Shown: positions 1-64,000 of the stretch, in pieces
How positions within the stretch are numbered: the first letter of the stretch is position 1
Layout: each line of letters starts with the position of its first letter
Assembly: GCF_003918875.1 (NCBI RefSeq)
Contig: NW_025766103.1
Location: 930,001 to 994,000 of the forward strand
Reading direction: 5' to 3'
DNA length: 64,000 nucleotides
DNA from: Haliotis rubra
Lineage: Eukaryota
Notes under the pieces: generated by a model
Database searches by the model: none
What the model was told of the DNA's origin: nothing
What the model saw: the letters and a program-made list of their open reading frames with translations, nothing else
Program-made: the position numbers and the translations under genes

Positions 1-44
1 CTTAACCCTCTGCAGTTCCACTGTACAATATTATTGGAAGACAT
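1..44 (-). CDS. LINE ORF2 start (AP endonuclease N-terminus), partial
   Basis: ATG at 44-42 gives MSSNNIVQWNCRGL; QWNCRG is the typical first APE motif of I-group elements. ATG overlaps the ORF1 stop (TAATG). Confidence 0.85.
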   Translation of the reverse strand, partial: MSSNNIVQWNCRGL

Positions 45-1307
45 TATCTTTTGGGGGGATTTATTGGGGATCTACCCCGCACTTTTTTGGAGGGCGACAA
101 GCTATGTGCCCTAGAATGGACGTTTTCACATACGTCCATGGCCTCAAGATGTCCATATTTGTTGTATAGCTGAATTCTATTTTCCGACCCTATTGGGGCT
201 CTGCCACTTTGTTTTTTATCAAGCTGCTTCGGGTTATTTTTTTTGCTTTTAACAATTTGCTGAGTATCAGATGACGATTGAGACTGTGAACGTGACTGAG
301 AGGATGACTTATGATCAGAAGATGACTCTGACTGCTTTTCGCACGTACTAGGAAGTGATTCCGTAGTTTGAGATGATACAGCAGGATACAAAAGCTGTGG
401 ATTGTCGCCTTTGACCCAAGTCAAGTTTGTTTCACAGCTTGTGGATGATGTATATACTTTAGGGCTTGATTCAGTTGGTGTTTTGGTTATTGACGCATAA
501 CTTTCTGTAAGTTCAGATCTCTTTACAAGTTTTTTGGCATCAGAAAAACTGATGTTTTGGGTAAATTTGATCTTGTTGATCTGCATATGTTCTTTCCAAA
601 TCGGACATTCTTTTGAGAAAGATGAATGTTCTCCTGAACAGTTGGTGCATTTTTTAAAGGTACTTGTACAATCTTCAGTTGTGTGTGTCTTCTCACCACT
701 GTGAGCACACACAACGGACAATGTGCAAGTATTTACACCATTGCCATACTTCTGGCATTTCAAGCATCTGAGCGGATTAGGAATGTAGGTGTCAACATTG
801 ATATTGCAGTAACCTGCCTGATTTGGGAGCAGTTGGTGACGAAAAGGAAAACAGATAAGTATTGGTCTGAACAGTTTCATTGTTTTTACGGGTTGAAAAG
901 CGTTTTATGTAGAGTACACCTTGATCTTTCATTTCATTCACGATGTCAAGTTCTGACATGTCAGAAAACAATCGATCACGATCTCTGATGATACCTTTGC
1001 TTGTGTTTAATGTCTTGTGAGCAGAGACAGCGACCGGAATGCCAACGAACGATTCAGTGCTCGACAGATTGGCTGATTGCTGCCGTTTCCTGCACTCAAC
1101 CAGTAACGCACCTTATCCTTAACTTCGCCGGCGATACCTTGAATACCCTTGGAAACCGCGAAAGGGTTCAACTTTAATTGTGTTTTGTCGACAGTTTCAA
1201 TCAAAGCATGGCCAAAAGTCAATTGATTTGGACGGCCTAAGGTCATCATCATCAGGATCATTTTCAAGAGGACGTTTTGTTTTTTTGGTGGGGGTTTCAT
1301 AAGCCAT
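44..1307 (-). pseudogene. LINE ORF1 (nucleic-acid-binding, gag-like), frameshifted
   Basis: Pieces in several frames: MAYETPTKKTKRP, LNPFAVSKGIQGIAGEVK, YIPNPLRCLKCQKYGNGVNTC, CAHSGEKTHTTEDC, CTNCSGEHSSFSKEC. Two knuckles have substituted ligands. Ends PPKR-stop. Confidence 0.88.
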
Positions 1308-1831
1308 GGTTATTGTAGAGATTTCATCATCCGAGCTCCCCACCCACCACGGAGTATCACAAGGACAATGCACAAAACAAGTGGATCTCCGACTCACAGC
1401 ACCAAGGATACCCGGATGATATACTCCAGCAGAAAAATTAAAAGATTAATCCACCAGATTAGCCCATGAGCCACCGCTTGCTGGGCATACGACTCTAGGC
1501 AAAAACATACATGAAATTGTGTAGTTGAAATTCTGAGTTCCAAAAAATCGCCAAGACTTTAAACATATCATTGTATGATTCTCAAAATTTGGTGCAATAA
1601 TACATAGACGTAGCACAGGGCTTGGCGTGACCAGCCGATGGATAGAACCGGGCCAGTTCTACCACCCGCCTAGGTAAAGTAAGGGGCGAAGTGATGTGTT
1701 GGGCAGAGGAACACTGTTCCCGGAACCAGTGCCCTCAACCACCAGACACCCGTCCTCCACCGACACAAGGGCGCAACCCACGGCGAACGGGTTGGTGGAC
1801 TAAATATACCCCCGGGTCCACAACGGGGGGT

Positions 1832-1890
1832 TGAAGAGCACTTAGCGTTACCCAGCACCCACCACGAGGAGGTCGCTCTTCACGGGTGCC
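1832..1890 (-). ncRNA. Minimal HDV-like self-cleaving ribozyme (predicted)
   Basis: GGCACCC(P1) G UGAAGAGCG(P2) ACC(P3) UCCUCGU(L3) GGU(P3') GGGUGCU(P1', G1.U wobble) GG(P1.1) GUAACG CUAAG(J4/2, catalytic C) UGCUCUUCA(P2'). All stems pair fully. Confidence 0.88.
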
Positions 1891-2289
1891 AGTGATGTTA
1901 ATTACACTGAGCAGGGTGCCAATTGCTTTGTAACTGTATTTTGATTAACCTCGTATTTAATTATTTGTGTCAAATGTCAGTTTTAGGGAATATATTGCAT
2001 TTGTTGCTACAAGCGTGATATGCTGGTACTTTATGCCCCATCGGTGTGTATAACCTTGTGGCGTTATATATCTAATCAGATCCAACAATATGATGAGCAA
2101 CGTCAGAGTCTGATACCTGGTGATTCTTTTTCCATTTTCACCTGCCCAGTGACCTAGGAGACTACAGAAAAGGCTTTTTGTGCAGTTGTGTTCAAATGCA
2201 ACGCCCATGCATTGCCTGTATTATATCAAATACATGAAAATGACCACCACTTTCATGTGTGCTATGTTCTTGTATTTGTGGCTGGGAGG

Positions 2290-2291
<2 letters not shown>

Positions 2292-2353
<62 letters not shown>
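2292..2353. repeat. (GT)n microsatellite
   Basis: Pure GT run; explains the VC/TH low-complexity ORFs. Confidence 0.99.
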
Positions 2354-2356
<3 letters not shown>

Positions 2357-2461
2357 ACGCATTTGGAATTCGTTTGTATTGCTTGATATATATCTCTCGT
2401 GCAAGTGGTGTAGGCGATCTGACGAGGATGTATTTTATGTTCGTATTGCTTTTGATATTGC

Positions 2462-2932
2462 AGGAAGCCAAAGTACTGTAAGTCCCCATGATCCCCAGTA
2501 AGGTGGTCTGGCTTTGGTGACTGGTGGTCTGTATGTCGTAGTTTATTGGTATTACATGTAATATTGATCTTTGTGTTGAATAAGGGGCGGTTGGGTAGCC
2601 TAGTGATTAAAGCGTTGGCTCGTCACGCCGAGGACCCTGGTTCGAATCCCCACATGGGTACAATGTGTGAAGCCCATTTCTGGTGTCCCCCGCCGTGATG
2701 TTGCTGGAATATTGCTAAAAGCGGGGTAAAACCAAAACTCAGATAGTCAGTAAGTGTTGAATAAAGTCTTGTATCAATTGAAATGGTTAGTTTTTAGATT
2801 CAAATTGTGATAACTTGCTAATGTTCTACTGTCCTTTGCGACAGATATTTCTTATAGTTAAACCAAAGGTTTATCGTCACTATATGGCCGAAAAATTGCC
2901 GATGTGACGTAAAATGTAACTCACTCACTCAC
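2462..2932 (+). mobile_element. 5'-truncated I-group LINE 3'UTR fragment, interrupted by a SINE
   Basis: GTACTGTAAGTCCCCATG motif, TTGCCGATGTGACGT..(CTCA)n tail, TSD TTTTGATATTGC at 2450-2461 and 2933-2944. Confidence 0.85.
2584..2753 (+). mobile_element. tRNA-derived SINE, full length
   Basis: A-box-like TAGCCTAGTGA, B-box GGTTCGAATCC, LINE-like tail GCTGGAATATTGCT, TSD GTGTTGAATAA at 2573-2583 and 2754-2764. Confidence 0.9.
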
Positions 2933-4334
2933 TTTTGATATTGCTGAACATGGCGTCACACTTCACCCACTTTCAGACGCCCACACTTACTATCAAACAC
3001 TCGTGCTGTTATTTGATCGTAGACATACATCTGACACACGAACTCGCACTCTCGACTCTAACACACCCTGCATTAGTCAACCCTCACACATTCTCCGTCA
3101 CACAATTCCTGCAAACAGTCGAACCCACAGATTCAGTCTCGACAACTCCGTTTTCCCTCAATTTCGCTGAACCTCTTACAATCACTAAACATGCAAACTT
3201 TCGTATTTATAGACTCAAATTGTATAACAAGGTTACTTGCGCCAAGATGGCCACAAGCCACAGGTTATTTATGTGGCAGTGTTCAATACATAACAAGAAC
3301 ATAATGTGAACATCAATAAAGCAGATGAAATGGCAGAATTTCTATTTGTTAGAAGCAACATCTTTGTTCTAAATTGATTGAATTTCTAATATCCGAGAGT
3401 TGCGTAACGTTAAGTACCTAAGTCCAGTCAGTACATGGCATTTTGTACATATTCATCTTCAGACCTCCTTGAGTCCATTTCCTATGGCAGAGATGGATAC
3501 TGTCTGGAAGGTTTTAGACATACTAGAGAGCTAACCATGGTTCGTGGTCATGTTGACAGCAGTTGGATGACACATCGATCACTACTGGGCGGTTTTGATT
3601 TATATGGCTATTACGAATAACATGGCAATCTGTAACATATCCTTCTTCTGAAAACAAGGATGTAAATATGATGGATGTTATCGAAGCAAAATGGTAGGAG
3701 CAGTCTCGAAATATATTGTCGTTGTTGTGGCATGATTCGCTCTCAGCGCATATTCTGTGGACATCAATAGACCATGTCGTACCGCTGCTACTGTAGCTCA
3801 CGCTGTCGACGTTAATGGACGTCGCTGATACCGTAGACGATAAGTAGAATGTGATGAGAGTGTGTCTCAAATACAGACGAGATTATGCATTTACTGCTTT
3901 AAATCCTGTCGTGAATCCTTATCTCATTACTTAAAGAACCTTCCTACGCTTTTGAATAAAGGCATTTCGAGGGACCTCACAAACTGTCTCTTGTGAGTGT
4001 ATGAGTTTAGTTTTACGCCGCACTCAGCAATATTCCAGCTATACATAATTTCTGAAGTGACATCTTTGGTTACACACAGATGGCCCTATTGTCGATGATT
4101 AGCTGTTATTAAGATCCCAGTGGATATGCTCTCTTTCGCTTCCCAGCTTTCCGATCTAAACTATTATTCCTGACTTTAAAAGAAACTTGTATGCTTATGA
4201 ATTTCAAGCATATATTAATGCAGCACACTGAACATCTGAAACTTGACAATCCAGCCAAGTATGTATGTACTTGTAGTAGGTACTTGAAATTTTCTAGGAT
4301 GTTCAACAAGTCAGTCACCACTGTGAAATTATGG

Positions 4335-4595
4335 ATTGGTTGGTTGGTTGGTTGGTTGGTTGGTTGGCTGGTTGTCTACCGCAGCAGTATTACAGCAATG
4401 TGGCAGTGGTCTGTAAATAATCGAGGCTGGACCAGACAATCCAGTGATCAACAGCATGATCATCGGTCTACTTAATTGGGATGTGATGTCATGTATGAAC
4501 TAAGTGAGCGAGTCTGACCACCCGATCCCGTTACTCGCCTCTTACGACAAGCATGGTTTGATGAAGACCAATTCTAACCCGGTTCTTCATGGGTC
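4335..4595 (-). mobile_element. SINE with non-tRNA head (RUDI/V-SINE-like), (AACC)n tail
   Basis: Head GACCCATGAAGAACCGGGTTAGAATTGGTCTTCA; body matches SINEs at 12686, 38436 and 56644; TSD TGAAATTATGG at 4324-4334 and 4596-4606. Family name is from recall. Confidence 0.8.
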
Positions 4596-7249
4596 TGAAA
4601 TTATGGCATTAACTGCTAAAAAGAACGTCTGAAACAATCGTTCATTCTATGTTCTTATGTGACTTAGACAGACATATTTTCGCATGGAGGTTACGACCTG
4701 CTGAAGACAATGCCGAAAAATGGAACTGCAATTAGACATTAACAGCAAAAGTCGTTAACCTATATAGAGCAAGTCGTATGTTGACACATCACTCTGTCTC
4801 ACGCTAATGTGTTGTTACATTTCCATGTAAGACCTTTCTCACATCTTATCTGTGTTAAATCGAAAACAATGTCTAGAGTGCATGATTTGTACATGGAACC
4901 TAGTGTACGTTGATCGAAGTACCTATCAATATGTGAATGCTGGAAATTTCCCGTTGTATTGTCTTACAGATAATAACACATATGTTGCGAGGACGTCCCT
5001 TGAAGTGGTGGTTTTTGCTTGGAATCACACGAGAGTTAATTCTGGGATGTTATGACATGGTGTCATCATAAATGTGTGATCAATATAAATCTTAAGTAAA
5101 CAGGTGCGTGCTGTCACTACAAAACGAGTACTAATATAGTTGCCGAACAAGCATTGTGTTGTCATGACAACTGAATCAGTAGGTTGTGATTAAAGATGCT
5201 TGGTGTAGTCTTTTGCTATATTGGGGTTGGGCGATGACCTACAGTTGGTTATACAGATCATAGACGTGTGGTATAGTGTGAACGTGTACCACACCAATGG
5301 CAATAATCGATGTGAAGCTTACTAGCAGCTAACAGACATATTTTGTGCTTTTTCCTTTCCACTATAAAGATTTAGAGATGTGCGTCAATTTTATATAACC
5401 TGATGTATGTTTTGAACGCGTATATGGGATAAAACGATAACGACGTAAGGATCTACATCGAAACGTCGCTCTAGGCAATAAAAAAAAAAGTTGTCATTCA
5501 TAAAATTTATTGGACATCCATAACATTTCTCTCTCAAGCGTTTGACCTTCCAAATGTGAACTGAAGGGTAAATCGTTTGGCCAGACGTTTCACAGGTTTC
5601 ATGATGTGCATGGTGTTGTTATGACACCTGCGTCACAGTACCGAAGGACACTTCATACATCTTCATCAAGGAACGGCGTCAATGGCGTTATCTGTGTCTG
5701 CAACATCAGTCACAATGTCAAATCTGTTATGGTACCGATCTGAGAGGAAAGGCAATGTCCATTGCGATTGGAACGAGTACACACACTTATCAACAGCATA
5801 TTTTGCCATCACAGCGTAACGCTGAAATCATTGTTGTCTGTTCTCTCTTGGGACGAGATCGGGGCCTGTATGGGCTATATGGATATTTCAAGTTACGGAA
5901 TTTGGTAACGTCTTTATAACGTTATCAGTGGTATGTTGGTGAAAGTAATGTATTGAAACTGAGGACACTTGCATGAGATCAGTGATCCATGGACTCGTGA
6001 ACGTAATGTAGTGAAACTAAGGACACATGTATGAGATCAGTGTGCTAACTTAATAATGACAATTACAAAGATTCTGACCAAATTCATTGCCAGTTTTTTT
6101 TCTTAACAGCCTTAAGAATAAGCTTCTATTTGCGTGAGCAATGTGTTGCACGGAAATATATAAATCTGTTCAGCTTGACACTAAAATATCTCTCCTCTAC
6201 TGAGTCCTATCAAAGGAGACCCACAAACAATCATCTTGAGAATCATGCCATGTTGTGAATATTTTCTGATAAAATCAGCGAAACGATTGCGCTCGTTATA
6301 TTGATCTGATTAAGGTAACACTACAGAATTGCCATGTGAAAAGCTGGTCTGCTATTCCCGAAATGTTCGTAGCCCTAAGAATTCTTAACTTCGTAGCCAA
6401 TGTATTAAGAATGGGCTTAAGAAGTTCGCGATGTCTTCATTAGGTGTTTTATCTCATTGTAGGAAGCTGGAAGATCTCGGGACATAACGAATAAACGCAA
6501 CCGAAATTGAACTTTTATATCGGACACACAGACATCATCCAGCACTGGAATGCATCCAATAACAGAGGTACGTGTCCTTTTGCGCGTCCTTATTCTGAAG
6601 CAGCGAGACCTTTTTTCCATTTCCATGATGCCTACGCCAGCCAGGGTACTCTGTTTTAACCTCGTTTGGTCTACCGTGGATCTAACCACTAAGATATCTA
6701 ACCACCGACCTTCTGCACTGGGAGAAAACGCTCTATGTATTACGCCACTGATGAAACAATATTGGCAATTAGTAGGTCTCAATTCGGTATTAATGCATTA
6801 TTCTTACATGATTTGTTTTGTATGTTGGAAGTAAATAATGAACAAAATACATTATGGAACAGTTAGTTGCATGCGTAAGACCTCTTTTACCTTGCAAAGC
6901 GGTTATGAGGTCGTGACGCGCCTATACAGCTTTCGAGACTTTCAATGTAAAAAATTAAAATGCATTTCATAGGTCTCGGTTAAGCAATTTTACATAAGTT
7001 GGAGATCACGTCTGCCTTTTTCCGAAAAAATATAATGTGTCATGGAGGAACATTACCGACACATGATTTTGAGGTTTTGGAAATCGCATCAGACATAAGC
7101 TTCCTGAAGCGTTCGGCAACATATCCTATGACACTGTCTGCGACCAACACGACCCTTTCAGTAACCTTTTACAGCGTTGTGTATTGCAGGTGACGGATGT
7201 GAAGGGAGACGTCTTTGAAGAACATCCAGTAGACGTCCCCATCATTGGT

Positions 7250-7640
7250 ATTAGGTAACTATGCAGAAATTAACACTACAAAGCACCCACTTGCTAGGTG
7301 TCTCCATTAATACCACGCAAAATGAGGAAATTATGTCAAGTCGTTCGTCCCCAGACAGCATATAGTTTTTTTGTGATGTATACAAGGGAAATCGAATTTG
7401 TCAGACATTATGAGGTCCAATTTCAGGGTTGGACATACTGTCCTGCTGTGTCTGCCCGTCTCCTTGTATACACCCATGTGGCTTCTTAGTGTCCATGAGG
7501 CGGATAGTGAAAGGAGCCTTTATATTGCCGTGGTGCAGAAAGGGTCTTGGTCTGATAGTCTTTAATGAAGTAGTTGTGACTAATGTACCCATTTTCTGAT
7601 GAGACTTTGTCGTCCAAGAATGCTGTGATGTTTTACAGTG
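7250..7640 (-). pseudogene. Decayed coding-like segment, paralogous to 22560-22900; product unknown (copies near 35820-36190 and 53940-54310)
   Basis: Nucleotide match TTTTGTGATGTATACAAGGGAAATCGAATTTGTCAGACATTATGAGG vs TTTTGTGATGTATGGAAGGCAAATTGAATTTGTCAGACCATAAGAGG. All frames are broken; strand is inferred. Confidence 0.4.
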
Positions 7641-7821
7641 ATTTTTGTTGTATACAGTCTGTTTATTTGTGGTCACTTCGGTATTGTCTGGCTTCACTTC
7701 GTTTTACCCTATTGTTTGTATATGTCAAAGTTTACATTGGCCTGACTAATATTCCTGCAATATCAAGTCGGGGGAATCACAAGCTGGCCTGCGCTGCATG
7801 ATGTCTGTTTAACCGTGGTCA

Positions 7822-7881
7822 CCTACCTACCTACCTACCTACCCACAGACACACATACCTACCCAAATACCTACCTACCTA
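7822..7881. repeat. (CCTA)n compound microsatellite; longer in units 2 (36373-36527) and 3 (54496-54650)
   Basis: CCTA runs interspersed with CCCAAACA/CCCACAGA. Confidence 0.95.
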
Positions 7882-9215
7882 CGAAACAATAAGTTGCGCT
7901 AAGTACCAATACAGCCACGACTGCCACATATAAATCTATCTCTGTGAATCTCTCTCAAAGAAACAATTTCTGTCTGTTTGGTATGATTCTTATTTCCCAG
8001 ACCTAACTGTTTTAGTGATTGATATGAGGCAAATTGAATGTGTGAGACATTAAGAGAGCCAATTTCAGGGAAAGACTCTTGTGTCTGTAGTCGACGACGG
8101 CAAAGGCCGTAAAACGTGTTTCATTGCCTTCTTGCAGGCCAGTAAGTAATCGTCGTGTAAATGTATCGCAGTCGTCAGATTTTATGACCAAATTACATGA
8201 ACTGTTTGAAGACAAATATAGTGTAAAAAATTAACGATTCATAGGTTTATCTACGTATGAACTGTTTGTGTTCATGTTGCCCACGAAAACACATCAAACT
8301 GCCATATAAAATGTATTTAAAGTACTTTGTGATGTATCTGTTTGGCGTACACAAATAAACACTGAAATGGAGCTATTATCACTGAGAATGAAGGTGCAGG
8401 TGACTCTAGGCACTGAGATAGATTAATGTTAAAGGCTTTTCATGCTTTAAAGTATTTACATTACATCTTGACTGATATAGCTGGAATATTGCTGAGAGCG
8501 GCTTTAAACACTAATCAAAGAAACATATTGATTCTTCTGGAAATACGACTAATACTATTACGACTTCGCTGAAATACAGGTGATAGATATTTGTCTGTTT
8601 TGTCTTAAGCTGGTTCAATGATTAGTCGCTTCTCAACTTTAAACAGCTCCTTACAGATGTAAAGGAGATGAAAAATAACATAAATCGATTGTAGTTTCAA
8701 ATTGAATCGACATAAAACTTACATTAACTTGAATTGTATTCTCTTTAAACAATACCTTGCAGATGTCTTTATAAAGAGAACATAAACCGATTACGTTTGT
8801 TTAGCTAGTATAAAACTTACATCAACTTGATCTATATTCTCCTTAAACAATTCCGTACATAATACGTACATTAACGTGAACAAAATTCCCTTTGGAAAGA
8901 AAACAAAAGAGAAATGTACAAATATTACATTATAAGCTATTCCTTCATTTATGCCTTTTGTTGTAGCGCATCTGGCTTGAAGTGTGAATTCTACGTTTTT
9001 GGCTCGGTGAGGTACGTCTTCTGTGGCAAGCTATATGATGTATATACATCCTGCTTTGTAAATGAAAGTTCCCATACTTCTTTTCATAAGCTTTATACCG
9101 AAACCATTATATGGACATATGAGCAGGCACTCATTCAGATGAATTCGAATATGAAGCCGACTCAGCTTAAGGCCACAATACCTCTACCGAGGACTTGCAA
9201 CAGACATAATAGTAT

Positions 9216-12200
9216 ATGTCCTTCCCCTTCAACCCTCACTTTGAATTCCAATAAAAATCAAAATGTCCCACGCACACAAATACACTTCACAGTTTCGAAT
9301 TCAGCGGGAAATGTCCCGTTTCTGGATACCATCTACTATCATTTTAGACAAAGCTCAAGTGCTGAAAATTACCTTTCAAAATAGGCTTCGTCGAAAATGT
9401 CGCCATTTTTGACACAGTACGAAATCGCGATTCACGGCGTTATTTGCTGTATGTTTTGAAAAGTGAAAGTCGGATAATTACTTGGAGTATTGAATTTCAA
9501 AAATAACATAAATGATCACTGATATCGGTTTTACATGAAATCGCTAATGATAATTCTGAAACGTTGCCGATGAATCTAGAATCGGTTGGGATGTTTTCGA
9601 AAATACGCTTACAGGAACGCCGTAGAGCGCTTTCCGCCATATTGGATAGTGTTTACAAAATCACGCTTTGCAAAGGCCGGTATTGAGATGCCTATTACAA
9701 CACGTAGAATTCATATTCAGCTTCAAAAAATGCATCACTGTATTCCCCATACATTTTTTAATCAAACTGCAACTGGTCTTTGTCACCAATACCAACTGTC
9801 TTGATAAAATGAGACTAAACATATTGGGTGTGAAAACGAACGCTGTGCTCGCTTGTTTGAAATGACAAAATCCGATTTTACACTGCGTAGCATTTTCTGA
9901 AATTTTACAACATTCATCCGTCTATTCATTGCTTGCAATGGCTCAATACCTTTGGAATATGCATGGAAAGAGTATCGTAGCAACAAATAGGAAAATATAA
10001 AAAGATACAATGGAATGATTTGATAATTCATAAGAAATTGTCAAAGTTTCTGTGCAGCGTGACGCCGTGACTGACGCATAATCACACAGAACGACAACGG
10101 TAATTATGTGCATTTCTGGCTTCTTCTCTTACTTATAGTGAAAAAGATAAAAACATATAACAATACACAGATAGTCAGAATCATTCTGATTAATTACATC
10201 TGATATTTATGTATAAACCGTCCCTGAATCAATGGAAGGGTCCTCGCAAAATCCTGTGTACCCTTGTCAGCAAAGCCGCCATTTTGTAAGAAATCGGTCA
10301 TCGGTAGTGATGTCATACGTCAACATTGTTGTACATATTAGGCAATGTTTTGAGGTGAAGGTCGGTTGAACAAGAGTTAACACAATCGCCCAATCCTTCC
10401 GATTACACTGGCAGTATTGTGATGTATATTTTGCGTATAGTTCAGATACTTTTCATGAAAACTGACTTCAGTATCTACATTTAGCCTTGTTCAATATCAT
10501 ACATATAGGGTTTACTGTGTTTTATCCGTTGAAGGTTTTTGATTGTTCGAGTAATATGTACATAAGAAATTGACACATTTAGTGCAGTACACCATATTCT
10601 AAACCTTTACACACGTGTTAGAAGATCAAACGAAGCCATAACTAGAACTACTTTGGTTCCTATGATGTACAATGTTTAATGCATTTGGACTAATATTACA
10701 GTTTCAGATGAACAGGTTAATGGACGGCGATTTAATTCAACCTTATAAGTAAAACTGATAATATTAATGAAAATGATTTATATATGTTATGAAATGTATA
10801 TGTACACATATTTAAAGGAATTGTCATGTTCATTGCATATTTTTGTGTCGTTTTATAGACAAAACAATTATGTATATTGATTGGCCAGGTGCGCGTTTGT
10901 CGGAAACATTTTATGATTCACTATCATTGTTTCCGATAATATTATCAGTTCATATATGATTAAAAATATTGTGATGACAGGATATCAAACTCTAACTATA
11001 TTTATACGGAAATTGTTTAAAAATATATAAACCATGTCATGTCTTAATTTGGACAAATCTTACATCCATATTCTAATATGTAGTTCCATATATAAAGAGC
11101 TATCTTTTTGCATCTTTGATTGCATACTTATGAAGAGAAATAGCTACATAATCATAAACAAAGACACTTCTTATCCTAAACAAAATATTCGGGTATTGTG
11201 AAATATTATTTTTGATTTACGTTACATTAATGCAAAACAGGGACGCGTGTTGCTCACAATAAGATACACAGTCAAACCGTCTAATTGTTGATATATTCAG
11301 GACACTATTTAAATGGAAAAATCAGTCATTTTATGTTTTGTCCAAAGAGTGTTAAATTCTGACATAGAAGCCGATACCTTTTATACAATTAATGGAAATT
11401 AGGTGAGATATATACTAATCAGCATACCAGTGTCGTCTTTTTTTCCGACGTCGCACAATGCACAAAACTAGTAATGACGTCAATTTCATTACATTTGAAG
11501 ATATGGCTAGTACTCTGGTAATAAGGTTGCCAAATTAGTCAAAATACATCAGATATAAACAGGAGAATATGGGAATCTTAGAACTAACTTATATATCGGA
11601 TAGGGCCATCCAAATCGCTATTACGTGATTTCACATGCAGTACGTTTCCATCTTTTCTTATAAAATGTGAAACTACCAAAGCGTATCCGCTCACATTGGG
11701 GAACTTTGAATTGAAATAGTTTGGTTCACCGTGAACAAAAAAATACCGAAAATATAGCGTCCGTATCCACAACAAATTCTCTCGATGTGATTTGAGTTAC
11801 ATTGACCTAGTGTTAAGCATAACGGAGTAGTGCCCCCTTATCATTATACGTATATGACCTCTCTGTCGTCGTTTGACGTCATACAAGAAAATATATTTTC
11901 AACATTTATTGCCAGTCATTTTTGATGTTCAGCGTATAACGTTATGCATAGCAACTAAACCCATTTGTTATACACTTATGTCGTTCAGATATCAGGCTGT
12001 ATTTTCTTCGCTCACACTTTCCCCAAAGATGCCAAATTAAAAAAATCGTAGCACAGTGCTTTTATCGGTGCGCATAATAAAATTTGGACAACATGTAGCA
12101 AGGTCTATTTCTCAAATCGCAGAGGTAGTTGCACTTATATTTATACCAACGGATAGGAAATTTAATATTCTACATTTCTGTGTAATTTTATAGCCGTACG

Positions 12201-12296
12201 TAGATCAAGGACCACGCGAGCGCAATTCTCGCACCACGTACACTTTTCAAACCGTATGAAAATGTGCGCCTGAAACAAAACTCGGCATCCAGGGGG
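9216..12296. mobile_element. Non-coding insertion specific to unit 1 with a piggyBac-like right end
   Basis: Absent at the homologous sites (38200, 56410). Ends CATCCAGGGGG|TTAA. No matching left TIR/TTAA and no transposase ORF. Confidence 0.55.
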
Positions 12297-12798
12297 TTAA
12301 TTAAAGCAGCATCGTGGATGACCTAACGAACATGTATTTTGGTTAGGTGATAGTTTTGACCTCCTAGCACTGGCGCCGAGTTATCACTTTGTAGTTGTGT
12401 TCCCAATAAATACATAGTTTTAGCGAGGTTGATGGACATCAACGGCATATGAAAATATTTATGGGGAAGAGTTAAATGGTGATGAAAGTTTGCTTAACTG
12501 GAACTAATGATTTCTATAAATAAGTATTTGGCTACTGTCAACATATATCATGAATGAAAGACAAAAAGAAATCTGGTTGACTCAGACTGAAAACCCATTA
12601 TGAATTATCGACTATTGGACAAGGGACATCACAAAACACAACACAATGGTGCTGTTATGTGCTGTGCTCTTGTTCTATGTGGACTAGATCCAAGTTAGAA
12701 TTGATCTTCAGTAACCCATGCTTGTCGTAAGAGGCGACTAACAAGATCGGGTGGTCTAGCTCGCTGACTTGGTTGACACATGTCATAGTATCCCAGTT

Positions 12799-12857
12799 GG
12801 CACCCGTGAAGAGCCACCTCCTCGTGGTGGGTGCTGGGTAACGCTAAGCGCTCTACA
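12799..12857 (+). ncRNA. HDV-like ribozyme, second copy (two mismatches in P2)
   Basis: P1, P3, L3, P1.1 and J4/2 are identical to the 1832-1890 copy; P2 = UGAAGAGCC/CGCUCUACA. Confidence 0.78.
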
Positions 12858-13349
12858 ACCCCCCGTTGTGGACCCGGGGGTATGTTTGGACCACCAACCC
12901 GTTTCCCGTGGGTTGCGCCCCTGTGTCGGTGGAGGACGGGAGTCTGGTGGTTGAGGGCACTGGGAGCCTGGAACCGTGTTCCTTTTGCCCATCACACCAC
13001 TTCGCCCCTTACTTCACCTAGACGGGTGGTTGAATGGGCCCGATTCAATCAATTGGCTGGTCACGCCACGCCCTGTGCATAGTGAATATTATTATTGCAC
13101 ATTTTTACTATTTGGTCTTGGTTATTTGAAATTTCACTACACAAATTAACAATATATTTCATTGAGTCCTATGCCAGAATGCGGTGGCTCATGGGCCAAT
13201 CTGGTTGTTCCTCTGGATTAACTGCAGTATACCACTCCTGTAACCCTTTTGTGTAAGTATGCTGGAACACCGCTTACGTATGACATCACCCTTGTTGGGG
13301 CTCCATGGCGGGCAGGGAACAGGTTTGCTGAACCAATATACATTTCAAC

Positions 13350-13568
13350 ATGGGTAAACACAATCCCAAAAACACAAAACGTCAACTTTCAGAATCTGAT
13401 TCTGAACTTGATTCTGATGAAGATGAAATTGTTTCCAAATTAATATTTATTCCGAAAGGGATACTTGGCCACGCTTTCTTGTTCTGGAAGCAAAAGGTGA
13501 GTGCACCCTTACTTTCTATTCACCATTTCTGTTGGAAAAGGGACTACAAGGTAAAGCCGGTGAATTGA
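13350..13568 (+). pseudogene. ORF1 N-terminal remnant of a related LINE subfamily
   Basis: MGKHNPKNTKRQLSESDSELDSDEDE, then frameshifted WPRFLVLE and GKGLQGKAGELK, paralleling WPCF-LIE and SKGIQGIAGEVK of ORF1 at 1307. Confidence 0.75.
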
Positions 13569-14154
13569 AAGACTAGTTTTACATTTATATAGCTGTGATA
13601 CTCTAGTATATTTACTGTCCTTCGATGACAGGTTTTTACGTTATACATTTATTGATTTGAATATTGATATAAACTGTCATGATATGGCTGCAATATTGCC
13701 GATGTGACGTTAAATTTTAACTCACTCACTAGTATCCCAGTTGCGTCAATGGATGCTCATTAGCCAAGCGGATAAGTGATCAAATTGTGCACTTGGTGTG
13801 ACAAGCATGAAATTTGGCATTATTGTAGCTTACACCCTTCTTATTAAATAAAGATCGAGTGGCCTCGCAGATATTTTTTAATGTTCATATTTTGTGGGGG
13901 AAAAGTGAAAAAAATATTTTTTTCCACTATTTTCGTCATAACTTTTTGAAAAGTCCTCCAATTCTCATAAATCATATATCAAACTGTAGGACCTTCATAG
14001 CTGGTAGTTTTTCATCTATACATGTCTTTCTGTCTTTGACGGTTAGGTCTACGGAATTCAGTTATATCATAACTGCCCGAAAATGGGAAATTTGATGGAC
14101 ATTTTTCAAAATGGCCACCATATAGACTACATCAGTGAAATACGCATTTGGTCT

Positions 14155-15497
14155 TTACATGATGGTGCCAATTCCAAAAGGTCTTCTGGATGATTGGACA
14201 CCACATGTTCTCCAATAGTGCTGATGACTTGTTTTCTGTGCAAGGAAAGCAAAAAGTTCTTTCTTGTTGGCATCACACCTCAGAAATTCTTGCCAGTTTT
14301 CAGGTACACAGGAATTGGATTCCACTCGTCGTCTTTTTCCACTTCCTCGTTTTGTTCTTGCACTGGATTTTATGCTGTCCGCTTTGTATTCGTCGCAGAC
14401 AACATCCACTCTCTGATTGGAGTCCAGAAGAGTCTGCAAGTACTTCAAGAACACATTGTGAGCATATTCATCAAATGTCATTTGAGTTGCTGGCTTTAGC
14501 ATGTTTATTACTGCAGCTCCATCAAGGATTGATACATCAAGATATGGCTTTGAGTCAGTTGGTGGTGAAATTTCTTCAAAGCAATTGAGAAGAACTGATT
14601 TTGAGCATGGACGTAGAGAACCTTGATGAGATATAGATGGTAGGCAAGACTGATTTTCATATCTGAAAAACTCATCCAGATTTCCATCCCTTGACTGACA
14701 AGATATATACAGACGAGAAAACAGGCTGCAGTCAAGTTTGAGACTGTTTATTTGTAACTTTGTCAAAGATGTATTTTTCGTCTCAGGGGGAGGAGATCAG
14801 TGGTAGTTTGTTCTTCTGCAGTGCTGCTGAAAGGGGAAGATTGATCACAAGCCTCTATGTCACAAAGTTTTCATATTGTTTCCTGCCAATCTTTTCCACT
14901 TCCTGTAGCGTACTCAAGACAGAGACGTCCACAATATTCTTTGTTGTTATCACAAGCAGTTCACTACTAACATCTAGGAAAGGGTTTCCACACTCCAAAA
15001 TGACATCAGAAAGGGATTGAACGTCATTCAGAAAATTTGTCAGAGTTGATTTCTTGTTCATGGTGGCAGTTGTCTTCATGGATAGTTCCTGCAGATTCTA
15101 GTGATGTTTGAAATTCTTCAAGAAGTCTGGCAACTTCTGGTCCACCAACAGTCCTTCTTCTTAGGGCAGCATCATTTTCAGTTAAGCCAATAACACCACC
15201 TTCACCCTTGATTGAGGCATTATTTTGTTCATGGGCTTGGTCTATTGGGAGACCTGAGAACAATTTCTTTGTTTTGTGAACAACAAAGTTTCCATTCATG
15301 AATTCAGTTTCTATGGCTGGATGTGCTATCTTGAAAGCTTTCAAGTCATGTATGGACAGACATCCATCTGGCATAGTTTGTATTATCGAGTGCAAACACC
15401 CATGGTGATATTGCCTCCAACATGCACAGTCGCTTACACAGCAATCTAGCTGAAATGTTGAAACTGATCTGAGTTCATTAAGAGGTAAACTAAACAC
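14155..15497 (-). pseudogene. Academ transposase C-terminal region incl. XPG/PIN-like part, frameshifted
   Basis: Motifs PWVFALDNTNYARW, GNFVVHKT..FSGLPIDQAHEQNN..IKGEGGVIGLTEN, LFSRLYISCQSRDGNLDEFFRYEN, ILDGAAVINML, RVDVV.D.Y, NKKELF.FL. Confidence 0.82.
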
Positions 15498-15594
15498 TGT
15501 TTTCTATCAATGTTCACTTTGTTAGTCCGCATAAACTTCGCTTCAAATTCAGGTCCTAGGTTTTCAGAGTATTTTCTTTACTTTTCCGCTTTTA

Positions 15595-16190
15595 GTACAA
15601 AAAAATATATCATATACTCTGTTAAAATATTGATTTACCTTTCTTGTCAGAAGGTGTGCTGGTTGTAGATGCAGTTTAAGATTCTCATTTATTGTTTGAA
15701 GTATTTCCCACTACTGACAAATTCCAAATTCCAAAGTCTTGCATCTTGTCTGAAAGCTTAAAAAACATAAAAACATAATTAAATACAGTATATAAAGTTA
15801 TTTTCGCTTTTTATCGATTTTGTTACAAAAAGAGGATCAACAGAGGTCCTGTACTTGATCCTAAAGTTAAGAAAAGAAGATTTTTTTTTCCAAATTACGA
15901 AAACATATATCATATATTCTGTTAAAATATAGATTTACCTTTTCCTTGTCAGAAGGTGTGCTGGTTGTAGATGCAGTTTAGGATTGTCATAATTGTTTGA
16001 AGTGTTTCCCGCTACTGGAAAAATACAAATTCCAAAGTCCGGCATCTTGTTTGAAAGCTTAAAAAACATAAAAATATTATTAAACACAGTTTAGAAAATA
16101 ATAAATATTATTTTCGAATGTTAATTTTCACTTTTTATCGATTTTATTACAGAAAGTGGATGGACAGACGTTCTGTACTGGATCCTAAAT
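15595..16190. repeat. Two-copy direct repeat (period about 300 bp) inside the Academ element
   Basis: TTGTCAGAAGGTGTGCTGGTTGTAGATGCAGTTTA near 15644 and 15946, with colinear flanks. Confidence 0.9.
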
Positions 16191-18169
16191 TTAACTAGTT
16201 GAAAGAAAATAGTATCTCACAGAGAATGTCAACAAGGGTCTTGGACATGTTTTTCTAAGATCATATTTTTAAGGCTAATATAGGCATTTGCTAGTTAATA
16301 CTTTGCTTGAATATATTATTTCAAAATTATGTATATGATTTTTGATGACTAATTTGGCAAATTGGATATTTAATTTTTTTTTATCTCACTCTTTTTTCTT
16401 TCAAAGTTGAAATCTACATATTAATCAAAATGTCTTGATGCCTGACAAGTGTTTTTCTTGAAAAAAACTGCCAAATAGCCGTAATATTTCCATTGTGCAT
16501 GGAAATCAAAGACTAGAGGTCAAGCTGTTATGAAAGGTGACTCTGTTGTAAAAGGGGATATCGCTCTAGTTTTCTTTGTTATTGTACTGGTGGAGGTACA
16601 ACTCTTTGTTATTAGTGAATGAGGCCTCATATGAATAAAAACAAAACATCATTATTATAATTTTAAAGTTTATTTTGGCAATGCCCATTAGTTTCATAAG
16701 GGGTAAAAAATATTTGTGGGAAGTTTAAACAAAATTAAGTCAGCCATTTCCCCATTTTCTTGAAAAATGACACACCTGGTAATATAAATATACTTCTGGA
16801 GTCCTAACCGCTAAAGATAGAAAGGCATGTATAGATGAAAAATGATACGCTATAAATGTCCTACAATTTGATATGTGATTTATGAGAATTGGAGAATTTA
16901 AAAAAAGGTTATGACGAAAATAGTAGCAACAATGATTTTTTTTTCACTTTTCCCCCCAAAAATATGAAAAATCAAAAAAAATCTGCGAGGGCTCTTGATC
17001 TTTATTTGATAAGAAGGGGAGGCTACAATCATGCTAGATTTCATGCTTGTAACACAAAGTGCACAATTCAGTGAAAAGACTGCACTTATCCGCTGGGCTA
17101 CATGCTACTGATACTGGATTGTCTGCTCAAGACTCGATTTTTTACAGACCGACGCAATGTGGCTGGAATATAGCTGAGTGTGGGGTAAAATTAAACTCAC
17201 TCACTCACTTCTTAGTGGACTCCGGATCATTGGTTCGACTTTGACAACACCATCCATACGTGAGGAGGTCCCCAACGATACGGCTCTACACATATGCTTA
17301 ATGAAGGGTTATACACAAAGAAAAGTGACTTATTTCCGCGCAGTTGTTGAAGTATATTCTCTAAACTATCGTTGGAGTTGCACCATATGCTACATCTCAT
17401 CAATATTTTCTCTCTGCAGGCACGCATATGTTTCAAACGTATTATTATGTTGACATTTGACAAGAAATAAAACCACGAACAAGTGAGTGAGTGAGTATTG
17501 CTTAACGCCGCATCAGCTATTTTGCTGCAAGAAATGTCTTATATTTTGAACTGAACAATATTAAAGTAATGTTGAAAATCAGTCCTATATCACATTCAAA
17601 TGTAAAATAATTCATCTCCGATTTACAATTCTATATTGTTTCATACAGTCGAGTAGTTAGAAACATTTCTCATTGAACAAAATATGAGAACAATTATTCA
17701 AAACATGCACATCGTATTTCAGGAAAACAAATGTGCTTGACCTCAACCTTAACCTATGACACCTATTATAGTGAAGCAGGATACAAATGTTTATCCTTGT
17801 TTTGGAGACAGAAAGTTGTCATATTAATGTAATCTTACACTTATGGGGGTCTTCCTCGCACGTCTGTTTAAGTCACCTATTTTGTAATCTGTGTCGCAAA
17901 ATGTGTCAGAAATAGCACCTTCAGCATCCCCCCCAGTTTTGAAATAGCTTCCTCCTAATGATGGACAAATGTTGTTGATTCGAAATTCATGTTCACCGAT
18001 GCAAAGGATATGCCATGTATTAATAATCTCTAAATTTACACTGGAACCGAGAATATGTATTGTTTTCCATAATGCTTACCTTAACCTGTCAAAAATTTGA
18101 AATTGTTTCTGAACCTGTTTAGTTATATACGACACAATATTTCTGTTTAAATTCACCACAATTCACACA

Positions 18170-19400
18170 GTACTCACATTATTAGTTGTTAGTAAAATGT
18201 TACTGGTCTTTGCTGAAAGAATATCACCAAATATTCTTGCCATATGTGAGGAAAGCATTGATGAACGTATCGGACATTTCCCTGACACATGAAAACCAAG
18301 ATATGTTTTCATGTTGTACGTAATGTATAAACACTACATATACAGAGCAAGTCTGAACTCAACGTTTGCTGTTCGCAATAACACAACGTGTATTCAGCAA
18401 ACATTGGATGAACATCATTAAGGCTATAATGCAACACCAGAGGTATCTAGCTTCTTAATCAAATGAGTCCTTTTTGTAAGAAGTAGATCAAAGTCAGATG
18501 CAAGGGATTCCCGAATAAATAGGCAATGAAAGGATGTGTTGCTGTGTCACGACCATGGTATAGCCCTCCATAGACAATCGATTGACATAACAAATGTCTC
18601 AAGGCAAATGCTAGCACTTAATTTTATGAATCTGCACACTGTGCTACATTTCGGTTTGCCATGAACGAGTTCAAACGAAATGAATATGCTAAACGTGTGT
18701 TACACCTCGTACAACTGATGTAAAATATTCTGATGGAACAGACGTTTGATAAAAAATAGACCTCTTTCAGACATTAAGGAGCCTTGGGCATATTGTGCCT
18801 CATTCCCCGTAAAGGAAAACGTTCTGGTTCCCCCTCATAGTTTTACATTTGGGTGATCTCTTACAAAGATGTGAAATACCTTGTGTATATTGATGACGGA
18901 TGTTGAACAGTGTCCCCATCCTTGGTCTGAAGTTACAATGCAGAAGTTATATTAACGAGTTGATGGCTTCAGGCTTAAAGGCCTTTGGAACCATTCTGGA
19001 ACTTTTCAGTACTAGAATACCATGTTGTCCAAGAGCTTTATGTGATGTTTTCTATTGTCATCATGCCATCGAGGTGCTCAACTTATATACTACACAGATA
19101 TAACCGGCGTAGTCTTTACGTCTGTTAAGCTTTTAACGAACTATTCACCTCCATTAACATTGAGGAGTGAAATAGATGGGGTGTCTTCTCTGAGCTTTCA
19201 GTCTTTTAGAAGCCAAACAGGATCATCTAGCTTCCATCTGTCATTTCCGTAGATTGTTTCCCTAACACAACGTCTATGATCGCCTTCTAGAATAATTGCT
19301 CCAATATTAACAGCCAAACCCTGCATTAGCAACACAATAATGTTAATAGATTCAGACCAAATCCAAATAATTTGGAGACAAGCAGAAAATGAGTAGAACT
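18170..19400 (-). pseudogene. Decayed coding-like segment with hydrophobic N-terminal stretch; product unknown (copies near 39540-40780 and 57730-59060)
   Basis: Protein-like fragments LLALLCCLMQGLA..WKLDDPVWLLK, and a short match to 7610-7640 (GTCCAAGA..TGTGATGTTTT). Many stops and frameshifts. Confidence 0.3.
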
Positions 19401-21999
19401 GTCAACTTTTGGGTTACTTTCGAAATAATATGTTTTTATTTTTATATATATATATATATAAATATTAGGGGGGGGGGCGCAGTTTGTTTGTTGAAGAACA
19501 CATCATTGCATAGTAAGGACGACAGGAGTTACGTGAAAATGTATTGCCACTGAAATGTATAACTGACCGGATCCATGTCGAGGAGTTATATACGAACAAA
19601 AAAACAACACTAAATTACTTTTGTTCATCCATTTCGCTGGCCTACACATATGTAATGCAATGAAATAAAGAGTTTGATAATTATGTTATATTTATATTTG
19701 GTGGGTGTGATAAGGGCTGCAAAGTCACAGGTAAACACGACAAATCGCTCCTCCCGAGAAAAGAATACTAATATTTGAGGCAATGAAAACGGTCTTCACT
19801 TCCCCTGGCGCCAGTCTGTCCATTTGTCACTGGTGTAAGGCAAATTAAATTTGTGAGACGTTGAGAGAGACAATTCAGATGTGACATGTGTCTCTTTGAC
19901 ACACAATCATATAGATTCCATCTAACTGCAAGCACAGACCATAAGTAGAGTAAATAGGCGCTTGATGGTGAATCCTGATTGAAGGGCAACACTAATATTA
20001 AGACATGGGAATATATGTGACTGATTGTATCTGGCTGAATTATCTGATTAGCTGCCTTTTTGGACAATGACAAGTGTAGACAAATATTATTGAAAATAAT
20101 TGATAAGCATTCGGTCTGTAAAAGCTGTGACGACGTGAGCGTACCAATCCAACCGTTGTCGAAGTCGTTACACAAAACGAATGGCTTGTCAGTTAGCAGG
20201 CTGAAATATCTGTTGAACGATATTTTGAAAGGAGACATTAATCCATTTACCAAGAAAACATATGGTGCAACAACAGCAACACAATGGAACCTAATGGTTA
20301 ACTTTATACAGATCAATCGATTAATTGCCGTGACCATTTGGGAATGAATACATTTGTCACGATATGTAAAACGTGTCTAATGTCACATATTAACGGATTC
20401 CTCGACCATAAAGGTTTCGAACAGCAGTTATTGACAAAAATACGTAATGGTCTGAATAAAGCCGAAGTCAAAGGAAACGCTGTTCTCACTTACGTATACA
20501 CTACCTATAAGTAGCTATATCGCAGTTCCTGAGAATCAATGACATTACAAATTTCTGTTTACATGGTGATTGTATCGTATACAGAGGAATGATTTGTATT
20601 TAAAGTATTCTGAGAAATGCGTTGAAGAACGGGACCAGTTCGGCAATGTAAGCGTTTTGCAGATGGTTTTCTTATTTAGGGTACATTGGTGTAATCTCAT
20701 CAACTACCTTACGACAGAATCTTACAGTGGCCAAATAGAAAATTCGATCGCAGCAGCAGATCCAGTGAAATGTTGAAAAGAAATCCCAACCACTTGGTAT
20801 CACAGAATTGTCAGCTGATGTGATTTCTAGCAATTTCTGTCATATAAGTCTGTGACAGCTGCCACGACAACTGCCATACATGAAGTTTGTCGGTCAGTTG
20901 ATACATGCTGTGGTGAATAATACTAGCAATTAACAAGTCCCCAAGGTCCCTGGTATAGTGGTCGACTGTCAGTGTTTAGTGTGCTGTGTATGAAAATATC
21001 CTTTCATGGTTACATGCTATATTTAAATGTAAATCACTGATAGTTTGTGATTTTTCTTCGCTTTGTTGGCTCTTCCATAACTTTTTATGGGCACGATATG
21101 GCCGAAATACTCCCAGTATGATTTTACGTTTAAACCCACTCAATTAGATACCATGTGCCCAAAATAATGCAAAAGCAGTCTGTGTTTTTAAAACCGCTTG
21201 GAATTTTTGTTACCTTTTGACAAAGTGGTCAAAGTATGGTCAGTCTATTCTACATTTCGTCCAATTCCAACTGCATGTATACTCGAAGTAACTATATAGC
21301 TACACTAAATAGGTACATATGGTCCCCTTTATATTCAACCTGTTGAAATACCTCTATAACCTCTGACAGGCATTTAGAACAAGGTAGATTAAAATACGAC
21401 CAGGCATTGCGACAATTGTGGATAATAACTTATTGAATATGTATCTCTCTCGCTCTCTCTCAAATCGAAGCTATCTGCAGCTATTCGTGCATAGTAACGA
21501 TCCTAAAGATAAAAGCATGTATAAAAGACAGTAAACAGCATAGTTAGTGATCATGTTTACTGCACTGGGGCACAAGTATCACATATGATGTCGTCTCATG
21601 CATCTGTTTACTCAGCAATTCTACCCGGTAGGATGAGATTTTAATGTGAGTGTTAAATTGCCTCATATTCTCCTCCAGGTATTTCAAACAAAAAAATAAT
21701 TAACAGAATTTAATTCCCTTTTTCGGTATTTATTAAAACCGATATTTCTATAACGCTGTAAAAATACAATCATCTCAGGTTCTGCTTTGCAGAAAAGGTT
21801 ACCTGATGTACCAAGCCCCAGAATAGTCATGTTGCGTTGATACGATAAATTAAACTTTAATAAATGAAATGCACAAAGTAAACCTTAAATAATTAATTGA
21901 TTCTGGTCTCATAAAAATCCATGCTCAGAATGAGACCACAAATAGACTACATATCCTTAGTTAGAGAACCTTTTTTAATAAGAATGAGGTTGAAAATAT

Positions 22000-23740
22000 C
22001 TAATTAATGATGAAGCTTTCTCCCCAGCATATCAACACATTCATGGCTTCCTGTCAAATAGGGCATTTGAAGAAAATGAAATCGAAGACAGTTGCATTTG
22101 CAGATAAATGAAACACATGATGCTAAAAAAAATACAGCTGCCCGATCGGTAGATTGAAAGGAAATGACTCAAAGATGTCAGCTGAAAAGCGATCGATGGG
22201 CATAACAAATTATGTATTAACGTAAAGGCACGTGATAACGTCACTACATGAAGCAGCTTAACCATTACACTCGAGATTCCAGTATCATATTTTATAAAAA
22301 GAAATCTTACACCAGCGTTTGTATCAATACGCATGAAGGTTTGGGTGATATGCAATGCAACGTGCGTAACCACTTTGAGAAAACCGTTATTGTTTGTATG
22401 TATTGCATAATACATGATCAATATATGTCACATCAATGATATTGTAGAACTGTTACTGTATTTCGAATCACTATTTTAAAAGGACTGTATTACACGAGGA
22501 TGGATGAAATTGATATTTCATGAAGAATGATTTAAATGATCAGCGATGTCACGATTCTGCAAATAATATCACGAAGGGATCACTCTCTAGGCTTCTCCAT
22601 TACAGAACTAATTTTAGGCAATTAATTCTTGTTTCTCGTCCCCTCACGGCAGTGATTCCTTTTGTGATGTATGGAAGGCAAATTGAATTTGTCAGACCAT
22701 AAGAGGTTCAATTACAGAGTTGCAATACTGTCCCGCAGTTTCCTTAATGTCTCTTCTGTACACGCATATATGGTTCCCAAATACGCACGGAACAGACAGC
22801 AAGAGGTGTTTTTTATTGACGTGGTGCAAAAAGCGCTCGTGGACAATCAGCCAATAACCAAATAGTTCTTGGGATAGATACTCTGATTTTCAAGACTCTG
22901 TAGCTTTAATGTCACCAGGCGGGAAAATTAGCTATGATTAGAGCGAATGTTCTTTCACAGCAAGGAAAATCACAGATATATCATGGCAGTATGTATATTA
23001 CTGCATTACTGTGTTAGACAAATGACTGAGCACTACACAAGACATTGGGGACCATGAAATAGAACCAGTAGCCGTTTACGACCAACAGTGGGAAGATAAT
23101 AATCATCTCTTACCTTGGATATCTCTGAGTACCTCATGGAGTGTCTACACTTGGCTGCGTTCTTGGCTGTGTTATAATAATGTTCCTATGTACAACGTGT
23201 CGGAATATGAAAGGGAGTGACCTTTCTCTACACCGTCTGTTCTCATGTGCTGGGTTTCTGAAGTAAGTGGGTGATATGTCTCTACCCCGTCGGGCGCTGT
23301 GAATTCTTAAATGTGAATAGTATAGTACCTCTCCAGTATTTCTTATTTTTAACTCTCGGGCATTACTGAAGTTGACACATCAGCTGTCATCATATAGTGT
23401 GATACTATGTCTTGAATCATGGAGTGACTGACTATATCACCTTACAAATTTAGCTTTGCTGCTCTTTTCAACAAATAACTGATGAAGAGGAAGAAGTTGC
23501 TATAAGCTACCAATACATGTCTTTCACATAGGGTGTTGGATAAAATGTCTTCACACTTCCTGGTTAAGGTCACGGAATGAGGTCAAATGAAATGGATCAT
23601 ATTGGTACCATCAGAAGGCGATCAGTAACGAGGATAGATTGTTGGTAAGACGACTGCCGTCTGTTGTAGCTGGATTTAATCGTGATGGCAGCGTGATGGT
23701 CTGGCCCGGAATGTAAATACACAAACATCAGAAATTAAAC
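22000..23740 (-). pseudogene. Decayed coding-like segment starting at a putative splice acceptor; product unknown (copies near 44440-46160 and 62140-63868)
   Basis: TGTCTTACAG|G acceptor retained in all three units; long semi-open frames; paralogy with 7250-7640. Confidence 0.35.
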
Positions 23741-24587
23741 CTGTAAGACAAAGAATCTGATTATCAGCCTCTGACCTGTCTACGAAGTCACTATGTAGAC
23801 TGTCAATTAGAACAATTGCGCTCTTATGCGTCATTCTTTCCAATCAGTCTTTAACTACATGAAATGACAACTCTATACAATTCATTATTCCAGCACAATT
23901 AAATGGGTAACGCACAAGAACTGTGTACGTCTAGTTTTACTATGTATTTCGTACATATGTTGCGCACGCTGTAACTCGTCGGCAATTTCTAGCCTTATTT
24001 CATGCAATTAGCATATAATCTTTGCACATGTATACAATATTGTATTTATATGTGTGGAGTATTATCCTTATCAGGCTATTCTTTACTTCGAAACTGAAAG
24101 AAAACGGCGGAAATCCTTTCATAGAGTCAACTAACCAGGCAACAAGGCAAACAGATATTACCTGGATTACAGTGTGGCATTGGTGTTCCTATCCTGCAGT
24201 CCCATTGCGCCAAGGTGTCAGTGTTCCGTTTCCAGAAACAGCCACTCCTCAAACTGTGTTCCTATCATGCAGCAAGACGTCTGTAACAACAACTATTAAT
24301 GTTCTCGTCATTCCATTGCTTTAGGTGGTTCTCAGGTTATAGAAACCAATCCATTTGAAGACCGCCTCCCTCCAACATTTAACAACATGAAACCATCCTA
24401 ACCTTTGAACATTCAGTGGTGGGGTTGACGTTTTTTCGACGATATGATCAATGCCTAAAATATTGTTCATCATACGGTTTATCCGATTGATGGGGCACGG
24501 CTTTGTCATTTAATTATGAGATGCACTTCATTGCGAAAATGTGCAAAACCCCCACTTTATTCACCCATACACTCATTCATTCATTTG

Positions 24588-24889
24588 AGGTGAGGTGAAA
24601 TTGGGTTTAACGTCGTGCTTGGGAATATTTCGCTCATATGACGACGTGCATGCGTGTGTATGTGTATGTGCGGCTGCTTGTACTAGCCCAGACTTAAGCT
24701 GGTTTTATAGTGCTAGCCCACTGAGATACCATGCCGCAGTGAAGCATGAATATCCCACTCAGACATATTTTACTGACTCCGAGCCGACCAGTCCTTGTTG
24801 TACCCATTAATGCCGAGCGCCAGGCAAGTTCCATATTTTAACGTCTTTTGGTATGACGCGGTCGGGGATCGAACCCGCGACCCTCCGCT
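24588..24889 (-). mobile_element. 5'-truncated tRNA-derived SINE with a Meta-domain-like body
   Basis: B-box GGTTCGATCCC, body GTCATACCAAAAGACGTTAAAATATGG..TGCCTGGCGCTCGGCATTAA, LINE-like tail with (CCTCA)n, TSD TTCATTCATTTG at 24576-24587 and 24890-24901. Confidence 0.8.
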
Positions 24890-27800
24890 TTCATTCATTT
24901 GGTGTATCCTGGGTGATTCTCAACGCAACTAAAGCTATTGTTAATTTGTTATGACCTCACACGCACTATTTCTATACTGTTGATAAAGATAGAGTATATT
25001 TGGGAGTGATTATATTTGTATTATTGCAAATGAATATTGGAAATAACTATTCCATTCATAGCGTGTTGTGAATGTCGTGAAAACACGTCATCTGCAGGCA
25101 GGAACACACATACAAAGATATATCCATTTGAAGTCATATATACTGTGTCGTTTGCAGCAAAGCACACAAATACATGAACTACGTGTCAGGAATCGCTAAA
25201 CATGCTGGTTCAAAGCAGAAAACACGCAAACGCTCTTGATAGACTTTGACGCTTCATTATGCTTAATCCTTCCACAAAGATATAAGCAATCACTTTGTTA
25301 AAACAGTTCCTTGAGGACATCTTGGCAGTGAGTCCAGGGGTTTTGGTCGTCAGCGACACAGGTAGATAGTACCTGTCTAAACTCTGGCGGATGAGTCCAT
25401 GCATGCTTGGCTGAGATGAGGAAAATGATAAAGTGGTTCACTTGTGATATAACTTAACAGAGGATGAAGATATGGTCGAGCATTATTTTGCCCAATTTGC
25501 CACTGACAGTTTCTGCCTTCAGAACAACCCTTGCGATATGAATCTAGTTACAGGGCTTTAAACTGGTAATTATCGGACTGATATAAATCAGATTGTGCGT
25601 AAGCGTGTATGCAGGTTAGATCACTGTCTGTTTTTCAGTTGTTAAGCATTAAATAATATTGATGATGTATGGCAGTCGAATATGTTTAATCCGCACTCTG
25701 CCCCTGTGGTTTGCTTTTGACAGTGATTTAAAGAGGCATTATCACAGAAAGAAGTCAACTCGTGGAATTGTTACGAAAAAGCCGTCCTTTTGAAATTGCG
25801 ATGGATGCAGGTGTATCTATAATAGTTCATCAGACATGTCAATCCAATAAGGCACAAAGCCATTACAAGTCACATCCAGTATTTGAATAGACCTCAATAT
25901 CCAAACTGACAACAAAATCTTCAAGCTAACCTGTGTCCCTAACACGATGTGGGCATTTTATTTACATGGCATTGGCCGTTTGTAGGTGTCTTTAACCACA
26001 GTTGATGTATGCATTCCTATCCTTCACGGTGACCTACGTGCGAGTTATAGTGGTATGGATTAAAATTTGAAGCATTGGACAGGTTGAAGAAATACAAACT
26101 CAGCTACAACGGTTCACTGGTAGAAGGAATTGTACGTTGAAGAGAAATATTGTGTTGTTGAAATTATATGATGGTACAGTAGTCATGTTCTCATGGAGAG
26201 TTAATTTAGTAAATTCAGTAATCGTGTGCTTGTGTGTGAGCGCGTGTGTGCGTAATTTGTACTGTACACATCAAAAGCTTTTACTGTTATGCATTTCTGT
26301 CTATGTGAGTTTAGCATGCATCAGTCATCCCTGACATTTTTTGGTGTCTTCTTGTATGATTTGGACAAATACCTTTGTTATAATGACTGCTGCAAGTCTG
26401 GAAAGTCTCCCATGACTAATGTGTTCTGTCGGCGATATTTCCTAGCGACACAACTCAGGCTTGGGGGTGTTTATTTAACTCGTGTTGATGGGCCTTGGTG
26501 TCATATACCAAATTAACAATTCGGAACATTTGCAAAACCTGCCTGTTGGCTATGTTTGTAGTGGTCTTAAGACGTCACGCAACAGACGAGATACATAACC
26601 CTGTAAATTACGTTAAAATATGTACATCAAAGTCACAGTCAAAACAAATATGATGATGAGGAAAGTGTTAACCCATGACTTCTTTCCAATTACGTGAAAT
26701 CATGATAAAACTGTTATACTTGTAAACAGTTATATCTTTCAACATTGAATGTAAATGATCACCTATAATTTAATCAATAGCGCCGTGTGGCAAAGCAAGA
26801 CAAAGCAAGGTTACATACACTTCGAAACACATGATTAATAATGTTATTGTTCGAATCAGTGCCAAGTAATCATATTACCCAAGTCAAAGAACAGGGAGGA
26901 TTTATTCCACATGAGAATCAATGTTCCTCAATGTGTAATCCAACTCTGATATCGTCCAAGGACATTAGGTACCTGCTAGTACTAAACATTAATGATGGAC
27001 AAGAAAAACAAGATGGTATAACCTTGAGCTTTGTCATTTCCCGTACCATATCTTCATAGAGGACACCTGTCCGTTGTTATCCTTGATGCTATGTGTTATC
27101 ACTCATCGAGTGTTCACCTTAGAAGTAAATGTATGTTAGTTCCTACGAAGAATTAGGGTTTATACGTTTCTTCTTTCAGGGTAATTTTGAATGCGACTTC
27201 TGTCTTGTTAACATCATATATAAAGGCACTATATTGACGATGAACAATACAACAGCTTAACCTGTTTTTCTCCGTCTCATGATCAGTTCTGCTGGGCAAA
27301 TACAATTGTATGCCCTTAATTGCCATGCCGTCCCAGGAGTTCATGTCCATAAGGAGGCACTTAATGCTAAATCAAACTTGGATGTGTGCTATATATATTC
27401 GGCACCATCACAAACACATATAAAGGCAAGGTATAAGTTCACTTAAAACAATAACCGCACTCTCCCCCCCCCTCGTCAAACCTCACACACACACACACAC
27501 ATAAAAACAACAAAAACAAAAGAAACCCCCCAAAATAACGAAAAAGAAAACAACAGAAAACCAAAAAGTTAAACATCCACCAAAAATGTAACAGAAACGG
27601 TAACATACTCCCAGAGAATCATGTTTATCACTCGTGCATCTGACCTGGAGTGTCCTCTGTTTATCAACCTACTTACAAACCGTTGCTGAGACCTTACATG
27701 GTGCAACTCGTTTGAATAGCAAACTATATGAAATAGACACTGTAACATCGGTGTGATATTGGAGACATTATATACATCTCAACATATCATGTGCCTTGAA

Positions 27801-29035
27801 TTCCTACTACGAAAGCACTGCTGTCTCACTGTTTCATTCACCAAATATATCGTATTCGTGCGAGTCAGTGAAAACACTTGGTTACGCCTGAGGTTTGGCT
27901 GCAACATGACAGACAGAAATCATTACAACTCACTCATACTATATAGCATAACAATACATACTGAACAATAAATCATGAATGTGCGTTAAGATTAAAGTAA
28001 CTGCTGCCGATAGCTCTATCGGCTGTTAAACTCTTCACCACCTCTACCATTCACTTCGCTGTTACACTGTGAAGTCTGACCCACATGGGGTTATCGCAAA
28101 TTAAGACACAAGCACAAATTATTGCACCTTTTAATTTGCCTGCAGTCAGAGCTGCTATTTACGAGTCTCTGGCTGCCAAGTCGCTCGGCAAGATGCCTCC
28201 CTGCAGTCAACTTCCGACACCAATTTGCGCACAACATGAAGCCAATTTCTCATTTGTCTGGTTCTCCGACCCCTTAATATGGTCACTGTCACAACAGACC
28301 GTCTTTGATCAGCTGAGTGGGTAGTGGGATTTATGCAACGTGCTAAAGTACAAGTGAAGTCACACAGTTATTAGCCCATATCCTGTCTGTGGTAGTTGCA
28401 GCGATACAAGCATTCAAAGTACCTACTCCTGATGTTCTAAGAAGGTTACCTACCAGATCACCAATGTGCATATTGGTGATTAACTTCTCCCCGAAACAAT
28501 ATCTAAGGTTTCAAGAACAATACATAACGAAACAAACTTGCAGTGAGTTAGATTCTTGAGCGGATGTCTGAATGGTAGCATTTAGAAGAATAAGCAAAAT
28601 GTGTTACAATTGACCAAAGCTCTACGATGCTACGATGCGACAATGTGACTTTGGTGTTAAGATAGTTAGGGCCTGACTCACTCCGGAGATTAATCCATAC
28701 TGGCTTTCTGTTAATACGGGAATTTTTATTATTCACAATGAAATGTAACGTATTATTATAATTCATGTCTGTTTAAGTAAATATAGTATATAATAATGCA
28801 TTTGTGACAATAAAACAATACTAAAAATATATAATCATTCATAAAGTCATTGTGATTACTTTTGTATTTCGAAGCGTCAAATTGAGCATGAAAAGTGTTT
28901 ATGTTCTTCTCTCCCGTACAGGAAACTGGTATTCCCCATTGATAGTCATTGATGATACCAGTTCTCTTCCACATCCTCGACGTGAGCATTGAACACGACA
29001 CAATTAGACCATGCCCGATGCCTCTTTCATGCTGT

Positions 29036-29152
29036 GGGTTCGAATCCCCACATGGGCACAATGTGTGAAGCCAATTTCTGGTGTCCCACGCCCTGATGTT
29101 GCTGGAATATTGCTAAAAAGCGGCGTAAAACCAAACTCAGTCAGTCAGTCAG
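29036..29152 (+). mobile_element. 5'-truncated tRNA SINE (same family as 2584); duplicate at about 49215-49332
   Basis: GGTTCGAATCCCACATGGG..GCTGGAATATTGCTAAAA..(CAGT)n; degenerate TSD TTCAYGCTGT. Confidence 0.85.
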
Positions 29153-29189
29153 TCCTTCACGCTGTTTTAATGAGAGTCACATCTTGTAA

Positions 29190-29877
29190 GTGAGTAAGTG
29201 AGTGAGTTAAAATTTAACGTCACATCGGCAATATTACAGCCATATCGTGGCGAGAACGTTTGACATTGAAATGAAATATGTGTATATTATAAAAAACCTA
29301 CCGACGAAGGACAGTAAAACAACTAGAATATCACAATTAGAATTAAAACTAGCGTGGAAAGTTTAAAACTAATAGCACTATTGGGACAATACAATATAAA
29401 AACAGGCTAGAGATCGCCAACAACAGAAGGTAGATCACCATACTAGGGACCATGGGGACTTACAGTACCTTTGCTACCTGCATGGTCCCTAGGTGGATTT
29501 ACACCATCCCTTCAGCCGTTGGCGATTATAAGAAATGTTAGCCAAAATTAAAATAACAAGAATACTACGTTTAAAAATCCTGGTAAGTTTAAATTGACCT
29601 TCAAAGTTTTGGGACTTACGTACCCTCTCAGGGGGACAATAATTTTACGATACTTCAACCCCCCTTGAGGGTACAGCCACTAACAATCTCAGTTACTAAT
29701 CAAAACTACCAATCATTAAAACACATCTATCTACAGAACATATTTATCAAAATTCATTAATTAAATCAATTTCTTTTAAAAAAAGCAAGAATTAAATGAA
29801 GATGAACAGTATTAAAAAGATCCTTAACAGTTTTAACATTGAAATATTTATCCCTTAGGATGGAGAATTCAACACAG
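29190..29877 (-). mobile_element. 5'-truncated I-group LINE (ORF2 tail + 3'UTR); duplicate at 49390-50076
   Basis: Minus frame CVEFSILRDKYFNVKTVKDLFNTV matches the ORF end in 47141-47422; (CTCA)n tail; degenerate TSD TCACAWCTTGTAA. Confidence 0.88.
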
Positions 29878-30145
29878 TTCACAACTTGTAAACATTCCCT
29901 AAACAATTATCTCATTAAGTTGCTAGCACTGTTTTCGGATATTCATCTAATGACGACAGTAATTTGGTTTGCTTAATGTCTTATATGTTTGTTTAGCCAG
30001 TCAAAATACACGTAAATCTGGTTGTGTTTATTTTACCAGTAACGATGTGGCGTACTCAATCAAGGATAAAGGGAAGGAGAGAGTGGTTTTGAAGTCGTTA
30101 AGACACTATTATTGTGTCACATTTGTCCATTAAAGTCTTTCATGT

Positions 30146-32158
30146 TTTCTAATCGAAAATGATTTTCTGATTGACTCAACAGATCTACTTATGCCTCTGT
30201 TTTTAGAACATTTCAACCTTGTACTATCATCGGGTATTCTACCGGAGTCGTGGGTTACTGGCGTTGTTAAGCCAATCTATAAAGGTAAAGGGTGTAAACT
30301 GGATCCCAACTCATACAGACCTATAACAATTTTAAGTTGCCTTGGTAAACTTTTTTACAAGAGTGTTAAATAACAGACTGAATACATTTTTAGATACTAA
30401 CAATATACTTAACCCAACACAGGCAGGCTTCAGACAAGGGTTTTCAACATGTGATAACATGTTTGTTATGCAAATGATGATCCAAATACTAAAACTCTCT
30501 AAAAAGAAACTATATACGGTATTTGTAGATTTCACTAAAGCATTTGATAAAGTCTGGAGAATTGGGTTGTGGCATAAACTAACAAAAAACTGGGATAGAT
30601 GGGAGATTTTTCACACTCATAAGAAATATGTATCACAACATAAAATCTAGGGTAATGATTGGAAATACCATATCAGATGAATTCCCGTGTTACGAGGGTG
30701 TGCGACAAGGTGAAAACCTGTCGCCTCTTTTGTTCTCGATATACCTAAATGATCTTGAACAACACCTCCTTGATAGTAGTTGTACTGGTTTTAAATATGA
30801 AACGCAAACTAACAGCATCGACCTCTTATACCATTTTATTATATTGTTATATGCAGATGACGCTGTACTGTTCAGCGAAAATCCAAATGATTTACAAAAA
30901 TCCCTGAATGTCTTCTTTCATTACTGTAAGAAATGGAAACTTAAAGTAAACTTATCTAAAACGAAAGTTGTTATCTTTGGAAGCGGCCCCAAGAAATCTT
31001 CGAAACTCCACTTTACCTACGGAACTGAAACTATAAATATTGTAGATACATACGATTACCTTGGAATTAAATTCCATAGAAATGGGCGATTTGTCCAAGC
31101 AATTAAATCACTTACGGAAAGCGCCACCAAAGCAATGTATTGTCTTTTAAAGAAATCCAGGAATGTTAATTTACCTTTAGATTGCCTTTTCGATGCATTT
31201 GATGTTATGGTCGTTCCAATTCTATTGTATGGCTCAGAAATATGGGGACACGAGAACTTAGAAATAATAGAAAGAATTCACTTAAAATTTCTGAAATTAG
31301 CTTCCGGTTTGAGAAATAGCACCCCAAGTTATATGCTTTACGGTGAATTTGGAAGAGAGCCTTTGAGTATTAAAATCTTTAAGCGATTTATTTCACATTG
31401 GCATAAATTAGCCTCTGAGAACACATATTGGAAGCCATCCCAGATTATATATAACTGTGTTAACCACATCTGTGACAATACAAATAAAGTTCCATGGCTA
31501 CGTTTTGTGAAATATATCCTTGATAACTGCGGTCTATCCTACGTGTTTCTAAATCCGTCTGTATGTTCTACGCCCTGGCTTGTCTCAATGGTCGAAAACA
31601 CCTATAGAGCCCAGTTTTTCCAAAATTGGAAGTCAAATGTTGATTCTAGTTCCAAGGGGATTATTATAAATATTTCAAAACTCAACCAATCTTAGAAAAA
31701 TATCTTCTTCTTCCCAAAAATATATACTACCCAATTTTGAAGTTTAGAACATCTAACCATAAATTACCAATTGAGACAGGCCGATGGTTGGGCATTCCAC
31801 GTGAAGACAGACAATGTCCACTTTGTGAATCAAACGCTGTTGGAGACGAGTTTCACTACTTGTTTAGATGTGAAGCTTTTCTCCAATTCCGACGTCAGTC
31901 TCTGAACACTAAATACCTAGAATTTCCAAATTTGTCCATCTTTAAGAAACTCTTGTCTACTACCAGCATAAGCGACCTTAAAGGCCTTTCTAAATTACTG
32001 AACAATGTATTTAATGCATTTAAAAAATGAAATATTGTAATTATCTTATATCTTTCTATCGTGTAAGCTGCTGTCTTGTATATGATATAAATGTATATAC
32101 GTTTATCTCATGTACCGCCGTGGGCGGTTTATAGAGAATAAAGAGTTTGAGTTTGAGT
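30146..32158 (+). mobile_element. 5'-truncated RT-encoding LINE of a different family (CR1/L2- or RTE-X-like; clade not resolved)
   Basis: Absent from the homologous site at 50340-50350; AATAAA followed by (GAGTTT)n tail; no TSD. Confidence 0.92.
30191..32030 (+). pseudogene. Reverse transcriptase ORF with C-terminal CCHC finger, three frameshifts
   Basis: YRPITILS, QAGFR, FVDFTKAFDKV, GVRQGENLSPLLF, LLYADD, YLGI, CPLC..DEFHYLFRC. Confidence 0.93.
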
Positions 32159-33224
32159 TTGACTGTAAATGGAACAGTCAGTGATATAACGAATGCTTAA
32201 TCAAAAGGCGTTACTTATACTAGTTCGAAACGTAAGACCAAATATTTATTGAAATATAGGACCCGATGTTTAATTGAAAAATAACACCATGATTAGCAAA
32301 AATTATGATGCATTAGAACGAAATACCTTCACAAAAACGTGCAAAATGTTCTCTGACCTGTCAACCATTTCGAAAAGGGACGAGATAAGTCAAAAGGAGA
32401 CCATGTTTTGGACTGGCAAATCGTAGAATCCAAGTGCGTTCCTGTGTTGGTGCTGCTGATTTTTCTGAACTTGCAGATGATTGCGTTTACTCTGACAACG
32501 TCACTCAGGCGTGATGAGATTCCCCTTCTCCTGATGATGGATAGAAGCTTTATGAAGGGCTGTATATACAACAAAGTGGAAGATTTCCTCGCCGTTGTCT
32601 TGAATGCGTCATGTGAATAACTGATGATCTTTACCCGCTGGACCAAGTGATGCTGGACTGTTGGTGCGCGATTGCAGGACAGTAGTCTATCTGGCACGAT
32701 CCAGATACATCTTCCCCTTTTGTTTTGTTAGTACCGCTGGGATTAAACATTTGTCTTTGAAATGGAACATATATTTTGCAGTGGCTCATGTAGTATCATT
32801 TTCGAGGCTTGGAAGATGTTTTTGTAAGTTTGCCAGATTCACGATTGTGTGTGCGTAGCTCAAATTCATCCTGGGGTGTCGGCGCCCTAACGTGTACGAC
32901 TTGTATGACCTTGGTGTTTCCTTCTGTACTAAGTCGATACATCATCATATCATTGAAATACAATTAACCATTAGACTTAATCATTTACCAATTCAAGTTT
33001 ATCTCCATCATGTGTTATTGCAGTAATGGCCATTATTTTCGATGAGATCCAGAGAACTCATGCTAAAGCCTCCATCTAGCTCTGCATTTACACCCCCATG
33101 GATATAGGTCAAGATTGTGATCATGACAACACGTATGCTAATAGACAGTGTAATCAATAGTACCTCTGTTAGGGACAAAGTTTAGGACGCTTCAAACTTC
33201 GTGTTAAGACAAAAGTGTTCCTCG

Positions 33225-33560
33225 CAACAATTGAAACACCTGTGTTTAGGGCATCGCTCTGACAACCCGTCCACCATACAACAATTGAAACACCTGTGTT
33301 TAGGACATCGCTCTGACAACACGTGCACCATGCAACAATTGAAACATCTGTGTTTAGGACATCGCTCTGACAACACGTCCACCATGCAACAATTGAAACA
33401 CCTGTGTTTAGGGCATCCCTCTGACAACACGTCCACCATGCAACAATTGAAACAACTGTGTTTAGGGCATCCCTCTGACAACACGTCCACCATGCAACAA
33501 TTGAAACACCTGTGTTTAGGGCATCCCTCTGACAACACGTCTACCATGTAACAATTGAAC
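33225..33560. repeat. 54-bp minisatellite, six units plus a partial
   Basis: Unit CAACAATTGAAACACCTGTGTTTAGGGCATCCCTCTGACAACACGTCCACCATG. Confidence 0.97.
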
Positions 33561-34286
33561 TTGTGTTAACGATCCAGACAGCGAAAAGCAGCTAACAGAC
33601 ATATTTTGTGCGTTTTCCTTTTCACTATAAAGAATTACAGATGTGCGGCAATTTTATATAACCTGATGTATGTTTCGAATGCGTATATGGGACATAACGA
33701 TAACGATGTAAGGATCTACATCGAAACGTTGCTCTATGAAATAAATAAGAAGTTTTCATCCATAAAGGTGAATGTTTCATTTCTGTGTCACCAACTTCTA
33801 GAATGCCGATCAAACAATGCGTATGTGGGACATCCATAACATTTCTCGCTCAAGCGTTTGACCTTCCAAATGTGAACTGAAGGGTAATTCTTTTGGCCAG
33901 ACGTTTCATAGATTTCATGATGTGCATAGTGTTGTTATGACACCGGCGTCACAGTGCCAGAGGACACTTCATTCATCTTTATCAGGGAACGGCGTCAATG
34001 GCGTTATCTGTGTCTGCAACATCAGTCACAATGTCAAATCTGTCATGGTACCGATCTGAGAGGAAAGGCAATGAGTACACACGCTTATCAACAGCAGATT
34101 TTGCCATCACAACTAATGCTGAAATCATTTTTGTCTGTTTTCTCTTGGGACGAGATCGGGTCCTGTATAGGCTATATGGATATTTCAAGTCACGGAATTT
34201 GATAACGTCTTTTTAACGTCCTCAGCGATATGTTGGTGAACGTAATGTAGTGAAACTGAGGACACATGCATGAGATCAGTGTGCTA

Positions 34287-34356
34287 TGTAGCAACCCACT
34301 ATTTGATAACAACGCACTATGTAATAAAATCTTCAAAGTCCAAAACAGTTGCTACA
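34287..34356. mobile_element. 70-bp TIR-bounded insertion (units 2 and 3 only)
   Basis: TGTAGCAAC..GTTGCTACA flanked by GTGCTA on both sides; unit 1 has the empty site near 6041. Confidence 0.55.
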
Positions 34357-34490
34357 GTGCTAACTTAATAATGACAATTATATAGTGACATCAGGTTAAC
34401 TGCCCCCGGACAACTGCCCCCTGGCTATCTGCCCCTTCATTGTGCCCCACGGACAACTGACCCTTAGGCTAATTGCCCCTAGGACAAGTG

Positions 34491-34618
34491 NNNNNNNNNN
34501 NNNNNNNNNNNNNNNNNNNNNNNNNNNNNNNNNNNNNNNNNNNNNNNNNNNNNNNNNNNNNNNNNNNNNNNNNNNNNNNNNNNNNNNNNNNNNNNNNNNN
34601 NNNNNNNNNNNNNNNNNN
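34491..34618. other. Assembly gap
   Basis: Run of N. Confidence 1.
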
Positions 34619-35099
34619 AAACTCATTATATCAACAAACAGTGCCTTTAGGGACTCGTTATATTGATCTAATTACGAAAAAACACTACAGATTTGCCAAG
34701 TGAAAAGCTGAAGTTTATATCAGTGCACACAGCGTAGTACTGTACAAATTATTCTTACTAATTCCAGTAGTTCTGTTCTGTTTTTGCGATGGCTTCATTA
34801 GGTCTTTTATGTCCTTGTAGGAAGCTGGAAGATGTGGGTATATAACGAATGAACGCATCCGAGATTGAACTATAATATCGGACATATAGACTTCATGCAG
34901 TACTGAAATACATCCACGAATAGAGGTACGTGCAGTTCTGCGTGTCCTTATTTTGAAGCAGCGAGACCTTTTTTTCATTTCCATTCATCTTCCGTGGATC
35001 TAACCTCTAAGGTACCTAACCACTGATGCCACAATACTGGCAATTGGTAGGTCTGAAGTTGGTATAAATGCATTATTCTTACATGATTTGTTTTTGTAT

Positions 35100-35373
35100 A
35101 AGTACTGTAAGTCCCCATGGTCCCTAGTTTGGTGATCTACCTTCAGTTGTTGGCGATCTTTAGCCAGTTTTTATATTGTATTGTCCAAATAGTGCTATTA
35201 GTTTTAGTTTTCCACACTAGGTTTAGTTGAAATTGTGATATTCTAGTTGTTTTACTGTCCTTCGTCGACAGGTTTTAATAGGATACATCTATTCCATTTC
35301 GGTGTCACATGTGTTCTCGTCACGATATGGCTGAAATATTGCCGATGTGACGTTAAATAATAACTCACTCACT
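35100..35373 (+). mobile_element. I-group LINE 3'UTR fragment; duplicate at 53223-53496
   Basis: TSD CATGATTTGTTTTGTAT; empty site in unit 1 near 6807. Confidence 0.9.
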
Positions 35374-38300
35374 CATGATTTGTTTTGTATGTTGAAAGTA
35401 AATAATGAACAAAATACATTTATGTAACACTTACGTTGTATGCATGCATAAGACATTTTTACCTTGCAAACCGGTTACAGCTCTCGAGGCTTTCAAAGTA
35501 AAAAATTAAGGTGCATTTCATAGGTCTTGGTTAAGCAATATTACCTTGGAGAGTTGAAGATCACGTCTGCCTTTTTCCGAAAATATATAATGTGTCATGG
35601 AGGAGATTTTCAGGTTTTGGAAATCTCATCAGACATAAGCTTCCTGAAGCGTTCGGCAACATAGCCTATGACACTGTCTGCGACCAACATGACCCTTTCA
35701 GTAGCCTTTTACGGCGTTTTGTATTGCAGGTGACATATTGATAACGGAAGTGATGGGAGACGGCTTTGAAGAACATCAAGTAGAAGACCCCATCATTGGT
35801 ATTAAGTAACTGTGCAGAAATTAACACTACAAAGCACCCACTTGCTAGGTGTCTCCATTAATGCAAGCAAATTGAGGCAATTATATCATTCGTCCGTCCC
35901 CAGACAGCATAGAGTTCTTTTGTGATGTATACAAGGGAAATCGAATCTGTCAGACATTATGAGGTCCAATTTCAGGGTTGGACATACTGTCCTACTGTGT
36001 CTGCCCGTCTCCTTGTGTGCGCCCATGTGGCTTCTTAGTGTCCATGGGGCGGATAGTGAAAGGAGCTTTATATTGCCGTGCTGCAGAAAAGTTCTTGGTA
36101 TGATAGTCATTAACAAAGTAGTTGTGAGGAAATTAATATACTCATTTTCTGATGAGACTTTGTCGTCCAAGAATGCTGTGATAATTTACAGTGATTTGTG
36201 TTGCATGCTGTCTGTTTAATTGTGGTCACTTCGGATTGTCTGGCTTCACATCGTTGTACCCTACTGTTTGTATATGTCAAATTTTACATCAGCTTGACTA
36301 ATATACCTGCAATATCAAGTCGGGGGAATCACAAGCTGGCCTGCGCTGCATGATGTCTGTTTAACCGTGGTCACCTACCTACCTACCCACAGAAACACCA
36401 ACCTACATAACTACCTACCTACCTACCCAAACACCTACCTACCTACCTACCCAAACACCTACCTACCTACCTATCCACAGACACACCAACGTACCTACCT
36501 ACCTACCCAAACACCTACCTACCTACCTTTCCAAACACCTTAATCAATAAGTTGCGCTAAGTACCAATACAGCTACGAATGCCACATACAAATCTATCTC
36601 TGTGAATCTCTCTCAATGAAACAATTTTGTTTGACCTTTGGTATGATTCTTGATTTGAGACCCAGACCTATCTGTTTTTAGTGATTGACATGAGGCAACG
36701 TGTTTCATTGCCTTCTTTCAGGTCAGTAAGTAATCGTCGTGTAAATGTATTCACAGTCGTCGTCAGACTTTATGACCAAATTACATGAACTGTTTGAAGA
36801 CACATATTCTGTAAAGAATTAACGATTCATAGGTTTATCTACGTGTGAGCTGTATGTGTTCATGTTGCCCACGAAAACACATCAAACTGCCATATAGAAT
36901 ATATTTAAAGTACTTTGTGATGTACCTTTTTAACGCACACAAATAAACACTGAAATGGAGCTATCATCACTGAGAATGAAGGTGCAAGGGACTCTTGGCA
37001 CTGAGATAAATTAATGTTAAAGGCTTTTCATGCTTTAAAGTATGTACATTACATCTTGATTGATATAGCTGGAATATTGCCGAGTGCGGCGTTAAACAAT
37101 AACCAAACATATTGACTCTTCTGGAAATACGACTAATACTATTACGACTTCGCTGAAATACAGGTGATAGGCATTTGCCTGTTTCGTTTTAAATTGGTTC
37201 AATGATTAGTCGCTTCTCAACGGTTATTCTCCTGTAAACAGCTCCTTACAGATGTAAAGGAGATGAAAAATAACATAAATCGATTGCAATTTCAATGTGA
37301 GTCGGCAGAAAACTTACATTAACTTGAATTGTACCCTCTTTAAACAATTCGTACATAAGTCCCAATGCATTCCCAGCAAATTTAAACCTACTACTATTTT
37401 GTCTATCGTAGTATATGTGTTATTTTAATCTATGGCTAGACTTTATCTAAATTGCTAACTTGCTGAAGGGATGGTGTAAATCCAGTAGGGTCCGTGCAGG
37501 TAGCAAGAGTACTGTAAGTCCCCACGGTCCCTGGCAGATGATCTAACTTCAGTTGTTGGCAATACATAGCCTGTTTCATATATTGTGTTTGTCCTTTATG
37601 GTAAACGAATTTTAGTGTTATATACTATTTTCTGATTGAAATGTGTGATATACTAGTTGTTTTACTGTCCTGCTGACAGGTTTTGACATATACCTTTGTT
37701 CATTGTAAAAGCATCAAAATCGTTGTTTCACATATGAATTCTCCGTGTCTCGTAAAATCTTACTCAGTGACGTCTTTACAATATATATGCAATGTCGTTA
37801 TACTGTAATAATATATATATCTCCCTGATTCCGTTGGCGTTGGCATAATATGTACATTAACGTGAACAAAATTCTCTTTGGTGAGATAACACAAGAGAAA
37901 TGTAGAAACATTACATTATAAGCTATTCATTCATTTATGCCTTTGTTGTAGCGCAGCTGGGTTGAAATGTGAATTCTAGGTTTGTGGCTCGGTGAGGTAC
38001 AACATCTTCTGTGGCAAGCTGTATGATGTATATACGTATTGCTTTGTTAATGAAAGTTCCCGTACGTCTTTTCATAAGCTTTATACCGAAACCATTATAT
38101 GAACGTATGAGCAGGCACTCATTCAGATGAATTTGAACGTGTATCCAATTCACCTTAAGGACACAATACCTCTACCGAGGACTTACAACAGACATAATAG
38201 TATTACTTAAACCATCATCTTGGATGACCGAACGAACATGTATTTTGGTTAGGTGATAGTTTTCATCTCCTAGCACTGACGCCGAGTTATTACATTGTAG

Positions 38301-38435
38301 TTGTGTTTCCTATAAATACATTGGTTCACTCATACTGAAAACCCATTATGAATTATCGACAACTGGACAAGGGACATCACAAGACACGACACATTGGTGC
38401 TGTTATGTGTGCTGTGCTTTTGTTCTGCGTTGACT

Positions 38436-38669
38436 AGATCCGGGTTAGTACTGATCTTCAGTAACTCATGCTTGCCGTAAGACGCGACTATCGGGATAGG
38501 GTGGTCAGGCTCGCTCACTGGGCTGACACATGTCATCGTATCCCAACTGCGTAAATCGATGTTCATGCTGTTGATCCTTGGATTGTCTGGCCCAGACTCG
38601 ATTATTTACAGACCGCCACCATACAGCTGGAATATTGCTGAGTGCGGCGTAAAGTTAAACTCACTCACT
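38436..38669 (+). mobile_element. RUDI/V-like SINE, 5'-truncated; duplicate at 56644-56877
   Basis: Matches the reverse complement of 4335-4595; tail GCTGGAATATTGCTGAGTGCGGCGT..(CTCA)n. Confidence 0.87.
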
Positions 38670-41600
38670 TCATAGTGGACTTCCGGATGATTGGGTGGAC
38701 TATGACAACACCATCCATGTGTGAGGAGGCCCCCAACGATACGGTTCTACACAAACGCTTAATGAAGAGTTATACGCACAGAAAAGTGACTTATCGTGGA
38801 GTTGTACTATATGTTAGATCTCATTAATAATTTCTCTCTGCAGTCACGCATTTGTTTTGTTTATATTTGACAAGAAATAAAACCACGAACAAGTGAGTGA
38901 TTTAATATTGCTTAAAGCGCATCAGCAAGAAAATGTAATATGTTTTAAGCTGAACAATATTAAAATAATGTTCAAAATCAGTCCTATACCACATTGAAAG
39001 GTAAAATAAATTATCTACGATTTAAAATTCTATATTTTTTCATACAGTTTGATTTCTTTTAAATATTCTAAAATCAAGTAATTGGAAACATTTCTCCATG
39101 AACAAGATATGGGAACAAATATTTAAAAGATCCACATCCTATTTCGGGAAAACAAATGTGCTTGACCTCAACCTTAACCTATAACAGCTATTACGGTTAA
39201 CCTATAACAGCTATTATGTCATATTAATGTAATCTTACACTGATGGGGGTCTTCCTTGAGCGTCTTTTTAACTCACCTAGTCTGTAATCTGTGCCGCAAA
39301 ATGTGTCAGAAATAGCTTCCTCCTAATGATGGACATATGTTGTTGATACGAAATGCATGCTTACCGATGCAAAGGTTATACTATATATTAAGGATACCTA
39401 AATTTATATTGGAACCAAGCATATGTAATGTTTTCCATAATGCTTATCGTAACCTGTACAAAAAAGTGATTATGGTTGCTAGACATGTCTAGTTATACAA
39501 TACACAAAATTTGTGTTAAAACTCACCACTATTCACAAAGGGCTCACATTATTAGTTGTCAGTATAATGTTACTAGTCTTAGACTAGTCTTGTAAGATTT
39601 GCCCTTGATGAAAGAATATCATCGGTTCCAATATTCTTGCCATATGTGAGGAAAGCATTGATGAACGTATCGGTCATGTCCACGACACATGAAAACATAT
39701 ATAGATATGTGTTCATGTTGTATGAAATGCACAAACACTACACGTATAGAGCAAGTCTGAACTCAAGGTTTGCTGTTCCCAATAACACAATGTGTATTCA
39801 GCAAACATTGGATGAACATCATTAAGGCCATAATGCAACCCCAGAGGTATCTAGCTTCTTAATCAAATTAGTCCTTTTTGTAAGAAGTAGATCAAAGTCA
39901 GATGCAGGGGATTCCCGAATAAATAGGCAATGAAAGGATGTGTTGCTGCCAAACCAATCTGTTAAGGTAGTCACGACCAAGGTATAGCCCTCCATAGACA
40001 ATCGATTGACATAACAAATGTCTCCAGGCAAATGCTAGCACTTAATGTTATGAAACTGCACAATGTGCTACATTTCGGTTTGCCACGACCGAGTTCAAAC
40101 GAAATGAATATGCTAAACGTGTGTTACACCTCGTACAACTGATGTAAAATATTCTGATGGAACGGACGTTTGATAAAAAATAGACCTCTTTCAGACATTG
40201 AGGAGCCTTGGGCATATTGTGCCTCATTCCCCGTAAAGGAAAACGTTCTGGTGCCCCCTCATAGTTTTACATTTGGGTGATCTCTTACAAAGATGTGAAA
40301 TACCTTGTGTATATTGATGAGGGATGTTGAGCATTGTCCCGATCCTTGGTCTGAAGTTACAATGCAGAAGATATATTAATGAGTTGATGGCTTCAGGCTT
40401 AAGGTCTTTGTATCCATTCTGGAACTTTTCAGTACCTTTTTTTGGACAGATCCGAATGCATTCACTTTTGGCGTTTATCCGCTGTTTGAAGGTACTAGAA
40501 TACCATGTTGTCCAAGAGCTTTATGTGATGTTTTCTATTGTCATCATGCCATCGAGGTGCTCAACTTATATACTACACAGATATAACCTGCGTAGTCTTT
40601 ACGTCTGTTCAGCTTAACGAAATATTCACCTCCATTAAAATTGAGGAGTGAAATAGATGGGGTGTCTTCTCTGAGCTTTCAGTCTTTTAGAAGCCAAACA
40701 GGATCATCTAGCTTCCATCTGTCATTTCCGTAGATTGTTTCCCTAACACAACGTCTATGGTCGCCTTCTAGAATATTATCTGCCAAACTTTTGGGTTACT
40801 TTCGAAATAATATGGTTTGATTTTTTTTTGATTTTTTTTTTGGGGGGGGTTGTTGTTGTTGTTGGTTGCCTCTTGTTGAAGAACACATCATTGCATAGTA
40901 AGGACGACAGGAGTTTCGTGAAAATGTATTGCCACTGAAATGTATAACTTACCGGATCCATGTCGAGGAGGGTCGAATACATTAGCAGTTATGTACGAAC
41001 AAAAAACAAAACTTAATAACTTTTGTTCATCCATTTCGCTGGCTAACACATATGTAATGCAATGAAATAAGGAGTTTGATAATTATGTTATATATATATA
41101 TTTGGTGGGTGTGATAAGGGCTGCAAAGTTACAGGTAAACACGACAGATCGCTCCTCCCGAGAAAAGAATACTAATATTTGAGGCAATGAAAACGGTCTT
41201 CACTTCCCCTGACGCCAGTCCTTCCATTTGTCACTGGTGTCAGGCAAATTAAATTTGTGAGACGTTGAGAGAGCCAAGTTAGGTGTGACATGTGTCTCTT
41301 TGACACACAATCATATAGATTCCATCTAACTGCGAGCACAGACCACAGAAGGTGGGTTTATTGACGAAAGATTAGAAGGTCGAGAAGCTGTTATATTTGT
41401 GACTTAATTTGAGAACAATGCAATCTTCCGATGACGTTAATACAATCATAGATGAACAGTTGATAAATATATATCATTGATTCCAGAATATTTAGATTAT
41501 ACATTTATAATAGGGAGGCTTCAGAAGTTTCGAACAGTTTCGAAACACGACGTCGTGCAGGCAGGCACATCACTAATCCTGACCAACCCATCAGTTTAAC

Positions 41601-43253
41601 TACTTGCCAGTGACTACGGAGGTGTGGAATGTCCCTGGCGTTACGATCCTGTCACCATAATGGAAAAGTACCGCACATCATGTTAATAATTGTCATATTT
41701 AGTCCCCTAAATATCCATCATTATAGCATAAGTAGAGTAAATAGGCGCTTGATGGTGAATCCTGATTGAAGGGCAACACTAACCTTAAATTTCAAGACAT
41801 GGGAATATATGTGACTGATTGTATCTGGCTGAATTATCTGATTAGCTGCCTTTTTGGACAATGACAAGTGTAGACAATTATTATTGAAAATAATTGATAA
41901 GCATTCTGTCTGTAAAAGCTGTGACGACGTGAGCGTACCAATCCAACCATTGTCGAAGTCGTTACTCAAAACGGATGGCTTGTCAGTTAGCAGGCTGAAA
42001 TATATGTTGAACGATATTTTGAAAGGAGACAGTCATCCATTTACCAAGAAAACATATAGTGCAACAACAGCAACACAATGGAACCTAATGGTTAACTTTA
42101 TACAGATCAATCGACTAATTGCCGTCACCATTTGGGAATGAATACATTTGCCATCATATGTAAAACGTGCCTAATGTCACATATTGACGGATTCCTGGTA
42201 CATATAGGTTTCGAACAGCAGTTATTGACAAAAATACGAAATGGTCTGAATAAATCTGAAGTCAAAGGAAACGCTGTTCTCACTTACGTATACATTACCT
42301 ATAAGGAGCTATATCGCAGTTCCTGAGAATCAATGACATTACAAATTTCTGTTCACATGGTGATTGTATCGTATACAGAGGAATGACTTGTATTTAAAGG
42401 ATTCTGAGAAATGCGTTAAAGAACGGGACCAGTTCGGCAATGTAAGCGTTTACAGATGGTTTTCTTATTTAGGCCACATTGGTGTAATCTCATCAACTAC
42501 CTTACGACAGAATCTTACAGTGGCCAAATAGAAAATTCGATCGCAGCAGCAGATCCAGTGAAATGTTGAACAGAAATCCCAACCACTTGGTATCACAGAA
42601 TTGTCAGCTGATGTGATTTCTAGCAATTTCTGTCATATTAGTCTGTGACAGCTGCCACGACAACTGCCATACATGAAGCTTGTCGGTCAGTGATACATGC
42701 TGTGCTGAATAATGATAGAAATTAACAAGTCCCCAAGGTCCCTGGTATAGTGGTCGACCGTCAGTGTTTAGAAAGTGTTGCTGTGTATGAAAATATCCTT
42801 TCATGGTTACATGCTATATTTAAATGTAAATCAATGATAGTTTGTGATTTTACTGAGCTTTGTTGACAGGAATTTATATAGAAGTTATTCTCCTTCGCTT
42901 TGTTGGTTCTTCTATAACTTTTTATGAGCACGATATGTCCGAAAAACTCCCAGTATGAATTTACGTTAACACCCACTCAATTAGATACCATGTGCCCAAA
43001 GTAATGCAAAAGCAGTCTGTGTTTTTAAAACCGCTTGGAATGTGTGTTACCTTTTGACAAAGTGGTCAAAGTATTGTCAATCATTTCTACACTTCGTCCA
43101 ATTCCAACTGCATGTATACTCGAAGAAACTATATAGCTACACTAAAAAGGTACATCCGGTCCCCTTTATATACAACCTGTTGAAATACCTCTATAACCTC
43201 TGACAGGCATTTAGAACAAGGTAGATTAAAATACGACCAGGCATTGCGACAAT

Positions 43254-43384
43254 NNNNNNNNNNNNNNNNNNNNNNNNNNNNNNNNNNNNNNNNNNNNNNN
43301 NNNNNNNNNNNNNNNNNNNNNNNNNNNNNNNNNNNNNNNNNNNNNNNNNNNNNNNNNNNNNNNNNNNNNNNNNNNNNNNNNNNN
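43254..43384. other. Assembly gap
   Basis: Run of N. Confidence 1.
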
Positions 43385-43453
43385 GCAGCTATTCGTGCAT
43401 AGTAACGATCCTAAAGATAAAAGCATGTATAAATACAGTAAACAGTATAGTTA

Positions 43454-43979
43454 TAGTCTGTTTGCAGTGAAAACGTACCGATGAATGTCACTTTAAACAA
43501 AAACGTAAATCGAATAAGGTGAAATTAAGATGACGAATCCTCATAAATGTTACCTTGCCATTAATTGAACATTTAAATCTCAGAATTTTATTCAACTTAG
43601 GATAAAAGTTGTTTAACACACGATGATAGTTTCAAATTGCTATTATTGGTTTGTATTACAAAGGGGTATGCACATTAAATGAAACACCGAGAACAAGTAG
43701 GTTTGGTCTAAGTTAACGCCCATCACGTACCGCACGTGCATTTGTTTCACTGTTCCAACTACTACACTTACCCCCTTGTAATACAACCCAATAATAGCGA
43801 TTTGAATCTATGAAAGTTTGTTAAACAACTTTATTCATAAGTTGAATAAAATTCTGAGATTTAAATGTTCAATTGGCAAGGTAAAATTATGAGGATTCGT
43901 AATCTTAATTTCACTTTATTCGATTTACAGTTTTGTTTACAGTGAAATTCATCGGTACGTTTTCACTGCAAACAGACTA
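43454..43979. mobile_element. Foldback MITE with TIRs over 200 bp, TA target duplication, unit 2 only
   Basis: TAGTCTGTTTGCAGTGAAAACGTACCGATGAAT and its inverse ATTCATCGGTACGTTTTCACTGCAAACAGACTA; empty sites at 21541-21550 and 61671-61680. Confidence 0.92.
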
Positions 43980-46900
43980 TAGTGATCATGTTTACTGCAC
44001 TGGGGCACAAGTATCACATATGATGTCTCCTCATGCATCTGTTTACTCAGCATTTCTACACGGTAGGATGAGATTTAATGTGAGTGTTAAATTGCCTCAT
44101 ATTCTCCTCCAGGTATTTCAAACAAAAAAATAATTAACAGAATTAAGTTCCCTTTTTCGGTATTTATTAAAACCGCTATTTCTATAACGCTGTAAAAATA
44201 CAATCATCTCAGGTTCTGCTTTGCAGAAAAAGTTTCCTAATGTACCAAGCCCTAGAATAGTCATGTTGCGTTGATACGATAAATTAAACTTTAATAAATG
44301 AAATGCACAAAGTAAACCTTAAATAATTAATTGATTCTGGTCTCATACAAATCCATGCTCAGAATGAGACCACAAATAGAGAACATATCCTTAGTTAGAG
44401 AACCCTTTTGAATAAGAATGAGGTTGAAAATATCTAATTAATGATGAAGCTTTCTCCCCAGCATATCAACACATTCCTGGCTTCCTGTCAAATAGGGCAT
44501 TTGAAGAAAATGAAATCGAAGACAGCTGCATTTGCAGATAAAGAAACACATGATGCTAAAAAAAATACACGCTGTCCGATCGGTAGATTGAAAGGAAATG
44601 ACTCAAAGATGTCAGCTGAAAAGCGACAAATGTATTAACGTAAAGGCACGTGATAACGTCACTCCATGAAGCAGCTTAACCATTACACTCGAGATTCCAG
44701 TATCATATTTTATAAAAAGAAATCTTACATCAGCGTTTGTATCAATACGCATGAAGGTTTGGGTGATATGCAATGCAATGTGCGTAACCATTTTGAGAAA
44801 AACCGTTTTTGTCTGTATGTATTTGCATAATACATGATCAATATATGTCACATCAATGATATTGTAGAACTGTTACTGTATTTCGAATCACTATTTAAAA
44901 AGGCCTGTATTACACGAGGATGGATGAAATTGATATTTCATGAAGAATGATTTCAATGATCAGCGATGTCACGATTCTGCAAATAATATCACGAAGGGAT
45001 CACTCTCTAGGCTTCTCCATTACAGAACTAATTTTAGGCAATTAATTCTTGTTTCTCGTCCCCTCACGGCAGTGATTCCTTTTGTGATGTATGGAAGGCA
45101 AAATGAATTTGTCAGACCTTAAGAGGTTCAATTACAGAGTTGCAATACTGTCCCGCAGTTTCCTTAATGTCTCTTCTGTACACGCATATATGGTTCCCAA
45201 ATACGCACGGAACAGACAGCAAGAGGTGTTTTTATTGACGTGGTGCAAAAAGCGCTCGTGGACAATCAGCCAATAACCAAATAGTTCTGGGGATAGATAC
45301 TCTGATTTTCAAGTTGTAGACTCTGTAGCCTTAATGTCACCAGGCGGGAAAATTAGCTATGTTTAGAGCGAATGTTCTTTCACAGCTCCGTCAGGAAAAT
45401 CACAGACTTATCATGGCAGTATGTATATTACTGTGTTAGACAAATGACTGAGCACTACACAAGACATTGGGGACCATGAAACAGAACCAGTAGCCGTTTA
45501 CGACCAACAGTAGCAAGATAATAATCATCTCTTACCTTGGAAATCTCTGAGTACCTCATGGAGTATCTACACTTGGCTGCGTTCTTGGCTGTGTTATAAT
45601 AATGTTCTTATGTACAACGTGTGGGAATATGAAAGGGAGTGACCTTTCTCTACACCGTCTGTTCTCATGTGCAGAGTTTCTGAAGTAAGTTGGTGATATG
45701 TCTCTAGCCCGTCGAGCGCTGTGAATTCTTGAATGGGAATGGTGTAGTACCTCTCCAGTATTTCTTTTTTTTAACTCTCGGGCATTACTGAAGTTGACAC
45801 ATCAGCTGTCATCATATAGTGTCATACAATGTCTTGAATCATGGAGTTACTGACTATATCACCTTATAAATGTATCTTTGTTGCCCTTTTCAACAAATAA
45901 CTGATGAAGAGGAAGAAGTTGCTATAAGCTACCAATAACGTCTTTCACATAGGGCGTTGGATAAAATGTCTTCACACTTCCTGGTTAAGGTCACGGGTTG
46001 AGGTCAAATGAAAAGGATCGTGTTGGTACCATCGAAAGGCGATCAGTAACGAGGATAGATTGTTGGTAAGACGATTGCCGTCTGTTGTAGCTGGATTTAA
46101 TCGTGATGACAGGGTGATGGTCTGGCCAGGAATGTAAATACACAAACATCAGAAATTAAACCTGTAAGACAGGCAATCTGATTATCAGCCTCTGACCTGT
46201 CTACGAAGTCACTATGTAGACTGTCGATTGGAACAATTGCACTCTGATGCGTCATTCCTTCTCATCAGTCCTTAACTGCATGAATTGACAAATCTATACA
46301 ATTCATTATTCCAGCACAATTAAATGGGTAACGCAAAAGAACTGTGTACGACTAGTGTTACTAAGTATTTCGTACATATGTTGCCCACGTTGTAACTCGC
46401 GAGGAATTTCTAGCCTTATTTCATGCAATTAGCATATAATCTTTGCATATGTATACAATATTGTATTTACATGTGTGGAGTATTATCCTTATCAGGCTAT
46501 TCTTTACTTCGAAACTTAAAGAAAACCCACGGCGGAAATCCTATCATGGAGTCAAATAACCAGGCAACCGGGCAAACAGATATTACCTGGATTACAGTGT
46601 GGCATTGGTGATCCTATCATGCATTCCCATATCGCCTTGAAATTACAAAGGTGTCAGTGCTCGTTTCCAGAAACAGCCACTCCTCAAACTGTGATCCTAT
46701 CATGCAGCAAGACGTCTGTAACCACAACTATTAATGTTCTCGTCATTCTATTGCTTTAGGTCGTTCTCAGGTTATTGAAACCAATCCATTTAAAGAAAAA
46801 AAACAAAAAAAAACCCCAAAAGGAATCACCCAAAATAACGAAAAAGAAAACAACAGAAAAAAACAAAGTTAAACATCCGCCAAAAATGTAACAGAAACGG

Positions 46901-47091
46901 TAACCTACTCCCAGGGAACCATGTTTATCACTTGTGCATCAGACCTGGAGTGTCCTCTGTTTATCAAACTACTTAAAAACCTTGCGGAGACCTTACATGG
47001 TGCAACCCGTTTGAACAGCAAACTATATGAAATAGACACTGTAACATCGGTTTGATATTGGAGACATTATATACATCTCAACATGTCATGT

Positions 47092-47962
47092 AGGTATTAA
47101 TAAATTACATGAAATAAAACCCTATATTGGCTACACTTACTTGGGTTGTCAGTCCAGATTTGAAGAGGTCATCATACGACGATGTCGTATTGGCCACACA
47201 AGATATACTCATGAATACCTATTGAAAGGTGAGGATCCTCCATTTTGTATCCCTTGTGATGAAAGAATCACGGTCAAGCATGTCTTGCTTGACTGTGTTG
47301 AGTATTCCATCACAAGGGATAAATATTTTAAATCACGAATTATGAAGGACCTTTTGAATAGTATCAGTTCTCATTTAATTATTGCATTTTTAAAAGAATT
47401 AGATTTGTTAAATTATTTGTAAATACATAAATATTTTAAGATAGGAAGTTTGAATTAGTAACTAAGATTGTTAGTGGCTGTATCCTCGAGGGGGGTTAAA
47501 GTACTGTAAAATTATTGCCCTCCTGAGAGGGTATGTAAGTCCCAAAACATTCGAAGTAAATTAAAACGTTCCACTTTTTTAATCGTAGAATACCTGTTCT
47601 TTTAATGCATGGCTAGATTTGCTAAATTGCTAACGGCTGAAGGGATGGTGTAAATCCAGTTAGGTTCCATGCAGGAAGCAAATGTACTGTAAGTCCCCAT
47701 GGACCCTAGTATGGTGATCTACTTTCAGTTGTTGGCAATCTATAGCCTGTTTTTATATTGTATTGTCATTTAAAAGTAACATATTTAAGATTTAATTACT
47801 AGTTTTACATACATATCTGTGATATTCTAGTTGTTTTACTGTCCTTCGTCGGCAGGTTTTTTATAATATGCATATATTTCATTTCAATATCGAATGTTCT
47901 CGTCACGATATGGCTAAAATATTGCCGATGTGACGTTTAATATTAACTCACTCACTCACTCA
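47092..47962 (+). mobile_element. 5'-truncated I-group LINE with ORF2 C-terminal zinc finger and full 3'UTR
   Basis: NKLHEIKP..RCRIGHTRYTH..CIPC..TVKHVLLDC; TSD CTCAACATGTCATGT at 47077-47091 and 47963-47977; empty site at 27778. Confidence 0.93.
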
Positions 47963-50900
47963 CTCAACATGTCATGTGCCTTGGATTCCTACTACGAAAG
48001 CACTGCTGTCTCACTATTCCATTCACCAAATATATCGTATTCGTGCGAGTCAGTGAAAACACTTGGTTACGCCTGAGGTTTGGCTGCAACATGACAGACA
48101 GAAATCATTACAACTCACTCACACTATATAGCATAACAATACATACTGAACAAGAAATCATGAATGTGCGTTAAGATTAAAGTAACTGCTGCCGATAGCT
48201 CTATCGGCTGTTAAACTCTTCACCACCTCTACCATTCACTATGCTGTTACACTGTGAAGTCTGACCCATATGGGGTTATCGCACATTAAGACACAAATTA
48301 TTGCACCTTTTAATTTGCCTGCAGTCAAAGCGGCTATTTACGAGTCTCTGGCTGCCAAGTCGCTCGGCAAGATGCCTCCCTGCAGTCAACTTCCGACACC
48401 AATTTGCGCACAATATGAAGCCAATTTCTCATTTGCCTGGTTCACCGACCCCTTAATATGGTCACTGTCATAACTGATCGTCTTTGATCAGCTGAGTGGG
48501 TAGTGGGATTTATGCAACGTGCTAAAGTACAAGTGAAGTCACACAGTTTTTAGCCCATATCCTGTCTGTGGTAGTTGCAGCGATACAAGCATTCAAAGTA
48601 CCTACTCCTGATGTTCTAAGAAGGTGACCTACCAGATCACCAATGTGCATATTGGTGATTAACTTCTCCCCGAAACAATATCTAAGGTTTCAAGAACAAT
48701 ACATAACGAAACAAACTTGCAGTGAGTTAGATTCTTGAGCGGATGTCTGAATGGTAGCATTTAGAAGAATAAGCAAAATGTGTTACAATTGACCAAAGCT
48801 CTACGATGCTACGATGCGACAATGTGACTTTGGTGTTAAGATAGTTAGGGCCTGACTCACTCCGGAGATTAATCCATACTGGCTTTCTGTTAATACGGGA
48901 ATTTTTATTATTCACAATGAAATGTAACGTATTATTATAATTCATGTCTGTTTAAGTAAATATAGTATATAATAATGCATTTGTGACAATAAAACAATAC
49001 TAAAAATATATAATCATTCATAAAGTCATTGTGATTACTTTTGTATTTCGAAGCGTCAAATTGAGCATGAAAAGTGTTTATGTTCTTCTCTCCCGTACAG
49101 GAAACTGGTATTCCCCATTGATAGTCATTGATGATACCAGTTCTCTTCCACATCCTCGACGTGAGCATTGAACACGACACAATTAGACCATGCCCGATGC
49201 CTCTTTCATGCTGTGGGTTCGAATCCCCACATGGGCACAATGTGTGAAGCCCATTTCTGGTGTCCCCCGCCCTGATGTTGCTGGAATATTGCTAAAAAGC
49301 GGCGTAAAACCAAACTCAGTCAGTCAGTCAGTCCTTCACGCTGTTTTAATGAGAGTCACATCTTGTATATAACTTTATTCATCTTGTAAGTGAGTAAGTG
49401 AGTGAGTTAAAATTTAACGTCACATCGGCAATATTACAGCCATATCGTGGCGAGAACGTTTGACATTGAAATGAAATATGTGTATATTATAAAAAACCTA
49501 CCGACGAAGGACAGTAAAACAACTAGAATATCACAATAAGAATTAAAACTAGCGTGGAAAGTTTAAAACTAATAGCACTATTGGGACAATACAATATAAA
49601 AACAGGCTAGAGATCGCCAACAACAGAAGGTAGATCACCATACTAGGGACCATGGGGACTTACAGTACCTTTGCTACCTGCATGGTCCCTAGGTGGATTT
49701 ACACCATCCCTTCAGCCGTTGGCGATTATAAGAAATGTTAGCCAAAATTAAAATAACAAGAATACTACGTTTAAAAATCCTGGTAAGTTTAAATTGACCT
49801 TCAAAGTTTTGGGACTTACGTACCCTCTCAGGGGGACAATAATTTTACGATACTTCAACCCCCCTTGAGGGTACAGCCACTAACAATCTCAGTTTCTAAT
49901 CAAAACTACCAATCATTAAAACACATCTATCTACAGAACATATTTATCAAAATTCATTAATTAAATCAATTTCTTTTAAAAAAGCAAGAATTAAATGAAG
50001 ATGAACAGTATTAAAAAGATCCTTAACAGTTTTAACATTGAAATATTTATCCCTTAGGATGGAGAATTCAACACAGTTCACAACTTGTAAACATTCCCTA
50101 AACAATTATCTCATTAAGTTGCTAGCACTGTTTTCGGATATTCATCTAATGACGACAGTAATTTAGTTTGCTGAATGTCTTATATGTTTGTTTAGCCAGT
50201 CAAAATACACGTAAATCCGGTTGTGTTTATTTTACCAGTAACGATGTGGCGTACTCAATCAAGGATAAAGGGAAGGAGAGAGTGGTTTTGAAGTCGTTAA
50301 GACACTATTATTGTGTCACATTTGTCCATTAAAGTCTTTCATGTGTTGACTGTAAATGGAACAGTCAGTGATATAACCAATGCTTAATCAAAAGGCGTTA
50401 CTTATACTAGTTCGAAACGTAAGACCAAATATTTATTGAAATATAGGACCCGATGTTTAATTGAAAAATAACACCATGATTAGCAAAAATTATGATGCAT
50501 TAGAACGAAATACCTTCACAAAAACGTGCAAAATGTTCTCTGACCTGTCAACCATTTCGAAAAGGGACGAGATAAGTCAAAAGGAGACCATGTTTTGGAC
50601 TGGCAAATCGTAAAATCCAAGTGCGTTCCTGTGTTGGTGCTGCTGATTTTTCTGAACTTCCAGATGATTGCGTTTACTCTGACAACGTCACTCAGGCGTG
50701 ATGAGATTCCCCTTCTCCTGATGATGGATAGAAGCTTTATGAAGGGCTGTATATACAACAAAGTGGAAGATTTCCTCGCCGTTGTCTTGAATGCGTCATG
50801 TGAATAACTGATGATCTTTACCCGCTGGACCAAGTGATGCTGGACTGTTGGTGCGCGATTGCAGGACAGTAGTCTATCTGGCACGATCCAGATACATGTT

Positions 50901-51411
50901 CCCCTTTTGTTTTGTTAGTACCGCTGGGATTAAACATTTGTCTTTGAAATGGAACATATATTTTGCAGTGGCTCATGTAGTATCATTTTCGAGGCTTGGA
51001 AGATGTTTTTTTATGTTTGCCAGATTCACGATTGTGTGTGCGTAGCTCAAATTCATCCTGGGGTGTCGGCGCCCTAACGTGTACGACTTGTATGACCTTG
51101 GTGTTTCCTTCTGTACTAAGTCGATACATCATCATATCATTGAAATACAATTAACCATTAGACTTAATCATTTACCAATTCAAGTTTATCTCCATCATGT
51201 GTTATTGCAGTAATGGCCATTATTTTCGATGAGATCCAGAGAACTCATGCTAAAGCCTCCATCTAGCTCTGCATTTACACCCCCATGGATAGAGGGCAAG
51301 ATTGTGATCATGACAACACGTATGCTAATAGACAGTGTAATCAATAGTACTTCTGTTAGGGACAAAGTTTAGGACGCTTCAAACTTCGTGTTAAGACAAA
51401 AGTGTTCCTCG

Positions 51412-51747
51412 CAACAATTGAAACACCTGTGTTTAGGGCATCGCTCTGACAACCCGTCCACCATACAACAATTGAAACACCTGTGTTTAGGACATCGCTC
51501 TGCCAACACGTGCACCATGCAACAATTGAAACATCTGTGTTTAGGACATCGCTCTGACAACACGTCCACCATGCAACAATTGAAACACCTGTGTTTAGGG
51601 CATCCCTCTGACAACACGTCCACCATGCAACAATTGAAACACCTGTGTTTAGGGCATCCCTCTGACAACACGTCCACCATGCAACAATTGAAACACCTGT
51701 GTTTAGGGCATCCCTCTGACAACACGTCTACCATGTAACAATTGAAC
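51412..51747. repeat. 54-bp minisatellite, duplicate array
   Basis: Same unit and copy number as 33225-33560. Confidence 0.97.
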
Positions 51748-52563
51748 TTGTGTTAACGATCCAGACAGCGAAAAGCAGCTAACAGACATATTTTGTGCGT
51801 TTTCCTTTTCACTATAAAGAATTACAGATGTGCGGCAATTTTATATAACCTGATGTATGTTTCGAATGCGTATATGGGACAAAACGATAACGATGTAAGG
51901 ATCTACATCGAAACGTTGCTCTATGAAATAAATAAGAAGTTTTCATCCATAAAGGTGAATGTTTCATTTCTGTGTCACCAACTTCTAGAATGCCGATCAA
52001 ACAATGCGTATGTGGGACATCCATAACATTTCTCGCTCAAGCGTTTGACCTTCCAAATGTGAACTGAAGGGTAATTCTTTTGGCCAGACGTTTCATAGAT
52101 TTCATGATGTGCATAGTGTTGTTATGACACCGGCGTCACAGTGCCAGAGGATACTTCATTCATCTTTATCAGGGAACGGCGTCAATGGCGTTATCTGTGT
52201 CTGCAACATCAGTCACAATGTCAAATCTGTCATGGTACCGATCTGAGAGGAAAGGCAATGAGTACACACGCTTATCAACAGCAGATTTTGCCATCACAAC
52301 TAATGCTGAAATCATTTTTGTCTGTTTTCTCTTGGGACGAGATCGGGTCCTGTATGGGCTATATGGATATTTCAAGTCACGGAATTTGGTAACGTCTTTT
52401 TAACGTCCTCAGCGGTATGTTGGTGAACGTGATTGCATGAGATCAGTGTGCTGGTGAACGTATGTAGCAACCCACTATGTAATAACAACGCACTATGTAA
52501 TAAAATCTTCAAAGTCCATAACAGTTGCTACAGTGCTAACTTAATAATGACAATTATATAGTT

Positions 52564-52780
52564 GGTATCAGGTTAACTGCCCCCGGACAACTGTCCCCGA
52601 CAACTGCCCCCTGGCTATCTGCCCCCTTCATTGTGCCCCGGACAACTGCCCTTTTGGCTAATTGCCCCCTAGGACAAGTGCCCCCCATCATAACTAAAAG
52701 TAAACACACACACACACACACACCATCTTGATAGGATTTATTAAACTCATTATATCAACAAACAGTGCCTTTAGGGACTC
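52564..52780. mobile_element. Possible non-autonomous Helitron/Helentron-type remnant; gapped copy at about 34390-34657
   Basis: Internal GGACAACTGCCCC sub-repeats, (CA)n, terminal near-palindrome AGTGCCTTTAGGGACT; absent from unit 1. Confidence 0.4.
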
Positions 52781-55548
52781 GCTATATTGATCTAATTACG
52801 AAAAAACACTACAGATTTGCCAAGTGAAAAGCTGAAGTTTATATCAGTGCACACAGCGTAGTAATGTACAAATTATTCTTACTAATTCCAGTAGTTCTGT
52901 TCTGTTTTTGCGATGGCTTCATTAGGTCTTTTATGTCCTTGTAGGAAGCTGGAAGATGTGGGTATATAACGAATGAACGCATCCGAGATTGAACTATAAT
53001 ATCGGACATATAGACTTCATGCAGTACTGAAATACATCCACGAATAGAGGTACGTGCAGTTCTGCGTGTCCTTATTTTGAAGCAGCGAGACCTTTTTTTC
53101 ATTTCCATTCATCTTCCGTGGATCTAACCTCTAAGGTACCTAACCACTGATGCCACAATACTGGCAATTGGTAGGTCTGAAGTTGGTATAAATGCATTAT
53201 TCTTACATGATTTGTTTTGTATAAGTACTGTAAGTCCCCATGGTCCCTAGTTTGGTGATCTACCTTCAGTTGTTGGCGATCTTTAGCCAGTTTTTATATT
53301 GTATTGTCCAAATAGTGCTATTAGTTTTAGTTTTCCACACTAGGTTTAGTTGAAATTGTGATATTCTAGTTGTTTTACTGTCCTTCGTCGACAGGTTTTT
53401 ATAGCATACATCTATTCCATTTCGGTGTCACATGTGTTCTCGTCACGATATGGCTGAAATATTGCCGATGTGACGTTAAATAATAACTCACTCACTCATG
53501 ATTTGTTTTGTATGTTGAAAGTAAATAATGAACAAAATACATTTATGTAACACTTACGTTGTATGCATGCATAAGACTTTTTACCTTGCAAACCGGTTAC
53601 AGCTCTCGAGGCTTTCAATGTAAAAAATTAAGGTGCATTTCATAGGTCTCGGTTAAGCAATATTACCTTGGAGAGTTGAAGATCACGTCTGCCTTTTTCC
53701 GAAAATATATAATGTGTCATGGAGGAGATTTTCAGGTTTTGGAAATCTCATCAGACATAAGCTTCCTGAAGCGTTCGGCAACATAGCCTATGACACTGTC
53801 TGCGACCAACATGACCCTTTCAGTAGCCTTTTACGGCGTTTTGTATTGCAGGTGACATATTGATAACGGAAGTGATGGGAGACGGCTTTGAAGAACATCA
53901 AGTAAACGACCCCATCATTGGTATTAAGTAACTATGCAGAAATTAACACTACAAAGCACCCACTTGCTAGGTGTCTCCATTAATGCAAGCAAATTGAGGC
54001 AATTATATCATTCGTCCGTCCCCAGACAGCATAGAGTTCTTTTGTGATGTATACAAGGGAAATCGAATTTGTCAGACATTATGAGGTCCAATTTCAGGGT
54101 TGGACATACTGTCCTACTGTGTCTGCCCGTCTCCTTGTATGCGCCCATGTGGCTTCTTAGTGTCCATGGGGCGGATAGTGAAAGGAGCTTTTATATTGCC
54201 GTGCTGCAGAAAAGTTCTTGGTATGATAGTCATTAACAAAGTAGTTGTGAGGAAATTAATATACTCATTTTCTGATGAGACTTTGTCGTCCAAGAATGCT
54301 GTGATAATTTACAGTGATTTGTGTTGCATGCTGTCTGTTTAATTGTGGTCACTTCGGATTGTCTGGCTTCACATCGTTGTACCCTACTGTTTGTATATGT
54401 CAAATTTTACATCAGCTTGACTAATATACCTGCAATATCAAGTCGGGGGAATCACAAGCTGGCCTGCGCTGCATGATGTCTGTTTAACCGTGGTCACCTA
54501 CCTACCTACCCACAGACACACCAACCTACATAACTACCTACCTACCTACCCAAACACCTACATACCTACCTACCCAAACACCTACCTACCTACCTATCCA
54601 CAGACACACCAACGTACCTACCTACCTACCCAAACACCTACCTACCTACCTTTCCAAACACCTTAATCAATAAGTTGCGCTAAGTACCAATACAGCTACG
54701 AATGCCACATACAAATCTATCTCTGTGAATCTCTCTCAATGAAACAATTTTGTTTGTTTGGTATGATTCTTATTTCCCAGACCTATCTGTTTTTAGAAAT
54801 TGACATGAGGCAAATTGAATGTGTGAGACATTAAGAGAGCCAATTTCAGGGTAAGACTCTTGTCTCTGTAGTCGACGACGGCACAGGCCGTAAAACGTGT
54901 TTCATTGCCTTCTTTCAGGTCAGTAAGTAATCGTCGTGTAAATGTATTCACAGTCGTCGTCAGACTTTATGACCAAATTACATGAACTGTTTGAAGACAC
55001 ATATTCTGTAAAGAATTAACGATTCATAGGTTTATCTACGTGTGAGCTGTATGTGTTCATGTTGCCCACGAAAACACATCAAACTGCCATATAGAATGTA
55101 TTTAAAGTAGTTTGTGATGTACCTTTTTTAACGCACACAAATAAACACTGAAATGGAGCTATCATCACTGAGAATGAAGGTGCAAGGGACTCTTGGCACT
55201 GAGATAAATTAATGTTAAAGGCTTTTCATGCTTTAAAGTATGTACATTACATCTTGATTGATATAGCTGGAATATTGCGGAGTGCGGCGTTAAACAATAA
55301 CCAAACATATTGACTCTTCTGGAAATACGACTAATACTATTACGACTTCGCTGAAATACAGGTGATAGGCATTTGTCTGTTTCGTTTTAAATTGGTTCAA
55401 TGATTAGTCGCTTCTCAACGGTTATTCTCCGTTAAACAGCTCCTTACAGATGTAAAGGAGATGAAAAATAACATAAATCGATTGCAATTTCAATGTGAGT
55501 CGGCAGAAAACTTACATTAACTTGAATTGTACCCTCTTTAAACAATTC

Positions 55549-55978
55549 GTACATAAGTCCCAATGCATTCCCAGCAAATGTAAACCTACTACTATTTTTA
55601 ATCGTAGTATATGTGTTATTTTAATCTATGGCTAGATTTATCTAAATTGCTAGCGGCTGAAGGGATGGTGTAAATCCAGCTAGGGTCCGTGCAGGTAGCA
55701 AGAGTACTGTAAGTCCCCACGGTCCCTGGCATGGTGATCTAACTTCAGTTGTTGGCAATACATAGCCTGTTTTATATATTGTGTTGTCCTCTATAGTAAA
55801 AGTATTTTAGTGTTATATACTAGTTTTAGATTGAAATGTGTGATATACTAGTTGTTTTACTGTCCTTTGCTGACAGGTTTTATAATTTACCTTTATTCAT
55901 TGTAAAAATATAACTCGTTAAGTCACGATATGGCTGAAATATTGCCGATGTGACTTAAAATCTTAACTCACTCACTCA
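55549..55978 (+). mobile_element. I-group LINE 3'UTR fragment; degraded duplicate at about 37351-37770
   Basis: TSD CTCTTTAAACAATTC at 55534-55548 and 55979-55993; empty site in unit 1 near 8741. Confidence 0.9.
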
Positions 55979-58900
55979 CTCTTTAAACAATTCCTTGCAG
56001 ATGTCTTTAAAAAGAGAACATAATATATATATATATATATTTTTTTTCGTTGGCATAATACGTACATTAACGTGAACAAATTCTCTTTGGTAAGAAAACA
56101 CAAGAGAAATGTACAAACATTACATTATAAGCTATTCATTCATTTATGCCTTTGTTGTAGCGCAGCTGGGTTGAAATGTGAATTCTACGTTTGTGGCTCG
56201 GTGAGGTACAACATCTTCTGTGGCAAGCTGTATGATGTATATACATCTTGCTTTGTTAATGAAAGTTCCCGTACGTCTTTTCATAAGCTTTATACCGAAA
56301 CCATTATATGAACGTATGAGCAGGCACTCATTCAGATGAATTCGAATGTGTATCCGATTCAGCTTAAGGACACAATACCTCTACCGAGGACTTACAACAG
56401 ACATAATAGTATTACTTAAACCATCATCTTGGATGACCTAACGAACATCTATTTTGGTTAGGTGATAGTTTTCATCCCCTAGCACTGACGCCGAGTTATC
56501 ACATTGTAGTTGTGTTTCCTATAAATACATTGGTTCACTCATACTGAAAACCCATTATGAATTATCGACAACTGGACAAGGGACATGACAAGACACGACA
56601 CATTGGTGCTGTTATGTGTGCTGTGCTTTGTTCTGTGTTGACTAGATCCGGGTTAGAACTGATCTTTAGTAACTCATGCTTGTCGTAAGACGCGACAATC
56701 GAGATAGGGTGGTAAGGCTCGCTCACTGGGCTGACACATGTCATCGTATCCCAACTGCGTAGATCGATGTTCATGCTGTTGATCCCTGGATTGTCTGGTC
56801 CAGACTCGATTATTTACAGACCGCCACCATATAGCTGGAATATTGCTGAGTGCGGCGTAAAATTAAACTCACTCACTGCATAGTCCATCCAATCATCCGG
56901 AAGTCCACTATGACAACACCATCCATGCGTGAGGAGGCCCCAAACGATACGGTTCTACACAAACGCTTAATGAAGAGTTATACACACAGAAAAGTGACTT
57001 ATCGTTGGAGTTGCACTATATGTTAGATGTCATTAATAATTTCTCTCTGCAGGCACTCATTTGTTTTGTTTATATTTGATAAGAAATAAAACCACGAAGA
57101 AGTGAGTGAATGGATATTGCTTAACGCGCATCAGCAAGAAAATGTAATATGTTTTAAGCTGAAAAATATTAAAATAATGTTGAAAATCAGTCCTATACCA
57201 CATTGAAGGGTAAAATAACTTATTTACGATTTAAAATTCTATATTTTTTTCATACAGTTTTATTTCTTTTAAATATTCTAAAATCAAGTAATTGGAAACA
57301 TTTCTCCATGAACAAGGTATGAGGACAAATATTTAAAAGATGTACATCCTATTTCAGGAAAACAAATGTGCTTGACCTCAACCGTAACCTATAACAGCTA
57401 TTATGTCATATTAATGTAATCTTACACTGATGGGGGTCTTCCTGGCACGTCTTTTTAACTCACCTAGTCTGTAATTTGTGTCGCTAAATGTGTCAGAAAT
57501 AGCTTCCTCCTAATGATGGACATATGTTGTTGATACGAAATTTATGCTTACCGATGCAAAGGTTATACTATGTATTAAGGATACCTACATTTATATTGGA
57601 ACTAAGCATATGTAATGTTTTCCATAATGCTTATCGTAACCTGAAAAAAAATGTGATAATGGTTGCTAGACATGTTTAGTTATACACGACACAAAATTTG
57701 TGTTAAAACTCACCACTATTCACAAAGGGCTCACATTTTTAGTTGCCAGTATAATGTTACTAGTCTTAGACTAGTCTTGTTAGATTTGCCCTTGATGAAA
57801 GAATATCATCGGTTCCAATATTCTTGCCATATGTGAGGAAAGCATTGATGAACGTATCGGTCATGTCCATGACACATGAAAACGAAGATATGTGTTCATG
57901 TTGTATGAAATGCACAAACACTACACGTATAGAGCAAGTCTGAACTCAACGTTTGCTGTTCACAATAACACAATGTGTATTCAGCAAACATTGGTTGAAG
58001 ATTATTGAGGCTATAATGTAACCCCAGGGATATCTAGCTTTTTAATCAAATGAGCTCTTTTTGAAAAAGTAGTTCAAAGTCAGATGCTGGGGATTCCTGA
58101 ATAAACAGGCAATGAAAGGATCTGTTGCTGTCAAACCAATATGTTAAGGTAGTCACGACCACAGGATAGCCATCCATAGAGAATCGATTGAAATAACAAA
58201 TGCCTCAAGGCAAATGCTAGCACTTAATTTTATGAAGCTACACAATGTGCTACCTTTCGGTTTGCCATGAACGAGTTCAAACGAAATGAATATGCTAAAC
58301 GTTGTTACACCTCGTACAACTTATGTAAAATGTTCTGATGGAGCAGATGTTTGATAAAAAATGGGCCTCTTTCAGAAATTGAGTAGCCTGGGGCATAGTG
58401 TGCCTCATCTGTTGTAAAGGAAAACATTTCTGTGTCCCCTCATAGTTTTACATTTGGGTGATCTCTTACAAAGATGTGAAATAACCTGTGTATATTGATG
58501 ACGGATGTTGAGCATTGTCCTCATCCTTGGTCTGAAGTTACAATGCAGAAGTTATATTAACGCGTTGATGGCTTGAGGCTTAAGGTCTTGGTATCCATTC
58601 TGGAACTTTTCAGTACCTTTTTTTGGACAGATCCGAATGCATTCACTTTTGGCGTTTAGCCGCCGTTTGAAGGTACTAGAATACCATGTTGTCCAAGAGC
58701 TCTATGTAATGTTTTCTATTGTCATCATGCCATCGAGGTGCTCAACTTAAATACTACACAGATATAACCGGCGTAGTCTTGACGTCTGTTCAGCTTAACG
58801 AAATATTCACCTCCATTAAAATTGAGGAGTGAAATAGATGGGGTGTCTTCTCTGAGCTTTCAGTCTTTTAGAAGCCAAACAGGATCATCTAACTTCCATC

Positions 58901-61900
58901 TGTCATTTCCGTAGATTGTTTCCCTAACACAACGTCTATGGTCGCCTTCTAGAATAATTGCTCCAGTATTATCTGCCAAACCCTGCATTAAGCAACACAA
59001 TAATGCTAATAGATTCAGACCAAATCCAAATAATTTGGAGACAAGTAGAAAATGAGTAGAACTGTCAACTTTGGGGTAACTTTCGAAATAATATAGTTTG
59101 ATTTTTTTTTTGAATTTTTTTTTTGTTTTTGGGGTGGGTGGGGGTTGTTGTTGTTGGTTGCCTCTTGTTGAAGAACACATCATTGCATAGTAAGGACGAC
59201 AGGAGTTTCGTGAAAATGTATTGCCACTGAAATGTATAACTTACCGGATCCATGTCGAGGTGGGTCTAATACATTAGCAGTTATATACGAACAAAAAACA
59301 AAACTTAATAACTTTTGTTCATCCATTTCGCTGGCTAACACATATGTAATGCAATGAAATAAGGAGTTTGATAATTATGTTATATATATATATATTTGGT
59401 GGGTGTGATAAGGGCTGCAAAGTCACAGGTAAACACGACAAATCGCTCCTCCCGAGAAAGGAATACTACTATTTGAGGCAATTAAAACGGTCTTCACTTC
59501 CCCTGACGCCAGTCTGTCCATTTGTCACTGGTGTCAGGCAAATTAAATTTGTGAGACGTTGAGAGAGCCAAGTTAGGTGTGACATGTGTCTCTTTGACAC
59601 ACAATCATATAGATTCCATCTAACTGCGAGCACAGACCATAGAAGGTGGGTTTATTGACGAAAGATTGGAAGGTCGAGAAGCTGTTATATTTGTGACTTA
59701 ATTTGAGAACAATGCAATCTTCCGATGACGTTAATACAATCATAGATGAACTGTTGATAAATATATATCATTGATTCCAGAATATTTAGATTATACATTT
59801 ATAATAGGGAGGCTTCAGCAGTTTCGAACAGTTTCGAAACACGACGTCATGCAAGCAGGCACATCACTCATCCTGACCAACCCATCAGTTTAACTAACTG
59901 CCAGTGACTACGGAGGTGTGGAATGTCCCTGGCGTTAAGGTCATGGCACCATAATGGAAAAGTACCGCACATCATGTTAATAATTGTCATATTTAGTGCC
60001 CTGAATATCCATCATTATAGCATAAGTATAGCAAATAGGCGCTTGATGGGGTATCCTGATTGAAGGGCAACCCTAATATTAAATTTCAAGACATGGGAAT
60101 ATATGTGACTGATTGTATCTGTCTGAATTATCTGATTAGCTGCCTTTTTGTACAATGACAAGTGTAGACAATTATTATTGAAAATAATTGATAAGCATTC
60201 TGTCTGTAAAAGCTGTGACGACGTGAGCGTACCAATCCAACCATTGTCGAAGTCGTTACTCAAAACGAATGGCTTGTCAGTTAGCAGGCTGAAATATCTG
60301 TTGAACGATATTTTGAAAGGAGACATTAATCCATTTACCAAGAAAACATATGGTGCTACAACTACAACACAATGGAACCTAATGGTTAACTTTATAAAGA
60401 TGAATCGACTAATTGCCGTCACCGTTTGGGAATGAGTACATTTGTCACGATATGTAAAATGTGCCTAATGTCACATATTGACGGATTCCTGGACTATATA
60501 GGTTTCGAACAGCAGTTATTGACAAAAATACGAAATGGTCTGAATAAAGCTGAAGTCAAAGGAAACAGCTGTTCTCACTTACGTTTACATTACCTATAAG
60601 TAGCTATATCGCAGTTCCTGAGAATCAATGACATTACAAATTTCTGTTCACATGGTGATTGTATCGTATACAGAGGAATGATTTGCATTTAAAGGATTCT
60701 GAGAAATGGGTTAAAGAACGGGACCAGTTCGGCAATGTAAGCGTTTACAGATGGTTTTCTTATTTAGGCCACATTGGTGTAATCTCATCAACTACCTAAC
60801 GACAGAATCTTACGGTAACCAAAATAGAAACTTCGATCGCAGCAGCAGATCCAGTGAAATGTTGAAAAGAAATCCCAACCACTTGGTATCACAGAATTGT
60901 CAGCTGATGTGATTTCTAGCAATTTCTGTCATATAAGTCTGTGACAGCTGCCACGACAACTGCCATACATGAAGTTTGTCGGTCAGTTGATACATGCTGT
61001 GGTGAATAATATTAGCAATTAACAAGTCCCCAAGGTCCCTGGTATAGTGGTCGACCGTCAGTGTTTAGAAAGTGTTGCTGTGTATGAAAATATCCTTTCA
61101 TGGTTACATGCTATATTTAAATGTAAATCAGTGATAGTTTGTGATTTTACTGAGCTTTGTTGACAGGAATTTATATAGAAGTTATTCTCCTTCGCTTTGT
61201 TGGTTCTTCTATAACTTTTTGTGAGCACGATATGGCCGAAATACTCCCAGTATGATTTTACGTTTACACCCACTCAATTAGATACCATGTGCCCAAAGAA
61301 ATGCAAAAGCAGTCTGTGTTTTTAAAACCGCTTGGAATTTGTGTTACCTTTTGACAAAGTGGTCAAAGTATGGTCAATCTATTCTACACTTCGTGCAATT
61401 CCAACTGCATGTATACTCGAAGAAACTATATAGCTACACTAAAAAGGTACACCTGGTCCCCTTTATATTCAACCTGTTGAAATAGCTCTATAACCTTTGA
61501 CAGGCATTTAGAACACGGTAGATTAAAACACGACCAGACATTGCGACAATTGTGGATAATAACTTATTGAATATGTCTCTCTCTCTCTCTCAAATCGAAG
61601 CTATCTGCAACTATTCGTGCATAGTAACGATCCTAAAGATAAAAGCATGTATAAAAGACAGTAAACAGTATAGTTAGTGATCATGTTTACTGCACTGGGG
61701 CACAAGTATCACATATGATGTCTCCTCATGCATCTGTTTACTCAGCAATTCTACACGGTAGGATGAGATTTTAATGTGAGTGTTAAATTGCCTCATATTC
61801 TCCTCCAGGTATTTCAAACAAAAAAATAATTAACAAAATTTAGTTCCCTTTTTCGGTATTTATTAAAACCGATATTTCTATAAGGCTGTAAAAATACAAT

Positions 61901-64000
61901 CATCTCAGGTTCTGCTTTGCAGAAAAGGTTACCTGATGTACCAAGCCCCAGAATAGTCATGTTGCGTTGATACGATAAATTAAACTTTAATAAATGAAAT
62001 GCACAAAGTAAACCTTAAATAATTAATTGATTCTGGTCTCATAAAAATCCATGCTCAGAATAAGACCACAAATAGACTACATATCCTTAGTTAGAGAACC
62101 CTTTTGAATAAGAATGAGGTTGAAAATATCTAATTAATGATGAAGCTTTCTCCCCAGCATATCAACACGTTCATGGCTTCCTGTCAAATAGGGCATTTGA
62201 AGAAAATGAAATCGAAGACAGTTGCATTTGCAGATAAATGAAACACATGATGCTAAAAAAAATACAGCTGTCCGATCGGTAGATTGAAAGGAAATGACTC
62301 AAAGATGTCAGCTGAAAAGCGATCGATGGGCATAACAAATGTATTAACGTAAAGGCACGTGATAACGTCACTCCATGAAGCAGCTTAACCATTACACTCG
62401 AGATTCCAGTATCATATTTTATAAAAAGAAATCTTACACCAGCGTTTGTATCAATACACATGAAGGTTTGGGTGATATGCAATGCAACGTGCGTAACCAC
62501 TTTGAGAAAACCGTTATTGTTTGTATGTATTGCATCGTACATGATCAATATATGTCACATCAATGATATTGTAGAACTGTTACTGTATTTCGAATCACTA
62601 TTTTAAAAGGACTGTATTACACGAGGATGGATGAAATTGATGTTTCTTGAAGAATGATTTAAATGATCAGCGATGTCACGATTCTGCAAATAATATCACG
62701 AAGGGATCACTCTCTAGGCTTCTCCATTACAGAACTAATTTTAGGCAATTAATTCTTGTTTCTCGTCCCCTCACGGCAGTGATTCCTTTTGTGATGTATG
62801 GAAGGCAAATTGAATTTGTCAGACCATAAGAGGTTCAATTACAGAGTTGCAATACTGTCCCGCAGTTTCCTTAATGTCTCTTCTGTACACGCATATATGG
62901 TTCCCAAATACGCACGGAACAGACAGCAAGAGGTGTTTTTATTGACGTGGTGCAAAAAGCGCTCGTGGACAATCAGCCAATAACCAAATAGTTCTTGGGA
63001 TAGATACTCTGATTTTCAAGTTGTAGACTCTGTAGCTTTAATGTCACCAGGCGGGAAAATTAGCTATGTTTAGAGCGAATGTTCTTTCACAGCTCCGTCA
63101 GGAAAATCACAGACATATCATGGCAGTGTGTATATTACTGTGTTAGACAAATGACTGAGCACTACACAAGACATTGGGGACCCATGAAACAGAACCAGTA
63201 GCCGTTTACGACCAACAGTAGCAAGATAATAATCATCTCTTACCTTGGATATCTCTGAGTACCTCATGGAGTATCTACACTTGGCTTCGTTCTTGGCTGT
63301 GTTATAATAAAGTTCTTATGTACAACGTGTGGGAATATGAAAGGGAGTGACCTTTCTCTACACCGTCTGTTCTCATGTGCAGAGTTTCTGAAGTAAGTGG
63401 GTGATATGTCTCTAGCCCGTCGAGCGCTGTGAATTCTTAAATGGGAATGGTGTAGTACCTCTCCAGTATTTCTTATTTTTAACTCTCGGGCATTACTGAA
63501 GTTGACACATCAGCTGTCATCATATAGTGTCATACTATGTCTTGAATCATGGAGTGACTGACTATATCACCTTATAAATGTAGCTTTGTTGCCCTTTTCA
63601 ACAAATAACTGATGGAGAGGAAGAAGTTGCTATAAGCTACCAATACACGTCTTTCACATAGGGCGTTGGATAAAATGTCTTCACACTCCTGGTTAAGGTC
63701 ACGGATCAAGGTCAAATGAAGGGATCTTGTTGGTACCATCAGAAGGCGATCAGTAACGAGGATAGATTGCTGGTGAGATGATTGCCGTCTGTTGTAGCTG
63801 GATTTAATCGTGATGGCAGGGTGATGGTCTGGCCAGGAATGTAAATACACAAACATCAGAAATTAAACCTGTAAGACAGAGAATCTGATTATCAGCCTCT
63901 GACCTGTCTACGAAGTCACTATGTTAACTGTCGATTGGAATAATTGCGCTCTGATGCGTCATTCCTTCCCATCAGTCCTTAACTACATGAATTTACAAAT

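What the first reader, a model, noticed from the sequence alone, without database searches (positions are those of the whole stretch)
1832..1890. Minimal P4-less HDV-like ribozyme capping an I-group (Nimb/I-like) LINE
Seen: the first 59 nt of the LINE (minus strand) fold into a complete nested double pseudoknot. It has a 7-bp P1 with G1.U wobble, 9-bp P2, P3 ACC/GGU, L3 UCCUCGU, CC/GG P1.1, a GUAAC segment like the HDV GCAAC junction, and J4/2 GCUAAG, with no P4 helix. Established: HDV-like ribozymes process the 5' ends of R2, RTE and L1Tc/Ingi-type elements, and P4 is dispensable. Inference: this LINE frees its RNA from host read-through transcripts by self-cleavage. I do not recall a minimal ribozyme described for a molluscan I/Nimb LINE, but I cannot search the literature.
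Basis: partly seen in the sequence, partly recalled or inferred. Interest (0 to 1): 0.92.

Follow-up and report, generated by a model that had tools for sequence, protein, structure and literature searches.

The report
P4-less HDV-like ribozyme heading abalone LINE
The first 59 bases of a jumping gene (a LINE) in this abalone-like genome fold into a small self-cutting RNA of the hepatitis-delta type that sets the element's exact first base; the feature is real and well supported, but a ribozyme of this kind was already reported in abalone in 2011.

Summary
Window 1890->1832 (minus strand) has every core feature of an HDV-like ribozyme and no P4 helix: P1 of 7 bp with G1.U37, P2 of 8 bp, P3 ACC/GGU, L3 UCCUCGU, P1.1 CC/GG, and GC-N-AA with the catalytic C at 1845.

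A second copy lies at 12799-12857(+). Seven more were found in four Haliotis genomes. Seven P4-containing relatives were found in Gigantopelta aegis and in one ENA assembly.

- **Element start.** In seven insertions flanked by target-site duplications, the duplication abuts nucleotide 1 of P1 exactly.
- **Covariation.** Across 13 distinct sequences, 97% of pair cells are paired, against 34-53% when partners are slid. Compensatory changes occur in 5 of 7 P1 pairs, 5 of 8 P2 pairs and 1 of 2 P1.1 pairs. The catalytic positions never vary.
- **Host element.** It is a ~6.1-kb LINE with a gag-like CCHC ORF1, an ORF2 of endonuclease, RT and RNase H, and a (CACT)n tail. The Nimb label was not tested.

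The most likely function is co-transcriptional self-cleavage that frees the LINE RNA from read-through transcripts. No cleavage or RNA-end data could be obtained.

Novelty is low. PMC3774820 cites Webb & Luptak 2011 for a P4-less HDV-like ribozyme in Haliotis discus, and LINE 5' HDV-like ribozymes are established. The scan noted this motif in about 20 other windows of this genome.

One new lead: the 'LINE-promoter' head of mollusc LP-SINEs is probably this ribozyme.

The parts
1832..1890 (-). HDV-like ribozyme, copy A (59 nt, no P4); predicted cleavage just 5' of G at 1890
1884..1890 (-). P1 5' strand GGCACCC (nt 1-7)
   Evidence: pairs with 1854-1860; compensatory changes in 5 of 7 pairs across families
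1875..1882 (-). P2 5' strand UGAAGAGC (nt 9-16)
   Evidence: pairs with 1832-1839; compensatory changes
1861..1873 (-). P3 ACC, L3 UCCUCGU, P3' GGU (nt 18-30)
   Evidence: P3 and most of L3 (5 of its 7 positions, nt 21, 22, 25-27) are invariant in all 13 distinct sequences; L3 nt 23 and 24 vary; matches the HDV and F. prausnitzii consensus
1854..1860 (-). P1 3' strand GGGUGCU (nt 31-37)
1852..1853 (-). P1.1 GG (nt 38-39), pairs with CC of L3 (1868-1869)
   Evidence: CC/GG here, CA/UG in the P4-containing relatives
1840..1851 (-). single strand GUAACGCUAAGU replacing P4; putative catalytic C at 1845, A-A at 1842-1843
   Evidence: C46, A48 and A49 are invariant; nt 47, 50 and 51 vary; 1840 A>G (U51C) is the common letter in genomic contigs
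1832..1839 (-). P2 3' strand GCUCUUCA (nt 52-59)
1308..1831 (-). LINE 5' UTR of copy A
   Evidence: 77-80% identical to the 5' UTRs of H. rubra and H. asinina LINEs and of copy B, starting at nt 1
1..1307 (-). gag-like ORF1 of copy A, split over several frames; the element runs off the window edge
   Evidence: ORF pieces 1197-1397, 1007-1300, 792-971 and 44-880 with CCHC knuckles; homologs are Haliotis ORF1 proteins
12799..12857 (+). HDV-like ribozyme, copy B (G17C, U51C, U57A; one P2 pair broken)
12799..13729 (+). 931-bp internally deleted LINE: ribozyme, 5' UTR, start of ORF1, then the last ~159 nt of the LINE ending in (CACT)n
12786..12798 (+). 5' target-site duplication TAGTATCCCAGTT, abutting G1
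13730..13742 (+). 3' target-site duplication TAGTATCCCAGTT

Best explanation
The 59 nt form a minimal, P4-less HDV-like self-cleaving ribozyme. It is the first module of a ~6.1-kb non-LTR retrotransposon with a gag-like CCHC ORF1, an ORF2 of APE, RT and RNase H, and a (CACT)n tail.

Proposed mechanism:
1. The element is transcribed as part of a longer host or read-through transcript.
2. The nested double pseudoknot folds, and the cytosine at 1845 catalyses scission just 5' of G1 (1890). This leaves LINE RNA with a 5'-OH G and discards the upstream RNA.
3. Target-primed reverse transcription to the end of that RNA places G1 directly against the target-site duplication. Every full-length daughter therefore carries the ribozyme again.

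Shown here: the fold, its conservation, its covariation, and the element boundary at nt 1.

Inferred: the cleavage itself, and any role of the folded 5' end in cap-independent translation of ORF1, which starts ~583 nt downstream. Copy A is itself a decayed LINE, but its ribozyme is intact.
For: - **HDV consensus.** Full-length alignment to RF02682 and RF00094 with only P4 missing. A P4-containing relative aligns to RF02682 through P4 as well.
- **Other copies.** Nine P4-less copies in the window and in H. asinina, H. rufescens, H. rubra and H. cracherodii. Seven P4-containing copies in Gigantopelta aegis and ENA ERZ25071447. Each lies 440-700 nt upstream of ORF1 or at the head of a deleted derivative.
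- **Boundary.** Similarity between copies begins at nt 1. TSDs abut nt 1 in winB, L001, L006, L007, L008, L010 and L014.
- **Genomic contigs.** In four runs from three organisms, depth falls more than 1000-fold just beyond 1890, and 90-161 contigs per run continue there into unrelated flanks.
- **Pairing.** 253 of 260 pair cells are paired, against 34-53% when partners are slid. There are 2-3 pair types in 6 of 7 P1 pairs (five of them changed on both sides), 6 of 8 P2 pairs and 1 of 2 P1.1 pairs. P3, C46, A48 and A49 are invariant. Within Haliotis alone, covariation exceeds all 500 shuffles.
- **Variable positions.** They are the ones expected to be free: nt 17, 47, 50 and 51.
- **Literature.** HDV-like ribozymes process the 5' ends of R2, RTE, baggins and L1Tc (PMC6765202). 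P4 is dispensable (PMC3774820; PMC10879173).
Against: - There is no direct evidence of cleavage. All public runs found are stored as assembled contigs, so RNA 5' ends could not be mapped.
- Rfam scores are below gathering (29.2 vs 44; 21.2 vs 50).
- The nested MFE fold is no more stable than shuffles (z = -0.29). That program cannot score pseudoknots.
- A transcription start at nt 1 would give the same DNA boundary.
- The P4-containing relatives begin with C1-G37 instead of the G.U wobble typical of the family.
- Copy A's ORF1 is broken, so this copy is not an active element.
Confidence: 0.85

Rival explanations
1. The head is only an internal promoter or initiator that makes RNA polymerase start at nt 1, as proposed for the ~70-bp LINE-derived head of mollusc 'LP-SINEs'. 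On this reading the HDV-like fold is not catalytic.
For: PMC4758252 interprets a conserved 5' head of about 68-70 bp, shared by Nimb LINEs and Haliotis SINEs, as a promoter. An exact start at nt 1 is what a fixed transcription start would also give. L1Tc Pr77 shows that one 77-nt head can be both promoter and ribozyme (PMC3383444, listed).
Against: A DNA promoter does not explain compensatory changes that keep three RNA helices paired while their sequences are replaced. It also does not explain the invariance of exactly the HDV catalytic positions. The promoter function is untested in the cited paper. A dual role is not excluded.
Confidence: 0.07
2. The pseudoknot is a conserved structural 5' cap substitute that does not cleave. 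It might protect against exonucleases, bind the element's proteins or recruit ribosomes. The 5' end would be made by other means.
For: HDV-like folds at LINE 5' ends are reported to promote translation initiation (PMC6765202). The relatives with C1-G37 lack the cleavage-site wobble. P4 loss and a 12-nt single strand might weaken the catalytic fold.
Against: C46 and the following A-A are invariant; these matter for catalysis rather than for fold stability alone. The RNA end lies exactly at the scissile position in two diverged families. P4-less HDV-like ribozymes are active in other systems (PMC10879173; PMC3774820).
Confidence: 0.06
3. A chance resemblance to the HDV fold in a GC-rich repeat end.
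For: A structure-only descriptor finds 0.63 hits per shuffled window. Rfam scores are below gathering.
Against: With the core letters required, 0 hits in 53 shuffles. The motif is conserved with covariation in at least six genomes, always at nt 1 of the element.
Confidence: 0.01

Closest known systems
P4-less HDV-like ribozyme of Haliotis discus (Webb & Luptak 2011, RNA Biol 8:719, as cited in PMC3774820)
   Same: An abalone HDV-like ribozyme with a few nucleotides in place of P4. It is very probably the same family, which is present in hundreds to thousands of copies in Haliotis genomes.
   Different: The original paper is not in the library, so its sequence and its stated genomic context could not be compared. 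The TSD evidence, the covariation table and the P4-containing sister forms reported here may go beyond it.
HDV-like ribozymes at the 5' ends of R2, RTE, baggins and L1Tc/ingi retrotransposons (Eickbush 2010; Ruminski 2011; Sanchez-Luque 2011; summarised in PMC6765202)
   Same: The same fold, the same position at nt 1 of a non-LTR element, and the same proposed role of release from co-transcripts. The internally deleted derivative that keeps the ribozyme (winB) parallels the R2 SIDE elements (PMC3414825).
   Different: The host element has two ORFs and an RNase H domain and inserts at varied sites. The ribozyme has no P4 and a 1-nt J1/2.
Minimal drz and theta ribozymes of gut phages (Riccitelli 2014; PMC10879173)
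   Same: P4 replaced by a short strand; the same core.
   Different: Those lie in Caudoviricetes genomes, often next to tRNA genes, and process tRNA 3' ends. Here the host is an animal LINE.
Bombyx and other silkmoth R2 ribozymes without P4 (PMC3774820)
   Same: A retrotransposon HDV-like ribozyme that lacks P4.
   Different: They have a J1/2 loop of several hundred nt, and P1 is formed with 28S rRNA sequence.
'LP-SINE' heads and the first ~68 bp of Nimb-17_LMi, I-3_DR and RTE-9_CPB (PMC4758252)
   Same: A head of about 70 nt, conserved only at the extreme 5' end and shared between LINE families and SINEs of Haliotis, Littorina and oysters. L009:2764-~3075 has exactly that architecture, and its head is the 73-nt ribozyme.
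   Different: The paper reads the head as a promoter. Its sequences are in figures that are not held, so identity with this ribozyme is inferred, not shown.

Membership tests
HDV-like (delta) self-cleaving ribozymes | Nested double pseudoknot: P1 and P2 crossing, P3 nested inside, and P1.1 between L3 and the strand after P1 | tested here: met
   All four helices are present with the canonical order and lengths (7, 8, 3 and 2 bp)
HDV-like (delta) self-cleaving ribozymes | Helices supported by compensatory changes | tested here: met
   97% of cells paired vs 34-53% when slid; double changes in P1, P2 and P1.1; score above 500 of 500 shuffles within Haliotis
HDV-like (delta) self-cleaving ribozymes | G1.U37 wobble at the cleavage site | tested here: met
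   G.U in all 8 distinct Haliotis-type sequences. The P4-containing relatives have C1-G37 instead.
HDV-like (delta) self-cleaving ribozymes | Catalytic C in J4/2 followed by N-A-A; L3 with conserved U, C and G | tested here: met
   C46, A48, A49 and L3 U21, C22, C25, G26 and U27 are invariant in 13 distinct sequences
HDV-like (delta) self-cleaving ribozymes | P4 helix | tested here: not met
   C44 is followed directly by G45, which leaves no room for a hairpin. P4 is not required for activity (PMC3774820, PMC10879173). A 7-bp P4 is present in the Gigantopelta and ENA relatives.
HDV-like (delta) self-cleaving ribozymes | Rfam gathering score for RF00094 or RF02682 | tested here: not met
   29.2 vs 44 and 21.2 vs 50 bits; no hit at gathering threshold. 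These models cannot score P2 or P1.1, and they penalise the missing P4.
HDV-like (delta) self-cleaving ribozymes | Mg2+-dependent self-scission abolished by a C-to-U change | not testable with these tools
   Needs a bench assay
Ribozyme-terminated non-LTR retrotransposons | Ribozyme cleavage site coincides with the first nucleotide of the element | tested here: met
   TSD abuts nt 1 in 7 insertions; family boundary at 1890 in 90-161 contigs per run
Ribozyme-terminated non-LTR retrotransposons | Element RNA with a 5'-OH at nt 1, derived from longer co-transcripts | not testable with these tools
   Only Logan contigs were available, no raw RNA reads
I-group LINEs (I, Nimb, Ingi, LOA, Tad1) | ORF1 with CCHC knuckles; ORF2 with APE, RT and a C-terminal RNase H | tested here: met
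   Pfam hits on L007 and L012 ORF2 and on L002 and L010-L013. Within the window only ORF1 remnants are present.
Nimb clade | RT-domain phylogeny placing the element with Nimb references | not tested

The most novel reading that the evidence does not exclude
The ~70-nt 'LINE promoter' head is shared by Nimb LINEs of locust and zebrafish, a turtle RTE and the LP-SINEs of Haliotis, Littorina, oysters and scallops (PMC4758252). On this reading it is in fact this HDV-like ribozyme. There would then be a widespread class of SINEs with no Pol III head. They would depend on read-through transcription plus self-cleavage, and the ribozyme would move as a module between LINE clades and SINEs. The C1-G37 variant would also show that the cleavage-site wobble is dispensable in nature.
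Probability: 0.55. Interest if true: 0.55.

Novelty: already known. Interest (0 to 1): 0.3.

Why it matters
The finding shows how a very abundant abalone LINE, and its short derivatives, can spread without carrying a promoter. Each copy cuts itself out of whatever transcript runs through it.

At 59 nt it is among the smallest natural HDV-like ribozymes in an animal. It has a P4-containing sister form, which makes a natural before-and-after pair for studying P4 loss.

Both the principle and an abalone P4-less example are already published, so the value here is limited to two things:
- **Documentation:** the TSD boundaries, the covariation table and the range of species.
- **A testable reinterpretation:** mollusc 'LP-SINE' heads may be ribozymes rather than promoters.

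Tried and rejected
- **Nested MFE folding** is uninformative for a pseudoknot (z = -0.29).
- **Rfam at gathering threshold** finds nothing in the window.
- **A structure-only descriptor** is not specific: 0.63 chance hits per window, and about 40 when relaxed.
- **MAFFT** misaligned P1' between the P4-less and P4-containing forms. Pairs were therefore counted by position in a script.
- **A covariance model built from the Haliotis copies** found no further copy in the window or in L001-L014.
- **RNA 5'-end mapping** was not possible, because every run offered is stored as contigs. On contigs, the step at 1890 shows a repeat boundary, not an RNA end.
- **Wider taxa:** the Araneus locus came without DNA, and the Amphibalanus protein was not on record.
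- **L002,** a full LINE from GCA_029980105.1, shares the 5' UTR only from about nt 62 onward and has no ribozyme.
- **The metagenome pattern scan** returned other genuine HDV-like ribozymes with the same core (16 of 118 hits with a perfect P1). It returned no further member of this LINE family.
- **Papers not held:** Webb & Luptak 2011, Webb 2009 and Ruminski 2011.

Full report
**What is there.** Read on the minus strand, window 1890->1832 is a 59-nt sequence with the following parts:

- P1 strand GGCACCC, then G
- P2 strand UGAAGAGC, then G
- P3 ACC, L3 UCCUCGU, P3' GGU
- P1' GGGUGCU
- P1.1 GG
- the strand GUAACGCUAAGU
- P2' GCUCUUCA

This is the order and spacing of the HDV ribozyme core. 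It includes the G1.U37 wobble, the CC/GG P1.1 and a GC-N-AA segment whose C (window 1845) corresponds to the catalytic C75. C44 is followed directly by G45, so no P4 hairpin can form. The ninth pair (G17.U51) is peculiar to this copy.

**Is it more than chance?**

- Structure alone is not. My structure-only descriptor finds 0.63 hits per dinucleotide-shuffled window, and the nested MFE is ordinary.
- With the HDV core letters required, there were no hits in 53 shuffles.
- Rfam aligns the whole of RF02682 (29.2 bits, E=0.0016 for the 501 nt searched) and the whole of RF00094 (21.2 bits), with only P4 deleted. Both are below their gathering scores.
- The 59-mer recurs at 12799-12857(+) with three mismatches.

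**Relatives.** The ORF downstream of copy A is a frameshifted gag-like ORF1 with CCHC knuckles. Its homologs are hundreds of Haliotis proteins and many others. I fetched loci for six of them and found the following:

- P4-less ribozymes 600-700 nt upstream of ORF1 in H. asinina (L001, two copies), H. rufescens (L006, three), H. rubra (L007) and H. cracherodii (L008).
- A 73-nt form with a 7-bp P4 hairpin in Gigantopelta aegis (L009, two copies) and in five LINE copies of ENA assembly ERZ25071447 (L010-L014).

Full-length elements are 6.1-6.2 kb (Haliotis, (CACT)n tail) or 5.7 kb (ENA, (CATT)n tail). They encode an ORF2 with APE, RT and RNase H. That domain set fits the I group. Nimb membership was not tested.

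**The ribozyme starts the element.**

- Similarity between copies begins at nt 1.
- Target-site duplications of 11-14 bp abut nt 1 in the window's copy B (12786-12798 and 13730-13742), and in L001, L006, L007, L008, L010 and L014. In L006, L007 and L008 the junction is unambiguous to the base.
- Copy B is a 931-bp internally deleted LINE. It keeps the ribozyme, the 5' UTR, the start of ORF1 and the last ~159 nt. Head plus tail are therefore enough for mobilisation in trans.
- I laid Logan contigs of four runs from three organisms on 1300-2100. Depth drops more than 1000-fold just beyond 1890, and 90-161 contigs per run continue into unrelated flanks there.
- The only frequent variant inside the ribozyme is U51C, at an unpaired position.
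- The first ~290 nt are about ten-fold more abundant than the rest of the stretch laid, which suggests many short head-bearing derivatives.

**Covariation.** In 13 distinct sequences, 253 of 260 pair cells are standard pairs, against 34-53% when the 3' partners are slid by 1-3 positions.

- P1 changes from GGCACCC/GGGUGCU to GGCACUC/GAGUGCU within Haliotis, and to CCCCUGC/GCAGGGG in the P4-containing forms.
- P2 has three pair types at five positions.
- P1.1 changes from CC/GG to CA/UG.
- P3, most of L3, C46, A48 and A49 never vary.
- Within Haliotis alone, the covariation score exceeds all 500 shuffles and all slid controls.

This is selection on an RNA fold, and the invariant positions are the catalytic ones.

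**Mechanism.** The best reading is co-transcriptional self-scission 5' of G1. This releases LINE RNA from read-through transcripts, and the element's first base is then fixed by full-length reverse transcription. The same mechanism is established for R2, RTE, baggins and L1Tc (PMC6765202).

- **Shown:** the fold, the covariation and the boundary.
- **Inferred:** the cleavage, and any help the folded end gives to translating the uncapped RNA.
- **Rivals:** a promoter-only head, or a non-cleaving structural 5' element. They cannot be fully excluded without assays, but they do not explain the compensatory changes together with invariant catalytic residues. A dual promoter and ribozyme head, as in L1Tc Pr77, remains possible.

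[quoted passage not shown] It also shows that silkmoth R2 ribozymes lack P4. P4-less minimal ribozymes are otherwise known from gut phages (PMC10879173).

The core claim is therefore already in the literature. I could not read the 2011 review to compare the sequence or the genomic context. The scan's first readers also noted this motif in about 20 other windows of this genome.

**A lead worth following.** PMC4758252 describes a ~68-70-bp head that is conserved only at the extreme 5' end. It is shared by Nimb LINEs, a turtle RTE and the 'LP-SINEs' of Haliotis, Littorina and oysters. The authors read it as a promoter and left its nature open.

L009:2764-~3075 is such an element. It consists of the 73-nt ribozyme, an unrelated ~190-nt body, and the LINE tail with (CATT)n. 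Its similarity to the LINE stops 3-4 nt after P2'. I think the LP head is this ribozyme. The paper's sequences are not held, so this is an inference.

**Unexplained.** The P4-containing forms start with C1 paired to G37 rather than with the G.U wobble, yet TSDs abut that C.

Noticed in passing
L009:2764-3075: A SINE-like element of about 300 nt in Gigantopelta aegis. Its head is the 73-nt P4-containing HDV-like ribozyme and nothing more. An unrelated body follows, then the LINE 3' tail and (CATT)n, and a partial tail repeat comes after that.
   Followed up: partly
L009:9497-9569; L010-L014:5490-5563: The P4-containing relatives begin with C1-G37 (Watson-Crick) instead of G1.U37. TSDs in L010 and L014 still abut that C. 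L013 carries a mutated P1 (CAUCUGC).
   Followed up: partly
window 28700-37800 and 48900-55300: Two stretches repeat each other at an offset of about 18.2 kb (for example 32243/50430, 33118/51305, 33743/51930, 37052/55250). This looks like a segmental duplication inside the window.
   Followed up: no
window 4480-4600 (-) and 12660-12785 (+); L002:255-290: Copies of a SINE with the core GTCGTAAGAGGCGACTAA. Copy B of the LINE is inserted next to one, and a similar core sits inside the 5' UTR of the L002 LINE.
   Followed up: no
L001:2550-15129; L006:5552-9373: In H. asinina, three LINEs lie head to tail in the same orientation, 240-280 bp apart. In H. rufescens, three ribozyme heads (5552, 7214, 9315) follow one another with no LINE tail between them. 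Such arrays would give read-through transcripts for the ribozyme to cut.
   Followed up: no
window 1842-1882 (contigs of run X7): In organism C, at least six contigs carry a variant in which ribozyme nt 1-49 are followed by 5-14 other letters and then by nt 9 onward. This is a partial internal duplication of the ribozyme.
   Followed up: no
window 1911-1920 (-): GGCACCCTGC repeats the P1 5' strand 30 nt upstream of copy A. It may be chance or the remnant of an earlier insertion.
   Followed up: no
window 29197-29352, 35234-35373, 47790-47956, 49397-49552, 53357-53496, 55819-55976: Isolated copies of the ~159-nt LINE 3' tail. They are 5'-truncated LINEs or SINEs that use the same tail.
   Followed up: no
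L021, L031, L043, L056, L061, L063, L072, L090, L120, L121, L123 (metagenome contigs): Unrelated but apparently genuine HDV-like ribozymes with the same ACCUCCNCGUGGU...GG.AAC...GGCUAAG core and a perfect 7-bp P1. Their hosts are unknown.
   Followed up: no

What the first reader, a model, noticed from the sequence alone, without database searches (positions are those of the whole stretch)
12786..13742. TSD-flanked 931-bp bipartite mini-element beginning exactly at the predicted cleavage site
Seen: the left TSD (TAGTATCCCAGTT) ends at 12798 and the insert starts at ribozyme G1 (12799; one G is ambiguous). It keeps the 5'UTR, an ORF1 stub and the last about 160 bp of the LINE, and lacks everything else. 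Inference: the integrated cDNA copied a self-cleaved RNA, which is genomic evidence that the ribozyme worked in vivo. The ribozyme head plus LINE tail may form a promoter-less non-autonomous family. Its ORF1 stub differs markedly from the 1307 ORF1 while the ribozyme core is identical, implying selection on the RNA.
Basis: partly seen in the sequence, partly recalled or inferred. Interest (0 to 1): 0.78.

Follow-up and report, generated by a model that had tools for sequence, protein, structure and literature searches.

The report
Internally deleted ribozyme-headed LINE copy
This is one dead, 931-base copy of a 6.1-kb abalone-type jumping gene (a LINE) that has lost its middle. Like its full-length relatives, it starts exactly at the cut site of a small self-cutting RNA. 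It has no sister copies, so it is an ordinary one-off and not a new family of parasitic mini-elements.

Summary
TAGTATCCCAGTT occurs twice in the window, flanking a 931-bp insert at 12799-13729. Two uninterrupted paralogues of the host repeat carry that sequence once. The insert is LINE nt 1-775 (58-nt P4-less HDV-like ribozyme, 5'UTR, frameshifted ORF1 stub) joined by a 2-nt overlap (AC, 13572-13573) to the last 158 nt of a ~6.1-kb APE/RT/RNase H LINE.

The cleavage inference is supported. The Rfam model starts at 12799, the base the TSD defines. About 35 independent copies begin within 1 nt of G1 with unrelated upstream flanks. Three full-length copies have 13-14-bp TSDs abutting G1.

The non-autonomous-family idea is not supported: the junction is single-copy in the 1.38-Gb genome. 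Whether about 5.1 kb was lost during reverse transcription or after insertion cannot be decided.

"Selection on the ribozyme" is only partly supported. P2 covaries, but the ribozyme is no better conserved than the next ~200 nt, and ORF1 is simply the fastest-evolving part.

All the concepts are published: ribozyme-processed LINE 5' ends, a P4-less ribozyme in abalone, R2 SIDEs, NARTc and LP-SINEs. This scan has already found the same ribozyme on other DNA of this genome.

The parts
12574..12785 (.). Left part of the host repeat (about 245 bp, SINE-like) into which the element inserted
   Evidence: The reconstructed empty site aligns over q14-256 to window 38322-38566 and 56531-56774 at 85-86%.
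12786..12798 (.). Left target-site duplication TAGTATCCCAGTT
   Evidence: It is present once in the uninserted paralogues.
12799..12856 (+). 58-nt P4-less HDV-like ribozyme. P1 is 12799-12805 with 12829-12835. P2 is 12808-12814 with 12850-12856. P3 is 12816-12818 with 12826-12828. P1.1 is 12820-12821 with 12836-12837. The putative catalytic C is at 12844. This copy has an A-A mismatch in P2 at 12855.
   Evidence: Rfam RF02682 scores 29.2 bits (E=0.0012) and RF00094 scores 23.5 bits. Both are below their gathering scores, and the alignments start at 12799 and 12797. Across 37 copies, 97.4% of cells are paired against 35-49% when the partners are slid, and 2 P2 pairs show compensatory changes.
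12857..13205 (+). Conserved 5' leader (LINE nt 59-407) shared by several subfamilies
   Evidence: Most genome hits end at nt 404-408 or 420. Column identity is 0.89-0.94 over nt 59-250.
13206..13349 (+). Subfamily-specific part of the 5'UTR
   Evidence: It matches only the C2484-type and L002-4 copies.
13350..13573 (+). ORF1 stub. The ATG is at 13350, a frameshift lies before 13463, and the conserved frame 13463-13573 reads TWPRFLVLE...GKAGELKD. A TAG follows at the junction.
   Evidence: Translations. tblastn gives 86% to L054, about 40% to L057/L059/L062 and 61% over 18 aa to the window copy at 1890.
13572..13573 (+). Deletion junction. The two bases AC are shared by the ORF1 side and the tail side (2-nt microhomology). 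About 5.1 kb of LINE is missing.
   Evidence: ORF1 homology ends at 13573. Tail homology starts at 13572. The junction is unique in the genome.
13572..13729 (+). Last 158 nt of the LINE 3'UTR, ending CTCACTCAC
   Evidence: 83% to the tails of full-length copies L057/59/60/62, and 92-96% to subfamily B (L033-L036, L038), which is the 3' part of the same LINE including RNase H.
13730..13742 (.). Right target-site duplication TAGTATCCCAGTT
13743..13760 (.). Continuation of the host repeat

Best explanation
The 931-bp insert is a single, dead, internally deleted copy of a ~6.1-kb I-group LINE. That LINE has a gag-like ORF1 and an ORF2 with APE endonuclease, reverse transcriptase and RNase H. Its RNA begins with a 58-nt P4-less HDV-like ribozyme.

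Proposed mechanism:
1. The LINE is transcribed, probably as part of a longer transcript. The ribozyme cuts 5' of G1 and so sets the RNA 5' end (inferred).
2. Target-primed reverse transcription started on the 3' tail inside a copy of a short host repeat. The cDNA reached G1, and the insertion created a 13-bp TSD. The TSD, the empty site and the exact G1 start are shown.
3. About 5.1 kb is missing, from the ORF1 codons for ...GELKD to 158 nt before the 3' end, at a junction with a 2-nt overlap. This was one event.

The data cannot date the deletion. I lean slightly (about 55:45) to an ordinary genomic deletion after a full-length insertion over a reverse-transcriptase template jump during insertion. 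Either way the copy is non-coding and decayed: about 14% diverged from its nearest relatives, frameshifted, and with a P2 mismatch. It founded no family.
For: TSD and empty site.

Ribozyme: the Rfam covariance-model hit starts at the very base that the TSD marks as the first of the insert. The double-pseudoknot pairing holds in 97.4% of cells across 37 copies against 35-49% for slid controls. P2 shows AU<->GC compensatory changes in 9 sequences and GC<->AU in 2. C46, A48 and A49 are invariant.

5' ends: 37 copies, about 35 independent events, begin within 1 nt of G1. The only shared upstream flank belongs to a segmental triplicate of 10 kb or more.

Full-length copies: L057, L060 and L062 run head to tail over 6.06-6.12 kb and have 14-, 13- and 13-bp TSDs abutting G1.

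Domains: Exo_endo_phos, RVT_1 and RNase_H.

Junction anatomy.

Uniqueness: only this locus spans the junction in a 101-nt DNA search and in a 23-nt pattern search with up to 3 mismatches. No other scored head copy has a tail within 1.9 kb in the same orientation.

Other rearranged copies exist. L010 has a deletion of about 1.27 kb, and 5'-truncated tails of 274, 440 and more than 700 bp lie in the window.
Against: Both Rfam scores are below the gathering thresholds (29.2 against 44, and 23.5 against 50). Genome DNA searches score only the 40 best of many candidates, so a strongly diverged sister copy could have been missed. The three parts have their best matches in different sets of copies (head 88-90%, ORF1 86%, tail 92-96%). 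That could mean a chimera of two RNAs, which would favour a template jump. It could equally reflect the far larger number of tails available for comparison.
Confidence: 0.85

Rival explanations
1. The deletion arose during insertion. The reverse transcriptase copied the last 158 nt and then jumped, at a 2-nt overlap, to ORF1 nt ~775 of the same or of another LINE RNA. It then ran on to the ribozyme-cut 5' end. On this reading the mini-element was born as a 931-bp insertion.
For: Both termini are exact and TSD-flanked. The junction overlap is short. The head/ORF1 part and the tail have their best matches in different subfamilies. The family is visibly mosaic: L057 and L060 are 99% identical over the last 1.3 kb but 55-75% in the 5' half, which suggests frequent template switching or recombination. 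Template jumps by LINE reverse transcriptases are documented for R2 (PMC3414825).
Against: A 2-nt overlap is equally typical of end-joining deletions. The subfamily mismatch may be a sampling effect. No second example of this junction exists.
Confidence: 0.4
2. It is a member, or the founder, of a promoter-less non-autonomous family (ribozyme head plus LINE tail) that is mobilised in trans, like R2 SIDEs, NARTc or LP-SINEs.
For: It keeps the two parts thought to be sufficient for such elements: a 5' ribozyme and a 3' tail. Such families exist elsewhere (PMC3414825, PMC3383444), and LINE-headed SINEs are described in Haliotis (PMC4758252).
Against: The junction is unique in the 1.38-Gb assembly. 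The whole-element search found no second head+stub+tail copy. The 2-mismatch pattern hit is an unrelated ORF1 stretch. The copy is about 14% diverged from its nearest relatives and has a weakened P2.
Confidence: 0.04
3. The uniform 5' end at G1 reflects a transcription start site set by an internal promoter, not ribozyme cleavage. The HDV-like fold would then be inactive or serve another role.
For: Full-length copies of any LINE family share one 5' end. Both Rfam scores are below their gathering thresholds. In L1Tc the same 77 nt act as both promoter and ribozyme (PMC3383444).
Against: The covariance model places position 1 on the TSD-defined first base without knowing the boundary. The core sequence is HDV-like, the putative catalytic C is invariant and P2 covaries. 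A P4-less HDV-like ribozyme has been reported from the abalone Haliotis discus (Webb and Luptak 2011, as cited in PMC3774820). No untemplated extra 5' bases are seen at the three TSD-defined junctions.
Confidence: 0.08

Closest known systems
HDV-like ribozyme-terminated non-LTR retrotransposons (R2, R4, Dong, Baggins, RTE, L1Tc; Eickbush and Eickbush 2010; Ruminski et al. 2011, cited in PMC3774820; review PMC6765202)
   Same: A double-pseudoknot ribozyme forms the first bases of the element and cleavage defines the RNA 5' end. Copies have conserved downstream and unrelated upstream sequence, which is the criterion named in PMC6765202.
   Different: Here the host is an RNase H-bearing I-group LINE of a gastropod and the ribozyme lacks P4. 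Activity was not tested here.
Minimal (P4-less) HDV-like ribozymes (Riccitelli et al. 2014, as cited in 10.1101/2023.06.13.544163; the Haliotis discus example of Webb and Luptak 2011, as cited in PMC3774820)
   Same: P1, P1.1, P2, P3 and the putative catalytic C are kept, and only a few nucleotides stand in place of P4.
   Different: Nothing essential. This looks like the abalone example already reported. I could not read the primary paper.
R2 SIDEs (Short Internally Deleted Elements; Eickbush and Eickbush 2012, PMC3414825)
   Same: The architecture matches: the 5' ribozyme of a LINE joined by an internal deletion to the LINE 3' end.
   Different: SIDEs are multi-copy and propagate. This junction is single-copy, and the element is dispersed rather than rDNA-specific.
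NARTc / L1Tc of Trypanosoma cruzi (PMC3383444, PMC3185411)
   Same: A truncated non-autonomous derivative shares the ribozyme-bearing 5' end with its LINE.
   Different: NARTc is an abundant family, and its 77-nt head is also a demonstrated promoter. Neither is shown here.
LP-SINEs of gastropods and bivalves, including Haliotis (Matetovici et al. 2016, PMC4758252)
   Same: They are TSD-flanked short elements whose head derives from the 5' end of a Nimb-type LINE 5'UTR.
   Different: LP-SINEs are families that share only about 70 bp of head and have their own body. This copy keeps 775 nt of LINE 5' sequence including an ORF1 stub. I did not test whether the LP head equals the ribozyme.

Membership tests
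HDV-like self-cleaving ribozyme | Nested double pseudoknot (P1, P1.1, P2, P3) with the cleavage site immediately 5' of P1 | tested here: met
   19 pairs are 97.4% paired across 37 copies, against 35-49% for slid controls. P1 starts at the first base of the insert.
HDV-like self-cleaving ribozyme | Conserved catalytic cytosine in J4/2 (the C75 equivalent) | tested here: met
   C46 (12844), A48 and A49 are invariant in 37 copies. They align to the GCUAAG of RF02682. The assignment rests on alignment only.
HDV-like self-cleaving ribozyme | Score at or above the Rfam gathering threshold | tested here: not met
   RF02682 scores 29.2 against 44, and RF00094 scores 23.5 against 50. There were no hits at gathering level. 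The shortfall is expected for a P4-less variant.
HDV-like self-cleaving ribozyme | Covariation that supports the helices | tested here: inconclusive
   Two P2 pairs show compensatory changes (11 cells; 0 of 500 shuffles reach the observed cells or score). P1, P3 and P1.1 are nearly invariant, and all sequences belong to one family.
HDV-like self-cleaving ribozyme | Self-scission that yields a 5'-OH product | not testable with these tools
   It needs an in vitro transcription and cleavage assay.
I-group (RNase H-bearing) non-LTR retrotransposon | ORF2 with APE endonuclease, reverse transcriptase and RNase H, plus a gag-like ORF1 | tested here: met
   Pfam finds Exo_endo_phos(_2), RVT_1 and RNase_H in full-length relatives. 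ORF1 carries Cys/His motifs. The clade (Nimb, I or other) was not resolved by phylogeny.
TPRT insertion of a LINE | A target-site duplication flanking the exact element ends, with an empty site elsewhere | tested here: met
   A 13-bp TSD, paralogous empty sites, and 13-14-bp TSDs in three full-length copies.
SIDE-like / NARTc-like non-autonomous family | Several copies share the same internal junction at different sites | tested here: not met
   Only this locus spans the junction.
SIDE-like / NARTc-like non-autonomous family | 5' ribozyme plus 3' end of the partner LINE | tested here: met
   Ribozyme at 12799-12856 and the 158-nt LINE tail at 13572-13729.

The most novel reading that the evidence does not exclude
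The copy is a snapshot of how ribozyme-headed non-autonomous elements (SIDE-like or LP-SINE-like) are born in I-group LINEs. On this reading, a reverse-transcriptase template jump fused the self-cleaving head to the 3' recognition tail in one step, and the product was in principle mobilisable even though it left no surviving progeny.
Probability: 0.12. Interest if true: 0.45.

Novelty: new member of a known kind. Interest (0 to 1): 0.27.

Why it matters
It matters little on its own. It is one more clean genomic footprint showing that this LINE family's RNA ends at the HDV-like cleavage site. The family-wide data give the stronger version of that argument: about 35 independent 5' junctions at G1 and three TSD-bounded full-length copies. 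The copy also shows that head-plus-tail deletion derivatives, the raw material for SIDE-like or NARTc-like parasites, do arise in I-group LINEs of molluscs. The principle itself is published: ribozyme-processed LINE 5' ends, a P4-less ribozyme in abalone, and non-autonomous elements made by internal deletion. This scan has also noted the ribozyme many times on other DNA of this genome.

Tried and rejected
1. Non-autonomous family. I ran a junction DNA search (101 nt), a 23-nt pattern search with up to 3 mismatches, and a whole-element search. Only this locus matched. The 2-mismatch hit (C2363, L044) lies in ORF1 of another LINE copy and has no tail after it.

2. About 10-nt microhomology at the junction. 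This was suggested by BLAST ends at 13564 and 13573. A base-by-base comparison cut it to a certain 2 nt (AC) plus patchy similarity to one tail subfamily.

3. The tail as a SINE or a foreign module. Rejected. The 92-96% matches (L033-L042) are 3' parts of the same LINE, including RNase H, and are 84% identical to full-length copies over 1.3 kb. The other tails in the window are 5'-truncated LINE copies.

4. L002-L004, which share upstream sequence and have A at position 1, as uncleaved or 5'-transduced copies. Rejected. They are segmental duplicates of 10 kb or more.

5. Linking the ORF1 type and the tail type on single full-length elements through coordinate tables. Inconclusive. Only 100 of 369 pattern hits are listed, and no more genome sequence could be fetched.

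7. Special conservation of the ribozyme relative to the rest of the leader. Not found.

Full report
**Observation**

The window is G000:C1213:930001-994000 of a 1.38-Gb eukaryotic assembly. Earlier notes of this scan call it an abalone genome. I did not verify the species.

TAGTATCCCAGTT lies at 12786-12798 and 13730-13742. These are the only two matches in 64 kb even with one mismatch allowed, and 0 of 100 dinucleotide shuffles gave two matches. A G follows both copies, so the duplication is 13 or 14 bp.

I tested the duplication with a paralogous empty site. With 12799-13742 removed, the flanks align without a break to two other copies of a ~245-bp repeat (38322-38566 and 56531-56774, 85-86% identity). 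Those copies carry the TSD homologue once. The insert is therefore a genuine TSD-bounded insertion into a copy of another repeat.

**Anatomy of the insert**

- Nt 1-407 (12799-13205) match thousands of candidate places in the genome (6583 first-look candidates). The best are 88-90% identical.
- Nt 402-775 match a smaller set (72 candidates, best 86%). That homology stops at 13573.
- From 13572 the sequence is the last 158 nt of the LINE, ending CTCACTCAC.
- ORF1 relatives continue ...GAAAGAC|GTTACAAG. LINE tails read ...|ACTAGTTTTA. The only certain overlap at the junction is therefore AC at 13572-13573. An apparent 10-nt microhomology was a BLAST extension artefact.
- The ORF1 stub starts at ATG 13350 and is frameshifted before 13463. 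It then reads TWPRFLVLE...GKAGELKD in the family's conserved frame, followed by a TAG created at the junction.

**The parent element**

Four loci carry head and tail 6.06-6.12 kb apart: L057 1878-7937, L060 1771-7891, L059 1869-7975 and L062 1876-7997. Their ORF2 pieces hit Exo_endo_phos, RVT_1 and RNase_H. ORF1 is gag-like with Cys/His motifs. This is an RNase H-bearing I-group LINE. I did not resolve the clade.

The tail matches of 92-96% (L033-L042) are not a SINE. They are the 3' 1.3 kb of another subfamily of the same LINE. About 5.1 kb is missing from the mini-element relative to L057.

**The ribozyme**

Rfam finds nothing at gathering level. A permissive scan gives RF02682 (HDV ribozyme from F. 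prausnitzii; 29.2 bits, E=0.0012) over 12799-12855 and RF00094 (23.5 bits) from 12797. Model position 1 falls on the TSD-defined first base.

By hand the 58 nt fold as follows:

| Helix | Nucleotides | Pairs |
|---|---|---|
| P1 | 1-7 / 31-37 | 7 bp, with G1-U37 |
| P2 | 10-16 / 52-58 | 7 bp |
| P3 | 18-20 / 28-30 | 3 bp |
| P1.1 | 22-23 / 38-39 | 2 bp |

The L3 and J1.1/4 sequences are almost those of genomic HDV. The fold has C44-G45 where P4 would be, and C46-U47-A48-A49 as J4/2.

On 37 copies this structure is paired in 97.4% of cells, against 35-49% when the partners are slid. Two P2 pairs show compensatory changes: AU<->GC in 9 sequences and GC<->AU in 2. C46, A48 and A49 never vary. Position 51 varies freely, which argues against a 3-bp P4. 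This copy has A57, which gives an A-A mismatch in P2.

A P4-less HDV-like ribozyme has been reported from the abalone Haliotis discus (Webb and Luptak 2011, as cited in PMC3774820). Minimal P4-less forms are a recognised subclass (10.1101/2023.06.13.544163).

**5' junctions**

Among 37 distinct copies, all start within one base of G1. The 150-nt upstream flanks share nothing, with one exception: L054, L055 and L056, which turned out to be segmental duplicates of 10 kb or more. That leaves about 35 independent events.

| Copy | TSD abutting G1 | Length |
|---|---|---|
| L057 | CTGTTAACAAAACA | 14 bp |
| L060 | TATAACCCCTGTA | 13 bp |
| L062 | TACATTAGTTACA | 13 bp |

In L060 and L062 the base after the right-hand TSD is not G, so G1 belongs to the element.

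It also matches the published signature of ribozyme-headed retrotransposons, which is conserved downstream and differing upstream sequence (PMC6765202). The residual alternative is that G1 is simply a transcription start site. Sequence alone cannot exclude that.

**Is it a family?**

No. A 101-nt query across the junction finds only this locus end to end; all other hits start at the tail. With up to 3 mismatches it has 13 matches, against 4 for the reversed control. The 2-mismatch hit lies in ORF1 of another LINE and has no tail after it.

The whole-element query found no second head+stub+tail copy. None of 25 other head copies has a tail within 1.9 kb in the same orientation.

Other rearranged copies do exist. 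L010 has an internal deletion of about 1.27 kb, and the window holds 5'-truncated tails of 274, 440 and more than 700 bp.

Caveat: the DNA searches score only the 40 best candidates. Further genome sequence could not be fetched.

**When was the middle lost?**

A template jump during reverse transcription and a later genomic deletion both predict exact ends, a TSD and a short overlap.

Hints for a jump:
- The parts have their best matches in different subfamilies.
- The family is plainly mosaic. L057 and L060 are 99% identical over the last 1.3 kb but 55-75% in the 5' half.

Against reading much into that: tails vastly outnumber heads, so a closer tail relative is expected.

I rate post-insertion deletion at about 55% and a jump at about 40-45%. 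An orthologous locus in another abalone would settle it.

**Selection on the RNA**

The head is 80-92% identical between subfamilies, while the ORF1 stub is about 40% identical in amino acids.

The ribozyme, however, is not the special part. Mean pairwise column identity is 0.93 for nt 1-58 and 0.89-0.94 for nt 59-250. That sample was chosen by similarity to the head, which biases it towards conservation.

Along full-length pairs, the first 300 nt (90-92%) are as conserved as the RT core, while ORF1 is the least conserved part at 49-63%. Both constraint on the whole ~280-nt leader and module exchange between subfamilies would explain this. The specific evidence for RNA structure is the P2 covariation, plus one further hairpin at nt ~229-253 with AU<->UA changes.

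**Comparison with known systems and verdict**

The architecture equals that of R2 SIDEs (PMC3414825) and resembles NARTc/L1Tc (PMC3383444). Haliotis also has described LP-SINEs with Nimb-LINE-derived heads (PMC4758252). This copy fails the defining test of those families, which is multiple copies sharing one junction.

It is an ordinary internally deleted LINE copy. Its exact G1 start adds one data point to an already strong, and already published, case for ribozyme-defined LINE 5' ends.

Noticed in passing
L057:1878-7937 vs L060:1771-7891; L053 (window copy at 1890 extended): Full-length LINE copies are mosaic. The last 1.3 kb is 99% identical, the RT 84-89%, the APE 70-75%, ORF1 55-61% and the first 300 nt 92%. 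This suggests recombination or template switching between subfamilies, and a strongly constrained ~280-nt 5' leader.
   Followed up: partly
window 13027-13051 (LINE nt ~229-253): A 9-bp hairpin in the conserved leader downstream of the ribozyme shows compensatory AU<->UA (26 vs 7) and CG<->UA changes among 34 copies. Its function is unknown.
   Followed up: partly
L002/L003/L004 (= L054/L055/L056; G000 C2788, C2087, C2431): A LINE 5' fragment lies inside a segmental duplication of 10 kb or more, present at least three times at 92-96% identity. Its ribozyme has A at position 1 and A31, which weakens both ends of P1.
   Followed up: partly
window 29197-30100 vs 49397-50300, and 35234 region vs 53357 region: Two pairs of near-identical duplicates (99.3-99.4% over 815-917 bp) lie about 18-20 kb apart within the window, so a recent local segmental duplication is likely. 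Each pair carries a 5'-truncated LINE tail. The 274-bp copy at 53357 has a 17-bp TSD, CATGATTTGTTTTGTAT.
   Followed up: no
L010 (G000:C2400:565234-568642): This is another internally deleted LINE copy. LINE nt ~1434 is joined to nt ~2700, with the head intact at G1.
   Followed up: no
L057:900-1180 and L059:866-1152 (minus strand): A second, inverted LINE head (nt 1-282) lies about 700 bp upstream of the full-length head in two independent loci, in a head-to-head arrangement.
   Followed up: no
window 12574-12798 + 13743-13760; also 38322-38566, 56531-56774, 4456-4586: The host of the insertion is a ~245-bp interspersed repeat. I did not examine this.
   Followed up: no
L044:1502-1523 (G000:C2363:169619-169641): An ORF1 stretch of another LINE copy (..IVAELRD*) matches the deletion junction at 21 of 22 bases and contains the tail's first 11 bases, ACTAGTTTTAC. 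This is probably coincidence.
   Followed up: yes
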